A DNA stretch of 63,693 nucleotides, counting the filler, from Asterionella formosa (taxonomy: Eukaryota), in the NCBI GenBank assembly GCA_002256025.1. It is 13 parts of 13 records of this genome, joined end to end, with 100 filler letters (N's around TTAATTAATTAA, not from the genome) between each part and the next. Parts side by side here need not be neighbours in the genome. Positions count along the whole stretch, not along the records: positions 40,636 to 57,841 come from NKIB01004527.1; 12 more parts are not named here. One strand, 5' to 3'. Under the pieces are notes generated by a model. It was not told where the DNA came from. It searched no databases and was given only the letters and a program-made list of their open reading frames with translations. Both the position numbers and the translations under genes were made by a program. Every line of letters begins with the position of its first letter. The first letter of the stretch is position 1. This document shows positions 1 through 63,693 of the stretch, piece after piece.

Positions 1-319
1 TAAATAAAAAAATTACTTAAAGAAACCAAAAATTACTTAGACACCCACAGTTCTCATCGAAAAGCAAGACGATAGCTAGGGTCGGGATTGCTCACCTGGT
101 ATCAGTCTCACCAGGTATCTTGATGTATGTATTGGTATATTAGTATCATACATCACTGCAGACAACAGGCTCGCAGCACCAAGAACGACGAAGATAAGTT
201 AGCGGCCAAAATGTGTCGGCGTGCAGTGTTCTCAATTTTCTGGATTCGATGTCGCACAATTGACAAAACCTATCAAAATTTCCAAATTTTCTAGAAAAGG
301 AACAACAATCCAATCCATC

Positions 320-838
320 ATGTCAATCAATGAACACTGTAGCACCGATGCCATTAAATCTATTCTTTCTAGTCGTTGGACCGGAATCTGGAAAGGGCAA
401 GGACGTGCGTTGAAACAAAGTGGCGATTATGCTTCCTCCTACAACGAAACTCTCAATATCGCTATCGTTCGATCATCACCTACATTTGTGGTACTAGAGT
501 GGCACCAAGACGCCCATAGTGCTGAAAGTGGAAAGCCCATGCATAGAGAATCAGGGTTCATTAGAATTGAGACTCATGATACTAGACAGCGATTCGTGGC
601 ATCTGCTGGATTTACTCACTCATTTCCGGCTGGTATCCTCACTGAAATATGCAAGGGGACCTTTACAGGGGAAAGCCTTGAGCTCACAGCCAGAGACTTC
701 GAAAGGACATCTCCGGGGCAGAAGAAGCCGCGATCCTATCTCAGACAATATTCCGTGAATGAATCTAATGTGATGACATACACTCAATATATGAACGATA
801 TTCTACATTTGACTTGCGAGTTGACGAGGGCAGAATAA
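320..838 (+). CDS. Nitrobindin (THAP4-like/DUF1794) heme-binding beta-barrel protein
   Basis: ORF 221..838, first ATG at 320. Motifs GIWKGQG, Y-N-E, GKPMHRESGFIR and C-terminal HLTCELTR (putative heme-ligating His) match the nitrobindin pattern. Confidence 0.8.
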   Translation: MSINEHCSTDAIKSILSSRWTGIWKGQGRALKQSGDYASSYNETLNIAIVRSSPTFVVLEWHQDAHSAESGKPMHRESGFIRIETHDTRQRFVASAGFTHSFPAGILTEICKGTFTGESLELTARDFERTSPGQKKPRSYLRQYSVNESNVMTYTQYMNDILHLTCELTRAE

Positions 839-950
839 TGCACTAGACCAAATTGAATGTTTATATCTCCTGATTTTTTGTTGTGGACTTGAGATGCGTG
901 ATACCTACTGACAAAACTCTTTGGTTTGTACGCCATATCCACAAGCAAAC

Positions 951-1469
951 TTACTTTCCCAACATCTCCTTCAGCTTACCGGAGGAAGCCGCAGCTTGCG
1001 TATCGTCATTGCCTCCAAGAAATTTGCCACCAACCCAGACACTTGGCACCGTTCGTTGGCCAGTCATGCGTGAAAGTTCATTCTGCACAGACTGCCCGTT
1101 CGGCATTCGATCCAATTCATGGACAGCAACATCAATTCCCTTCATTTTAGAAAACAATTGCTTTGTAGATGTGCAGTATGGGCAGTATGACTTTGAAAAG
1201 ACAACCACCTGATGTTTATAGCGAAAAGTACACGTGAGCTCATTGGCACCATACACAATTCTCGATGTGTAGTGCGAGAATTCGCATCAAACACGCACCT
1301 CATGACCAGATGTTTCTCCTTGGATGAATTCCTGTATGTTCGCCATGTCAGCTTTGAAGTCAGACGAGCTTTTATTTCCCATCTGATGTTTGTTGAAAAT
1401 TGATGCTTGCACTACCTGTAGGTGATTTACTATTACAAGCAGAAGTGGCAGAAAGAACGAAGGCGCCAT
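951..1469 (-). CDS. Dithiol (CPYC) glutaredoxin with N-terminal signal-like peptide; 2 exons (1469-1299, 1208-951)
   Basis: VVVFSKSYCPYC, TVP and GG-D motifs. A 90-nt GT..AG intron (1298-1209) joins ORF 1287..1469 in frame to ORF 951..1256. Confidence 0.9.
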
Positions 1470-1947
1470 GAACGAGACTTACATTTGCCTTCTGTGATCG
1501 TGGAGCAAGGATGCAGTATCTACCAACAGAATACATATAGGAGCAGTAAAATATTCCCTGGCGGTACTGGTACCATTGAACCAGTACCTGATACCTGCAA
1601 GTTGCGGTCATTTTGCTTAAATAGACAATTTAATCTGGGATTTATTAAGCTAGCTAAATCTTTGCAACAACATGCTGGAACCAAGTACGTACCAACACCT
1701 TTGGTTGAAAATAGTTGCGGCGATTCTTAAAATTTCTCTTGAGGCATTTTGACTCCTACCGGTAGTACTTTGCTAAGCAACAGTTGTAGCGGTATGAATA
1801 TAAAGTAAACGAACCGGTAGACCTATGTACGGTACTCCTGTTTGCACTACATACCAGGTACCATAACCGGTTACGGTACTCCGTATATCCGACCAAGATT
1901 CCTGTACGTGCTTAATTTCCGTAAGCATAAGTCGGTGATATTATACT

Positions 1948-2575
1948 GGGCGCGCTCTGATAATAAAAAATTATTATATCATGTGTGTATTGTAACACAA
2001 ATTATTCTGGTGATCTGCTACATAATATCATCCTTGCGCTCGGATAATAGAGATAGATATTTTAGATTACTTCTCTGACAATATATATATTTTTAACTTT
2101 AATTTTTAACAGTTAAATTTTCATATCGATGATGCATCCTCTTGTATGATATGCCACCTCTTGTTCATTATATGCATGAGTTCTATATATTCATCATCGT
2201 TGGTCACTGACCATGTCGACTTTCATCTGATCTCCTGATGATGATGATGATGATGACATTATGATCACATTGCTACTGTTAGCAATGTGCTATCCACCAG
2301 TAAATAGGACGCCATCGTTCAGGGAAAGTTTGACTGTTGATGAGGTCAGAAGAAGAAGTGGCAAAATCCGTCACCACGCACTACAGCATCCATTATCAAG
2401 TCCATTCTGGACTTTGTTCAACAGCAAACATGGCTGATGTGCTGGTAGTCACCCCGAGGTGCTTACCAGGTTTACCAAATTTGGTCAACACAAACACAAA
2501 TTTTGGGGTTATGGGTACAATGATTTGTGTTATAATACACATGATATAATAATTTTTTATAATCAGAGCGCGCCC
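1948..2575. mobile_element. MITE, PIF/Harbinger-like
   Basis: About 50-bp terminal inverted repeats beginning GGGCGCGCTCTGAT, with 3-bp target-site duplication ACT (1945-1947, 2576-2578). No coding capacity. Confidence 0.8.
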
Positions 2576-2598
2576 ACTGCAGTATTACTTGTAAAAAT

Positions 2599-2738
2599 CA
2601 ACCCAGGTTGTATTTTTCTGTAGGCCTCAATTATCGTTCTACTGCGGATGGTAAAATACCTTGACGGTATTTTTCCGTACTTGATCACGAGAAAATACAG
2701 TATTTTACAACAAAGAAAAAATCAACCCGGTTGCATTG
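2599..2738. repeat. Short copy of an element family bounded by CAACCC(A)GGTTG-type direct repeats
   Basis: Both ends and an internal tttttctgtagg..gttctact segment are shared with 29748-32170. Confidence 0.5.
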
Positions 2739-4244
2739 ACGGTTGATTTTGTACTCCCTTTTTGGTTGAAAAATCAACTCTGATTAGTCGTAGAAAGTCT
2801 GGGATGTGCGTGATGACGCATAAAAATATGCACATGAAGCAAGATGGTGGTAATAGGTACCTGGTACTCCGCTTACCGGCAAGTTGCGGTAATTTTGCTA
2901 TACGAGCAGTATCCAAACTTTAGTGCTACATACGTCATTGTGCTGGCAATAGTGATTCCAATTCCAAATTGATTCATGTGTATCTCTTTTACTTTTTCAT
3001 TTAATAAACCACCTGACCACCTGGTTGTTTGGAATTGACTGTAACTTTAATCTAATTTAGCCTACAATATTGAGACCTAATATCTTTTTACTTATTCTGC
3101 CAGTTGGTACCATAGTAGCTAGGATTTGCTTAATGTTTGACCGTTTTGATTAAAGTATCAATTTCCCTTAATGTGTGATGTCATCATTTCAGCCCAAATG
3201 CCATCACAGCCGCATACCAACATAACACTGTAGTTAGTGATACAACATACCATTAAACATAAGGTGAAGTAAACAATGTATTGCCCATGAAACATGCAAT
3301 ATATCATACACCTTTTGATGGATTCATGTACAGGGTACCTGAGGTAGCCCACATAGGCACTAGCTAGAATGTAATTATTTAGCTTAGATTATGCTTTTTC
3401 TATATTTAATACACTACAGTGTAGTCATTCTGAATGGCTGGAGAGCGAATATTGCATAATGTTGTCTCAGCCTTGACCATGACAAAGATAACAAATAACT
3501 TAATGAAAATCAGAATGACGCTTTGCTATTTGGTATGTACAATAACAACATCATCGACAATACAATCAAAACGATTATGCTAATTACACTGATATTGACA
3601 ACGAAAATTGAAGGCGCTGATGGCACATTTTTTCATGTAAATCAGTGATGCACCATTTTAAAAATGACATGTTACGAGGAGCTTTGACACTTTTACAGTA
3701 ATTACACAACAAATAAGACTACGACTACGTCGATAACATGAATAATTGGAGCAACAGATGTTAAATAAGTTATTTATTTACTGAGAATTGATTGATTACG
3801 AATTGGCAAGTTGTATAGTGGTGAAAGCTGACAAATGTCAAGTATGCTGTCAAAACTACTACTAGTAATACCCTATAGTTAATGTTTGACAGCCCCTTCA
3901 TGCAGCATACATGTGAGTGCTTAAAGGAGTACAGAACATCATTATGAAATAATGCTACACATAGTGATCCGCTGTTATTACCAGCATATTGTTGACATAG
4001 TACCAGTAGAATAATGCTTGTAAATCTCTTTCGTTCTGTAGTGACACATGCAGTCATCTACATATGAATTAAGGACTGTGCATGCTTGTCTACAAAGTTT
4101 AAGAAAAATATTGCTTAAAGTTGTCTTGATTAAATTAGATTCCATCATTTGCTTAAACCTAAATAGTCTTTCAGTATTTTAACCCAAAATAAAACGATTT
4201 GGAAAGTAAAATGGCTGTTGATCCAGTCTAGTACAATAGCAGTA

Positions 4245-4545
4245 GCTAAGACACCAAAGATGCTAGTTGTTCTTTGACAGGAATGGGAGGTTGGGATTGG
4301 AGGGCAAAAGCCAGTAAGGCTATTTACAAGGGTTGAAAGGAGTAGACTGAAATTTATTTACTGCTGGTGCAAAATCCTGTGGGAGACAGTTGCAATGCTA
4401 GTTTGCGCTGGTGATAGCTACTCCTGCAAAAACAGCAATAGACCGAATTTATGAGCCATATGGCCAAGACCAAACAGTGACATACATACTCATGCATCTG
4501 ATAAAAGATTGTTGCACTGGTGGGCATTCACTACTGTGTGTTTAG
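4245..4545 (+). pseudogene. C-terminal domain of a CryptonS-like tyrosine-recombinase transposon protein (degraded)
   Basis: Translates to TPKMLVVL*QEWEVGIGGQKPVRLFTRVER..IDRIYEPYG..VT..GGH, resembling the conserved C-terminus of stramenopile YR-transposon proteins. Contains a stop and a frameshift. Confidence 0.6.
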
Positions 4546-4769
4546 ATAATTTCATTGAAATTTTAAAATTTGCAATGTCTTTAGTATTTACGTTGCTTGT
4601 TTCGTACCTCAATTGTTATTAACTATTTTATCTACTAGTAGTTTCATGGTTTGCATGTTAACATGCATATTACTAGAAAACTGGGGAGGTACAACAAGGG
4701 AGTTCATTTCATGACAAAACTATTTGAGGTGATGGTATTACCCACTCTATACAAGGCAGAAAATATACT

Positions 4770-5050
4770 GAGCTTTGTCGAAGGTGCTAGTTAACTACCA
4801 CTGCACTACATAGAGACGACTTTATGTACCAGGTACCTGGTACCCAGTCGAAACGAGTACCGGTACATCGCTACATAGCTTTTTTGTCGAAGGTGCTACC
4901 GGTATTCCATTAACAACCAGTGCACAACATAGCTACGACTATATGTACCGGTACCTGGTACCCAGTCTACCCTGTATTCAAGTATATGTACATCGCGAGC
5001 TTTGTCGAAGGGGCTAGTTAACTACCAGTGCAGTACACAGCTACGACTAT
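4770..5050. repeat. Three imperfect tandem copies of a ~110-120 bp unit
   Basis: Unit agctttgtcgaaggtgct..aactacca..acatag..acgact..tatgtacc recurs at about 4770, 4877 and 4997. Confidence 0.8.
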
Positions 5051-5129
5051 ATATGTATGGCCATAAAAGGTTGCGCTGAGAGTTGATTATTTTTCGGGTA
5101 CGTTCGTAATACTGCGGGCTTTTTTTAGA

Positions 5130-6115
5130 GAATGACAGTATACTGGTATACTGTATTCACTTGGAGAACAGTTAAGTATTTCAATATTGAAATGACAGTA
5201 TACCAGCATACTGATACTGCTTCCAAAGCAGTATTCTTATTGTCACTCAGTCATGCGCACTCGCGCTCTTTGTTTTTTTCGGTCAACAACAAAGGATGCA
5301 GCAGGCAATCATGGCAGCTACTTAAGTGCTTTGGTTCTATCATGTTAATCTACTTGATCATCATCCATCTCTAATGTGATAGTCCTTTACCGACCACAAC
5401 ATCATTCCAGTAATGTCTTTTCATTTTTAGAAATAGGATCACTTCAAACACAGCAGGTGATGCATGTTGACTTCCTCACACAAGTAAGAATGTGATTGGC
5501 AATGGAAAAGAGCCTTTCACAACTAACAGAATTACCAAGGAGGAGGTCAAGACAAATGTAATTTTCATTGATGGACCTGACAGCACGCTTGCGCCATTAA
5601 ATTCTCTTCTGAATCAAATCTGCATAGTTTTGTTGGTGTTCTGAAGAAACAGCACCATCTGAATTTTCAAGACATTCTTCAGAGGAATCATTACTCATAC
5701 CATCGGCAGGTACAGCATGTGTCTTCCTAAGTTTTGCAACTTTATTGCTTTCTTCAGCATTCAGCTCTTTCCCTTTCATAACCTTCATGACAGCCAACTC
5801 AAACAGTTTGTCAGAAGTACCAAGGAGGAGGTCAAGACAAAAATAATTTCTATTGTATGCCGATTTTTCTATTTTGGTGTTGCTTAATAGCCCAAGCATT
5901 GAACGGAATTTCGCTCTAAAATGCTAAAAGACATGCCGGATTTTATGTAGATTCTTACATAGCAGTATACTGGCAAGCTAGACCAGCCAGTATGTTGGCA
6001 GAATTTTGGAACAGTATGGTATTTGGAATATAGAATGACAGTATACTGGTATACTGATGCTGCGTCTGGAGCAGTATCAGTATCCAATACTGCAGTATAC
6101 TTTCACCGACCTCTG
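5130..6115 (-). mobile_element. Internally deleted hAT transposon remnant
   Basis: Minus strand 5390-5560 reads SVSCERLFSIANHILT..RKS..FEVILFLK..YW (hAT dimerisation domain), with FELAVMKV upstream. CAGTATACTGG subterminal repeats and a CAGAGGTCGG terminus at 6115. An inverted homologue of the subterminal region lies at about 40800-40920. Confidence 0.65.
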
Positions 6116-6349
6116 CCCGTAAGTAGTAATTGCCTCTCTACTGCTAGTTAAATACCGTATACTTCATTGTCCTGGACCCCCCATTGTACACTGATGTGAC
6201 TGAATTTGACTGATTTTACTTAAGGGGGGGTCCAGGACAATCACGAGATTTCCCTTATAATAGTCCTAAGTTAATTTTATTAGTTCCACAGGATGGCGCG
6301 CATTTTTCTAATATTTATTAATATGATCACTGTTTCCGAAAAGTGAAAA

Positions 6350-7436
6350 ATGAGAAAGTTCGTCACCTTGCAAGAAAAGCGCAACATAGTGGATGAAGCA
6401 TGGGAACTCCCTGGCATCATCAAGGCTGTTGCACCTAAGTATGGTATTGGCGCCAGCAATGTTCGGCGCTGGAAAGCTAACTTTCATCATTTCGGCAATA
6501 GTTATTCTGATGTAGAAGGTTTATTGTCAGATGAGGGTCGTCGTCAAACTTTTCATTCAGGCAAGCCGCGTAGCAATAGTGCAGCTGAATTTGCGGCGAT
6601 TCCTCTCTTCTTGTATGATCAGCTTCGTGGTGATGATCGCGCTTGTTCGATCATGTTGCTTGCTGCTGAGCTGAAGCGCTTGTCAGGACATGTTGTTAGC
6701 TTGAGAGTTATTCAACAGCGTGTAGCTCGTAGGTGCACATCCCAAAACATTGTGTATCATCATATCACCCACAAGGCACAAAACACGCGCTATGTACTGA
6801 GTGTCATGCAGGAGCATCTCCAGTACATGAACGCACAGTTTCTTGAAGGGTCTTATCGTCGTGCTAGTATCGTAAATATAGATGAGACAAATATTTATTT
6901 CGATATGGCAGATGGGCTCATGCTAGCTGATAAAGGTGCGAAAACCATCAGTTTACGCACCAATGGCAGCAGCATGCGTTGCACAGTCTTGTTGGGTGCT
7001 ACCATGTCTGGAGAGAAGCTTGCTCCTCTTGTTATTTTCAAAGGAGTCCTGAGGTCATGATCCAGCGAGAATTCAACAATCAACAGCTTGCTTATCCCAC
7101 ATTCAGCCATGATTCTCAACCAAGCTACCTCCTGATGGACGAGTTCCAGGTGCATTTGTGGCGACAAGCCTCAATGCAATTAAGGATTGTGGCACTGCTG
7201 TGGACTTCATTTGTGGTGGCTACACATCAAAACTTCAAGTTTTGTACGTTGAAGTAAACAAGCCCTTTAAGGGTTTTGTTAGGAACGCCTAAGAGGACTG
7301 GATGGTCGCCCATCTTCATGGTACGAAGGTGAAGCGACAGGATGTTGCTCAGTGGGTTTGGACAGCTTGGCTGAGGGTGTCACAATCAACAATTTCGAAC
7401 ACTTGGAATGTGGTTTGTTACGTTGCAAGCAATTGA
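6350..7436 (+). pseudogene. pogo-type DDE transposase (HTH + DDE_1), disrupted
   Basis: N-terminal HTH (..KYGIGASNVRRWK), then NIDET, CTVLLGATMSGEKLAPLVIFKG, and after frameshifts LLMDEF and GGYTSKLQVL..VNKPFK. In-frame stops present. Confidence 0.85.
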
Positions 7437-7725
7437 TGACTCTATGTATTATGTGACTAGAAATATAACTTTATAGTCTGTTTAAGCATGCTCTATTCTT
7501 ATATTGTTGATTTGTAGAAGCAATTCCATAGCTTCAATGTTAAATAGCTCAAGTCGTAATTTATGATTCGATTTTTCGCATTGAAGGTAGTAGAACTATA
7601 GTTGACGTGAATCACTATATATGCTAAAGGAAACGACTCTAGAATCTATTTACTGTTCTACAATATTATAATATATAGTATAGAATGCAATTCTACATCG
7701 TTATTGAGGACTGCTACAATCGAAT

Positions 7726-8145
7726 CTACTCCTGGCCTTGAAAATCCTCCATCAAGCGGAATGAAGCCATTTCGGAATTCCTCTCCTTGCTCTTCTTTCT
7801 CATCATCGAATTTCATTGTCATCATACAGTTCTAGTAGCACCTGCGCAAACTTGTCGATGTACTTGCTCTGTGGTGAAGGCAATGCTGCAACTTCTCTGC
7901 CCAGAAACCTAACAGTGCAAAGTTCCGTGCCATCCTTGCTTGATGAGTACAGCTTTGATCGTCTCCAATGGCTTGTCCAATACATCCTCCACAACAGCCA
8001 GCTTGAACCTGATCACATCATCAGCCTTCACCGCTTTTCCGCAGCATTCATGTTGCTCACATGAGCGCCCATTGCTGGAAGCATTCAGTCCAAGCAACTC
8101 CCCATCTCGGCGGCTGTTGCTTGTTGGTGATCTTGTTGTTGACAT
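7726..8145 (-). pseudogene. Passenger ORF2 of the pogo-like element (~140 aa, frameshifted, unknown function)
   Basis: ORFs 7909..8145 and 7803..7994 plus a terminal piece join across frameshifts: GELLGLNASSNGRSCEQHECCG..IKAVLIK/DGTELCTVRFLGR..YIDKFAQV.ELYDD../RKKS..MASFRL. Lies inside the TIRs. Confidence 0.6.
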
Positions 8146-8567
8146 GATTAATATGTAGTATGCATTGGTAGTACCGATATTACCAGAAGTTTATAATAGG
8201 AGCGTCATTCAATTTCCGCCACAAAAATCAGAATTATAGCACGTTACTTTGTCTATGTCTAGAAAATTATTGTGTGTTTGGTGCCACCTCGAAAAAATGT
8301 ACAAGGTGGTCCAGCACAATGAAGTATAGAGTACTACTTTAGAATCTCAGTTCCTTGTTAATGTAGCTACCGCTGGCATTCGTTGCAAGCGTTTCTCCTT
8401 TGCAACACTCACAGGTTACTGAGGATCCCTTCCCACCAGAATCCCATCATTCATACAATCTCCATTGCCTCATGATCCCAGCCAATGTCACTGATGCAGC
8501 TGGATTCAGTGGCAAATTGACTGTTAGGCAACAACATAATGCCGGTGCACTATTTCGCCATCCTCAT

Positions 8568-8638
8568 GGTGAACTGTTGGTGGCACCGCTTAACCCTAAC
8601 CCTAACCTTACCCTAGTACCTGCCATCACCAGTTCACC
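8568..8638. repeat. Hairpin with telomere-like (CCCTAA)n loop
   Basis: Arms 8568-8585 and 8621-8638 are 16/18 complementary. The loop contains taaccctaaccctaaccttaccctag. Confidence 0.75.
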
Positions 8639-9231
8639 CCTAATGTTCCACTCCCACATTTTTTCCCCTCATCATCCGAGTTTCTTGCCACTTATCCCCG
8701 CAATTTTGCGCATCCCCTTCGTTATTCCGCCCCTTATTCTATGAGTCCCAACCCACCACCGCCCCAGGCTTCCCCTTTGGTGGCTTCCCCAGCATCCTAG
8801 TACTTCAGCAAAAAAATCGTATTCCTATGATGTATCATAGGATTATGATCATCTGATCATAATTTTTCGTTATATCATCTAATAATTTTGATAAATGCCC
8901 TCGTAATTTAAATAGAAACCATTTTGACTACTAAGTATATTTAATTATTATATGTATTATTTCTATTAGGTTCCTTTTTTAAATTTCTTGGTAGGATAAT
9001 GTACCGGTTAAATTTATGTGGTTTGGTTCATCATCCTCTCCATTTCTCCTCACTCTGATTCTTGCAACAGCCACAAAACAGCCATGTCGAGAGGAACAAG
9101 TTTTTGTGACAAAATCTTCATTTGTTGTTCAAGTCATCATTTGTCTTCGATTAATCATCATCTACAGTGCACAGTATGTTCGTATGCAATCCGTTTAGAG
9201 CTTGAAAAGAAATCCAATGAAAACGAAATGG

Positions 9232-9420
9232 CTTAAGCATCACTAAATTCCTTCCGGCAGCCGGTATGCAAACCAGTAATAGCTTCCTGGTAGTAAAGTG
9301 CTGCTCCAGCAGTATGGTGCTGCTGTCATTGACAGGGCAGAAGCGATTTAGCGCTACTGTTGGTAATATACCGGCATTGCTCCTAGTAGCTACTTGTAGA
9401 TAAATGACCAGTATACTGAG
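9232..9420 (-). repeat. Putative 3' LTR
   Basis: Immediately follows the polypurine tract and is a close direct repeat of 14196-14387. Confidence 0.7.
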
Positions 9421-12400
9421 TCTCCCTCTCAGCCGAAGATACCAACTGAAAGAAGATTGAAGAGTGAATGAGACAAATACTATTGGTATCACAGGGGGAA
9501 TGCATAGGATAGTAAACACTATCACCCCATGACCAACTTCGGAATGGCCTCAAAAACAGGGCGTACAAGTCCTTTGGTGAAGATGTCTGACTTTTGTTTG
9601 GAAGTGGCAATCTTTATGATCTTAATGTGTCCATTTGCAACATGGGAACGGAAGAAATGGTAATTGACAGAAATGTGTTTAGACCGGGGTGTCATGCGGG
9701 GTGAGGAGGCAAGAATGAGAGCCCCATTGTTATCCTCAAAGACCTTAGAATAGTAGGTTCGAATTTCAAAAATTGGACTAGTATGTCGCATAGAAATTGC
9801 CATTTCCTGAACAAGGGCACAAGTAGGAATAAGCTCACTCATGGAATGGGACAATGCAATGTACTCATCTTCCAGCCCATAGTGGACAAGGCAACTTCAG
9901 TTTGAAGTTTTGAGGTTCAGGTAATAGGACAGCCACCAATAGTGATAAGGTATCCGGTACTACGCGACTTGACACAAAGAGGGTTTTGATCATCTTCATG
10001 TAGCAAAAGGCCAGCAAAATCCGCATCAACATAACAAGCAACCCCAAGATCCCCAGATGGAGAAAGAATGAGACCTCTGTCCCGGGTACGAATGAGGTAT
10101 CATCCAATGGCTTTGATTGCAAGAGCATGGGTTTCCTTGGGAGCATGAGAGAATCAAGCATACTGGTGAACCGCAAAGGCAATATCAGGACGAGAGTTGT
10201 TGCTCAAATAAAGAAGCATTCCTATGGCAGATCGATAATTCCAGGTCGTCTCAGTGACCATGGTAAGCCCATCAACATCAGACACCAGCGATTCTTGTGT
10301 GGTAGGAGTCCAGGTTGGGTTGGCAGAGTCGAGACCTAAGGTAGAGAGGATAATTTTGCGGTCAGTGAGACCAGTTTGCGTTAAGGTGAAGGTGTCATTT
10401 TTGCGAGAGACTTGGATGCCCAAGAAAGCGGCAAGTTCACCTTCTTCAGTGAGGTCTGCATCGACTTTAAGATCAGCCACAAGTGCATCAAGAACATTAG
10501 AGTCTGGTCCGGCCAATATAATGTCATCCACATAGCAAACAAGGACAGTAGTGTTGCAATAGAAAAGACATGATGGATCGAGGGAACTTTGAGTGAAACC
10601 GCGTGTTTCAAGTTTTGCATTCAGATGGTCAAACCAGATACAAGGGGCTTGCACCAGGAGGTCATAGAGACTCTTGTTGGTGAGCTTCAGACAGACATCT
10701 TTGTCAGAATCACTCTGATAGCCACGAGGGAGATAGATATAAATTGGTTCGTAAAGGGCAGCTTGAACAACGGCATTGCTGAAATCAATACACCGAGTGT
10801 GCAGCTTGAAGAACAAGGTGAAGTACATCAGAAGACGTACAGTAGACCACATCCTAACAGGAGCAAAGGTGTTTTCCATTGGTTCTTGGAGGTCACCACA
10901 AACATACCAACAAGCCTTTAGTGATTTAATGCGTCCGTCTGGGTGACGTTTATGGCGAAGAGTCCAAGTGCCAGGTAGAATATTGGTTGTTGCTGAAGAT
11001 TTTGAGACAATTTCCCAAGTTCCTTGTTTGATGAGTGAAGTGATTTCCTTGTGCATGGACTCCCTCCATTCACGGGGGTTAACATCACTTATGGCTTCAT
11101 CAGATCGAAGAGTGTCAGGGTCACTGGAGGAAGCAACAAAAGCGGCCGGCCAAAGCGACATCATTGAGGTGACCATCTGTGCAGGTGGCGAGCAGGTCCC
11201 AATCAGCAAACTTGGAAACGAGGTGGTTGAATTCAAGTTCATCGCCATATTGTGTGCCTGAAACACCTTTTGTACTTCTCTGAGAGCGACGAGGCAGGCG
11301 GGGTATGGGAGCAGGAGCAGGATTGGGTTGTCGGTCCCTTGGTGGAGGTGACTCCCTCAGAGCCAGGGGAGGTAAACCTGAAGGTTCCCTCAGAGATGTC
11401 AAGACCAAAGGTGGATGGCTCTCTCAGAGCTGGAGTGAATGGAACATCAATAGCAAGATAACGCTCCCTCAGAGGCGATGGGAAAAATGACTGATGAGAA
11501 GGTGGTAGCAGGAGAGGTCTGGGAGAAGTGGCTGCAGGAGCAGGTGGAATTGAAAGAGGAGCTGAGACTGGGACTTGAGCATCCTGGGCACCTCTAACCT
11601 CTAATGAGTGAGATTTGCTCTTGAGCAAGAAAATCTTCATTGCATTCATCACCCAATGGAGGAGGGTTCATAGTCATCGAAGAAATATTGGAAATGAATG
11701 TGCCCAAAGAGGTTGTCTCAAATTGGATCATTTGAGTCTGGAGCTCGATTAGGATCTGAAATGACAGTGGAGAACCAAGAGTCAAATACACAGTGGAACT
11801 GAGGGTTGATGTATCCAGTGTTAAGATTAAGCACCAGTGGGGCAGTGGAGGCATGCTTCTTTGAGATTCCCAAGAAAACTGCATGATGCAAATGAGGTTT
11901 CCATCTAGGCAGTTTCTTTCCATCCTGCATAGTAGAATCCAGGACATACACGGGACTTCCCCATACTTGGAGATCATTGCATTTGTGGGTGCCATTTAGT
12001 GCCTGAGAAAATGTCAAGAGATGCCAGGCCATTTTTCCTGTTAGGGAGATGATTATGAATGTACACAGCATGATAGTCAACAACCATAGGCCAGGGGGTA
12101 GTATCAGCAGTGTCACACCAGCGGATGGAAGCATGCAGCATCATAGTTCGCGCCATGGGCATAATGGATTGAATGTTCCGCTCTGCAACACCATTATGAT
12201 GATGGGCACCTACTCCAGCAAAGTGACTAACTTGTTTGAAAGCTGCCAATTCTGCAACATATTCCTTATCAGTGAAAGCCTTTCCATTGTCTGACAGTTA
12301 TGATGGAATAATAGCTCCAGAGTCGCAAGCAGGAGCCTCAAATTTTTGTTTTGAAACAAGAGTTTCATGAGAGGTCAGAGAGACTTGATGTTTCACATGA

Positions 12401-13200
12401 ACAAAACCGGAAGCATGGTCGACAAACAGACATCCTCCTGAGTACATTTGCTCTTGAACAGTTTTCCCTTTTGAATCATAGTGTCGTCCTTTCTTAGTGT
12501 GACAAACAAAGTGATCAACTGAGAGTTGTTGCCCTGGTCGGAGGTCTCCTTTCTTAAGTGCACCACAGCTTGATGGAACAGGCATAGAAACACTGCTGGA
12601 CGTTGGTCAACGTTTTGCCTTTCCAAATTGGCAGGAGGCACAACGAGGTAGGACACAGTTGGATGCTGAACAGTGCAGATTCTTTTGCCCTTCACTTGTT
12701 GCAAGAGCTCCTGATCTCAACAGTAATTGTATTCATTCAAAGTGTAGATGGCCAAGTCAAAAGTGCCAACGCAATAGTTCCTTCTGAGCTTCAGTTAGAT
12801 TTTGATTGCTGGAATCGGTAACACAGAGGTTAAGCTCTCGAGCACAGTGATTGACATCCACTTCATTGTATCCATAGTAGCTGATAGGAAGATTATTGTT
12901 GGTTGAGAAAGGGACAACTATGTCTGGTGCTCCACCTTCACAGATATGAATATGATCAGACTCAACTTGACCATAGGCTAGAGTTTTAGATCCAACAAAA
13001 CCTGCCTGCTTGCTTAGTACCACCCAGCAGCATTGCGCTGGTGCTGTTATACCAGTACTACTAGCTACTCATAAAACCTGGTACACAGTATGGTAGCATC
13101 ACTAAATTCCCACCGGAAGTATCATCATGGTACCTGCCTGGTACCTGGTACCAGGGTACCACAGAACCATCGTCTGATGGCCGGTAATAGGTACCAGGTA

Positions 13201-14161
13201 CCACCAAAAAACTGAGAGTCAACATTTGAAAGATTTTGAACTGAGAGTCAACATTAAAATCGAGTAAATTCACGTTTTGGGCTAAATATGCTAGATACGA
13301 ACATAATTATTCAAGCAATGTTGTAGCGATTTATGTACTAACCAATAATGATCGTGCTTTGAACTCGTCAATTAGCTAGCGTTACTTCCGTATTTGGTCC
13401 CAAAGGTTGCCGTCGACGAGAAATGAAATAAAAAAGCTAAATTAATCTTTACTCCATTCAGCTGGCATCACCTTTTATATATGTATACAGGTATTTGAAA
13501 GCATTTCTGTCGGTAGATTCATTTAGCGTCCGAATTTTTTTTGCTACAGTAAAATATGTAACAACGTCATTCGGCATTCTCCTCTACCAAAATGGAGAAC
13601 ATCAGCTGCGACCTCTCCGCGTGACTACCTGTAACACTACATACGAGGATTTGTCATGAAATCAAAAAAATCACCAGTGAAATGAATTGAAACAAGAGGA
13701 GGACCACCGGACAGATGAGAACTTGAAGTGATTGATTTGCGAGGTCCGAACGAATACTTGACGAATTTGCTACCAGTACTGATATGATCGGCACTTAAAA
13801 CCCTGGTACCTGGTACCGGTAGCTGGTACCGCTAATTATAGGATCAACAAAAGTAATAGAAAATAGTTTTTGTGGTAACAATCGAGTTTAAAAAATCGGT
13901 TTGGGGGTAAAAAATCTTCATATATAAATTAAAAAATAGGTACTGCTGAGAGTCAACGTTACGAGTCAAAATGGGTTAAGACTAAATTGCTCAGATCTCC
14001 ATAACTGTATGCTCTACTTTAGAACTGATTAAATGATAGCTATCCCCGCTCTATCGACTACGATAAAGTTCGTACTTGGTTCTAATTTTCACATTTAAGA
14101 AACTTCAATAATTTTAGTCGAAAGAAGGAGTACTGAAACGTTGACTCTCAGTTTTAGGTGG
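13201..14161. mobile_element. Non-autonomous TIR element (Tc1/mariner-type MITE) nested in the Copia element
   Basis: TIR CCACC(A/T)AAAACTGAGAGTCAAC at both ends, flanked by TA. Internal CTGAGAGTCAAC repeats at about 13242 and 13946. Confidence 0.75.
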
Positions 14162-14195
14162 TACTACCAGGTACCAGGTACACAGCCTGGTACTG

Positions 14196-14387
14196 CTAAG
14201 CATCACTAAATTCCTGCCGGCAGCCGGTATGCAAACCAGTAGTAAGTAGCTACCTGGTAGTAAAGTGCTGCTCCAGCAGTGTGGTGCTGCCATCATTGAC
14301 AGGGCAGAAGCGATTTAGCGCTACTGTTAGTAATATGCCGGCATTGCTCCTAGTAGCTATTAGTACACAAATGACCAGTGTACTGAC
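14196..14387 (-). repeat. Putative 5' LTR (or solo copy) of the Copia element
   Basis: Direct repeat of 9232-9420 with scattered substitutions. A short third fragment lies at about 13095-13115. Confidence 0.65.
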
Positions 14388-15617
14388 TGCCATGTTAGGA
14401 TCTAGACCATGAAGTCGAGAGGATTGATGGAGAATGATAGATGATAGTCTTTTACAATATGACGGTTGTCGTGTTACGCAGGGGAAGCGTGAGGGAAACC
14501 AGAAAAATATTCGGACAAATAAATGCAGCTTAACAATAACCAAAATAAGATGCAAATCAATAACAGATTATTTTAGTTCTATTTATATGTCTCATAATCA
14601 TCAGGCATTGTCTACAATTTCATGCTAGCCTCTCCATCATGCGCCAAACAACAGTGAGATGAGAAGACCCTCAACATTCAAATACAACTGACTGCGGAAT
14701 GAATACATCGCCCAAAAACCCTTATAATATTGATAGAAGGATCACTACATTGTAGCATGGCTTGCCACCAACCAACTGTCAAAAGAGACCCTAACAGATC
14801 CACTTGGACCCAATCTGGCAGCAATTTACAAATCGAATCGGCAATGCAATTCTGAGAGGGAATCCGGAAACCCATCAGATACTTTAATACCAAAGCCATA
14901 CTATGAATAACATTTGAATAACCAATGATAACGCGCACCTGGCACCATGGAGCAAGGGCACATGAGAAACGCTGGATTCTCACAGCTTCGTCTGCAAATA
15001 AAAAGTATCATGCATATAGGATCAAGGGTATCGTATGCTAAGTGGCACAGGATTTTCGTATATATGATAATTTTTGGATCAAAACTATGATCAAGGTATA
15101 CTGTAACTATGATTATTTATTAATATTTTACCAAACTTGAAGTATAATGATTATAAGAACATTATCATCACACAATGTATATCAACAGATCAACAACATT
15201 TCTTATCAATATCATAAACTTCTCATTTTATTTTCACTTCTCATGATCGCCAAATGTAAATTATTACTACAATGCATCCTAAAATCAGCTAAACTCTATT
15301 CTATCATGCGAATTGTTTCATCGTAAATATATCTTAAACATGATCATAATTCTAATCACAAGCATTGTTCAAAATAGATTGAAATGGATCATAATTTAAC
15401 TATCAAATTTAGCAATGCTATCTATTATTCTACATGCCAGCGACCCAACGTTTCTCTCTCTACTCGGCTCAATGTATATTGTTCCTGTCTCACCCTTTCC
15501 TTCCTCTTTTCTGAATCTTGTGCCAGGCTATGCCTTACTAATGTTGCGTCTCTCTCCCTGCCATTAATGACACTCTGAACTCGCCGACTATTCCGTTGTT
15601 TGATCGGTTTTATTGTC

Positions 15618-16137
15618 CTATGCAGTTACAATAACAATGAGAAGGAATGACTTGTTAGCTAGACATGCTACACTGACACAACACCACGCAATCATTCCAT
15701 CGTATCCTCTTGCTTCACTTACCACAAATCAACGCAACTGATCCATGTGTCTCTTACAGTTTTAGGATCGTATGATCATAAAATTGAAAAAGGATAGTCG
15801 GAGTAGTAAGCGAGCAACAGAGCACCATATGTTCATGACTGCTGCTACTGCAGCGGGACATTAAATCATCATATTTTTAGGATTGTATGATCCATAAAAT
15901 TGAAAAAGAATAGTCGGAGTAGTAAGCGAGCAATAGAACACCATATGTGTTCATGACTGTTGCTACTGCAGCGGGACAGTAAATCATCATAGTTTTAGGA
16001 TTGTACGATCGTATAATTGAACGAGAGTAGTCAGAGTAGTAAGCGAGCAATAGAACACCATATGTTCATGACTGCTGCTACTGCAGCGGGACAGTAAATC
16101 ATCATATTTTTAGGATTGTATAATCGTATAATTGAAA
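15618..16137. repeat. Dispersed repeat containing a ~117-bp unit x3 tandem array (15760-16137)
   Basis: Unit tttaggat(c/t)gta..gagtagtaagcgagcaa..gctactgcagcgggaca repeated three times. 15618-15747 recurs at about 62198-62330, and part of the unit recurs inverted at about 62010-62045. Confidence 0.8.
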
Positions 16138-16552
16138 ACAAGATATGCTCTAACTCAAATTGGGTTCTGATTTTGCATATGATAATGCAAAAAGCACTGT
16201 TGGTTAATATAAATAATAGTGATAATATAATTTCACATACTAGTTAAGTTATTAGAAGGTTTTCACAAACTAAAATGTCCTGAGGAATGATGAGATTGGA
16301 TGATCCCAATGGTCCATTATTTCTTCTTTTTCACTCCCAAAGAACCTAAAATGGTCCTTCTCGTTTCGTCCGAAATTTTTTCTCTACTTTTCAACTGCAG
16401 TTCGATATGAGTCTGTAAACGTTTTCAATTTGATTCCAAAAGGGCTAACATATCATCAGTTACAAAATATTTTTCAACTTTTTGTCAATTTTGATGCATC
16501 CAGAATTTTGGCCAAGAGGTAGATGGTTATACTATCTGAAGGGAGCAACTTT

Positions 16553-17311
16553 TTAATTCATTTGTTGGATCATGGATTTCACTTTGACAAAATCATCGTT
16601 CTTGAAAGATGAATTGCAAGGAAGTGGTCCAAATACTTCTTTCAACATTTTTAAATCTAAATAGGAGGTCAAAATTTTGTCGATACAAAATTGAAGAACA
16701 GTTATTTCCAACTGAAACATATCCTCACGAATGTTTGTCGTTGTCACTTGCGGCCAAACTGTTCCAAGATAAAAGAATGTTGACTTGGTCGGTGGGTCAG
16801 ATGTAACAGATAATAAATGGTCTATTTGATCTGTTGCTACCACCTGACGTTTTAAAACTTTCCAGGACTCCGTCTCCAAACGGAATTTTCCCCGGTTGCC
16901 AAGAAATTTGGTTTTGCCATTCCTTTCTAGTTGCAATAGAGTTTCCAACAATTTCACAATTGTAAATGGTCCACATGACCATCCATTATCATCTTCTGGT
17001 TGAAATAACATGGAATCATGTTCAGTGGCCATAATGATCTGCAATGGTGCTTTGGTGCCAGTATAGAAAGATTCCGATAAACCAATTTCTTCAGTTTTAT
17101 GGTATTCTTGTGGAAGATATCCTGTATCGGTGCATAACAATTCCATTTGTTTCGTGCATCCAGGGATGATGCAGTACCAGTACTTACGGGCAAGGTGAAA
17201 TACTTGATCATAATGTTCATCCAAACTTGCATCTTTTCCTCGATCACGGACTTGACATAATCCATCATTTATAGCAAAAAGATAATGCACAAAATGGTTG
17301 TTTTCCTCCTC
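16553..17311 (-). CDS. 5'-truncated ORF, possible Ulp1/C48-like cysteine peptidase of transposon origin
   Basis: Open to the contig edge. His, Asp and Q-x-x-x-D-N-G-W-S-C-G-P-F resemble the clan CE catalytic arrangement. AT-rich repeat context. Confidence 0.35.
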   Translation of the reverse strand, partial: EEENNHFVHYLFAINDGLCQVRDRGKDASLDEHYDQVFHLARKYWYCIIPGCTKQMELLCTDTGYLPQEYHKTEEIGLSESFYTGTKAPLQIIMATEHDSMLFQPEDDNGWSCGPFTIVKLLETLLQLERNGKTKFLGNRGKFRLETESWKVLKRQVVATDQIDHLLSVTSDPPTKSTFFYLGTVWPQVTTTNIREDMFQLEITVLQFCIDKILTSYLDLKMLKEVFGPLPCNSSFKNDDFVKVKSMIQQMN

Positions 17312-17411
17312 NNNNNNNNNNNNNNNNNNNNNNNNNNNNNNNNNNNNNNNNNNNNTTAATTAATTAANNNNNNNNNNNNNNNNNNNNNNNNNNNNNNNNN
17401 NNNNNNNNNNN
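17312..17411. other. Artificial contig-joining linker (N-run + TTAATTAATTAA + N-run)
   Basis: The same ~100-nt six-frame-stop spacer also starts at about 34679, 35851, 37023, 38195, 39364, 40536, 57842, 59013, 60184, 61355 and 62524. Confidence 0.98.
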
Positions 17412-17639
17412 ACGAAATTTCGAAAAGTCAAATGAATTATTTGAAACATCAACTAATTCAGTCTCGCGTTCAAAATTCATTGTGAAAACTTCACATGAAA
17501 CAGTTAAAACTTCACATGAAACCGTTAAAAGTAATCTTTTTTACGTGAAGAGTGGCATTAATGCATGTGAAGTACCACATAATTAACACTCATACGTAGA
17601 CGAAATTTCGAAAAGTGGCGTATTTCGCGTCTTAGATGT

Positions 17640-18250
17640 AGGTCTAGTGAAGTACATATTGTTGTACCATAGGTCACCATTTGCTTAGTCACCCTTGAAA
17701 CCGCCTCCCAACTGATTGGGTAATGCCTCTTGGCTGGCAATATGATCATTTCTTGTAGCATTTGTGAGGCATTAGTGAAATTTTGGTAGGCACAACTAAC
17801 AAAAAATCATGCTGTTTTGACTGCACTGGTGACCTGAAAAGTTCGAGGAGCTCTGAAAGTACCTCCTCATTGTCTACTGTCTCCTCAAGTATATAATCAC
17901 CTTCTCCATAATAAAATAACTAGTCTATATCACCATTATTGCTAAATGATCTTTATGTGATTTTAAGAGCACCAGACAGCTCAGCCCTATAAGCATCACC
18001 ATTCACAGTCCCAGGAGATATGACCACAATGGCTGGCACACAAGTTACCTCTTATTTTCTCAAGCTCCCTCAGCAGAATTTTCATTCTTTCAAGTCGTCA
18101 AAGCTTTGCAATATTCACATGATAATTTTGGACCCACAGTGATGCATGAAACAGGCACAATTTTGCCCATTGTCATATTTCGCTTTAGCACCCCCATCCC
18201 ACACAGATATTATTGAGATGATTTTGGTCAACAGACTTCTCATGTAGCTG
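17640..18250 (-). pseudogene. Highly degraded non-LTR retrotransposon fragment (RNase H-like region)
   Basis: Minus-strand fragments VISPG..DAYRAELSG and ISWEAVSRVTK resemble diatom LINE RNase H and downstream motifs. Many stops. Confidence 0.35.
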
Positions 18251-18804
18251 AATTTATTTTTGAAACCTAGAAATTTTTTGCCATGAATACCTCCAGAATC
18301 CTACAGTTCTGTCGATAAAGATAAATTTTCAGAAATTAAGTACCAGTATCCAATGAATTGAACAAAGTGTTGTTTTGGATTGAAATTCACACCGAATGAA
18401 GTCTATTAGACTGAATTCAGTCTACCGGTCGAGGGAGAAACGAAGAAGCCGAACACATTCGGCTCATCAGCACATATACCGGTATATACATTCATAGAAG
18501 TTGTGATGCCGTAAGTGCCTGGTACCTGGTACATGGTATACTCTAAACTTTTACCGGTACTCTGTACACGATAATAAACTTGTCTCTCAGCACTAGGGTT
18601 CCAGTAAAACACCTCAACCCATCAGCTCAGCCATTATTGTTGATCGACTGTCACTTACGCGTTTACAGCTTTCTGAATCTTCCATCAGTGAGCGAAGAGA
18701 AGGGAAGAAATAATTGTTAGCTACATCGAGAACGCGGAAGCACCGCAGGCCGTCTTGTCCTGTTTTATTTGCGTCGGAAAGCCGATAAGCTACCGCCACT
18801 TGCG

Positions 18805-21487
18805 ATGCCACTGCCCATTGAATCGGATTCTCTATTTGGATTCGTGCTCTCCACGTATAGAGATAAGGATTTGAGCTCCAGCAGTGTCGCTTTCTATCAA
18901 TATGAAAGCATCATTGCCGCCATTTCGATTGTCTTTTGCCGCATGACGATTGCGTCACATGACAAGGAGCCTTTGCTTCTCGGACTCTTTTTTTCACTTT
19001 GCCTTGGCATTTTAGCATTTCTCAGAAAACCCTATGAAATAATTTGTGCGCTTCAGGCGTTTTCGTACTTGGTCCCTTGGAGCATGACTCTCAGGTTTAC
19101 CTGGCTCCGGGCACAATCAGGCATGCCTGACAAGGTTATTCGCCTGTTGTTCATCGCTCTGAGTGCAGTCCTCTCGCTGGCCATTGCGCACTTTGTCCTA
19201 TCGATGCAAATTTTTTCATTACTGGCCAAAATTACACCATTCTTCATTGAAGAAGCAATCTTTTACTTGATCCCTATAGTGGAGGTGAATATGGCTTATG
19301 ATATCATTGTTCAGTTTGTCAACCCAATCATACTCAACAAACAGCTGGCACATCTCTTGTTCGTCACCTTCAATATACAAGTGGGCCTTGGTTACATTGG
19401 AATAGATTTTCTAAAGAAAGAGCAGCAAAGGCGCAATCAATTGGTTCGCATGGACTTGTCTTCAAACGACGATGGAACAACAACCATTGCCAAGGACGAA
19501 GGTGGCAGTCAGACAAAGAAGACAGAAGCCGCCCGTCGCTTTCAACGTGGTGCAGCACCGTTTATATTTGCGACTGCCACTCCATATATGCTGCAAATTA
19601 TCTTCTATGGAAACATGAATTTTTTTGCCTTCAATTGCTTAAAGCATGATCTGCATCGAGCTGTCAGATTGAATGAACTGTTTGATCACGATTCACGTTT
19701 GGTTGCCCTCTCGAATAATTCAGCAAATTCTCCAGATGGTAAGTTTTAAAGATAAGGGGGCAGGCCATCGTGACGTGTCCCTGGTAAAATTCTCAATCAA
19801 GTCTTCGCTCTTTCGCAGTTTACGCATCATCCATGGACACTGTAGTTACCACGATCTACGATTTCTTCAACCGAAAGCTGTTCAGCTTGCCAAAACTGCT
19901 CTTGTTGCCCGGGATTATTACGCGACAGCCTCTCTTGGTAGCTCAAATTACACCCTTTATCTTTGGATCAGACTTTTTGAAGGGGAAAATTATGGCCTTT
20001 TTGACAACGAACATTGAACGTCTCCAGAAGGAGTCGGCAGAAACAACGGCAGTTCGTACAAAGGTCGAAGCTTTTGATATGAAGAATGCTGAACTATTAC
20101 AACGGTCTGGAAGTGGAGCCACTGAGTTCACTCAGAAGCGATGGGAAGAGCTTACAGTTAGCATTCAGCAAAAAAATTTCATGGCTGAATTTTTGGAGAG
20201 AACAAAGCGTTTCTTCAACTGGATCCAACATCACTTTGTCTTTACGGTCATGATTGATTGCGCTTTGGCACAATTGATTGCCGTTGGAAAAATTTTCCCC
20301 TCCGAAATCTTTGTCTTTTCCCGGGCGATCGAAGATGCTGTTGATACTGTCTTGATGAGAAGCCGGGCAGAGTCTGAATTGGCTCGAATGATTACTATGA
20401 TTGAAAGGCTACAAGAGCTAGTTAATGTGTGGGAGCTACGCAAGCTCCAGGGTGCGTTGCCCTGCAGTGTTGCAGCGCCTTCTGGACACTCACCTGGGCT
20501 TGTTCTCCGCAATTTGCATTACTCTCGAGGAACTGCTTCAGTACGCGTTGACCATGTCGTAATCAAACCAGGCATCTATGCTTTGACGGGATCAAATGGT
20601 TCCGGGAAATCGACGCTCTTCAGAGTGCTGATGAGCTGTAGTTCGAATGAAAAGAGTATTGACTTGCCGTCCAGCATTGTTATGTCGTCTTCCGCTGGTC
20701 CATTAGTGGACGAATCCGATTTGACCGATGAAGAATGCTTAGCAATCGATGAAATCTGTCCTCCCGACGATGAAAACAAGGTAATACCTGCAGAGAGTGT
20801 CAATCATCACCCACCCAAGCTTGATATTATTATGCCATCACGTGATGTCGTGGAGATTAGTCAGACGTTTTACTGGCCCTTGTACACACGGCCAATAGAC
20901 TGGATTTACCAAGATCACCTTGGGTCAGTCAAGATGCTTGCGGAAATGACTCAAAAAGTTGCAGATTTACTACACGGACTAGAGTTCATGCAAGCCTCGC
21001 CCGAAAGCGAGGCTATTGCACAGGATTCAAATGGAACTGATATTTCTCCGTCAGGCGATGCAGTTCGTGAGATTTTTAATCAACTTCAACAAGTCAAGGA
21101 AGATTGGTTCAACGACCTATCTGGTGGCCAGAAAAGCAAGGTTGAGTTGGTCAGAAAGGTAAGTTCCGTGATTTGACTGAAAAAGTGAACAGTGCAACAC
21201 AAGTGCTTGTCTCATACCGTTTTTTGGCTATACAGGTACTTCTACATGACAAATGCCCCGGTGTACTGCTCATTGATGAGACAATGGCACCACTTGACCC
21301 GACGAGTAAGAGTCTCGTAATGTCTAAACTGAAAGAATTCTGTAGCGAAAGCGTCGTTATTGTTATCTACCACTCAGACGTACAAGAGTCAGAAGATGGC
21401 GCAATAGAATGCGTTCCTAGCTCAAACTTCTTTGATCACAATATTCACTTGGAGAACAGAACGTTGAACTTCAGACCAGTATGTTAG
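18805..21487 (+). CDS. ABC half-transporter-like protein (TM region + NBD); 3 exons (18805-19738, 19819-21158, 21236-21487)
   Basis: Hydrophobic N-terminal helices, Walker A GSNGSGKST, signature LSGGQ, Walker B LLIDE and H-switch IYH. GT..AG introns of 80 and 77 nt restore the frame. Confidence 0.85.
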
Positions 21488-21941
21488 TTCAACAATGTGG
21501 CATTTTATAATAGCATCAACTAATATAGTCCTCTTGAATTACCGGTATGGTTATGCTCTGCAGCAGTGCAACCCTACTATGGGTTGGGATGAGCGCGGGT
21601 CTACAAAAAGAATCTAGATAAAAGAGGTTGGGGGGATTTCCGTTAATTTTCAACGAGACCAAATGTACTAAGATACTGATATTTTCAAGGTGAAGGATAT
21701 CACATAAACATACATATGAACATCATATTACTGCGGCGTATGATTGTTGTTTTGTGCCCTGTGTTTTCGTCAATTCCAGGTGATCCTGAAATCTCGGTTC
21801 CCGGTAATCCTTCTACAAAAAGCAATCGTGTATTTTTGTTTGTGTTCGCTGATTGTTCTTGCTAGCAACATACCGGTGTATCCAAAAGATATACTATAGC
21901 CATAATGAATTCGTTTTTTTGAAACCACCAGGCACTCTGAA

Positions 21942-24900
21942 ATGGAATTCGTTGAGCCTGCCAAGTTGTGTCTAAACGAAGAAGAGTCGACTGATGTACC
22001 AAAGAAGAACCCTTCGCGCAAGAAGCGACTACCCAAAATTGGCTTCCGCCTGCGACGTTCAGTCTCTGCGCCGAGAGAAGACAATGAAGTCACAACAGAG
22101 GAAAGCACCAAGGTCACAATGTTTCGGCGCAAGCTTAATCCACTGAAGAGAACCAAGGCGAACAAGACACCTCCGCAGCACAACAAGGTGAAATCACAAG
22201 ACAAGGAAGAACAAATCACGAAGGAGACGGAAATATGGTATAGGGCCGGACTAGAAGGGTCTGAACGTACTCGTAGCAGACTGCTTTCGTCGGACACTGA
22301 GATCAGGGAACATATCACGAACGAAGTCGCGCCTTCCTCGACGAAAGACTATGATGATGATTACAGCCATCAGGATGAAGATTCAATGCACGATTCATTT
22401 CCAATGGATCATTCCTTAAACATGTTTAACCTCAGCGATATTACTGGCGGTACTGTAAGCGAACATTCTCGGAATGCAAGAGACAAAAATATCCTTCCAA
22501 GATTTAGTGACCAGAAAAGTCATTCGCAGGACGATGAATTGAGCGACCACTCACGGAACAATGGCGGAATGACTCTGAAGCCACCCACTTCCCCAGATCA
22601 TGTTGAAGTAGTATCGAAACAATTTCGAAATGTTGTCACTCCTTTGGGCGAAATCGGCATATCGAATCAAGCTCAATTCGAAAGCCCGACACACGACTCG
22701 AATGGCCTCAGTTCAAAAGGAGCAGTCGCCGATAAAATTCATCGCATTCGCCGAAAGCTGAATCCCCGGGGAAACAGAGCACGTTGGCGCTATCGTATTG
22801 AAAGGCAAGAAACTGTTACTGACGAAGACACCATTGCATCGGGACGCGAACGTGACTTCCTTGATGGAGATGACGAGAGCATGTGGGAATGGAACAATGA
22901 TGATCAATCTACTGGCTCGGGAGCTGCTTCCGACAACGATGCGATCATTTCACCAGCAAGCAATATTGACAAAATGACATTTGGCGATCGAATAAGATCC
23001 AAATTTGCGGGTATGATCGAATTAGATAGACATGGAAGCTTGGACTCAGCATCAAGTGATGTTCCGGCTTGTGGGGTTTACACACCTCCGACGGAAGGTA
23101 TTGCTATTCGAAATTTCAGTGATGGACGAGAATTTCGGGTCAGACCATATCACACTTTCGATCAAAAGCCATTGTACATGACGGAGAAAGAAATTTACAA
23201 TGATATGATGAAACCAAGCCAAAATGCAGAGTTATTGAGATCTTTCATCGTCCCAACTTATGGTCTGTCACGGGAAGCGCCTGTCACACAAATGGAGCAG
23301 TACATTTGGGGAAATCCAGATGATGGAAGAATTGGTTCGATCCGCGTTGAGGTGCTCAGCTGTCTTGGGTTGACAAAACACAAACCTGACACTTGTGTTT
23401 ACCTGGTCTGCGGTGATTGCGCTTTTGCCACTGACGTGTTGCATGGATCGCGATCGCCAATGTGGCCATCGAAATCCAAACGAGCAGCAGTGTTTCCCAT
23501 ACATCATGCCTTTATTGAACTATTTGTTGGTGTGTTTGATGTACTTCCGAAAAGAATATCTGACAATGACGATTTTTGTGGCCGAGTCGTGTTAGATATT
23601 TCTTCCCTTCGTCCCAATTCTGAATATGATGTGACACTACCTCTTCGTGCATCCAGTTTTATCTATGATCGGCAACCTCGTGGTGTTATTCGACTTCGAT
23701 TTAGTCTGCACTGGTTCAGTGAACGAGCCGCTGTTTTGTCATACTTCCGAAACCCTCAACTCATCCAAACGACAAACACTTGCACTGATGCTCCTTCGAT
23801 CCTATGTGCGGACCCGAAAACGTTTCGAAACATTGCCGTTACTATCCATGGCAAAGATTTGCCTGGAAAGTACAGCAGAAAAGCATTCCAGGCTACCATG
23901 CGAGAATTTAATCTCTACCAATCCAATATCAGAGTAGGTTTGCCATGTTTTGTCTTGCATGCTTTCATCTTTGAGTATTTTCTAACATTTCATTTTGGTA
24001 ATCAGCTCCTAGTAGCTTCTTTGGTGAAAGATGCCGTTTGCTACAAAAAACCATTATTATCATTGTATTTTTTTTTAACTTGGATGCATTGCGTGATTGC
24101 AAATTCTGTGCGCCTTGTCCCTGCATATTTTGTTGGGTTGTTAATTTTTTTTATGATTGATAACTATAATTGGTACATTCTCAATGAATCCAGTAATTTG
24201 GGATATGTTCCTCCAACCATATCAGAAATTTTCATGGCATTAGTATTTGACTCGCACTCTGGAAGTTTTGCTCCCTTACTGACAAGAAAGAAGGCCAGAG
24301 ATGCCCTCCAAAGAAGGAGTATCCATGATGGGCAACAAGTTCCTGGAAGCAGGACTTTTGAAGGGGAAATTCATCACCGAGAATTTCCATTCTCAGACAA
24401 GATGTTATATCCCAAGATTGCTGTTGAGGAGGCCCTTGTTAAGCGCCATCGTTCAGCAAAGGGAGAATGTACGTAGGCGCTGTCTAGTGCCTTATTTCAT
24501 AATTGGACAAAGAATCTCACTACCACTTTCCTCTAATTTTCCACAGCACATGAAAAAATGCAGATGGCAGGCCGACTTTCAATATATGTTAAGACCGGGA
24601 AAGAGGCTGGGATTCACAGTGGACATGACCGAAATGGAATCAGAAATGATGATACAAGCACACACGATAACCAAGAAAATGACGACGACGAAGAGGAGAA
24701 CCTTCTTGTTAACGATCATGATGATATGGAGTATGTGCTTGGTTTGGGCATGGACGAAGTTGAGGACCAACAATTGGATGAGGCGGAAACAGTAGTAACA
24801 AACAAGGGATTATTTGTGAAGCGACAGGGCCTCGTGGGACCACCTCAAGATGCAGATGTTCGTCCCAAGAAAACTACTCCACCCCAAGTGCACCTCGCTA

Positions 24901-25880
24901 GAGTTGAAGATCAACTCAACAAATTCACAAAGTCAATCTTCATTGACAGAGTCTATACGGCAACACTGCCGCTTCGACCACATGCCAATATTGGGTCAAA
25001 CACAGATGAACGCATCAGTCCCGATTCTTTTCAGCCGCCAAGACTCACAGATGAAGAAACCAGAAAGCGGCGGCTCCCACTCGACGATTTTGACAAGCGC
25101 CTGGGCCTCCGAGTGCGCCATCCCAATCCGGTGGTAGAAATCACATCAACTTTCTTAGGCCCTCTAATGCGTATTTTCAGAGTTTTCTGCAACATCTTCA
25201 GAGCAGGTTTCAATGCCACCACATGGAAGGATCCCTTCCTTTCTTTCTGGACACTCTGCTTTCTGATTGTTCTAATGCTTGTTTTGATTTTCTTCCCCTG
25301 GAGAATTTTCTTCGGTGTGACAGGATTTATTCTCTTTGGCCCTCAGAATGTGCTTATCAGCAGTGAAATGGAGAAGTTGGTAAATAAGCGCCATGCCGCT
25401 TCAGTTGCTGTACTACAGGAGGCGACCAAGAGGAACAAAACGGACAACACTCCTTCCTCCATCGGAGTTTCGGAGGATATTGAATTCACAAAAACGAACA
25501 CACACAACCGAATTCAAGAACGGATTGGTGCTGCGCTTCGAATCGGTAAAAAAGCAAAGCGTAACAATGCTGCAGAAACCAATGATCGCAACCCGGGACA
25601 TATTGTGAATGGACCTGTACTTCATTCGGTTCCAGTGAAATCGGAAGTTCCACTGGTTGATCGCCCAGTATTCACAACACGGAGCAATGCATGGGGTAAC
25701 AAGAAGAACCTTTCTCCGCGCGAAGTTTTGGTTCCTTATAGCCGTTTCCGAAAAGAGCGTTTTTACGATTTTCCGCCGGACCCAACCGTCTCACGATGTT
25801 CTGTCATTAAATTTGATGACTGTAAGATGCCTGCGTATGCTCCCATGACCGATGACGAGCAAGTATCCAATCGCATATAA
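21942..25880 (+). CDS. C2-domain membrane protein (MCTP/PRT_C-like C-terminus); introns 23934-24005 and 24469-24546
   Basis: C2 domain (IRVEVLSCLGL..DTCVYL..P.W..VGVFD..DDFCGRV..Y.L) and TM hairpins including TWKDPFLSFW..FFPWR. GT..AG introns join ORFs 21942 and 24558 in frame. Confidence 0.8.
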
Positions 25881-26448
25881 CGTCAACTTGTGGAGCTAGC
25901 ACAAACAAATGTCAATACTTAAGTGATCACTTGGGATATCGGTACAGTATTTCATGGTCACGACTTTCTTCACGCCGTACTTTGTGAAAGCCAAATCAAG
26001 CTGACATCCTCCATGGCCAGAAGAGATTCCTTGCACGCCAATTTTACAATACCAAGCCAAGAATCGTCCTTATTTCAAAGTGCACGGCTTTGCTACGAAA
26101 GTGAGTGATAACACAGGCAGCGATTAGAGTTGGAACGATTAGTAGCAGTAGGATCGGTTGCAGCGGCTACAGCCAAAAATGCGGTAGTACTCATAGAAGA
26201 AGTATAAACGTACGTTCCGCTTTGGATCAGTTTAATGAGTTTCTTCTTTTGTCACTGTGATACATGCCATTAAGTTTAACTTTTTTTTTCTTCAATAGTT
26301 GCATCAAAAGTTGATGGTTTGCCAAAGGTCGAGAGAATTAAACTATGATACTTTTTTCCTTGTCCTGCTAACATAATGAAACTCTGCACTGTCTGGAAAT
26401 GCATGAACAATCATTATACACTTACTGTTATCTTTGCAACAATGCAAA

Positions 26449-28941
26449 TCAAGAATCAGAACTCTCCTGTAGAGACCGACACCGTGAGGCGCGCTCATCA
26501 ATCGTCACAACTTTTTGCAGCTGCTGCTGACTTTCTCGGTTGAGGATGCTGGCGCGAATGGCAGCCACCGACGATCTGGCATGTGAGCCTTCCTGACTAT
26601 TACGTCTAGATTTATGATTATTCCAGTACTGGTTCAATTGGTCTTTGTCGATCCGCGTGGATCTTTTCCAGTATTTTGGAACAAACAGTGGAACCAGCAC
26701 AGCAAAACAAACGATGGTGATGACGACTGAGGTAACCACAAATGATGCAGACGGAGAATCAAGTGTCAAGAAAGTTATGGGAAGCCCCAGCAACATGGCT
26801 TCCAATATACTCGCCATTGACAAAGCAACGTAAACGCTTTCATTAAAGTCACTCGGCACGTGTCTTGCCAAATAACTTTGATAGTTAGCGAAGATGACCA
26901 TTAACATGTTGATCAAGAAGAGAGTTAGCGCGAAGGCAAATTGAGGTGAACTTCCTGTGGCCCAGCAGGTTCCGTAGGATTCCACCTTTCGACCGAAAGA
27001 GTCGAAGTTGTCAACAAGTACTCGAGTCCATTGCAAGGGGGCGACAATGGTCCATGTCAGGAGTATCGCATAGTTGATGGAAAAGGGAAGCCCTACAATC
27101 CAGAACACGTCTTTTGCTTTGATTTTGGTGCGACGTATTTTACCTGATATTTGAAATATCCTGTTGATTCGCCACTGCTTCGCCAAAAGAGAAGAAAATG
27201 CAGTGACGAAGCCTGTTGAAAAAACCCAAGGGATTGCCATGCAGGACGCATCAAGGCCATTAACTGGTTCCTGGAGGCTGAGTGGAATAACTGTGCATGC
27301 CATGATGAATGTACCAACACAGAGCTGACAAAGAAATATAGGTTGAGCCGCACGAATGATAGGATTCTTGCGTTCTTTAATCGTCCAATACATGCACCAA
27401 GATGACAAAAAAATCACTAGCGCAGCCAATACCCAGCCAAATACTTGAAGGCCTCTGGGAATCAAATTCATCTTTATGTTGTATGCTGGTAGTGAAGGGG
27501 GAGCAATCAATCCATAGTCAGCATAGACAAATGGCTCAAGGATGGTTAATTTCCCATTTGCCACCTCGATTGCAGGAATTACGTCAAACTCAATTGTTTC
27601 AGCGGTCGAGCGCTTCTCATTCTTGACCAAGTTATTGACAACATAAATCAAGTTTTCTGACCTTCGTGTGCCTGTTTGAGGATCAAAGCTCACAGAGCCC
27701 GACGCACCCTCAAACGAAGTCTTCTTGACTTGATCATACAGTTCTTGCCCTGTAAAGAATTCATTTTGAGCCTCGCATGCCGCTATACCAAGCGCAATAA
27801 CAGCATCGTAATTCGTGTGTTCATAAGGTCCTTTTGTAACTTCTGCTGCCGAAAGATTGTAAAAATCGAAAATAGTTGGATCGTGTTGGTTCGCAATAAA
27901 GTCTGCATGAATATTTGGGTCCATACGAAACTCCTCCAGCGTGCTAGCCAAGTTTTTGTTAACTGGTACCTTAATCTGTACAACACCCATTCCTTGCATC
28001 GCTGCGGCAATTTCAGGCTCCTTGCGTAAGTCAATAGAAAGTTGCATGAATTCCAGTCCTTCCCCAAACATCCATACATGCTCTGAATTGCCAGCATTCC
28101 CTAACCGGTATCCTTCTGCCAAAAGAAACTTCCAAGATAGCTCAGTAACGATAGCGTATACATATTTGTACTTGCTCGCCTGTATCTTTTGTACAGCTGA
28201 TCTCATCGAATCCTCGTCGTCATCTCGAAATGGTAAGGACAAAACGGTCATTCGAAACTTAGACGCTGCGGCAACCAAACTCGAATGATATGCGTCCCCA
28301 AACGAATCGTTGATAAAGACAACGGCAAAGTTAGTGACACCCAACGACTGAAAGTAAAGAACCACTGCGTTGCTATCTCCAGTATTTGTAGGAACGGTCC
28401 GAGCAAACAACGGTGCGTCGGCCTTTCGATCCAGGTCCGACGAAGTCGAAGAAGGGCTTATTTGTGGGATTTGGGTAGCGCCGCTTAACACGGCCAGCGG
28501 CTTGGACTCAGCCGAAGAATAGGCACCGACGACGCCTGTTGGAAATGGTTCTGTTAGTGTTCCATATACTGCCTGGTAGAATATTCGAGAACCAAACAAG
28601 ACGTCTTGCCTTGTATCCGCAAGGTGCATCGTAAAGTAGAAGTCACAGGACGCTAAGCGCTCGGCGAGACCAGGAACAACGGCCGAATTTCTGTCATTGA
28701 AGTGTCTCAGCGCCATGTACGCCCCCGCTTCCTGGTATACCAGATAATCAGCTGGTGTAAACGTTATAGTGCCATTCTCGTCCTTGTCAGCAATGGTCAG
28801 TGGCATGAGCTGGAGCAAGTGACCAAGGCGGACAGTGTTGTTTACTCTGACGACTGAGGATCCCTCCATGGTCACAAGTGAACCATCCCTGGATTTTCTG
28901 ATGTCGTTGAAGTACGATAGAGAATAGCTTTGGGTGTTCAT
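26449..28941 (-). CDS. Class C GPCR (GABA-B-like): Venus-flytrap domain + 7TM
   Basis: VVGAYSS, PQISPSSTS.DL, FARTVP, YDAV and FEGASG.V.FD in the ectodomain. IIRAAQPIFL, AKQWRI, FNES and FVPK in seven TM segments. A short 5' exon may be missing, as no signal peptide is seen. Confidence 0.9.
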   Translation of the reverse strand: MNTQSYSLSYFNDIRKSRDGSLVTMEGSSVVRVNNTVRLGHLLQLMPLTIADKDENGTITFTPADYLVYQEAGAYMALRHFNDRNSAVVPGLAERLASCDFYFTMHLADTRQDVLFGSRIFYQAVYGTLTEPFPTGVVGAYSSAESKPLAVLSGATQIPQISPSSTSSDLDRKADAPLFARTVPTNTGDSNAVVLYFQSLGVTNFAVVFINDSFGDAYHSSLVAAASKFRMTVLSLPFRDDDEDSMRSAVQKIQASKYKYVYAIVTELSWKFLLAEGYRLGNAGNSEHVWMFGEGLEFMQLSIDLRKEPEIAAAMQGMGVVQIKVPVNKNLASTLEEFRMDPNIHADFIANQHDPTIFDFYNLSAAEVTKGPYEHTNYDAVIALGIAACEAQNEFFTGQELYDQVKKTSFEGASGSVSFDPQTGTRRSENLIYVVNNLVKNEKRSTAETIEFDVIPAIEVANGKLTILEPFVYADYGLIAPPSLPAYNIKMNLIPRGLQVFGWVLAALVIFLSSWCMYWTIKERKNPIIRAAQPIFLCQLCVGTFIMACTVIPLSLQEPVNGLDASCMAIPWVFSTGFVTAFSSLLAKQWRINRIFQISGKIRRTKIKAKDVFWIVGLPFSINYAILLTWTIVAPLQWTRVLVDNFDSFGRKVESYGTCWATGSSPQFAFALTLFLINMLMVIFANYQSYLARHVPSDFNESVYVALSMASILEAMLLGLPITFLTLDSPSASFVVTSVVITIVCFAVLVPLFVPKYWKRSTRIDKDQLNQYWNNHKSRRNSQEGSHARSSVAAIRASILNRESQQQLQKVVTIDERASRCRSLQESSDS

Positions 28942-29747
28942 CCCAAGATCGCTCTGTTTGTAAATCTCAGAAACAACTCTACTGGAAGTATACCGGCACT
29001 TGGTTGCAAATCTTCACTTCAAAAAGTAAAATATTTTTTACAGGCACTTTTCGTCAACGAATAAATTAGATTGATAAACAATCCGTGATGATGTTGTCAT
29101 GAATCCAGTAGAACATCCATACACGAGAAAATATACTGATATGCACATAGGACATGATACTGTATGAATTAAGTGATGCCGAATGTCCCCATGAAAAGAG
29201 GAAAAGGTCACAGACATAATTTATACCAGTTTGTCTATCATGTACCGGTAAATACCGGTAACTAGAGAACACTTCACAGGATCAAGTCACGTTCGATTCC
29301 TCCTTCGACTTTACTACAGACACTATGACCGACGATCGCTTGCTGAGATACCGGCATGTGCATTCTTATACGTTGAACCGTTAGTGGAATTCCAGAGAAG
29401 CCTTTTCCCAAGCCAGGAAACGCCGTTCGCATTTCCAAGATTAAAAAAGTAGTCCTCGCCGTTCCATTTTATATCTTTATTTGCTTTTGAAAAGAACACA
29501 TTCATGTTTCGAATTTAACATGTACCAATATGTGATACTATTTCGCATGCGCCAAGCATTTCCATGCCCTTGATCATGGTGGGGCAATATTAACTAATGA
29601 CGTCCGGGTATGTTCTTTCCTAACAATAATGGACCCATTTGAGAATAGACACTGTGGCCTCGTCATCGATGTAGCACAGTTGGCATAATGGGTGCATGCA
29701 AAGGTAAATATTAGCATAACCAGTGCAGTACTGTTACTGGTAAAATT

Positions 29748-32170
29748 CAACCCAAGTTGCATTTTTTCTGTACGGGAAATGATGGTACATGGTACTTTGA
29801 CATTATTGACGAAATTCTACCAAAGTAGTATTTTTCTGTAGGGCTCCGGTAATGTTCTACTCTGGACAGGTCAATACTGTCCGGTACCCCTCCCTTGCTT
29901 GACCGTGGTGAAAATATGGTATAGAGAAAGGCAAAAATTCTACCCAGTAGTACTGGAGGTAGAATTTTTCTTAAAATTTTGGTAGAATATTCTACCAACG
30001 GACCGATGGAACCCTGCAGTATGCCATGGTATTGTCGAAGTACCGGTAGTGGTGCCAGTACCAGGGTACCTGGTGCAGCACTGGTACTGGTACCTGATAC
30101 TGGTACCCTGGTACCAGGCATGTGTAGGTGGTGAGTACTTTTGGGCACAACTCGTACCTGTACCTGCGTACCTGGTGCACTGGCTGTGTTGTGTCATGTT
30201 GAGGGATTATAATAATGGTAAAACATCATGATTGCATCCCTGTCAAAAGGCAGTTGTTTTCTCATTTCCTTGGCCATTTTCCTGAGACAGAGTGTATGGA
30301 CCAATGCACTAACCCAAAAAACCAAAAAACAGTGGGTTTTCTGCTATGAACTGACAATCCAGCAAATGCTAAAGAAAGATCTAGACAATTCTGCAAGATG
30401 ATGTGCATGCAGGAAAATCATGAGTTTTGACAATTGAACAATGATAAATTGTCAAAACAGGATCTCTAAGTAATCATTAACACATACAAGTTGAAATGAA
30501 TGCTCCTGAGATGATATTGTTTGAATGAGGGTTGCACATATCGTGGTGGTCAGTGCTGGGCAGTGTTCCTGATAAAGTTGCTTTTGCTGCAACAAATGCC
30601 AACAGCAACCCAAAATGGAAATGTCTACCATATGATATCAAGGTGATCAATCCTAAACAATGTCAGAGGTAACAAACAGAGTTGAATGATTAAAACCAGT
30701 GAGCTAAAAAGTTTTTTAATCTATTTTCGATCGCTTGGTTGAGCTGGGCTTGAAAAAATGATGATGTGAGCCCTGTATGTCATTGTGAACCTTTCTAGTC
30801 ACCTAGCAAGAGTACCCATGATGTGCAAGACATCGGGGATTATAAAACATTCTTAGTTTATTTATTTCAAGTTCAATGCTGACTTTGAGACTGACTAAGT
30901 ATATATTACTCATGAATTCCTGGTTACTAGAGTATAAGTTCTACTTTCTTTGTAGAGGTGACCGTTTAACCATAAGGAAATCACTGTATGATATCCTACT
31001 TAGAAATCAAACATTGTAATAAGTGTTCTGAAATGTGTGTTTATGCCTTTTACTAGGCTAAATGTTAGTAGAACATGTCTATAGCTGATGAATCATATAG
31101 TATCTGGGGTTGGTTTACATAGCCACACTATCCCAATATGTCAGATCCATTCTTGAGCTACTAGCTAAAGTTCTACTTTAGTAGAGCTTTTGGAATAGTC
31201 AACATTTGCTATGTTTGTTGTAACTTTTTAAATAGCCTTATGTGTACTAGGCTACCCAGCCAAGCAATGTACCATAGGTCCATGTTGCACAGCTTGCTCT
31301 AGGAACCAACAAACCAACAATCAAGCAGGTATTACGGACAAACAAGCAAACATGGATGTGGGTCCTGATTATAAAAGTAACCTTCCAAGACACCAAACTA
31401 AACTTGTTCCTTGGTAAGAATAGGAAGTTGGAATTTCAGAACGAAAAAACCAGAAAGGCTACTATTTACAAGCAGCAGGGCAGGGCAGGGAGCCGGATGA
31501 TGAAATATGCATCTACTATTGGCAGCACAAGGTTGTCTGGGATGCAGTGGTGACTCTACTAGCTAGTAGTTTGAGTGGGTACATGGCACATGTAGCCCTA
31601 GACTAAATCTATGAGACACATGGTCAGGATAAGATTGTTACTCACATTCTTGTCAACCAAATGTTGAAAGGTTGCAGTGGTGGTGGGCATCCACAACTAC
31701 AGCCGTGTTAAGCTAGATAAATGCATATACTACTAAAAAATAACATACATCCTTAATTCATTAAATTCAAATTTCATTTTCAATGTTATGTACCTTGTTA
31801 ATTCATTGCCTGTTTCTTACCTGGTATAAACACCAGACCAGTTGAATCAGCATTACACACAACAACGAAGCTACTAGTACCTGGTAGCTAAATCCGGCAA
31901 CACCAGGTGCTGGTACCAGGTACCTGGAACATACCGTAGTACCAGGTACCAGGTACTTGGTACCAGCAAAGGTGGCACCGCCCACTCCCACACAGTGCAT
32001 GCTTTGTACGTGAATAATGATAGTTAACTAGTGCACTAGTTTTCACTAGTACGACAAAATATGGTAGTATTGGGGGTAGAATTAATTGTCAATACTGTGC
32101 CAGTATTGACAACATTTTACAGTGGTAAAATTAGGTACTAACCTCCAAGAATTTCAACCCGGTTGCATTG
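29748..32170. mobile_element. Non-coding element bounded by CAACCC(AA/G)GTTGCATT direct repeats, GGTACC-rich subterminal blocks
   Basis: Ends and 5' internal motif are homologous to 2599-2738. Hairpins near both ends. No credible ORF. Confidence 0.45.
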
Positions 32171-32253
32171 GCCAAATGGATGGCTGTGAAGACTTGCTTA
32201 TGGTAAACCAAACCCAAGCTAAAACAACAATCCAACATATGGTAGTTGGAAAA

Positions 32254-32944
32254 TACAAGAAAGCATTGTCCTACTTCATGCCACTCTGGTTCTCGACTTA
32301 GAATGTCATGACCAACTGTGGAACAAACCCAACCAGATCTGTGTTTGTTATTGACCTAATCTAGGCTGTAAAGAAAAAGGAGGTCCGGGAGCAAGGAAAA
32401 GCATCAGCAGCTTGTCGTCCACTTGAAGCCGAAGAATTTAAAAACACAAGAATTGCACTTCAAAGATGCAAAGACAGTATCCGCCACTACCAGATGGTTT
32501 CTCTATGTTCCTTGCAATTCCACGTGGTTGGCCGGATTGACAACTGTTTCCAATTGAAGAAGGAAAACTTGAAGCCCAATCTTTGTTTTCCCTTTACCCT
32601 GATATGTTAGCTGTGTTGGTCCAAGAATGTCAAGGATGAGAGGTATGCACCAGATCTATTCCTCATGGTTGCAATGGAGCCACAGTTTTGTGTGCTACTC
32701 AACTTGGCAATCCACCTCGAGACAGAAGGAATGTCAAATGGCAGCTCACTGGAGAATGAATGGGTGTTTCCTCTTGGAACCATAATCCTCAGAATGCAAA
32801 AAATAAGGCATATTTTTCCTGCAAGCAGATGAAGTTTGGTCAGACAGTGAGTTCAACACCAGGATAGGCATCATTGTATTAATCGGAACACACAGCCTTT
32901 TTAAATATTCCTCAACCGATGCACGAAGGAATGGATGCTCCTGC
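32254..32944 (+). pseudogene. Tyrosine recombinase of a CryptonS-like transposon (degraded)
   Basis: YKKALSYFMP..AVKKKEVREQGKAS..RPLE..EF..QFHVVGRID..WSKNVKDER.AP..FCVLLNLAIHLE..IGTHSLFK..ARRNGCS, containing the R and degenerate HxxR catalytic motifs. Stops and frameshifts present. Confidence 0.7.
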
Positions 32945-33107
32945 GTAGCGTGCAAGTTGCTCGTTTTCTGTTCATTGATTATACGAGAAAAGGCAGGGGT
33001 AAACCCCCCAAAATTGTCGAATCCCTAAAATTTGCGCTACTCCGTTATTCTTTAAATAGTTGTTTACATAGACGTTAAGCCGTTGGCCGTTTGATTGTCA
33101 AAATGAA

Positions 33108-33702
33108 CTTGAAGTCAGTAGTTGGTAAGTTGAAGTCAGCAGTCAGCGATTTCATGTCAGCAGTCAGCGATTTTTTCAAAATTTCAGCAAATCAAGTCAG
33201 CAGTCAGCGAAACGAAGTTCGCAGTCAGTAGTTAGCAAGTTGAAGTCAGCATTTTTAGCTATGATAGTACATCATGGTAGCAATATGAAGAAGTAGGTAC
33301 ATAGCAATGATTTTATCAGGCCTCTACAGGTCGGTAAGTCTATTTCACAGTTTTTATCATGTACGGAGTACCAGGAACCTCTTTGTTACTCCCAGTACCA
33401 GGTAGTATGAACATAGAAGGCATCGCGTTTAGTATCCCAATAACGGAAAGATGCGTTTCCATCGTTATTCAAATATGAAAAGTAAAAATGCTTTGAACAT
33501 TGGTACCGGTAGTTGGTCTCTTCCTGTGTACAAAGTAGGTTGCTTGACATCAGCATATTGAAGTTAGCAGTCAGCGACTGCATGTCAGTAGTCAGCAAAT
33601 GAAGTCAGCAGTCAGCGAATATTTCAAATTTTCAGCAAATCAAGTCAGCAGTTAGCAACAAGAAGTCCACAGTCAGCAAGTTGAAGTTAGTAGTCAGCGA
33701 TT
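33108..33702. repeat. Clusters of (AA)GTCAGCA/GTCAGCGA short repeats in two related blocks
   Basis: Blocks 33108-33252 and 33560-33702 share many copies of the motif, typical of DNA-transposon subterminal arrays. Confidence 0.7.
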
Positions 33703-34262
33703 CTGCTGTGAAAGGTGGCAGCGCTTTTCCGTTTGAAACTTTATAACGGTTACAGGTAGTATTAATAAATGGAAATATTTTGAGATTTTTCATCATTTCG
33801 GAATTGGTGAGCTGGTCAGACTTCCAATGAAGTACCGGTAGTTTGAAATCGCTACGTGGTATTTTTAGTAAATATTGCGCGCAGTGCGCTGATTACCGGA
33901 CCTTCCAGGTGAAGCATAATATCAGTACTTTCTGTACCGGGTATTAGGGTTGTATGGATGGGTGTGGTCCGCCCGAGGTAGAAGTCATTCTCGTGTGTAC
34001 ATTTTATACCGACCATTTTTTAGATGTCGGTTTGACCTAAAATTCAGGGTGTGAATAGGTAAGTACCCGAATGGCACGACGATAGCTGGAGAGGGAATTG
34101 TATAGTCAGCATTGACCATGATGTCAATATTGCCACCAAGCAATATTTTTCTTGCAGTACTAATGTGCTTTGCAACCTTGCTACTACGAGTTCTATGTAT
34201 CAATATTCAGCTAGAGGGAGACAATAGTGCTGGAACAGCCTGGCAGTCACGCTTGCTCAAAT

Positions 34263-34294
34263 TGGAATGGAATGGAATGGAATGGAATGGAATG
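34263..34294. repeat. (TGGAA)n microsatellite
   Basis: Six tandem TGGAA units. Confidence 0.9.
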
Positions 34295-36064
34295 ATCAGA
34301 GTTGTTTGATGGGAGGAACAACTTTGGGCGGAAGCGCTCTTGCTACTTGTGTCAGGCTACTATAGCTATGTGCATGGCTGGTTGCAGCAACCAGATCACC
34401 TACGCCACATAATGATGCAGATCTCAATTGGCTGGGTTTAGCTTTTTTCTTCATTTCTGTTTTATTTCGCTCTTTGATTGTGTGATGGAAAGGCAAGAAT
34501 GTTGCCTACTACAATGGATACATCGCCACTGAAACTCCTCTTTTAACCTATTGTTTCTAAACCAAAACAATATTTTCTATTTCTCATTTGACGCTACTTA
34601 TTACATCGCATTTCATACTTTGGTTGCTCCAAACATCATGTTCAATTTTCGTTGATGTTGCATGTTACAATCATTCTCNNNNNNNNNNNNNNNNNNNNNN
34701 NNNNNNNNNNNNNNNNNNNNNNTTAATTAATTAANNNNNNNNNNNNNNNNNNNNNNNNNNNNNNNNNNNNNNNNNNNNTATACTTCTCAAGCCAAGACAT
34801 TTGCACTTTTGATGGGAAAGGCAGACGAAAACGCAGTCAAATTGGATGCCATACCTAAGTTCTTTGAAATCAAATTGCCAAAGGACGACGAGACAGCATC
34901 CACATATCCTGCAGCTGAGCATATTCATAAACCAACTTTCCTGTTCTAAAACGAGTTTCGCATGCGTACATATTGGCATTTGTGGTTACTAGCTTGTACT
35001 ATCGTACTTAATTTGCAGAAACAGACTTACAATTTATTACAAAATTCAACATTTCATTTGTTATTTGATAATTCTAGTTCGTCAAAAAATTTGCTTCCCA
35101 TGTTTGCCCGAAGCCTTTCAGTGAAGAGCGGTTTCCAATGCGCACCCACTGTCCTCATTTTTCCGATGTTACACATTGCGAGGTTTCTTTTCTTCCAAAA
35201 TATTTTTATGATGTACCTTCAATCCACACATTACGTACAACTAAATGAAATAGTTAAAGGTAAAGTTAGCTTTCACCAATACGACCATTTTGCATACCGG
35301 TACAGTAATGCTTAGAAATCGTACGTATTTTCTATTAGAGCTCCTCCTTATGAAACCCGAAGGCCACTTCGCGTTTGGTTCAACAGTAAGCGCAGGTATT
35401 GAAAGCAATCACCGGTACCGGTTAGGTATCCTATATGTAGTAATAAGTGACAAATTGAGAGGACTTTTTTCTCATGAAGCGATTCCCGAACCATGCGTGG
35501 GCTGTGTAGTTGAGAGTCATGTACGCACCTGTTATGTACCCGGTACCAGGTACCAGGTAGAGGTAATTACCGGAATGTACTTAATGGTCGCAACATCCCG
35601 GTCTTAAATGTCATTCAAAAAGTCCTTATTGCTTTTAAGTAAGCGTGTGAATATTGTCTTTGAGAAATTAATTATAAGAGCGCGGTACTTTCCAGTGGAC
35701 GGGAATGTAAATACATGATCTTCTTACCTGGTACCAGGTACCTGGTAGACTACCAGGTACCATAATAATTTGGTCCCTACATATACCGGTATGCCTGTAC
35801 GCAACACTACTTACTCGCTCTAGTCTAAATTTATTAGCGACACATGGAGCNNNNNNNNNNNNNNNNNNNNNNNNNNNNNNNNNNNNNNNNNNNNTTAATT
35901 AATTAANNNNNNNNNNNNNNNNNNNNNNNNNNNNNNNNNNNNNNNNNNNNATACTCTCGCTCACTCTACACTTCTTCCGCACGCCTCTTCCTTATCAGCT
36001 CTTCATCGACCACTTCAAAAGTTACCTCCCTGCAGCAACATGAAGACCGGCTGTGTATTGTTTA

Positions 36065-36392
36065 GGTGACCGTTCCACGGTGTTTGTCATTCTTTCCAGA
36101 CAGAGATATGGATATTGTCTAGTTCTATACTCTTTCCCAAGTAATTGGTCTGTTCCACAACATGGAAAGGTGTTACAGTTGTAACCTAATTGAATTTCCA
36201 GTACTAGTGGAAACAGTCACTATAATTATGTGTGTTTCGCTACAACATGATATGGTGACCATTCCATGGTGTTTGTTATTGTTTCCAGACAGAGATATGG
36301 ATATTATCTAGTTCTATAATCTTTCCCAAGTAATTGGTCTGTTCCACAACATGGAAAGGTGTTACAGTTGTAACCTAATTGAATTTCCAGTA
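36065..36392. repeat. Local direct duplication of ~140 bp
   Basis: 36065-36203 is nearly identical to 36254-36392. Confidence 0.85.
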
Positions 36393-36598
36393 TTTCGCCT
36401 ACACCCTAGTACACGGTGATGATTGTTACCACTACTGATTTGTCAATAACTTCATCAATATTGGAGCAATCCATACCTAAGAACCACTCAACTCATTGGA
36501 AGATAGTACCGAATAAGATGGTATTCCGTTGATTCACAATGGATCAATGCTACTCATCATTTACATGTCACAGCCCGGATTTTTTCACCTACACCCTA

Positions 36599-37022
36599 CA
36601 TCTAAGACGCCGTTTACGGCACTTTTTCGAATTTATGTCTAAAGTGACGTATTTATGCTATTTTTTTAAAATATTATGTTACTTTTCTAAAATATTATGT
36701 TACTTTTTTGAAATATTATGCTACTTTTTCCCTAATTTATTCGGGTTAAACAAAATTTTTTTTCACTTATCGAATAATTATGTGATCACGCCAATAATTA
36801 TGTGTGTTCGTGACAATATATGTTGACCAACTAGCCATCGCAACAGTTTAAAAGCGAAATTATGCTGTTCTGCCGCAATATTATGCTGCTTTCACCATAT
36901 AATGAACGAAAGAGTCGCCAATTCCGATTCACTTATTATTTTTTCCGCTCTGACATATTTCTTTGATCTGAACTGGCAAAGAATAACACATGCAAGAGGA
37001 AGATTCACACAGTAGAATTCAG
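36599..37022. mobile_element. Terminal segment of a dispersed DNA-transposon-like repeat
   Basis: Near-identical to 56999-57427 and begins (TA)CATCTAAGACG. A related terminus lies inverted at about 17596-17640. Contains a 21-bp aaatattatg(t/c)tactttt subrepeat. Confidence 0.7.
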
Positions 37023-37122
37023 NNNNNNNNNNNNNNNNNNNNNNNNNNNNNNNNNNNNNNNNNNNNTTAATTAATTAANNNNNNNNNNNNNNNNNNNNNN
37101 NNNNNNNNNNNNNNNNNNNNNN

Positions 37123-38194
37123 GCCTAACCACGGAGCTGCTTGGCTGATGTGGGCAATAGAAATAACTGAACCACGTGGTATGTTTCGATTGAAAGTGAG
37201 AGGAAGGTCAGGATAGCGACGAAGATATTTGGCAATTTGAAGGAGTCCCTCAAAGTGTAACATGCCAGGAGCATTTTGATATTGAGCAAGACGTTGAACT
37301 GCAGTTTGAATATCCAATCTAGTCCATTGACAGAGATGTTGAAGCTGCCCCAACAGTGTGCGATATTCAAATCCATATGTTTTGATAGCTGTTTTCATCT
37401 CGAGGCTGGAATATGGTACACAACTTGCCAAGGCTTCCTCGTGCTGTATTCCAGCAAGCATAGGGACTATATTTGCAATGGAGAGTGCTTGCTTATTCCA
37501 TGTGGTACCGTAGACATATGTTAATATCTCTGAAACCAAATGGGTTTGATCAATAGTCATACAATTAGGGCTAAAGAGGAACCGAAGGCCAAAAAAATGT
37601 GAGACAATTCCCAAGTTATGAACCTTCCAGTGAGATTCTAAGGTGGCAACAATGTGCTTGTACGTAGTGACAGAATGTGTTCCAATGAGGATATCATCAG
37701 TAGCTCTGGCCATAATGACATGGTGAGTATTAATAATTCCTTGGTAAATGCATTGATCTGCTCGATTCTTTACTAGTCCAAGTTCCCCACATATGACTTT
37801 GTCAATATGTTCTCCCCATTCACGGGATGCATCTTTGCGACCTTGAACATGTGCAAACATTTCGACTCCAAGAGTTTTCCATGGATATTTGTTACCAGCC
37901 GGGAGTGTTTTAGTCATTGATGCATATTCAGTAGGGAATCTAGTTTGGAACCATAGGATGTACTCAGGAAACACTCTGAGCCAAATGCGATTGCCAGCTT
38001 CATTGGGAGGTGCTGGGGTATTTTGAAATGCATTGCTAATATCAAGATGGTAGAAATTATAATGCAGATATGTACCAATGGCAAGAAAAACTTTGATAGA
38101 CATAGCCAAGATGGTTGGTGCAAAAGATTCAGTGTAATCTACTCCTTTGATTTGGAAACTGCCATTCACACAGAGGCGAACTTTGCGATCATTG
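37123..38194 (-). mobile_element. Copia reverse transcriptase fragment (second family), uninterrupted ORF
   Basis: R.CVNGS.QIKGVDYTESFAPT, HLDISNAF, ATDD, FFGL, YRTLLG.L..L..WTRLDI. Open across the whole contig. Confidence 0.9.
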
Positions 38195-38348
38195 NNNNNN
38201 NNNNNNNNNNNNNNNNNNNNNNNNNNNNNNNNNNNNNNTTAATTAATTAANNNNNNNNNNNNNNNNNNNNNNNNNNNNNNNNNNNNNNNNNNNNAACCGG
38301 CCGAATTGGATATGGAGAATCCTTTTCTCCACGGCAACAAGTCTCCAA

Positions 38349-39290
38349 TTATCTTGCCAACAAGTTCTGTCTGGTTATTGGAAGCGGCGCATCGACGTTG
38401 CGCTTGTACCATGTCACCACTGTTTTCATTTCAGCTACGTTGTAGCTTCCAGCTTCCTTTCCAGTCTCTCTGATGGCCTGTACCTTCTGTGACAATTCAA
38501 AAAACCGTTGATTCAATTTCTGCTTCTTGTTTTGTTCCTGGATTTCATGCCGGTGTTTGATTTCCAGCATATGCTCAAAAAGCGGTGGTCCTAGACAAGT
38601 GTTTCCAACAGCAAAGTGCAGTCCTGCGGTCATTCATTTGTGTGTGTCGATTGCTGCTTGTGCTGTTTGCTTTCTTTTCCTGGCATGTTCTGCTGCATCA
38701 TTACCATTTCGCACATCTTCTCTGTTTATGTATTCAACGATTTGATTTGTAAGAGTTCCTGAAAGTCCTTCTTGCAGGTTGAGCTGGTCAGGTGTAATAG
38801 AGGTTCTGTTGCTGTGTGAGATTAAATTCAATGGGACAACACCAAATTTCGTCAGCTGTATTTCAGGATTCAACAAGCAATTATAGTTCAAAGGTCCCCA
38901 GCCTCGCTCTGCTACCGCTTTTTTGTTTGTGCATAATCTCGCAAATCTTTTTTCCCAAGAAGTGAATTTGCAAGTTGCAGTCGCTCCCTCTCGGCATGTG
39001 ATGGGCGGACGCATTTTACTCAACTGATCAATGAGCTCCACAATGTAAAGTTCCACTTCAAGCATAGGTGAAAGGCATTCTGTGTTTGTTCCTTGATTGT
39101 TTTTTCTTTTTGCACGTGTTCTAACTGTTTCGAAATTAATATTGACAGCAGGAGGAATACCAAGCGCCTCCTTTTCTCTCAATATTATGCAGGCAAGTGT
39201 ATTTCTCTTCACTCGTGATTCTCCTCCTTTTTCTTCTTCCTCTTCTCTCACCATATATTCTGCTGCCGAATTGGAAATACATTCTTTCAC
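38349..39290 (-). pseudogene. Internally deleted DNA-transposase-like gene fragment
   Basis: ETVRTR..SPMLEVE..I (HTH/CENP-B-like) fused abruptly to AVAERGWGPLNYN.L..PE and a frameshifted coiled-coil tail. Resembles repetitive diatom transposase families. Confidence 0.4.
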
Positions 39291-39669
39291 TTTTTCTTTG
39301 GATGACCACCATAGGGCAGGGTTGCAGTGACAGAAATGGTGCTGCTGCTGCTTTCAGTTGATGNNNNNNNNNNNNNNNNNNNNNNNNNNNNNNNNNNNNN
39401 NNNNNNNTTAATTAATTAANNNNNNNNNNNNNNNNNNNNNNNNNNNNNNNNNNNNNNNNNNNNACTACAACAATACTATTATATGACAAAAGTGCTTGCA
39501 AAAAGTGGTGTTAGGTTAGTCTTTGTGTTATAGACGCCATTTGATCAATCGATTGCACCAGTGGCGTTTTCAAGTTGCGCTGTGTTGCTGATGTTGATTT
39601 TCCCATCCACAAAATAGATTATATAGTTGGCGCTGGCATGTCTACAGTTATTTTATCAGTGGCAACGGA

Positions 39670-40449
39670 CGTGATACACAGTGATCAACGGCTTGATCAG
39701 TGATACAGCATTGGTCAGGGGTCCAAAAACTGTATCAGTGATACACCCATGATACACCGGTGATCAGACCAAAAAAACCGTTGGTGATACACCAAAAAAA
39801 ACCAAACCGCCATTTTTGTATCATATTTCGGCGATGATACACCAATGACAACAAATAACAGAATGATAAGAACGGCCCTAACAATGGTGGAAAAATGTCT
39901 CATGGTGCTATTTATAGGACAGTATCAGCTAAGCAATGCATTTTCCCTTGGATATCTGTTAACCAAGTGAAGAATGAACTAAAACAAAGTGCTAAACTAG
40001 AAGTTAAGTCTAGTACTACTAGTAGTATGTATACTACTTCTGGTTCGTCCCTCTTTCAGCCATCAACTGCAACCATGGTGTCTACATTGACACCTGACCA
40101 TTGTGGACCTACTAAACCCCAATTCTTGAATGCTGATGGCAGCTTTGCCTTGTTATTTCCCAGTAATCTCATTCATAATTCATATGAAATTGTCGAGGAG
40201 GAAGAAGATGACAACAATGAAGGTGTGAGTGAGCATTATGATAGTCAGTTTACAATGATGGGCACTTTGGCATATGAAACTGGAAACAATGGTGTGCTTA
40301 CCTGGGGAAGTTTGGAGGCAAATACAAACACAACGAAAACAAACAAGGAGGACATGAGTAGTACAACTATACAACTGTTGGTGGACGGCCCAAAGGTGCC
40401 ACCATTGCTGCCACCATTAGCAACAAACCCCAGATGCAAAATGCATTGA
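39670..40449 (+). mobile_element. Transposon left end with TGATACAC repeats and decayed ORF start
   Basis: Multiple (G)TGATACAC motifs at 39670-39845, followed by an ORF that frameshifts near an AT-hook-like GGRPKG. Confidence 0.3.
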
Positions 40450-40659
40450 TTGAAGCAACAGATGAGTACATGAATAAAATGCTAGACAGCAAAAATAACA
40501 ACAAATGTACCTCCAAAGGAACAATTTCTTTAATCNNNNNNNNNNNNNNNNNNNNNNNNNNNNNNNNNNNNNNNNNNNNTTAATTAATTAANNNNNNNNN
40601 NNNNNNNNNNNNNNNNNNNNNNNNNNNNNNNNNNNACATACTAGTGCCTACGAGGACAA

Positions 40660-40797
40660 AAAGAATTATGGCACGTTACTTTGTCTATGACAAGAAAATT
40701 ATTGGGTGTTTGGTTCCACCTCGAGAAAAATGTACAGGGGGGTCCAGCAACCATAGGGGGGGTCCAGCAACCATAGGGGGGGTCCAGGACAATGAAG
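40660..40797 (+). mobile_element. Right end of another copy of the pogo-like family
   Basis: Homologous to 8230-8324 and ends GGTCCAGGACAATGAAG-TA. A 20-bp ggggggtccagcaaccatag unit is locally repeated. Confidence 0.8.
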
Positions 40798-41157
40798 TAT
40801 ACGGTATACTGTCATTTCATTTTCCAAGTAGAATGTTCCAAAATTTTACCAGAATACTGGTCGAGCTTGCCAGTATACTGCTATGTAGGAATCTTACAGA
40901 CCATCCGGAATGTCTTCTGATGCAATGGAGCTAGAAATTCCTCGTGGTGCTTATGTATTCTAACAACAACAACAATGGAAAGTAATCATCATTCTTTCGC
41001 ACATCATAACATCATCACATTTTGTATATAGCTGCCATTATTATTGCCTTCTGCATCCTTGCGTTGGGCCAAAAAATCATTAGATATACATCGATACAGT
41101 TTTCATGCCTGATACTCCGTTCCAGGTACCCCAAAAAGGAAAGGCCCTATCATATAA

Positions 41158-42027
41158 CCGGCGAAAAACTGCTGTGACCCAGTGAGTTCTCCTACCGGGT
41201 ACCGGTGTTCGTTTGATTAGTTCGACTAAACCCATTCCATGCTTTCTTCCGAGAATCAAACTTCCAAGTCTTGTTAATCAAAGGTGTCAGCAGGTTGTGG
41301 ATCTGTCAATATTCTCAGTGTTGAGATGAGAACCCTTTTATGTGGACATATTTGCTGATAATGGGTCACAGCAGTACTTAAATTCTTATCTACTATATTT
41401 ACCATTGTTACTTACCATCATTCATGGATTACTCTTTTTGGTTTTCGCAAAATTATTTTTAAGAATTTTCGCATCCAGATTTAACATGAGTACATAACAT
41501 ACATCACAATCACACTTTTATCTACTGGTACATATTGCAAAGCATTCAGCCACATTAAATGCCTGTGCCCATCAACATTTCCTTTTCAGTGTATGGGGGA
41601 TGATGGTACCTGGTACTGTGTGGGTCTGCCTACCTTGGCACACCTATGGATGCTCAAGCTGCTTGGGCAATAACAGGTGACAGGGATAGGGATATAACAC
41701 AAATCAAACACCAAATAAATCAAATGGGATATTTTTGAATAAAACCGTGTATATCAAATCACAATGAATTCTCAAAACATGGGGTTTTCTACACTCTCGT
41801 GATATTTTCGTCAATTGCACTTTTCAACCAATATTTTAGGACAAACCAATTGCTATATAAACTTATGTCTAATGGTATAAAGCATTAAAGCGTTCATGAT
41901 CAGGATTTGGGTCGAACTTTTAAAATTAACAAATCGGCATTTGGTGGGGGCAAACCATGCTTTCCTCCTGTTCAGTGGGTCACAACAGTTCCAATTATTT
42001 TAAGTGGGTCACAGTAGTTTTTACTGG
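41158..42027. mobile_element. Old MITE-like element
   Basis: Imperfect TIR ccggcgaaaaactgctgtgaccca / tgggtcacagtagtttttactgg with internal gggtcaca copies. No clear TSD. Confidence 0.45.
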
Positions 42028-44034
42028 CACCTGATACTCGGAGTACAAGTACCAGCAAGCTGCGGTCATTTTGCTGAAATTGATAATGCGATGCAGGGCA
42101 GGCGTTTAATTATATAGAAAATGTCGTGAAGTGATGCATATAGCAAATATAGCAGTACCCCACCGGTAGCCAGGATGTTGCTTGCATCAGGCGTGATAAT
42201 GACTGTGACCATGATTTATTTAGATATAATGTTACATACTTTGCTCATAGTATCGGCAAGAAGGACCCCCTGATAGGGGGTAGTGGTTATATAATTCATA
42301 GGCGTAAGGGTCATTCAGAAAATCTATTCCAATTTGCAAGTTCTAGTTGTTATCAGCAAATTCTATTCGTATTCAGTTGTAGTCAGCAAATCCAAGCCAT
42401 TTTCCGCACATTCTATTCAACATCAGCAGATTCTAAATATAGAAAGAGATGATTCCTATTTGTTGTCCAAAGCTAGAAGACGCTTCGCAGAATCGGTTCA
42501 TCAGTCAGCAAATCCGAGTCGTGTTCAGAGACTGATTCTGCAAACTGGCATCAGTAATAAGAGTATCATTTTCCTAAATTGCTTAAGAAATATTGTTTCC
42601 ATCGAAAGCTGGCCTATCTTGTCTGGCAGGCATGGGACAAATCATTGGGAGTGACTCAAAACTGAAAAGGTTGCGCTTGTCCTGGACTTCCTTAGCTAAT
42701 GCCAAGGTGGGTGCCAGGTTCCAGGTTCCAGGTACTGGTACTGGTACCGGTAGTCTATTCCTGGTAGCTATGTATTCATAGGTCTATATATATGTACACG
42801 TACAATTGTTGCATGTAGTATTTAGAATGCATTATTCAATTCTCATGTTTAGATTATGTATTACCAGGTACCAGCAGGTACCACCGTAATACCTGATGTC
42901 TCCTAGTACCCCTCTCCCTGACTGATTTTACTTAGAGGGGAGTACAAGACATTGGACCTTTTTTGATCGTCAGACGTTATGAAAAAACCAATACCAGTAT
43001 TCTAAAACGTAAATAGGCTACTAAATTAATAGAGATATTGTTTTAGTTTCAAACGGTTTCTATGATCAAGACTTTCTATTTTTGGTGCACTGGCATGCCT
43101 GAGTATTGTGATGGCATCAATAGTAATTCCTAGAGTGTGTACATTTGTGTACCTAATCCTACGACGATATGTATTAACCTGTGTAATTTCTACGACCTGG
43201 ATCATGATAGAAATTGAGATGAGTCAACCACATCACTTATATGATTGTTCGACGAGAATAATGCATGCACAAAATATTTCTGCATCATCAAGCAGCAGAC
43301 GAAATGATTCTATGAATGCTCCCGGCAAGCCAACAACATCAAGGCCAGCACTGTCTCAGCCTGTAGCATTCAGCTTGGTGATCGCGCCACAACAAGGTCG
43401 CAACTTGCAGTTCGACTATTGAAATAGAGCTCAGGACAAGAAGGATAGTATGCATCGCCATTCCAAATGTCATTGGCATTGCTCGTGTTGTTGCTGAGGA
43501 TTGTTGTTTCATGATGGTGAGGACTGGTAATAATACAATTATAGTATATATGCATTAACAAATAGCTAGTAGAATACAATAATATGCTGTTCTTTTTTCT
43601 GTTGACATAAAATATTTGTGAGTGCTGCGCCAGATGTACAAATGACGGTACAGGCATATGGGAGGATACAAGATACCAGGTTTTACGGTAGTACCCTGGA
43701 CAAGTAGAAATATTGTGTTCCCACATGATAGTGTTTATATATATACATATATATATATATATGTCTAGTATAGTTGCTACACTTTATATTATTACAAAAT
43801 TTGTTGTTGCATTCACTATCATTTCTGCCTTTCACTGAGTCGCTCCTTCTCCAAACTCTGCATATCCTTCCCCACAATTCTGTCATCTGTTCCTCCACTT
43901 GTAGCAGGCAGCAGCACAGGCAATAAGCTTGCTGAGTCGCTTGGCATCAATCTCTATAATTCAGCCATTTTCATCATTCATAGAAGATGAGGAGGGGAAC
44001 AAGGACAACAGTGATGATGACAGCATAACATGTA

Positions 44035-44250
44035 CTCCATTGTCCTGGACCCCCCAATGTAGACTGCCATGACTGAATTTGACTGATTTTACTTTAGGGG
44101 GCCCAGGACAATGAAGAGATTTCCATTATACTAGACCAAAGTTCATTAGTTCTACAGGATAGCGCACATTTTTCTAAGATGCATTAATATCACAATTATT
44201 TCCACATTGCGAAAAATAAGAGAGTTCTTCACCTTGCAAGAAAAAGGCGA
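44035..44250 (+). mobile_element. Left end of another copy of the pogo-like family (truncated)
   Basis: Homologous to 6162-6385, including the TIR, the inner inverted copy and the start of the transposase (TLQEK). Confidence 0.8.
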
Positions 44251-44958
44251 CTTCATGTTGTTATTGGCGATCTAAATTTTGTTGTCATTATTAGTGTTAT
44301 TACTCTACTTCGTTTACAATTGTATTTTCCATGTCGTTCTTAATACAGGGAGCAACTAGCAAAGCGTCATTCTCAATTTTCGTGGAGATGATTTGTATTT
44401 TCGTCAGGGTCAATTTTTGCGACAACATGATGAAGGTTCTCCAGCTGATCACAACCACTACGGTACCTGTCTTCTCGTGTGTTTTACATGTACGAAAGAA
44501 TCGGAACATGATAGCTAAATAATTTTATGCTAGTGCATACAAGGACCAAAAGAATTAAGTGGGAAATATTTTTTGTATTCGTATTTGAAATGCAATACAG
44601 CTATTTTGCGTTGAGATGGCCTACAGGGTACACAAGATTGCCTGGCACGACACAGAAGATGACCAACTACCGGTACACCCACCCAAAAGCTGTGTATTTG
44701 TGTCATCGATAAGTTGTAGCCTAGTCACCGGTGTTATGTCTTTCTTTTCTCATGATGGGAATCTGATCTCAATCGTGTCGCACGTGAAATCCGAAGAACT
44801 GATGTCTTGAAGCCTTCAGTTCTGCGGACTTGACATGGGATCCCGAATTGCGAGTTTCATGCAACGGAAGGCGATTCGGCTGGATGCGAGAGATCCTCAG
44901 TTGAGAACTGCTTTGCATCTGAAAACAGAGAAAGTCAAATAAATCGCAAATTATCGAC

Positions 44959-45764
44959 ATGCCGACCATTGCTTAGTCCGACGATAGCTATCAAGGTGGA
45001 TCAGAAGAGGTATCGGCAACCGAGGAGCAGGCTAATCCATGCGATCGCGCGAATTCAACTTCTGGGACACGCCCCGACTGTGCACTTCACGACAGCCCAT
45101 CGCCTACGAAGCTATAGGTTGCCATACAATATGTGCTGCTGATCCTCTTTCTTGTTGGTACTACCTCCAGTGATGATGGGTATAAACATGCTAAATACGC
45201 CATCTTCAATGACATTATGGTCATGCTCTTACTCGGTTTTGGGTTCCTCATGACAGACATTCCTTCGCAAGTATGGACTGGGCGCCGTCGGCCTCACCAT
45301 GATGGTAACAGCCCTTGCCATCCAGCTTGACATATTTTCTGAGCTTGCCGTGGCTGTTGGTGCTTCTGCTCGTCTAGACCTCACTCCTGGGGGTGCACTC
45401 TTGTTAGGGGTTCTGTCTGGAATTCTTTCCGTTTATGGATGTGTCTATTCCACCCCTCTTCTAGAACGAAAGCTTGCAATCCATGACACATGCGGGGTAA
45501 ATAATTTGGGTGGACTGGCAAGTATTGCTTTTTTAGCGTTGGATTCAAACGCGAAATTTCTTGATGGTGACGTTTCTGTTTTGCGGATTTGCTAGTCTCA
45601 ATTCATGGCAGTTGTGTTTTGCCTCATTGTGGCAGTTGTTTCCGGGTATACGACCGTAAAAAATTATGGTGATTGTCAAGGCCATTGGTGAATGTGACGC
45701 ATATGACGATGCGTTATGGTGGAAAGGTGGATACTTCGACAAGGAAGGGAAAGAGTCTGTGTGA
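44959..45764 (+). pseudogene. Rhesus (Rh)-type ammonium/CO2 channel pseudogene
   Basis: DIMVMLLLGFGFLMT/FLRKYG and HDTCGVNNL are Rh signatures. Premature stops, frameshifts and a missing central TM region. Confidence 0.8.
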
Positions 45765-46278
45765 TATGGTTGGGGTGAGATTGAGGGGTACATGTTTGCA
45801 TACATTTTACTTAAAAATAGATAGACTGGTGAGAGATTGGAAATAATAATCATAGACTATAGACATTTACAGATTCGCACTAAGGGTCCAGCCTGACTTA
45901 TCGGTACCCTTCTCAAGCCAGCTTGTATCGACTCGGAAACGAGGTTGAATATGCAATAAAAATAGATGATAACCTGGCAAATTTAAGATCCAAGTAGACA
46001 GTCAATTTGTGATGTTCGCCTTTAAGCGTTTTATGTAGGAGAATCCATGATGTATCGCAATCAGCGCCGATATTTGTTGCCCACTTTGAAGGAGACTATA
46101 TGTCTTACAAAGCAGATGGTGCAAAACAGAAATAGAATATCTTGAGTCGACACTGATGCGTCTAACTAGGATATTTCCGCAACTGTACGTGGTGATTCAG
46201 TATGCAGATTAAATTGACAGTAGCAGCTGCATTTTAGGAGCATGTTTGTCTATCAGGGGCAGTATCGAAATCTTTGCA

Positions 46279-47778
46279 CTATTCCTTGGTTTCGTTTCGT
46301 CTTTTCTTCTCCGCCACAAATTTGCGAAGTCGTTCCAAACTCAGAGAAAATTCGTCGTCGCTTGCAGCTGTAAACACACATCGGAAGAATCCAGGGCGCT
46401 CACTCCTCATACTCAGTCCTGGGGTAAATAAAAGACCGTAATCATTCATCAATTCCAAATACAAGGTACGTTCTCGTTCTTGCATGGATCCTGAAGATTC
46501 CATGCCATCTTTACTCACTGAAGCCGGGTCAAGAGGAGGCAAAAAATCACTTAAGTCCATCCAACAGAAGAGGCCGGAATCTGCAGAAAGGTGTGGAATT
46601 TCACATTCGTCCAAGATATTGTGCAATGCATCACCACGAGATCGAAGGCGACAATGATTTTCTTGGATAAATGTACTAGCCCAGTAATCACCACTGGTAT
46701 TATCTTGTTCCGTCATCATTTTTTCAACCAACACTTGGGTCTGTGACGAAATTTGACATAGATCATTCAGCTTTTGAAGCGGGACTTGAATGTCTGGGTT
46801 TTCAGAATAGCAAACTCCAACACGCAATCCTGACAAGGCAAAGTCCTTGCTGAGGGCGTATACCATGTGAACGTAGCTACCGAGCTCGCCAGCAATTTCC
46901 AGAGCCGATGTAAAGACGGAGGAATCCCTGTACACAGATCCAGCATAGATCTCATCGCTAACCAAATGAATTTGACGCGATCGGCACCAGATGATGCAGC
47001 CTTCAACAATATGGGGAGGGTAGCATATTCCAAGAGGATTGTTGGGATGACTCAGCAGCAGGATGCGGGGATCTTCTCCATTTTCAATCGCTCGTTGATA
47101 AGTTGCTTCGAGGCTGGTGGGAGTTGGGTAATATGCTTCAATCGGAATCGTTTCGTTGCTGTCAACTGGCGGAATATCAGCGCCACTGCCCGCAAATGTA
47201 TTAACAGGAATGATGGTGAGAGAAGCGCGAGCTGCCAAGTCAAACTCAAACGCTGCATAGTACGGAGTAGGAATCAGAACACCTTGACCAGGGTCAGCTA
47301 AGCATATGCATAAATTTTCAAGTACAGCATTGCATCCAGCTCCCAAAATGATTGATTCTGCTTGCAGAGGTCTGCTTAGCTTCAAGGTTCGCTGAAGATA
47401 ATCTGCCATGGCCTGTCGAACTCCTGGTCGGCCCTGAGTTTGCTGATAATAAATGCAATCCGTCGCAAAAGTCGTTGACCCAAACTTGGTCAGGGCAGGC
47501 ACCAACAAATCCTCTAGCATTTTATTCTCTGCAATGCCAAGCTGCAATGCGCCATCAGGAGTTTCTGGCGAGTACCGCTCGACTGCCCGAGCATCGGCAA
47601 GATACGTTGGAAGGAAGGATACTGCTTCTATGCCTCGCTTTGAGTGAGTCGCAAAGAGACGTTTGTGGGCTCGAGTACTCTTTTGTCCACTGCCGTTAGC
47701 TAGGCTTCTGCTTGGCAGGTGCCATGTAGAAGGAGACAATAGTAGATGGCGAGAGAGGTTGAAACGGTAGTTCGACAT
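46279..47778 (-). CDS. ACC-synthase-like PLP-dependent aminotransferase (class I/II), mitochondrial-type presequence
   Basis: LGIAEN, PTPYYAAF..DL, PNNPLG, SDEIY, YALSKDFALSGLRVG (PLP Lys), PG..R.GFFRC. R/S-rich, acid-free N-terminus. Confidence 0.9.
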   Translation of the reverse strand: MSNYRFNLSRHLLLSPSTWHLPSRSLANGSGQKSTRAHKRLFATHSKRGIEAVSFLPTYLADARAVERYSPETPDGALQLGIAENKMLEDLLVPALTKFGSTTFATDCIYYQQTQGRPGVRQAMADYLQRTLKLSRPLQAESIILGAGCNAVLENLCICLADPGQGVLIPTPYYAAFEFDLAARASLTIIPVNTFAGSGADIPPVDSNETIPIEAYYPTPTSLEATYQRAIENGEDPRILLLSHPNNPLGICYPPHIVEGCIIWCRSRQIHLVSDEIYAGSVYRDSSVFTSALEIAGELGSYVHMVYALSKDFALSGLRVGVCYSENPDIQVPLQKLNDLCQISSQTQVLVEKMMTEQDNTSGDYWASTFIQENHCRLRSRGDALHNILDECEIPHLSADSGLFCWMDLSDFLPPLDPASVSKDGMESSGSMQERERTLYLELMNDYGLLFTPGLSMRSERPGFFRCVFTAASDDEFSLSLERLRKFVAEKKRRNETKE

Positions 47779-48212
47779 GGGAGAATGCTGTATGAATGGA
47801 CAGCTAAATCATTACGTCTTGGGTAGTTTTACAAGAAGCCGATGCTTGCTGGGAAGTTGCGGTAAAAAGACGGTTTTTTACTATAAGGAAAACATAGCTA
47901 CATTTGTCTCTTACCGCAAGTAGCAAGGGGCAAATCTTTCTTGACTTTTATTTTACATAGGCTACCACTGGTACTGTGACCCTGGTACCAGGTACCCTTG
48001 CAAGTTGCGGTAACTGTGCTGCAGGTAAAGATTTAGCCATCTTTATCCCATATTATTGTTAATTTACGCAAAATTTCCCATGTGTCATGGAAGGACCGAC
48101 GAAACGTCAACTTGTAATATCAGTGGTCCATCCCTCCTCATCCAATAACAACTACCCTGGTTTACGTAGACAGAGTATATCCTCAATTTTTCATTAATAC
48201 CTATATTTGATC

Positions 48213-49235
48213 ATGGTTGTCCGAAACATTCTCGAGATAGCTCTGGTACTGACGACTCTGACCAATTTTGTGACAGCATGGAGCCAGCCACAGCTGTTTC
48301 CGATGCGTCGCACATCGGCGCTCCCCATGATCTCGTTCGGAAAGTCTAGGTCGAACAAAAGCTTTCCCAAAGATGTCAAAGAAGCAGTATCACGGTGTCG
48401 AGCTTCTGTGCAAGAGGCTTTGGGAAAGCGTGTGTCACGGATGGATATTGAGTTTCCCGTCGGTGCTAATTTTGGCATTGAAAAACTAAGAGAGAAAAGT
48501 GCGAAACAATCGTCGTCGGGAGGTGACGCTGGGGTACCTACGAAGGCCCTCCTGGATACCAGTGATCGCGAACTGACCAGAATCTTTGTTGAAATGTTTC
48601 AACCGCTCGGTGGTGAGGCCATCTGCGTGATCTTCACGGATATGGCACTCGCTGATAAGGCAAGAAGCATTTGGAAAGACGATTCCTCAGCAACTTGCCG
48701 AATATTGTCACTGGGGAGAAAGAAGTCCGGCGCATCTCAAAAAAAGACAAAGGGTTTCGCGGCCAAGATGGCTGAAGAAGTTGATGAAGACGAAGGAGGT
48801 CCATTTGCATTGCCCGAAAAAACTGAGCTCGCTATATTTGTTGCTCCTGGACCAAAGGAACTTCTCGTAGTGGAACAGGTTTGCAACAAAGCTGGTATGG
48901 GCACTCTAGTTATCCTTTTAAATGCTCGACTGGCCTCTCTCTCAAACTTTGGCACAGAGGCCGCTAAAGTGCTCTTCTTGGAACAGTTTGAACCTGTGTT
49001 TTCCCTCTGCGCTGCTCCTCAGGAAGTAGCACCAAGTTGCTTGCTCCATCGATCGTATCCCAATGATTGGATGATGGCAAGAAAGCCAAAGGTTGGCCAA
49101 CCAAAGCTGATATTGGAGCAATGTTATCGACCGACTGTAGAAAACTGTAAGGCGGCGTATGACTCCATGGAAATAGGAGAGTTGGAACAAGGAGTTGAAA
49201 ACGTCTTGGAGAATGTGGCTGCCTGGTTCAACTAA
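48213..49235 (+). CDS. Plastid-targeted DUF1995-family protein
   Basis: Signal peptide ending VTA-W plus a basic transit peptide (diatom bipartite leader). FP..A..A..RMDIEFP, VILLNARL, FEPVF.L and LHRSYP.DW motifs. Confidence 0.75.
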   Translation: MVVRNILEIALVLTTLTNFVTAWSQPQLFPMRRTSALPMISFGKSRSNKSFPKDVKEAVSRCRASVQEALGKRVSRMDIEFPVGANFGIEKLREKSAKQSSSGGDAGVPTKALLDTSDRELTRIFVEMFQPLGGEAICVIFTDMALADKARSIWKDDSSATCRILSLGRKKSGASQKKTKGFAAKMAEEVDEDEGGPFALPEKTELAIFVAPGPKELLVVEQVCNKAGMGTLVILLNARLASLSNFGTEAAKVLFLEQFEPVFSLCAAPQEVAPSCLLHRSYPNDWMMARKPKVGQPKLILEQCYRPTVENCKAAYDSMEIGELEQGVENVLENVAAWFN

Positions 49236-49695
49236 TTTGTGTCGATTGCGATCCTCTTAATTTGATTATATCCTTTTAATTCGATGCCATCTATAGTATC
49301 TAGTAAGCCTCGAACTGGGACAGAGGTTGCACTCTCAAAGGTATCAGGTAATGACGATTTCTTTTAAGGCCAATTAATAAGTTCGATTGACCATCAATTA
49401 CATGCTGGTATGCAATGGAATTCACGTGGAGGCTAATGCTTGGGTCTGAACTTGTAAAGAATTTATTTCCTTATCCACTATATGGATAACGACAACACTT
49501 GGTCATGTGTCATGTGTGTAATGTATAGTCATTGATACAAGAGAAGATGAAGCACAACTCATGGTGTCATTGGTAACAGTGTGCATGAGTGCCATACCCA
49601 ACAGAACCCCGTGAAATGACAAGAAGTACGCACCACCATCCCACTCTAATTCCATTTATTTGCAGTCTACTGTCCAACTGCTTGAAATATGATAT

Positions 49696-51585
49696 TTAGT
49701 TGTCGTGGATCACATGATAAAAGCCAGATTTTGACCCATATTTGCTGTAGGACACAGGATACTCTGGATATTTGGGCTGAGGGAACTCCAGATTTTTGGG
49801 CACATCCTCCTCACAATCAGGCTTGTCACCCTTAGATCCTTTAGAGCCCTTCGATCCCTTAGAACCTTTACCTCCCTTTCCCTTACCTCCCTTGGAACCT
49901 TTACCTCCCTTACCTTTACCTCCCTTTCCCTTACCTCCCTTGGAACCTTTACCTCCCTTTCCCTTACCTCCCTTGGAACCTTTACCTTCCTTTCCCTTAC
50001 CTCCTTTTGATCCCTTGGAAACAGGCTCTGCTACAGGTGAGACTATTGGTGCGGCAACAGGCTTGTATACGGGGTGTATTGGCACGGGAATTGGTGCAGG
50101 GTAGTCGCCCTGGTAAGGAGCAGTAGCCGGTTTTGGGTAGGAGTAAGGCGCGGCTTCGGGCATGCCAGCCTTGGATCCGCCAGACTTGGATCCACCAGAC
50201 TTGGATCCACCAGACTTGGATCCACCAGACTTGGATCCACCAGACTTGGATCCACCAGACTTGGATCCACCAGACTTGGATCCACCAGACTTGGATCCAC
50301 CAGACTTGGATCCGCCAGACTTGGAACCACTTGATGATGAACCATTGTCATAAGATCCTGCATTGGAGCCTTCTCCAGTGGAATAGGACCCCGAATCGTA
50401 TGAACGCGTCGTGTAAGATGAATATCCAGTTGCAGCGTTGGAGCCATACTCAGACATGTCGGAATTGGAGCCATACTCCTCGCTAATATGTGCATCGATG
50501 TTTGACTTGGCATCTCCCTTACCCTTTCCAGATTTTGAGCCAGACTTGGAATCTCCCTTACCCTTTCCAGATTTTGAGCCAGACTTAGAATCTCCCTTAC
50601 CCTTTCCAGATTTTGAGCCAGACTTGGAATCTCCCTGACCCTTTCCAGATTTTGAGCCAGACTTGGAATCTCCAGACTTGGATCCAATGTGGTAGTCATC
50701 GCCCTCATATGGAGCAGCAACAGGCTTTGGGTAGGAGTAGGGAGCAGCTTCAGGCATACCAGCCTTGGAGCCACCAGACTTTGAACCTCCCTTGCCCTTG
50801 CCAGACTTTGAATCTCCAGACTTCGAGCCTCCCTTGCCCTTGCCAGACTTTGAATCACCAGACTTAGAGCCTCCCTTTCCCTTTCCAGACTTGGAACCAG
50901 ATTTGGAACCTGTTTGGTAGTCATCACCCTCGTATGGAGCAGCAACAGGCTTTGGGTAGGGGTAAGGAGCAGCTTCAGGCATGCCGGCCTTGGAGCCACC
51001 AGACTTTGAACCTCCCTTGCCCTTGCCAGACTTTGAATCTCCAGACTTCGAGCCCCCCTTGCCCTTGCCAGACTTTGAATCTCCAGACTTCGAGCCTCCC
51101 TTTCCCTTTCCAGACTTAGAACCAGTTTGGTAGTCATCACCCTCGTATGGAGCAGCAACTGGCTTTGGGTGGGGCCAAGGGGCAGTTTGGGGCATGCCCG
51201 CCTTTGATCCACCAGACTTCGATTTTGTGACATATCCATCGCTGTATAGGGGATATTCTGGAATTTCGGGATTGGGGAACTCTGGATTTTCAGGAGCGAC
51301 CTCCTCACAATCAGGCACTCCCCCCTTAGATACCTTTGATCCTTTCGATCCCATGCCCATACCTCCCTTGCTACCCATGCCCATACCTCCCTTGCTACCC
51401 ATGCCCATACCTCCCTTGCTACCCATGCCCATACCTCCCTTGCTACCCATGCCCATTAGGGCGCGGCCGACATGTACGGGCGTTCCTTTGATCTGGGTAA
51501 ATTCCGTTATTCCTCTTAGTTGAGTACTTTCGGCATTGACCAGACAAAGCAACGCCAAAGAGGCGAATGCAGAGGTTACTTTCAT
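49696..51585 (-). CDS. Secreted silaffin/cingulin-like biosilica-associated protein (629 aa)
   Basis: Signal peptide (residues 1-18), RXL site (RAL 41-43), dense K-x-x-K and GSK repeats, Ser/Gly/Lys/Tyr/Pro bias, intronless. Repeats vary mostly at synonymous positions. Confidence 0.8.
   Translation of the reverse strand: MKVTSAFASLALLCLVNAESTQLRGITEFTQIKGTPVHVGRALMGMGSKGGMGMGSKGGMGMGSKGGMGMGSKGGMGMGSKGSKVSKGGVPDCEEVAPENPEFPNPEIPEYPLYSDGYVTKSKSGGSKAGMPQTAPWPHPKPVAAPYEGDDYQTGSKSGKGKGGSKSGDSKSGKGKGGSKSGDSKSGKGKGGSKSGGSKAGMPEAAPYPYPKPVAAPYEGDDYQTGSKSGSKSGKGKGGSKSGDSKSGKGKGGSKSGDSKSGKGKGGSKSGGSKAGMPEAAPYSYPKPVAAPYEGDDYHIGSKSGDSKSGSKSGKGQGDSKSGSKSGKGKGDSKSGSKSGKGKGDSKSGSKSGKGKGDAKSNIDAHISEEYGSNSDMSEYGSNAATGYSSYTTRSYDSGSYSTGEGSNAGSYDNGSSSSGSKSGGSKSGGSKSGGSKSGGSKSGGSKSGGSKSGGSKSGGSKSGGSKSGGSKAGMPEAAPYSYPKPATAPYQGDYPAPIPVPIHPVYKPVAAPIVSPVAEPVSKGSKGGKGKEGKGSKGGKGKGGKGSKGGKGKGGKGKGGKGSKGGKGKGGKGSKGSKGSKGSKGDKPDCEEDVPKNLEFPQPKYPEYPVSYSKYGSKSGFYHVIHDN
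50171..50320. repeat. 15-bp coding tandem repeat x10 (SKSGG)
   Basis: ttggatcc(a/g)ccagac x10 inside the silaffin-like gene. Confidence 0.95.
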
Positions 51586-53329
51586 TGAATTTGCCCTTCG
51601 AAGATCTTGTCAGTTATATTCGAAAGATTGCCTGTGATTTGACAGATAACAAATTTTTTGTGAGAGGGAGGGTATGCTTTGTATGGCAGGCCACATCATG
51701 CTTATTTTCGAAGTTACTTAGGTAGTGATGACGACAAAAAAATAGCTTCCCTCCAAAAAAATCGCACCACACATGCTCACGATGGAAAATTTTGTCCGCA
51801 AGGTGATTTGTTACATTGGATTTAACAACCAACACATGAGAGGCGTCAGCTTTCATACTCTCCCGATTGAACACAGCGAAAGATTAGACGAAAGACAAGT
51901 GATATTCCAAATGGGACTAGATAGGCAACGGGTTCAGAGGCCATAAATCAAATCCTTCAGGACAATTCAAGATGAATCACGAACCAAGGGCCGATTTCAA
52001 CAAGTTAAAGATAAGAGAAACCGAGCAAATGAAAGACTTAACAGCCTTGGTGTGGATCAAGATGCAGGAGCGAGACTTAAAACTCCTTCGATAAGCCGAC
52101 GTAGCATCAAAATGCAGGAACGTGAATTGACGAACCTCGTTCGAGAAGCCAGCGCAGCTTGAATCATCTGAGGATTCTTCGAACGCTGGTCGTCGTCAAC
52201 CGTGTACAGATGTGTTATCAGAGGTGCAGAAAAGGATTTCATCATGATCGTACCTTTCAGATGGGGTGAACTGATGTTGGAAAGAAATGTCCTCCTGGCT
52301 AATTTGGCACCCCTATCAGACAGGACGAGCTGCACGCTTGCCACACATGGGAAAAATTTGGGACTCGTAACTGTGCAAGTTACAAATATATATTCAGGGA
52401 CGAATAGCAATTGAATGATCTTTACATGATTCCGATAAGCCGTAGTGGACCCCAAATTTTCGATGTATCTCTCTTTTTGGTCGAATCCAGTTTTAAATTC
52501 ATATTAGATCATGAATATATGATGATTTGATGTAAACAAATATATTGATTCTACATAGACATATTAATTAATGTAATGTACAGTCCGAAGTGGAGGAGCT
52601 TTCTCAACGTCTGTCGCGTACCGGTCGACTTCCGGGCAGAATGTACCTGCCTGTCGGCAGAATGTCGAAAGCAATGGTACCTGGTAGGCGATTCTACATA
52701 CATACAGTACATAGAATATGTACAGGTTGAAAATACATGAATACAACTTGCAAGTTTCGGGACATACGGTAATTTTGTTTTTCGTGTACCATTCCCAAAA
52801 CTGACAAATATTCCCCGACTCGGCAGCCGTTAAGAAATCAAAGTATGAAACTTCTAACGGCTCGCGCCCGCAGGCCGTATAAGGACGATTGGACAAAATT
52901 CGATAAATTCAGATAATTCGGGACAAAACAGGTTCTGACGAATTGAAACATTGGGTCAAAGTTTTTAGGTAATACTGACAATTGATTGGCCCGGTTAGCG
53001 TCTTGCAAAGCCAAGCTGGCCACACTGGATGCACATGTAACATTTTCTTGGGTGTTGACCAGTACAATATCCGCAGTAGGTAGCTCATCACCAGTGATAA
53101 TATGCATACCAGTAATAGAATGCACTTTGCCTGCATTGAATGGACAGAGTGCACTTCCTTTTCCTTTGATGATCATTGCAGCCACAATGATTGCAGAAAT
53201 TCATTCCTTTTTTCCTTATTTCCTGATGTTCCTCTCTAAATGCAACACCAGAACCGTAAGTCTTACCTGATTTGTTGTCTTCCCTTTCTTGTTTGACTGT
53301 TTCAAATCGTGCTGCATGTACTTTTTCGT

Positions 53330-54590
53330 TTAGTTTCGTTTCCTCTTTTGTTTGAATTGCGCTTTGTAGGCTCCATTGTCACTACATCGCTTTTCCTTTT
53401 GTCTCCAGAAGGATTCTTGCAATGCTGACATCTGCATTCCACATTGCTCATGTACATCCCTTGTGTATTGTGTTGCTCCTTGTGTGTGTTGCCCAGCAAC
53501 CAAAGCCACTCGATATTGAAGGCCTCCGGATCCTGCAAACATCTTGTTTTTCGGACATCGTCGCAACACTGCAATGTTCATTGCCTCATTAATCTGTGTG
53601 TCAAAGCGATGATGCAATGATAGCAGCTTTTCGCCTTCGACTTTCGTTGCAACTTGCAACATCAACCATTCGTATAATGGTTTTTCCTTTTCCTTGTCGT
53701 GATATTTTCCGTTACTAACCATTTTTCCTGATTTTGCAGGGCACCATGATGTCTCAGAGCAGTAATCATTTGAGCCAAGCAAATAAATGGTTGATTGGCG
53801 CCTTGGAGTAAATAATAAATTCTGTCAGAGAGAGGTTCCGATTTTTTAATCCAAGCGCCATAGTCAATTTTCAACCGGAGACAATCTGCTTTTGAGGGAC
53901 GCTCAAGGGAGACACGGCCGTTAGATTTTAGAAAAGCAGGGCATAGAAGGACCCATATTCTGTGTGATGGGTCAGACAGAAATTTAGGTTCAGGTACAGT
54001 CAGTGGAAGAAGGCATCCTTTGTCCGACTTCTTTAATCCTTTCAATGTTCTTGGCCATTGGAAGGATGGCTGTAGTTTCAATAATTCCTTATAGGACCAT
54101 TGAGAAACAGCTCTAATAGTCGAATCATCATCACAGATGACTGTCGAGTAGATAGCATTGTATTTCATAACTGCATCAATCATCATTTCCACACTGGCAT
54201 CTGGTTCTGTTGCCTTCGAACGACCAGCAGTTACGTGATTCTTGGGGCAAACATGTTCCTTGGTTGATTTCTTGTACTGTATAGCCCTGTCGCACACATT
54301 GCCGACCTTAGTAGATTTCACTCTGTAGTCTAGTATCTTTTTCGTGTAGCCACCAATTCAAAAAGCATGTCCACTTATGGAGTTGTACTTTTTTCCGCCG
54401 CAGGATTGCTGCCTCCAGCCCATATTGTCACTAACAGTGAGTCATGGCATATTGAGTACAGATGTACCAGTAAGACTGTTCCACCACTGAAAATCACGTC
54501 CTTTGTAAGCCCGCCCAGTCATCACGTTCATGCACAATTACATTGCTGGTACATAATATTTTTGATACTCATTGTCACACCATGCTCAAT
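53330..54590 (-). pseudogene. Mutator-like (MULE) transposase, frameshifted
   Basis: MGWRQQS..KYNSISGHAF..GGYTKKILDY, CPKNH..GRSKATEPDA, ICDDDS, DPSHR, FDTQINEAMN..CPK. Several frameshifts. Confidence 0.75.
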
Positions 54591-56998
54591 GCATTGTTCT
54601 TGGTTTCAAAAATGCAGTAATTATCCATTTGACCAGAGTGAATAAAGACAAATAATTAACACACTGACAGAGATCAAACGAAAAGACCGCAAAAGAACGG
54701 GAAACCCGGATATACGGCATTTTTCTGTGGTCTTTTGCGAATTGTTTTGGAAAACCATGAGGAGAGGTCGATTTTTGATAAAACACAGCTTTTGTATGTG
54801 ACTTTTCGTACTTCGGAGTTTCTGTCAACTCCCAGTATACAAAAGCCTTAATTCACATCTTTTGGTTCGATTATTCATGTTAATCCTGTATTCGCAGTCT
54901 CATTTGTTATGTAGCTACCATAAAAGTGCGTAACTCCTTGTAGCAGTGCTACTAGGATTATTATATCATGATTGTACTATCTATGTTGTGTTTGATATAA
55001 GTATCAAAAAGGAAAGCATTGTTGTCATTTTTCGTCGAGATATTCGCTATTTTCACCATGGTCAATGCTGTGACAACATATTGATGAAGGATTCTCCAGC
55101 CGCTTGCAACTACACAACTACCGGTGCGTATTCAGTATCATAGTGGTTATAGCTACAGTTTGATTAGGTACATAGCTAGGTTGTAGGTGACTTTGATGGC
55201 AGCAGCCAGCGTTGAAACAATGACGTCACACAAAGAAAAAATTGCTACTTTAAACAAATTCTTGTCTTACAGGTTCCTGCATTTGAGCCCCTAGTCAAAA
55301 TTAAAAGAGGGGTTGCCGAAATTCCCTGGAACTACGAATTTCTATAGAATAATTTTGAATGACATGCATGATTCCATTTGAAATATTTAAATGAGTGGAA
55401 AATCACGCGTATTTACATAGATTCCTTTTTCGAATTCGCTATATATATACAGTCTACATAGCTCGATGTATATAAATACCCTTCACTAGGATCGTCATGT
55501 ATGCGTCATATGACCCAGCAGCATGGCAAACGACCCACCACTGTCTCGGCAAATATTTTAAGTGCAATCTACGAGTGGTACGCATATGTCAAATGATTAT
55601 CATCTACTGGTATTGGTACTGGTACTCTTAGTGGATGTGGTACTTGGTACCGGCATACCAGCAATTCCCCAAGAAATTTTTAAATGTGTATCCAGTGTGG
55701 CCTGTGTGGTTTTGCAAGACCTTGCAAACCAGGCCAATCAAATATCGGTAAGAATTGAACTTGACCCATCAAAATATTTATAGTGAAGCGGGCAGTTACA
55801 ATGGAATTTTTTGTACAGGCGATTGCAGGACGAAAAATTGAATCACAACAAGACTATTATTCTGATGATGACATGGCACTTTTGAGACCGTTAAAAAGGC
55901 CGACATTGTCGAATTTTTGGACCGTGACAGCTCAACGTTGGCAGGGTTTGAAGAAGAGTTAAGTACATAGGTAATCTTCAAATAGCCTCAGAAGTTAACT
56001 TTCTGTGAGAGAGTGCAGAAAGGATCTTTGGTTTTTTAACTAGACCAAATAAGCAAGTTGGCCCAGTAGTTCTGGCAGCACGTCCCTCCGAAGTCGGCTT
56101 CCTCCAGAAGCTGTAGCTTTTCTTTCAACTTCTAATGCCTCTTGTCACTCCCCTTCCATCAAACTACTCATCTTCGGAGATCGCAGCGGCTTTATTGCCT
56201 CTCTTTACTACCATACTATTCTTCCACCATTACCACGCTAAATTTCTCCCTGTCTCTGGACGCCCAGACCACTCTCACACCAAGGAAACTCCTATTCCAA
56301 CTTCGGTTCAAACACTAAAACGACAAGTCCGCTTAAATAATTTCTCCTGTCTCCTCCGAGGTGGTCACTCCTTAGCTGATCTCATTGTCAAAGGGCGTAT
56401 CCACATCCACACATGCAAAGCACCCAAATCTCTCCTCACTCTAATCACTCTGTTCACCCAACCTAGATCCTATGGATTGATCAATTTAGCGGAGACCTTT
56501 CTTTAGATTGCGGATGGCTCCTCTATTCATCTTCTCGGGTTAATCGTAGTGACCTTCAATCCCAGTTGCAATCTCTCTCTCTCTCTCTAAATATTTGGGG
56601 AAGCTCCCCCTTTCTCTGGCGCCAACTAGATGCCCCCCCCCCCTTCGATTTCAGCTTATGCAATTTTCATCGTGTCCTCCCCCGCCCCCAACTAGGCGAA
56701 AGTCAGGCGCTTACTTCAGGATATCATATGTCTTCAAGAACAGGAGTCAAACACCTCTCATTACCCCTTTCAGTGTTCCATGCATGCTCTTTCTTTCTCC
56801 ATTATTCATTGGCCTCACTGATCAAGACTATGCTCGAAACTCCGAGGACAACAACAGTTTCAAGCCTCCGAAGCAACGACTGTTCAGGTGAGCGGTCTTA
56901 TTTCCCTTTCCCATGTATTCCCAGACTCGTTTGACACTCTTGGGAATGCCCTTCTTAGTCTCCCTGAGCCGCAGCCCGGCCACAATTACCTCCTCCGC

Positions 56999-57841
56999 AC
57001 ATCTAAGACGCCGTTTACGGCACTTTTTCGAATTTATGTCTAAAGTGACGTATTTATGCTACTTTTTTAAAATATTATGTTACTTTTCTAAAATATTATG
57101 TTACTTTTTTGAAATATTATGCTACTTTTTCCCTAATTTATTCGGGTTAAACAAAAATTTATTTCACTTATCGAATAATTATGTGATCACACCAATAATT
57201 ATGTGTGTTCGTGACAATAGCTATATGTTGACTAACTAGCCATCGCAACAGTATAAAAGCGAAATTATGCTGCTCCGCCCCAATATTATGCTGCTTTCAC
57301 CATATAATGAACGAAAGAGTCGCCAATTCCGATACACTTATTATTTTTTCCGCTCCGACATATCACTTTGATCTGAACTGGCAAAGAATAACACATGCAA
57401 GAGGAAGATTCACACTGTAGAATTCAGCACACGTAGTAGTAGTAGTTGATGTTGTAGACCCATTGTTTAGTCATTGTTGATTGTAGAGATTACAATAGCC
57501 TGCCAGATTAGAAATAAAGCACCGTTGGTACTCGTTGAGCATCGTTTAGCATTGCATGTCTCCGTAGTGAATCGAAATTGAGATGTGCCGCAATGGCCTT
57601 CTCCGTTTCGGAGCAGCTACAAATAGTCTACAGTGATAACTCTAGCAAGTACAATATAGAAAAAGAAGGAAAGGATGCTGAGTAGCTGACAACAATTGAA
57701 TCCGTTATTTCGTTAAGAAACAGCTGTTGCATATTTCAACCTTGCATGTCGCCGTAGTGAGTCAAAATTGAGATGTGCCACAATGGCCTTCTCCGTTTCG
57801 GAGCAGCTACAAATAGTCTACAGCAATAAGTCGAGCAAGTA
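56999..57841. mobile_element. Second copy of the CATCTAAGACG repeat family, with internal ~100-bp duplication
   Basis: 56999-57427 matches 36599-37022. 57552-57652 is duplicated at 57742-57841. Confidence 0.75.
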
Positions 57842-57941
57842 NNNNNNNNNNNNNNNNNNNNNNNNNNNNNNNNNNNNNNNNNNNNTTAATTAATTAANNN
57901 NNNNNNNNNNNNNNNNNNNNNNNNNNNNNNNNNNNNNNNNN

Positions 57942-58767
57942 CATTGGGGTCATTGTCAACATCATTCTGGCCTTTGTCTTGGGGGAACATCACGTACACT
58001 TACCCGGAAGCAATCATAGTGACCACGACCATGACCACGACCATGAACACCATCACAAACACGACGAGGAAAACGATGATGATCATGAAGAGAACTATCA
58101 TGACAGTCACGAGCATGACAGTCATGCACACGACCACCATGAAGAAACCGTGGCACTTTCCGGGGCACACGATCACGACAACGTCGGTTATGGATCCGTG
58201 CATCCACTCCACGCGGACGAAGTTTTACCTGCTAAGAAGCCTCGCAACATAAATCTAGAAGCGGCCTATCTCCACGTATTGGGAGATCTTGCCCAAAGCA
58301 CTGCGGTCTTGGTTGCTGGCGCCATCATTTGGTTCAAACCTGAATGGCACATTGTGGATCCTATTTGCACCCTTCTTTTTTGTGCCATGGTTTTCTATTC
58401 CACACTCGCAGTTCTGAGAACTTCTATTAGTGTTTTGTTGGAAGAAGTGCCTCCAAATATCAATTGGGAGGACATTTATGCGACGATTTCAGCAATTGAT
58501 GGAGTGGAAAATGTCCATGATTTGCACATTTGGTCCATCTCACATGGTATTCCAAGTCTGAGTGTCCACTGCATGTCGACAAATACAGACGAGGCGCTGA
58601 AGAATGTTTGTTTGGCGCTTAAACAAAAAGGTATCAAGCACGCAACGATTCAAGTACAGCAGCTGCCTGCTGTGTCGTGCGTAACCTGCGACTCAGTGGA
58701 TGCATGTGGGACTACGCGCATTTCACAGCTTTTGGACGCTTCAAAGCTGCAAGGGATTATTGTGTAA
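57942..58767 (+). CDS. Cation diffusion facilitator (ZnT/MTP1-like zinc transporter), 5'-truncated
   Basis: His-rich loop, NINLEAAYLHVLGD (HxxxD), DPICT, LLE.VP and VHDLHIWSI..LSVH motifs. Confidence 0.9.
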
Positions 58768-59112
58768 TATGGTGTCCTGTCAGGCTATTTACTATCTCGC
58801 TGTTGATTGGATAAGCTGTGCGCACCATTTGTTTTAAAGGCACATTCTTCCATGATCAAAATAATTGAGTTTTCTCGACTCGAGTACTCGAGTTCTAGGG
58901 GCTAAGAATCAAGATAAAACAGGATAGAACTGCACTAATTTAGTGTTGCAAATGAAATGTAAATACTTTTCGCTTCTACAGAACTAACAATAGTAAGTGC
59001 TATACCTTGGGANNNNNNNNNNNNNNNNNNNNNNNNNNNNNNNNNNNNNNNNNNNNTTAATTAATTAANNNNNNNNNNNNNNNNNNNNNNNNNNNNNNNN
59101 NNNNNNNNNNNN

Positions 59113-59834
59113 TTACAGAAGCAGATCGGCTTGGAAAACGTAAGGGTCTCCCCCCTGGCTTTGTCGGGCTTGCGTGTCGACATTGCTTTGGAGGTTATGG
59201 ATCCGGTCGCTTCTTCCCCTCCAGTATCAAGACCCTGTCGGATACTAGCAAAACTCTTAATGTACTGTACAATCACATGATGCGTTGCCGTAAGTGTCCT
59301 TCAGACGTGCGTGATTGCCTTGAAAAACTTCGTATCCATCATGACGATGAGCGTGCCAAGATGAAGTTCGGTTCCCAGAAAGCCTTCTTCGCCAAGATTT
59401 GGGGCCGTCTTCATGATGGCATTAATACTCCGCAAGCGCCGCCGACTGCTGGCATGAAGCGCAAAATGGCCTCGTATGAACCGCCCCTAAGTAAGAGGGC
59501 GTCCTTCGAGCCACCGAACTTGTCCCATGCGCAGGGGTTTTCACCGGCCAGGATGCAGCAAATGATGAATAGTGTGGCTGCTCAGCAGCAAGAGCAACTT
59601 CATCACCAACATCAGGCGCAAATGCAGCAAAATCAAATAATGCATCATCATGAACAACAACACCATCAGCAACTTCAAATGTACAATCACAGTAGCATGC
59701 AACAACACATGCCTCCTCAACTGCCACCAAACCTGGCTCATTTACAACAGCAAATGATGGGAGGCGGTTTGGATGCCTTGTCGCGACAAGCAACAGAGAA
59801 TGACACGAAGTACCACCATCGTAGTCACATGTAA
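59113..59834 (+). CDS. 5'-truncated protein with CxHC..H..C putative Zn-binding domain and Gln/His-rich tail
   Basis: Frame is open from the contig edge: GFVGLACRHC..GRFFPSSIKTL..NHMMRCRKCP..GSQKAFF.KIWGRLH, then an NLS-like KRK and a polyQ/H region. Confidence 0.7.
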
Positions 59835-60283
59835 CGCTGGTGGAATGAAATTTTGGGACTGTAATTTTTGTACATATTTTTAGGGCTTGCATGGCATCTC
59901 CACTTTTCTCTGATTTGCTACTTTATCGCTAGCGCAGACTACAGACGACGTCATAAATAGCTGGAAGTTTTAGTATCGCACACTTCGTTGCATGAATACG
60001 CTTAATTGCAAGTTGTTATCAATAATATGTAGTGGGGTCCACCGATTTGAGCAGATGTAGCAGGTTTCTGACTAAATTCATGAATACCTTGTATTCGAAT
60101 TTATCCAAATGAAATTCTGGATTGTAGCGACGAAATGGCAATGGCAAAGGCCTGGACAGGACTAAGTGGGAATTGGAAGTCCANNNNNNNNNNNNNNNNN
60201 NNNNNNNNNNNNNNNNNNNNNNNNNNNTTAATTAATTAANNNNNNNNNNNNNNNNNNNNNNNNNNNNNNNNNNNNNNNNNNNN

Positions 60284-61354
60284 TCCAAGTCCTTGTCAGA
60301 CTTACTGTCGGCCCGTGACGGTACTCAACACCGTGACAACTTTTTAAGCTCGAGAAGCACAAAGCTATCAACGATTCCCTCTCAGCGAAGATTAATGGAC
60401 AATGACGGCAAGTCCATGACGAGTCATCATTCCATTGGTGATAATCGCTCCATTGGTGATAGTCGCTCCATGGGTGATAGTCGTTCCATTAGTGATACCC
60501 GTTCCATTATTGATAATCGCTCCATTGGTGATACTCGTTCCTTTGGTGAAACTCGTTCCAGTGGTGACAATCGATCCATCATTTCAGAAACACCTCAAGA
60601 GCTGGCAATACGAAAACTCAAGATGCAACAAAAGGCAGCCTTGAGGAGACAGGCGGAAACGTTGGACCCTCAACCAAAAGCGTCCCCGTCTCTCGGAGCA
60701 TTCTTCAGTAAACATGGAGACGAAGGTTCCGGGGCTGTAGTGGCACCACCTACAAGTGGCAATGATGATCAGTCAGATGATAATGACACATTCTTCAGTA
60801 TGTTTCAATGGTCAACTGCAGACGACAACACGAAGAAGAAAACCTTTTCTGGAACCAAGTCTGTTGGAGGTCGGAGTATGAGTAGTGGAACCAATCGCCA
60901 GTATAGTGGAAGTAAGAGTGTCACCGGTTTCAATGGAAACATGAATGAAAGCGCCGATATTAGCAGTGTCAAGAGTGGTAGGGATCGTGATCGGAGTAGC
61001 AGTTTCAGTGGACCGATTCGTGAAAGTCGAAATCTGGGCACTACTATTGGGCGGTCGAGTCGTATGCACTCGAGTTTGGGGCACGAAAAAATGGACCAGA
61101 CATCATCCCCCAAGTCAGATACCGAAGCAGGCATCCATACTTTGAGTCGCAGGTATCATGAAAAAACTCGAAAATCCCCTGAAAGCAACAGCCGAAGAAA
61201 ATCTTGGGATGATGGGATTTCTACAGAACGGCGTCGATCTCGAAAAGATAGTCGATCAAGTCATGAAAAAACAAACTTTTCCGGAGAAGCTGATTCTCTA
61301 GGTATGCAGCCGCAAATGTCGTCTCCTGACGACAATGTTCGCAAGTCTAGTAAT
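60284..61354 (+). CDS. Internal fragment of a Ser/Arg-rich disordered protein with 18-bp (SIGDNR-like) repeats
   Basis: Open frame across the contig. About 8 hexapeptide repeats at 60431-60580. Confidence 0.6.
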
Positions 61355-61627
61355 NNNNNNNNNNNNNNNNNNNNNNNNNNNNNNNNNNNNNNNNNNNNTT
61401 AATTAATTAANNNNNNNNNNNNNNNNNNNNNNNNNNNNNNNNNNNNNNNNNNNNTCGTATCTATGAAACAATGCATTTGCAGAGGCTGTTATTTCTATAT
61501 ATCTCCAACGTCTGCGCGTCCTGCCAATATCTACTCATTACCTCAATCGTTTCGACTGGTGGCATCGAGTAAAACATTTGCAAGAACGAATGGATCGATA
61601 GGATATTGATCACAAACAGGAAGAAAC

Positions 61628-61980
61628 ATTCATGACAACCATGTCAGATCCGTTCCATTGCAAATCTTCCTTCAATAGGTCAAACTCATCATCCTTGAGC
61701 TTGCCTTCCAGTGGCATCGTAGGACTGAAGCGCATCCAGAAAGATACGCTCCTTTTCGGCTACTGTGAGACGAATGAGTTCCCCACTTTCCGGATCGACG
61801 ACACAGTATTCCTCGTCAGGAATGCATTCTTCTTCCTGCAAGTTAGTCTCAAAGAATTGTCCAGACTTGGCGTCGTAAGCGATTTCTCTCGTTCCGCACA
61901 TAATGGTGATCTTTTCGTCGCTTCCTTCTTCGGCCATTAAAAGTGGACCAGCAACACGACCAGCTGTTGTCGTTGTCTTC
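61628..61980 (-). pseudogene. PGRL1: PGR5-like 1 (PGRL1) gene fragment, frameshifted
   Basis: EYC..D..LT.AEKERIFLDALQSY..G then, after a frameshift, KDDEFDLLKEDLQWNGS.MVVMN. Both ends appear truncated. Confidence 0.7.
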
Positions 61981-62833
61981 CTTAAAGTTCGATGATCTTA
62001 AATTCATTTACCGGTACTGTCCCGCTGTAGTAGCAGCAGTCATTCCGGCCCTCATTGTCCCTGCCTGTTGTCAACAACAATGCGTGAGCTGACAAGCCAT
62101 ACTAGCATTTAGGTACACAACAAGAACACACTCACCATTCAACTGTATTGCAGAGTTCTTTCATTTGAGTCGAGGATTCAATTGACATTGCAGCAACCTA
62201 TGCAGTTACAGAAACAATGAGAAGAAATGATTTGTTAGCAAGTAGTCATATTACATTGAAACAACGACACGCGATTCCATCTTATCCTCTTGCTTCACTT
62301 ACCACAAATCAATGCAACTGATGCATAAGTCTGTAATAGTAACTTGTCAGTAAATTCTTGAATAAGTAAGTTTCGGGTATCCAATGTTGTCGAATAAAAC
62401 TTACCGGTTCATTTTTGTCATCTTAACTTTGAGAGAAGGTAAACGTTTTGTCAGCTTTGTTCCAACAGAAGCGCATAGGTCCAACGAGCGACAAGAGCAC
62501 TTACGCAATTTGGTTTGGTTTTGNNNNNNNNNNNNNNNNNNNNNNNNNNNNNNNNNNNNNNNNNNNNTTAATTAATTAANNNNNNNNNNNNNNNNNNNNN
62601 NNNNNNNNNNNNNNNNNNNNNNNGGTTTTTACTGTTGGCGTAGATTGTTTTCGAATTCTCTGGTACCATATTCTTTCTTGATTCATTCGATTCAATATGT
62701 AGTAGGTAATTTATACCGGGATTTTCTTTCCTAAAATATTTTCTCCAACACCGGTAGAAGCGTCACGAGGAATAGCGACAAGAACGGTTGTTCATCAGAG
62801 GTGAGTACCGGTAGGCGATCCCGCGCATCAATA

Positions 62834-62934
62834 GAGATGTATATAGGGTTAGGGTTAGGGTTAGGGAAATATAGTTGGTTAGCTCACCTTCCGAGGAAAC
62901 GGGTTCGATTCCCGCATTCTCCACCTGCTTTTTT
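62834..62934 (+). ncRNA. tRNA-like (pseudo-tRNA/SINE head) sequence interrupted by TTAGGG repeats
   Basis: A-box-like TATAGTTGGTTAG, T-arm CGGG-TTCGATT-CCCG, 3' CATTCTCCA partly pairing with upstream GAGATG, and a T6 run. TAGGG(TTAGGG)3 at 62844-62866. Confidence 0.5.
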
Positions 62935-63073
62935 ATAGGACTTAAGTGTCAGTTAAGAGAACGAGTTGAACATCAAGAGTAACCAATAAGCTAATAAATT
63001 CAACAAATACTACTTCAACTTCTAGTTAGATACTTCACTTTGAATTCAAAAAGAGTCCAATTAGAATTAATAA

Positions 63074-63693
63074 TGTTGATGTACTCTCAAGTCCCACCAG
63101 TGGTCCCATTGATGAAGGATAACAACATACTAAACATCAAGGTTCAGACTTCTTTGTGTATCCCTGTTAAAGTGAGCTCATCTACGTAGTTAGGACTCGG
63201 AGTCAAACGAGTCAACCGATTCGAATGAGTCAACTTTGATGTACCAAGCTCTCATCAACCACACATTATACCTTGTTACTCCGACTATAATGAGCCAGAC
63301 AATATAAGCTATTTCGGAAGACCGATAGTTTGAAATGAATGATCATGGTTAAAAACCTATGATCAGTAAGTGTGAGATAGACATGGGTCTATCTATGATT
63401 GTATGTTCCTAGAAATGCAAACAGCATTTGGAGAATAGTTCGTTTGTTTTGTTCAAACAGAACAACCTAAACTAGATTCGTAAACTCACAATAAGAATAT
63501 AGAAACGGAAAGAGAAACGAACGTCTCTATCTATAGTCTTCTTTGTCTAACGATATAGATCTATACAAAAAGGTAATACTTTAACACGTTTATAAACGGA
63601 CTTAAGTGTTTAACATGTCTACAGAAATGTCTGAAGAGAGCATGAGGCTCATCAAGTTTGATGGCAACGAAACAAACTGGTACCAGTGGAGCG
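63074..63693 (+). mobile_element. Putative 5' LTR (63074-63586) and gag start (ATG 63615) of a Copia element
   Basis: TGTTGA..TTAACA termini followed by MSTEMSEESMRLIKFDGNETNWYQWS, a gag-like F.G..W..W start. Second LTR not in window. Confidence 0.5.

What the first reader, a model, noticed from the sequence alone, without database searches (positions are those of the whole stretch)
49696..51585. Highly modular silaffin/cingulin-like protein: candidate new biosilica scaffold family
Seen: signal peptide, LRG and RAL motifs, then distinct blocks: (MGMGSKGG)x4-5, SKSGKGKG(G/D) arrays, a Ser/Tyr/acidic spacer, (SKSGG)x10, GKGGKGSK arrays, and four copies of SKAGMP..AP(Y/W).(Y/H)PKP.(A/T)APY.GD(D)Y. 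Established: diatom silaffins and cingulins are secreted, RXL-processed, KxxK-rich disordered proteins with modified Lys and phosphorylated Ser. Inference: this is a silica-deposition protein. I do not recognise the Met-Gly and Pro-Tyr modules from described silaffins.
Basis: partly seen in the sequence, partly recalled or inferred. Interest (0 to 1): 0.8.

Follow-up and report, generated by a model that had tools for sequence, protein, structure and literature searches.

The report
Silaffin/cingulin-like secreted repeat protein gene
This is a real, transcribed gene of a freshwater alga, most likely a diatom, for a secreted, floppy, lysine-, serine- and glycine-rich repeat protein of the kind diatoms build into their glass cell walls; it is a new example of a known class, not a proven new family.

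Summary
It is transcribed. Poly(A) RNA contigs cover about 49394-51633. One contig is spliced across a canonical GT-AG intron in the 5' UTR.

The protein meets every sequence-level criterion published for silaffin-like and cingulin-like proteins:
- a signal peptide and one RXL site (RAL 41-43);
- 27 K[SG][SG]K motifs;
- 7 matches to the pentalysine-cluster regex, against 0.15 expected;
- K-rich arrays alternating with Pro/Tyr modules.

Copies of the Pro/Tyr module differ mostly by synonymous changes, so the peptide is under selection. No Pfam family, no relative and no confident fold were found. That is typical of this class.

The run labels are lake or freshwater. A neighbouring gene sits nearest a diatom protein cluster.

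Verdict: a new member of the silaffin-like/cingulin-like class. Silica association is inferred, not shown. "New family" is unsupported because no relatives were retrieved. Repeat copy numbers are not independently confirmed.

The parts
52254..52282 (-). Non-coding exon 1 (5' UTR). The likely transcript start is near 52282.
   Evidence: The 27 loose letters of a poly(A) RNA contig (X6, table 7) match the window exactly and only at 52256-52282. A second, unspliced X6 contig is inferred to end near 52282: its 416 nt are laid on 51867-52100 from its letter 183, which leaves 182 letters beyond the laid stretch (table 8).
51632..52253 (-). 5' UTR intron of 622 nt with GT...AG ends.
   Evidence: On the minus strand the sequence reads ...CTGAAAG|GTACGA at 52254|52253 and ...TCACAG|GCAATC at 51632|51631. 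The junction is seen in one poly(A) contig with 27 nt on the short side, which is below the tool's 31-nt rule.
51586..51631 (-). 5' UTR part of exon 2. An in-frame TGA lies 27 nt upstream of the ATG.
   Evidence: Read from the sequence. No upstream exon can extend this reading frame.
49696..51585 (-). Coding sequence: 629 codons plus the stop codon (49696-49698), in a single exon.
   Evidence: Poly(A) and metatranscriptome contigs cover its unique segments with 0 differences (table 8).
51532..51585 (-). Signal peptide, residues 1-18 (MKVTSAFASLALLCLVNA).
   Evidence: The 9-residue hydropathy peaks at 2.74, K2 provides the charged n-region, and V-N-A occupies positions -3 to -1. No other hydrophobic segment exists: the maximum 19-residue hydropathy after residue 20 is 0.96. 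SignalP was not available.
51457..51531 (-). Putative propeptide, residues 19-43, ending in the only RXL site (RAL 41-43).
   Evidence: The role of RXL as a processing site is taken from PMC4557024.
51337..51456 (-). Met-Gly array, residues 44-83: (MGMGSKGG) x4 plus MGMGSKGS.
   Evidence: Period 24, 4.5 copies, 100% matches. Codons are listed.
51250..51315 (-). N-terminal PDCEE...EFP...PEYP module, residues 91-112, containing Cys93.
   Evidence: Regex match. It aligns without gaps to the C-terminal copy: 11 identical codons, 4 synonymous and 7 non-synonymous differences.
51130..51207 (-). Pro/Tyr module 1, residues 127-152. This is the Trp/His variant.
50995..51120 (-). K-array A1, residues 156-197: (SKSGKGKGG SKSGD) units.
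   Evidence: Compared with A2 there are 38 of 42 identical codons, 4 synonymous and 0 non-synonymous differences.
50917..50994 (-). Pro/Tyr module 2, residues 198-223.
50770..50907 (-). K-array A2, residues 227-272.
50692..50769 (-). Pro/Tyr module 3, residues 273-298.
50506..50685 (-). K-array B, residues 301-360: (SKSGSKSGKGKGD) x4. It holds a region of five-Lys-within-14-residue spans at 321-360.
   Evidence: Period 39, 4.4 copies, 96% matches.
50332..50505 (-). Lys-free Ser/Tyr/acidic spacer, residues 361-418 (S 29%, Y 12%, D+E 14%).
   Evidence: Covered with 0 differences by the DNA contig X1 50285-50541 and the poly(A) contig X6 50300-50522.
50176..50325 (-). (SKSGG) x10, residues 421-470.
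   Evidence: Period 15, 11.1 copies, 96% matches.
50101..50175 (-). Pro/Tyr module 4, residues 471-495.
   Evidence: Against module 3 there are 9 synonymous and 2 non-synonymous differences.
50020..50100 (-). Pro-rich linker, residues 496-522 (P 33%).
49822..50019 (-). GKGG/GSKG array, residues 523-588. It holds all 7 pentalysine-regex matches and a run of 16 K[SG][SG]K motifs.
   Evidence: One poly(A) contig skips 81 nt in frame, 49861->49943 (table 5).
49756..49821 (-). C-terminal PDCEE...EFP...PEYP module, residues 589-610, containing Cys591.
49699..49755 (-). C-terminal tail, residues 611-629 (VSYSKYGSKSGFYHVIHDN). It has no hydrophobic end, so there is no sign of a membrane or GPI anchor.
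49394..49695 (-). 3' UTR. AATAAA lies at 49467-49462 on the minus strand.
   Evidence: The poly(A) contig depth is 4008-6487 in the bins 49394-49675 and falls to 92 in the bin 49300-49393 (table 2).

Best explanation
The gene encodes a secreted, intrinsically disordered matrix protein of the silaffin-like/cingulin-like class. It comes from a freshwater alga with a secondary plastid, most probably a diatom.

Shown: an intact single-exon coding sequence, transcription, a spliced 5' UTR, the modular repeat anatomy, and purifying selection on the Pro/Tyr modules.

Inferred mechanism:
1. The signal peptide takes the precursor into the ER. A propeptide is removed at RAL43.
2. The roughly 57-kDa mature chain (pI about 9.8 unmodified) travels to the silica deposition vesicle.
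3. The Lys clusters, especially 524-588, act as silica-targeting signals and as sites for polyamine or methyl modification. The many Ser residues are phosphorylated, which makes the chain zwitterionic and self-assembling.
4. The K/S/G arrays bind and accelerate polycondensation of silicic acid.
5. The four Pro/Tyr modules and the two single-Cys end modules link chains, by Tyr cross-links and disulfides, into an insoluble organic scaffold. This would resemble the cingulin microrings or the AC3362 matrix.
For: Gene and transcript:
- Intact ORF.
- 20 of the 24 listed runs, from 13 studies, hold the stretch or part of it. 8 of these are on record as RNA.
- I laid 4 of the 24 listed runs. Poly(A) contigs cover about 49394-51633 at word depths of about 220-25000. 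Depth is 5-37 upstream and 92 downstream. One contig is spliced GT-AG on the minus strand.
- An in-frame stop lies before the ATG.

Sequence criteria for the class:
- Signal-peptide-like N-terminus and one RXL site. No transmembrane segment.
- K 15.9%, S 18.3%, G 23.8%.
- 27 K[SG][SG]K motifs, 16 of them in one run.
- 7 matches to K..K..K.{1,2}K..K, against a mean of 0.15 in 1000 composition-preserving shuffles, none of which reached 7. The preprint 10.1101/2021.09.18.460806 reports this regex in 29% of silica-associated proteins and 1.5% of background proteins (passages).
- KSGK occurs 10 times. KSGK is the 'type e' motif of the commonest silica-proteome cluster (passages).
- The lysine-enriched regions of CinW2 and CinY2 printed in PMC9650480 are the same K/S/G type (passages).
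- K-rich and Tyr-rich regions alternate, as described for cingulins (PMC4557024).

Selection and expression hints:
- Synonymous differences outnumber non-synonymous ones between Pro/Tyr module copies (9 vs 5; 9 vs 2) and between K-arrays (4 vs 0).
- AAG makes up 79 of 100 Lys codons, against 62 of 117 in four neighbouring ORFs.

Disorder: the AF2 single-sequence model has mean pLDDT 36.6 and no secondary structure.

Organism:
- Run labels read lake water, freshwater or algae metagenome.
- The neighbouring aminotransferase is nearest an Atlas cluster whose commonest phylum is Bacillariophyta.
- The neighbouring DUF1995 protein has a signal-peptide-like start followed by Trp, which I recall as typical of targeting to complex plastids.
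Against: - There is no experimental link to silica: no localisation, no Si-responsive expression and no proteomics.
- The class is defined by composition, so passing its screens is weak evidence for function. Not all silaffin-like proteins found by screens have been shown to sit in silica (preprint).
- No homolog was found, not even T. pseudonana cingulins or silaffins.
- There is only one RXL site, so the protein is not a Sil1p-type polyprotein.
- Tyr is only 4.8% overall.
- The diatom assignment rests on one feature-based look-alike plus habitat labels. The window is a concatenation of contigs, so only genes in 40636-57841 speak for the organism.
- Contig depths are a poor measure of expression, and one 'RNA' contig (X2) runs unspliced through the intron.
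Confidence: 0.6

Rival explanations
1. The protein is an extracellular adhesive or mucilage protein, for example in colony-linking pads or stalks. It would act as a polycation in complex coacervates with acidic polysaccharides, with Pro/Tyr/Lys modules working like mussel-foot-type sticky units. It would not be embedded in silica.
For: - It is secreted, Lys-rich, has Pro/Tyr modules and is disordered.
- PMC4220933 (passages) used exactly a high-Lys plus high-Tyr plus signal-peptide screen to look for diatom adhesives, and it discusses coacervation.
- I recall that many freshwater planktonic diatoms form colonies.
Against: - The one protein from that screen that was localised (AC3362: K 15.5%, Y 8%, KG repeats) turned out to be in the biosilica-associated insoluble matrix, not in the adhesive.
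- Tyr here is 4.8-5.1%, below the >10 mol-% quoted there for the mussel FP-3 and FP-5 proteins.
- Seven pentalysine-cluster matches are a silica-targeting feature.
Confidence: 0.17
2. The protein is a secreted cell-surface coat or metal/redox-buffering protein unrelated to silica formation. The N-terminal Met-x-Met array would bind Cu(I) or scavenge oxidants, and the polycationic body would bind the anionic wall or polysaccharide.
For: Five MGMG units lie directly after the predicted RAL cleavage site. That Met-x-Met motifs bind Cu(I) in other proteins is recalled knowledge, not tested here.
Against: - The Met array is only 40 of 586 mature residues. The rest is silaffin-like.
- SMSM repeats occur in bona fide silica-associated proteins.
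- No metal-binding family matched.
Confidence: 0.08
3. The long ORF is a by-product of coding-neutral tandem repeats or a mis-assembly, or it belongs to a non-diatom organism in a mixed sample, so the silaffin reading is moot.
For: - The window is stitched from contigs with N44-TTAATTAATTAA-N44 linkers.
- The sample labels include metagenomes.
- Short-read contigs break in the arrays, and one lacks 81 nt.
- A second frame on the same strand is open for 398 codons.
Against: - The gene lies inside one uninterrupted 17.2-kb piece, 40636-57841.
- Its unique segments are reproduced with 0 differences in DNA and RNA runs of other studies.
- It has a spliced, polyadenylated transcript on the ORF's strand.
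- There is a synonymous excess between module copies in this frame.
- The signal peptide and start context fit this frame only.
- The plastid-type DUF1995 neighbour argues for an alga.
Confidence: 0.05

Closest known systems
Y-type cingulins (CinY1-4) of Thalassiosira pseudonana, components of the NH4F-insoluble girdle-band microrings
   Same: Signal peptide, an RXL site, no transmembrane segment, and K/S/G lysine-enriched regions of the KSGK type. These alternate with Tyr-rich regions, and the chain is disordered and repetitive.
   Different: - No detectable sequence homology.
- The aromatic modules are Pro-rich 25-26-mers (AP-Y-x-Y-PKP-x-x-APY-x-GDDY) with only 14-16% Tyr.
- It also has a Met-Gly array, a (SKSGG)10 array and two single-Cys PDCEE end modules.
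- The UM motif could not be compared.
- Location is unknown.
AC3362 of Amphora coffeaeformis (PMC4220933)
   Same: A secreted, modular protein with Lys at about 15.5% (15.9% here), Pro-rich and Tyr-bearing modules and KG dipeptide repeats. It has no homologs among known wall proteins and was shown to sit in the insoluble biosilica-associated matrix (passages).
   Different: AC3362 has Tyr 8% and a Thr-rich region.
Silaffins (C. fusiformis Sil1p; T. pseudonana Sil1-4)
   Same: Signal peptide, RXL, KXXK clustering, pentalysine clusters and a high Ser content available for phosphorylation.
   Different: - There is a single RXL, so it is not cut into short peptides like Sil1p.
- It is much more Gly-rich.
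- The defining chemistry (polyamine-Lys, phospho-Ser, release by NH4F, silica precipitation) is untested.
P0054, an unnamed 592-aa protein from an ENA assembly
   Same: A Pro/Tyr/Trp-rich acidic module followed by a GKGSKG array, in the same order as residues 480-578 here. Pairwise BLASTP gives 41% identity over 101 columns, E 1e-4.
   Different: It carries a C-terminal heme peroxidase domain (PF00141, E 5e-22), which is absent here. The similarity may be purely compositional, and its organism is unknown.

Membership tests
Silaffin-like proteins (operational class; screen of PMC5501833) | N-terminal ER signal peptide | tested here: met
   Manual hydropathy and the -3/-1 rule. SignalP was not available.
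Silaffin-like proteins (operational class; screen of PMC5501833) | Repeated KXXK motifs (X = S or G) separated by 1-6 residues | tested here: met
   27 motifs, 16 of them in one run at 524-585. The other 11 stand more than 6 residues apart.
Silaffin-like proteins (operational class; screen of PMC5501833) | Canonical RXL protease site | tested here: met
   One site, RAL 41-43.
Silaffin-like proteins (composition screen that I recall from Scheffel et al. 2011; paper not held) | A stretch of about 100 aa with Lys >=10% and Ser >=18%. The thresholds are recalled and not verified. | tested here: met
   Met from residue 150 onward in the stop-to-stop frame (K 19%, S 19%). It is the only frame in the window that passes.
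Silica-targeted proteins with pentalysine clusters | Five Lys in 12-14 residues; regex K..K..K.{1,2}K..K | tested here: met
   7 regex matches, all within 524-588. 28 five-Lys spans of 12-14 residues. Shuffles give a mean of 0.15 matches.
Silaffins in the strict, biochemical sense | Released from biosilica by HF/NH4F; Lys carrying polyamines or methyl groups; phospho-Ser; precipitates silica in vitro | not testable with these tools
   Needs biochemistry.
Cingulins | Alternating KXXK-containing regions and Tyr/Trp-rich regions (PMC4557024) | tested here: met
   Four Pro/Tyr(Trp) modules are interleaved with K-arrays.
Cingulins | Sequence relatedness to CinY/CinW; the conserved 17-residue UM motif after the signal peptide in CinY1-3 | tested here: inconclusive
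   No cingulin appeared among the hits, but two of the searches scored only the 8000 candidates sharing most words.
Cingulins | Part of the NH4F-insoluble girdle-band microrings | not testable with these tools
   Needs localisation.
Mussel-foot-like Tyr-rich adhesive proteins (criteria quoted in PMC4220933) | Tyr >10 mol-% with high Lys | tested here: not met
   Tyr is 4.8% in the full protein and 5.1% in the mature protein; Lys is 15.9%.
Frustulins / pleuralins | Cys-rich ACR or PSCD domains (recalled) | tested here: not met
   Only 2 Cys in the mature protein (93 and 591). No Pfam hit.

The most novel reading that the evidence does not exclude
The protein founds a lineage-restricted scaffold type in freshwater diatoms. 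Two matching single-Cys PDCEE-EFP-PEYP caps at the two ends would allow head-to-tail disulfide polymerisation. Four selected Pro/Tyr modules would be substrates for peroxidase-driven Tyr cross-linking; compare P0054, where a similar module-plus-array unit is fused to a heme peroxidase. A Met-Gly array at the processed N-terminus would make assembly redox- or metal-sensitive. Together these would give a programmable, insoluble silica-templating polymer distinct from cingulin microrings.
Probability: 0.12. Interest if true: 0.6.

Novelty: new member of a known kind. Interest (0 to 1): 0.35.

Why it matters
According to the passages I read, biosilica matrix proteins have been characterised biochemically in only two diatom species, both marine as I recall. 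My searches turned up no characterised silaffin-type protein from a freshwater diatom.

This gene is expressed in lake metatranscriptomes. It offers a clean, modular candidate with separable K-arrays, Pro/Tyr modules and Cys caps. It could be used to test how targeting, cross-linking and silica formation are divided among modules. It could also serve as a marker transcript for frustule synthesis by this taxon in lakes.

On its own it does not change the current picture of biosilicification.

Tried and rejected
Searches that found nothing or only noise:
- Pfam on the protein: 0 families at E<=1.
- Exact look-up in the collection of about 15 billion proteins: absent. Its two neighbours are present.
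- Word-seeded homology search, whole protein: 7 hits. The 6 retrieved are low-complexity matches: five (P0002-P0005, P0008) carry SKSGDSKSG-type arrays inside coiled-coil proteins that look bacterial, and P0007 carries a GKGK-type array. The seventh (P0006, not retrieved) is named ribonuclease R. All were rejected as compositional.
- Region 1-160: none at E<=0.01.
- Region 471-629: 5 hits, all through the GKGG array. Only P0054 is of interest, as an analogue.
- Exhaustive HMMER search of residues 85-160 against 1.84 billion representatives: 1 hit, P0052, an unrelated repeat protein.
- Metagenome scan with six 8-residue patterns: 306 stretches matched and 3 passed tblastn. One (L002) is a chance PENPEFPN word in a 346-residue open frame, cut at both contig ends, with no other likeness to P0001. 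Two (L001, L003) are short QTAPWPHP matches with a stop codon close by. Rejected.
- ESM Atlas: no usable hit.
- Own-scan findings by place, sequence and words: nothing relevant.
- Literal search for five short peptide motifs in the paper library: 0 papers.
- AF2 single-sequence fold: mean pLDDT 36.6, so no fold search was made.

Not available:
- No whole genome is held for the window, so paralogues could not be sought.
- Scheffel 2011 and Poulsen 2013 are not held. Their criteria are quoted second-hand.

The bacterial promoter/terminator scan of the 3' region is irrelevant to a eukaryote.
Full report
**1. The observation**

Under the standard code the minus strand of window 49696-51585 is open for 629 codons. 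The composition is G 23.8%, S 18.3%, K 15.9% and P 7.2%, with only 3 Arg and 3 Cys.

- a hydrophobic N-terminus (residues 1-18);
- LRG (23-25) and RAL (41-43);
- (MGMGSKGG) x4 plus one variant;
- two SKSGKGKGG/SKSGD arrays and one SKSGSKSGKGKGD array;
- a Lys-free Ser/Tyr/acidic spacer (361-418);
- (SKSGG) x10;
- a GKGG/GSKG array (523-588);
- four 25-26-residue Pro/Tyr modules (127-152, 198-223, 273-298, 471-495).

In addition, a 22-residue module PDCEE..P.N.EFP.P..PEYP occurs once near each end (91-112 and 589-610). Each copy carries one of the two Cys of the mature protein.

This is not chance. It is the only stop-to-stop frame of 80 aa or more in the window with K>=10% and S>=18% per 100 aa. 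It is the only one of 41 ORFs of 100 aa or more that matches the pentalysine regex.

**2. Is it a gene?**

The stretch, or part of it, is held by 20 of the 24 listed public runs, from 13 studies. Eight of these are on record as RNA. The labels read lake water, freshwater or algae metagenome.

I laid 4 of the 24 listed runs:
- The unique segments of the gene are reproduced with 0 differences in a DNA run (X1), a lake metatranscriptome (X2) and a poly(A) library (X6).
- In X6 the summed contig depth is about 220-25000 from 49394 to 51649. It is 5-37 upstream and 92 downstream. Contig depth is a poor measure of expression, so I read this only as 'transcribed'.
- One X6 contig ends at 51633 with 27 further letters.

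Those 27 letters occur exactly once in the window, at 52256-52282. On the minus strand the boundaries read CTGAAAG|GTACGA and TCACAG|GCAATC. This gives a canonical 622-nt GT-AG intron in the 5' UTR, which also fixes the transcribed strand. The short side of the junction has 27 nt, just under the tool's 31-nt rule, and only one contig shows it.

An in-frame TGA lies 27 nt before the ATG, so Met1 is the start. AATAAA lies at 49467-49462, where the poly(A) depth falls.

Caveats:
- Short-read contigs break inside the arrays.
- One poly(A) contig lacks 81 nt (27 codons) of the GKGG array.
- An X2 contig runs unspliced through the intron.
- Module order and reading frame are therefore secure, but copy numbers are not.

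**3. Selection**

Between copies of the Pro/Tyr module, synonymous differences outnumber non-synonymous ones:
- module 1 vs 3: 9 vs 5;
- module 3 vs 4: 9 vs 2;
- module 2 vs 3: 5 vs 1.

The two A-type K-arrays differ by 4 synonymous and 0 non-synonymous codons. The peptide sequence, not only the DNA repeat, is therefore conserved.

The Met-Gly and SKSGG arrays are nearly identical at DNA level, which points to recent expansion or conversion. Lys codons are 79% AAG, against 53% in four neighbouring ORFs.

**4. Whose gene?**

The window contains 24 runs of N. They form 12 linkers of the form N44-TTAATTAATTAA-N44, so the window is a chain of contigs. The gene lies in one uninterrupted 17.2-kb piece (40636-57841). 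That piece also holds an aminotransferase (46279-47778, -) and a DUF1995 protein (48213-49235, +).
- Both neighbours occur letter for letter in public metagenome collections.
- The aminotransferase's nearest Atlas cluster is eukaryotic, with Bacillariophyta the commonest phylum (score 0.98).
- I recall DUF1995 as a family of photosynthetic organisms.
- The DUF1995 copy here starts with a signal-peptide-like stretch followed by Trp. I recall this as typical of import into complex plastids.

I conclude that the organism is a freshwater alga with a secondary plastid and probably a diatom. This is inferred, not shown.

**5. What it is like**

No Pfam family matches and the Atlas gives no hit. The single-sequence AF2 model has mean pLDDT 36.6 and no secondary structure.

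No relative was found:
- The exact sequence is absent from the collection.
- The whole-protein search returned 7 hits. Five are bacterial-looking proteins with SKSGDSKSG arrays, one has a GKGK-type array, and one, not retrieved, is named ribonuclease R.
- Region 1-160 gave none.
- An exhaustive HMMER search with residues 85-160 gave one unrelated repeat protein.
- A metagenome scan gave three spurious loci.
- Region 471-629 gave only array-driven hits.

This absence is expected for the class. [quoted passage not shown]

**6. Tests against published criteria** (passages read)

- PMC5501833 screens for a signal peptide plus repeated KXXK (X = S/G) motifs spaced 1-6 residues apart. It notes RXL sites and defines a pentalysine cluster as five Lys in 12-14 residues. 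Here there are 27 K[SG][SG]K motifs, 16 of them in one run; 28 five-Lys spans of 12-14 residues; and one RXL site.
- The preprint gives the regex K..K..K.{1,2}K..K, found in 29% of silica-associated proteins and 1.5% of background proteins. Here there are 7 matches, all in 524-588. Shuffles give a mean of 0.15, and 0 of 1000 reach 7.
- KSGK, the 'type e' motif of the commonest silica-proteome cluster, occurs 10 times.
- The lysine-enriched regions printed for CinW2 and CinY2 in PMC9650480 are of the same K/S/G type.
- Cingulins are described as alternating KXXK regions and Tyr/Trp-rich regions (PMC4557024). The four Pro/Tyr(Trp) modules interleaved with K-arrays reproduce that plan.
- AC3362 of Amphora coffeaeformis has K 15.5%, Y 8%, Pro-rich modules and KG repeats. 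It was found with an 'adhesive' screen but was located in the insoluble biosilica-associated matrix (PMC4220933). It is the closest described analogue and weighs against the adhesive rival.

**7. Mechanism** (inferred)

1. ER import, then removal of residues 19-43 at RAL.
2. A mature chain of about 57 kDa with pI 9.8.
3. Lys clusters target the protein to silica and are modified. Ser phosphorylation balances the charge and drives self-assembly.
4. The K/S/G arrays promote silica polycondensation.
5. The Pro/Tyr modules and the two terminal single-Cys modules cross-link chains into an insoluble scaffold.

One lead for the Tyr cross-linking idea is P0054, an unnamed 592-aa protein. In it, Pro/Tyr/Trp-rich modules and GKGSKG arrays in the same order are fused to a heme peroxidase (pairwise E 1e-4; PF00141 E 5e-22). 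The preprint also proposes peroxidase-mediated Tyr cross-linking for the insoluble matrices. This is an analogy, not homology.

**8. Rivals**

- A polycationic adhesive or mucilage protein (0.17).
- A surface coat or metal-binding protein (0.08).
- An artefact or a non-diatom origin (0.05).

Evidence for and against each is given in the Rival explanations section.

**9. Novelty and score**

The gene is unannotated as far as I can tell. The exact sequence is not in the collection and its motifs are in no held paper. It has idiosyncratic modules.

However, the class is compositional and each diatom has many members; I recall 'dozens' without having checked it. No relatives were found that would make this a family. 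I file it as a new member of a known kind, with interest 0.35.

Paralogues, the cingulin UM motif and diatom transcriptomes could not be examined. Supplements that I could not see may hold sequences that bear on the comparison.

Noticed in passing
window 17312-17411, 34679-40635 and 57842-62623 (24 N runs): The N runs come in pairs as N44-TTAATTAATTAA-N44, a six-frame-stop linker. From 34.7 to 40.6 kb and from 57.8 to 62.6 kb they recur every 1169-1172 bp. The pieces between them are unrelated to each other (24-26% identity). The window is therefore a chain of separate contigs, many about 1.07 kb long, and synteny across linkers means nothing.
   Followed up: partly
P0054 (protein from an ENA assembly; no window coordinates): An unnamed 592-aa protein. 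Its first ~250 residues alternate Pro/Tyr/Trp/Glu-rich modules with GKGSKG-type lysine arrays, which looks cingulin-like. Its C-terminal half is a heme peroxidase (PF00141). It is a possible self-cross-linking wall protein.
   Followed up: partly
window 49861-49943: A poly(A) RNA contig (run X6) skips 81 nt in frame within the GKGG array. This equals one 81-bp repeat period. It is either an allele with one unit fewer or an assembly collapse.
   Followed up: no
window ~51777 (inside the 5' UTR intron): One DNA contig of run X1 follows the window up to about 51777 and then continues for 255 letters that are not in the window. Another X1 contig follows the window from 51745 onward. This suggests a structural variant or second haplotype upstream of the gene.
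   Followed up: partly
window 48213-49235 (+): DUF1995 protein (E 9e-30). Its N-terminus looks like a signal peptide followed by Trp, consistent with bipartite targeting to a complex plastid. It converges tail-to-tail with the silaffin-like gene; the two stop codons are about 460 bp apart.
   Followed up: partly
window 10154-11248 (-) and 37075-38103 (-): Copia-type reverse transcriptase fragments (PF07727 RVT_2, E 3e-28 and 3e-11), on pieces of the window other than the one carrying the gene.
   Followed up: no
window 26449-28941 (-): An 830-aa class-C GPCR-like protein: an ANF-receptor ligand-binding domain plus a 7tm_3 domain, in a single long ORF.
   Followed up: no
window 50043-51239 (-): A second frame on the same strand stays open for 398 codons across the repeats. 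It is a side effect of stop-free repeat units and shows no sign of separate coding.
   Followed up: partly
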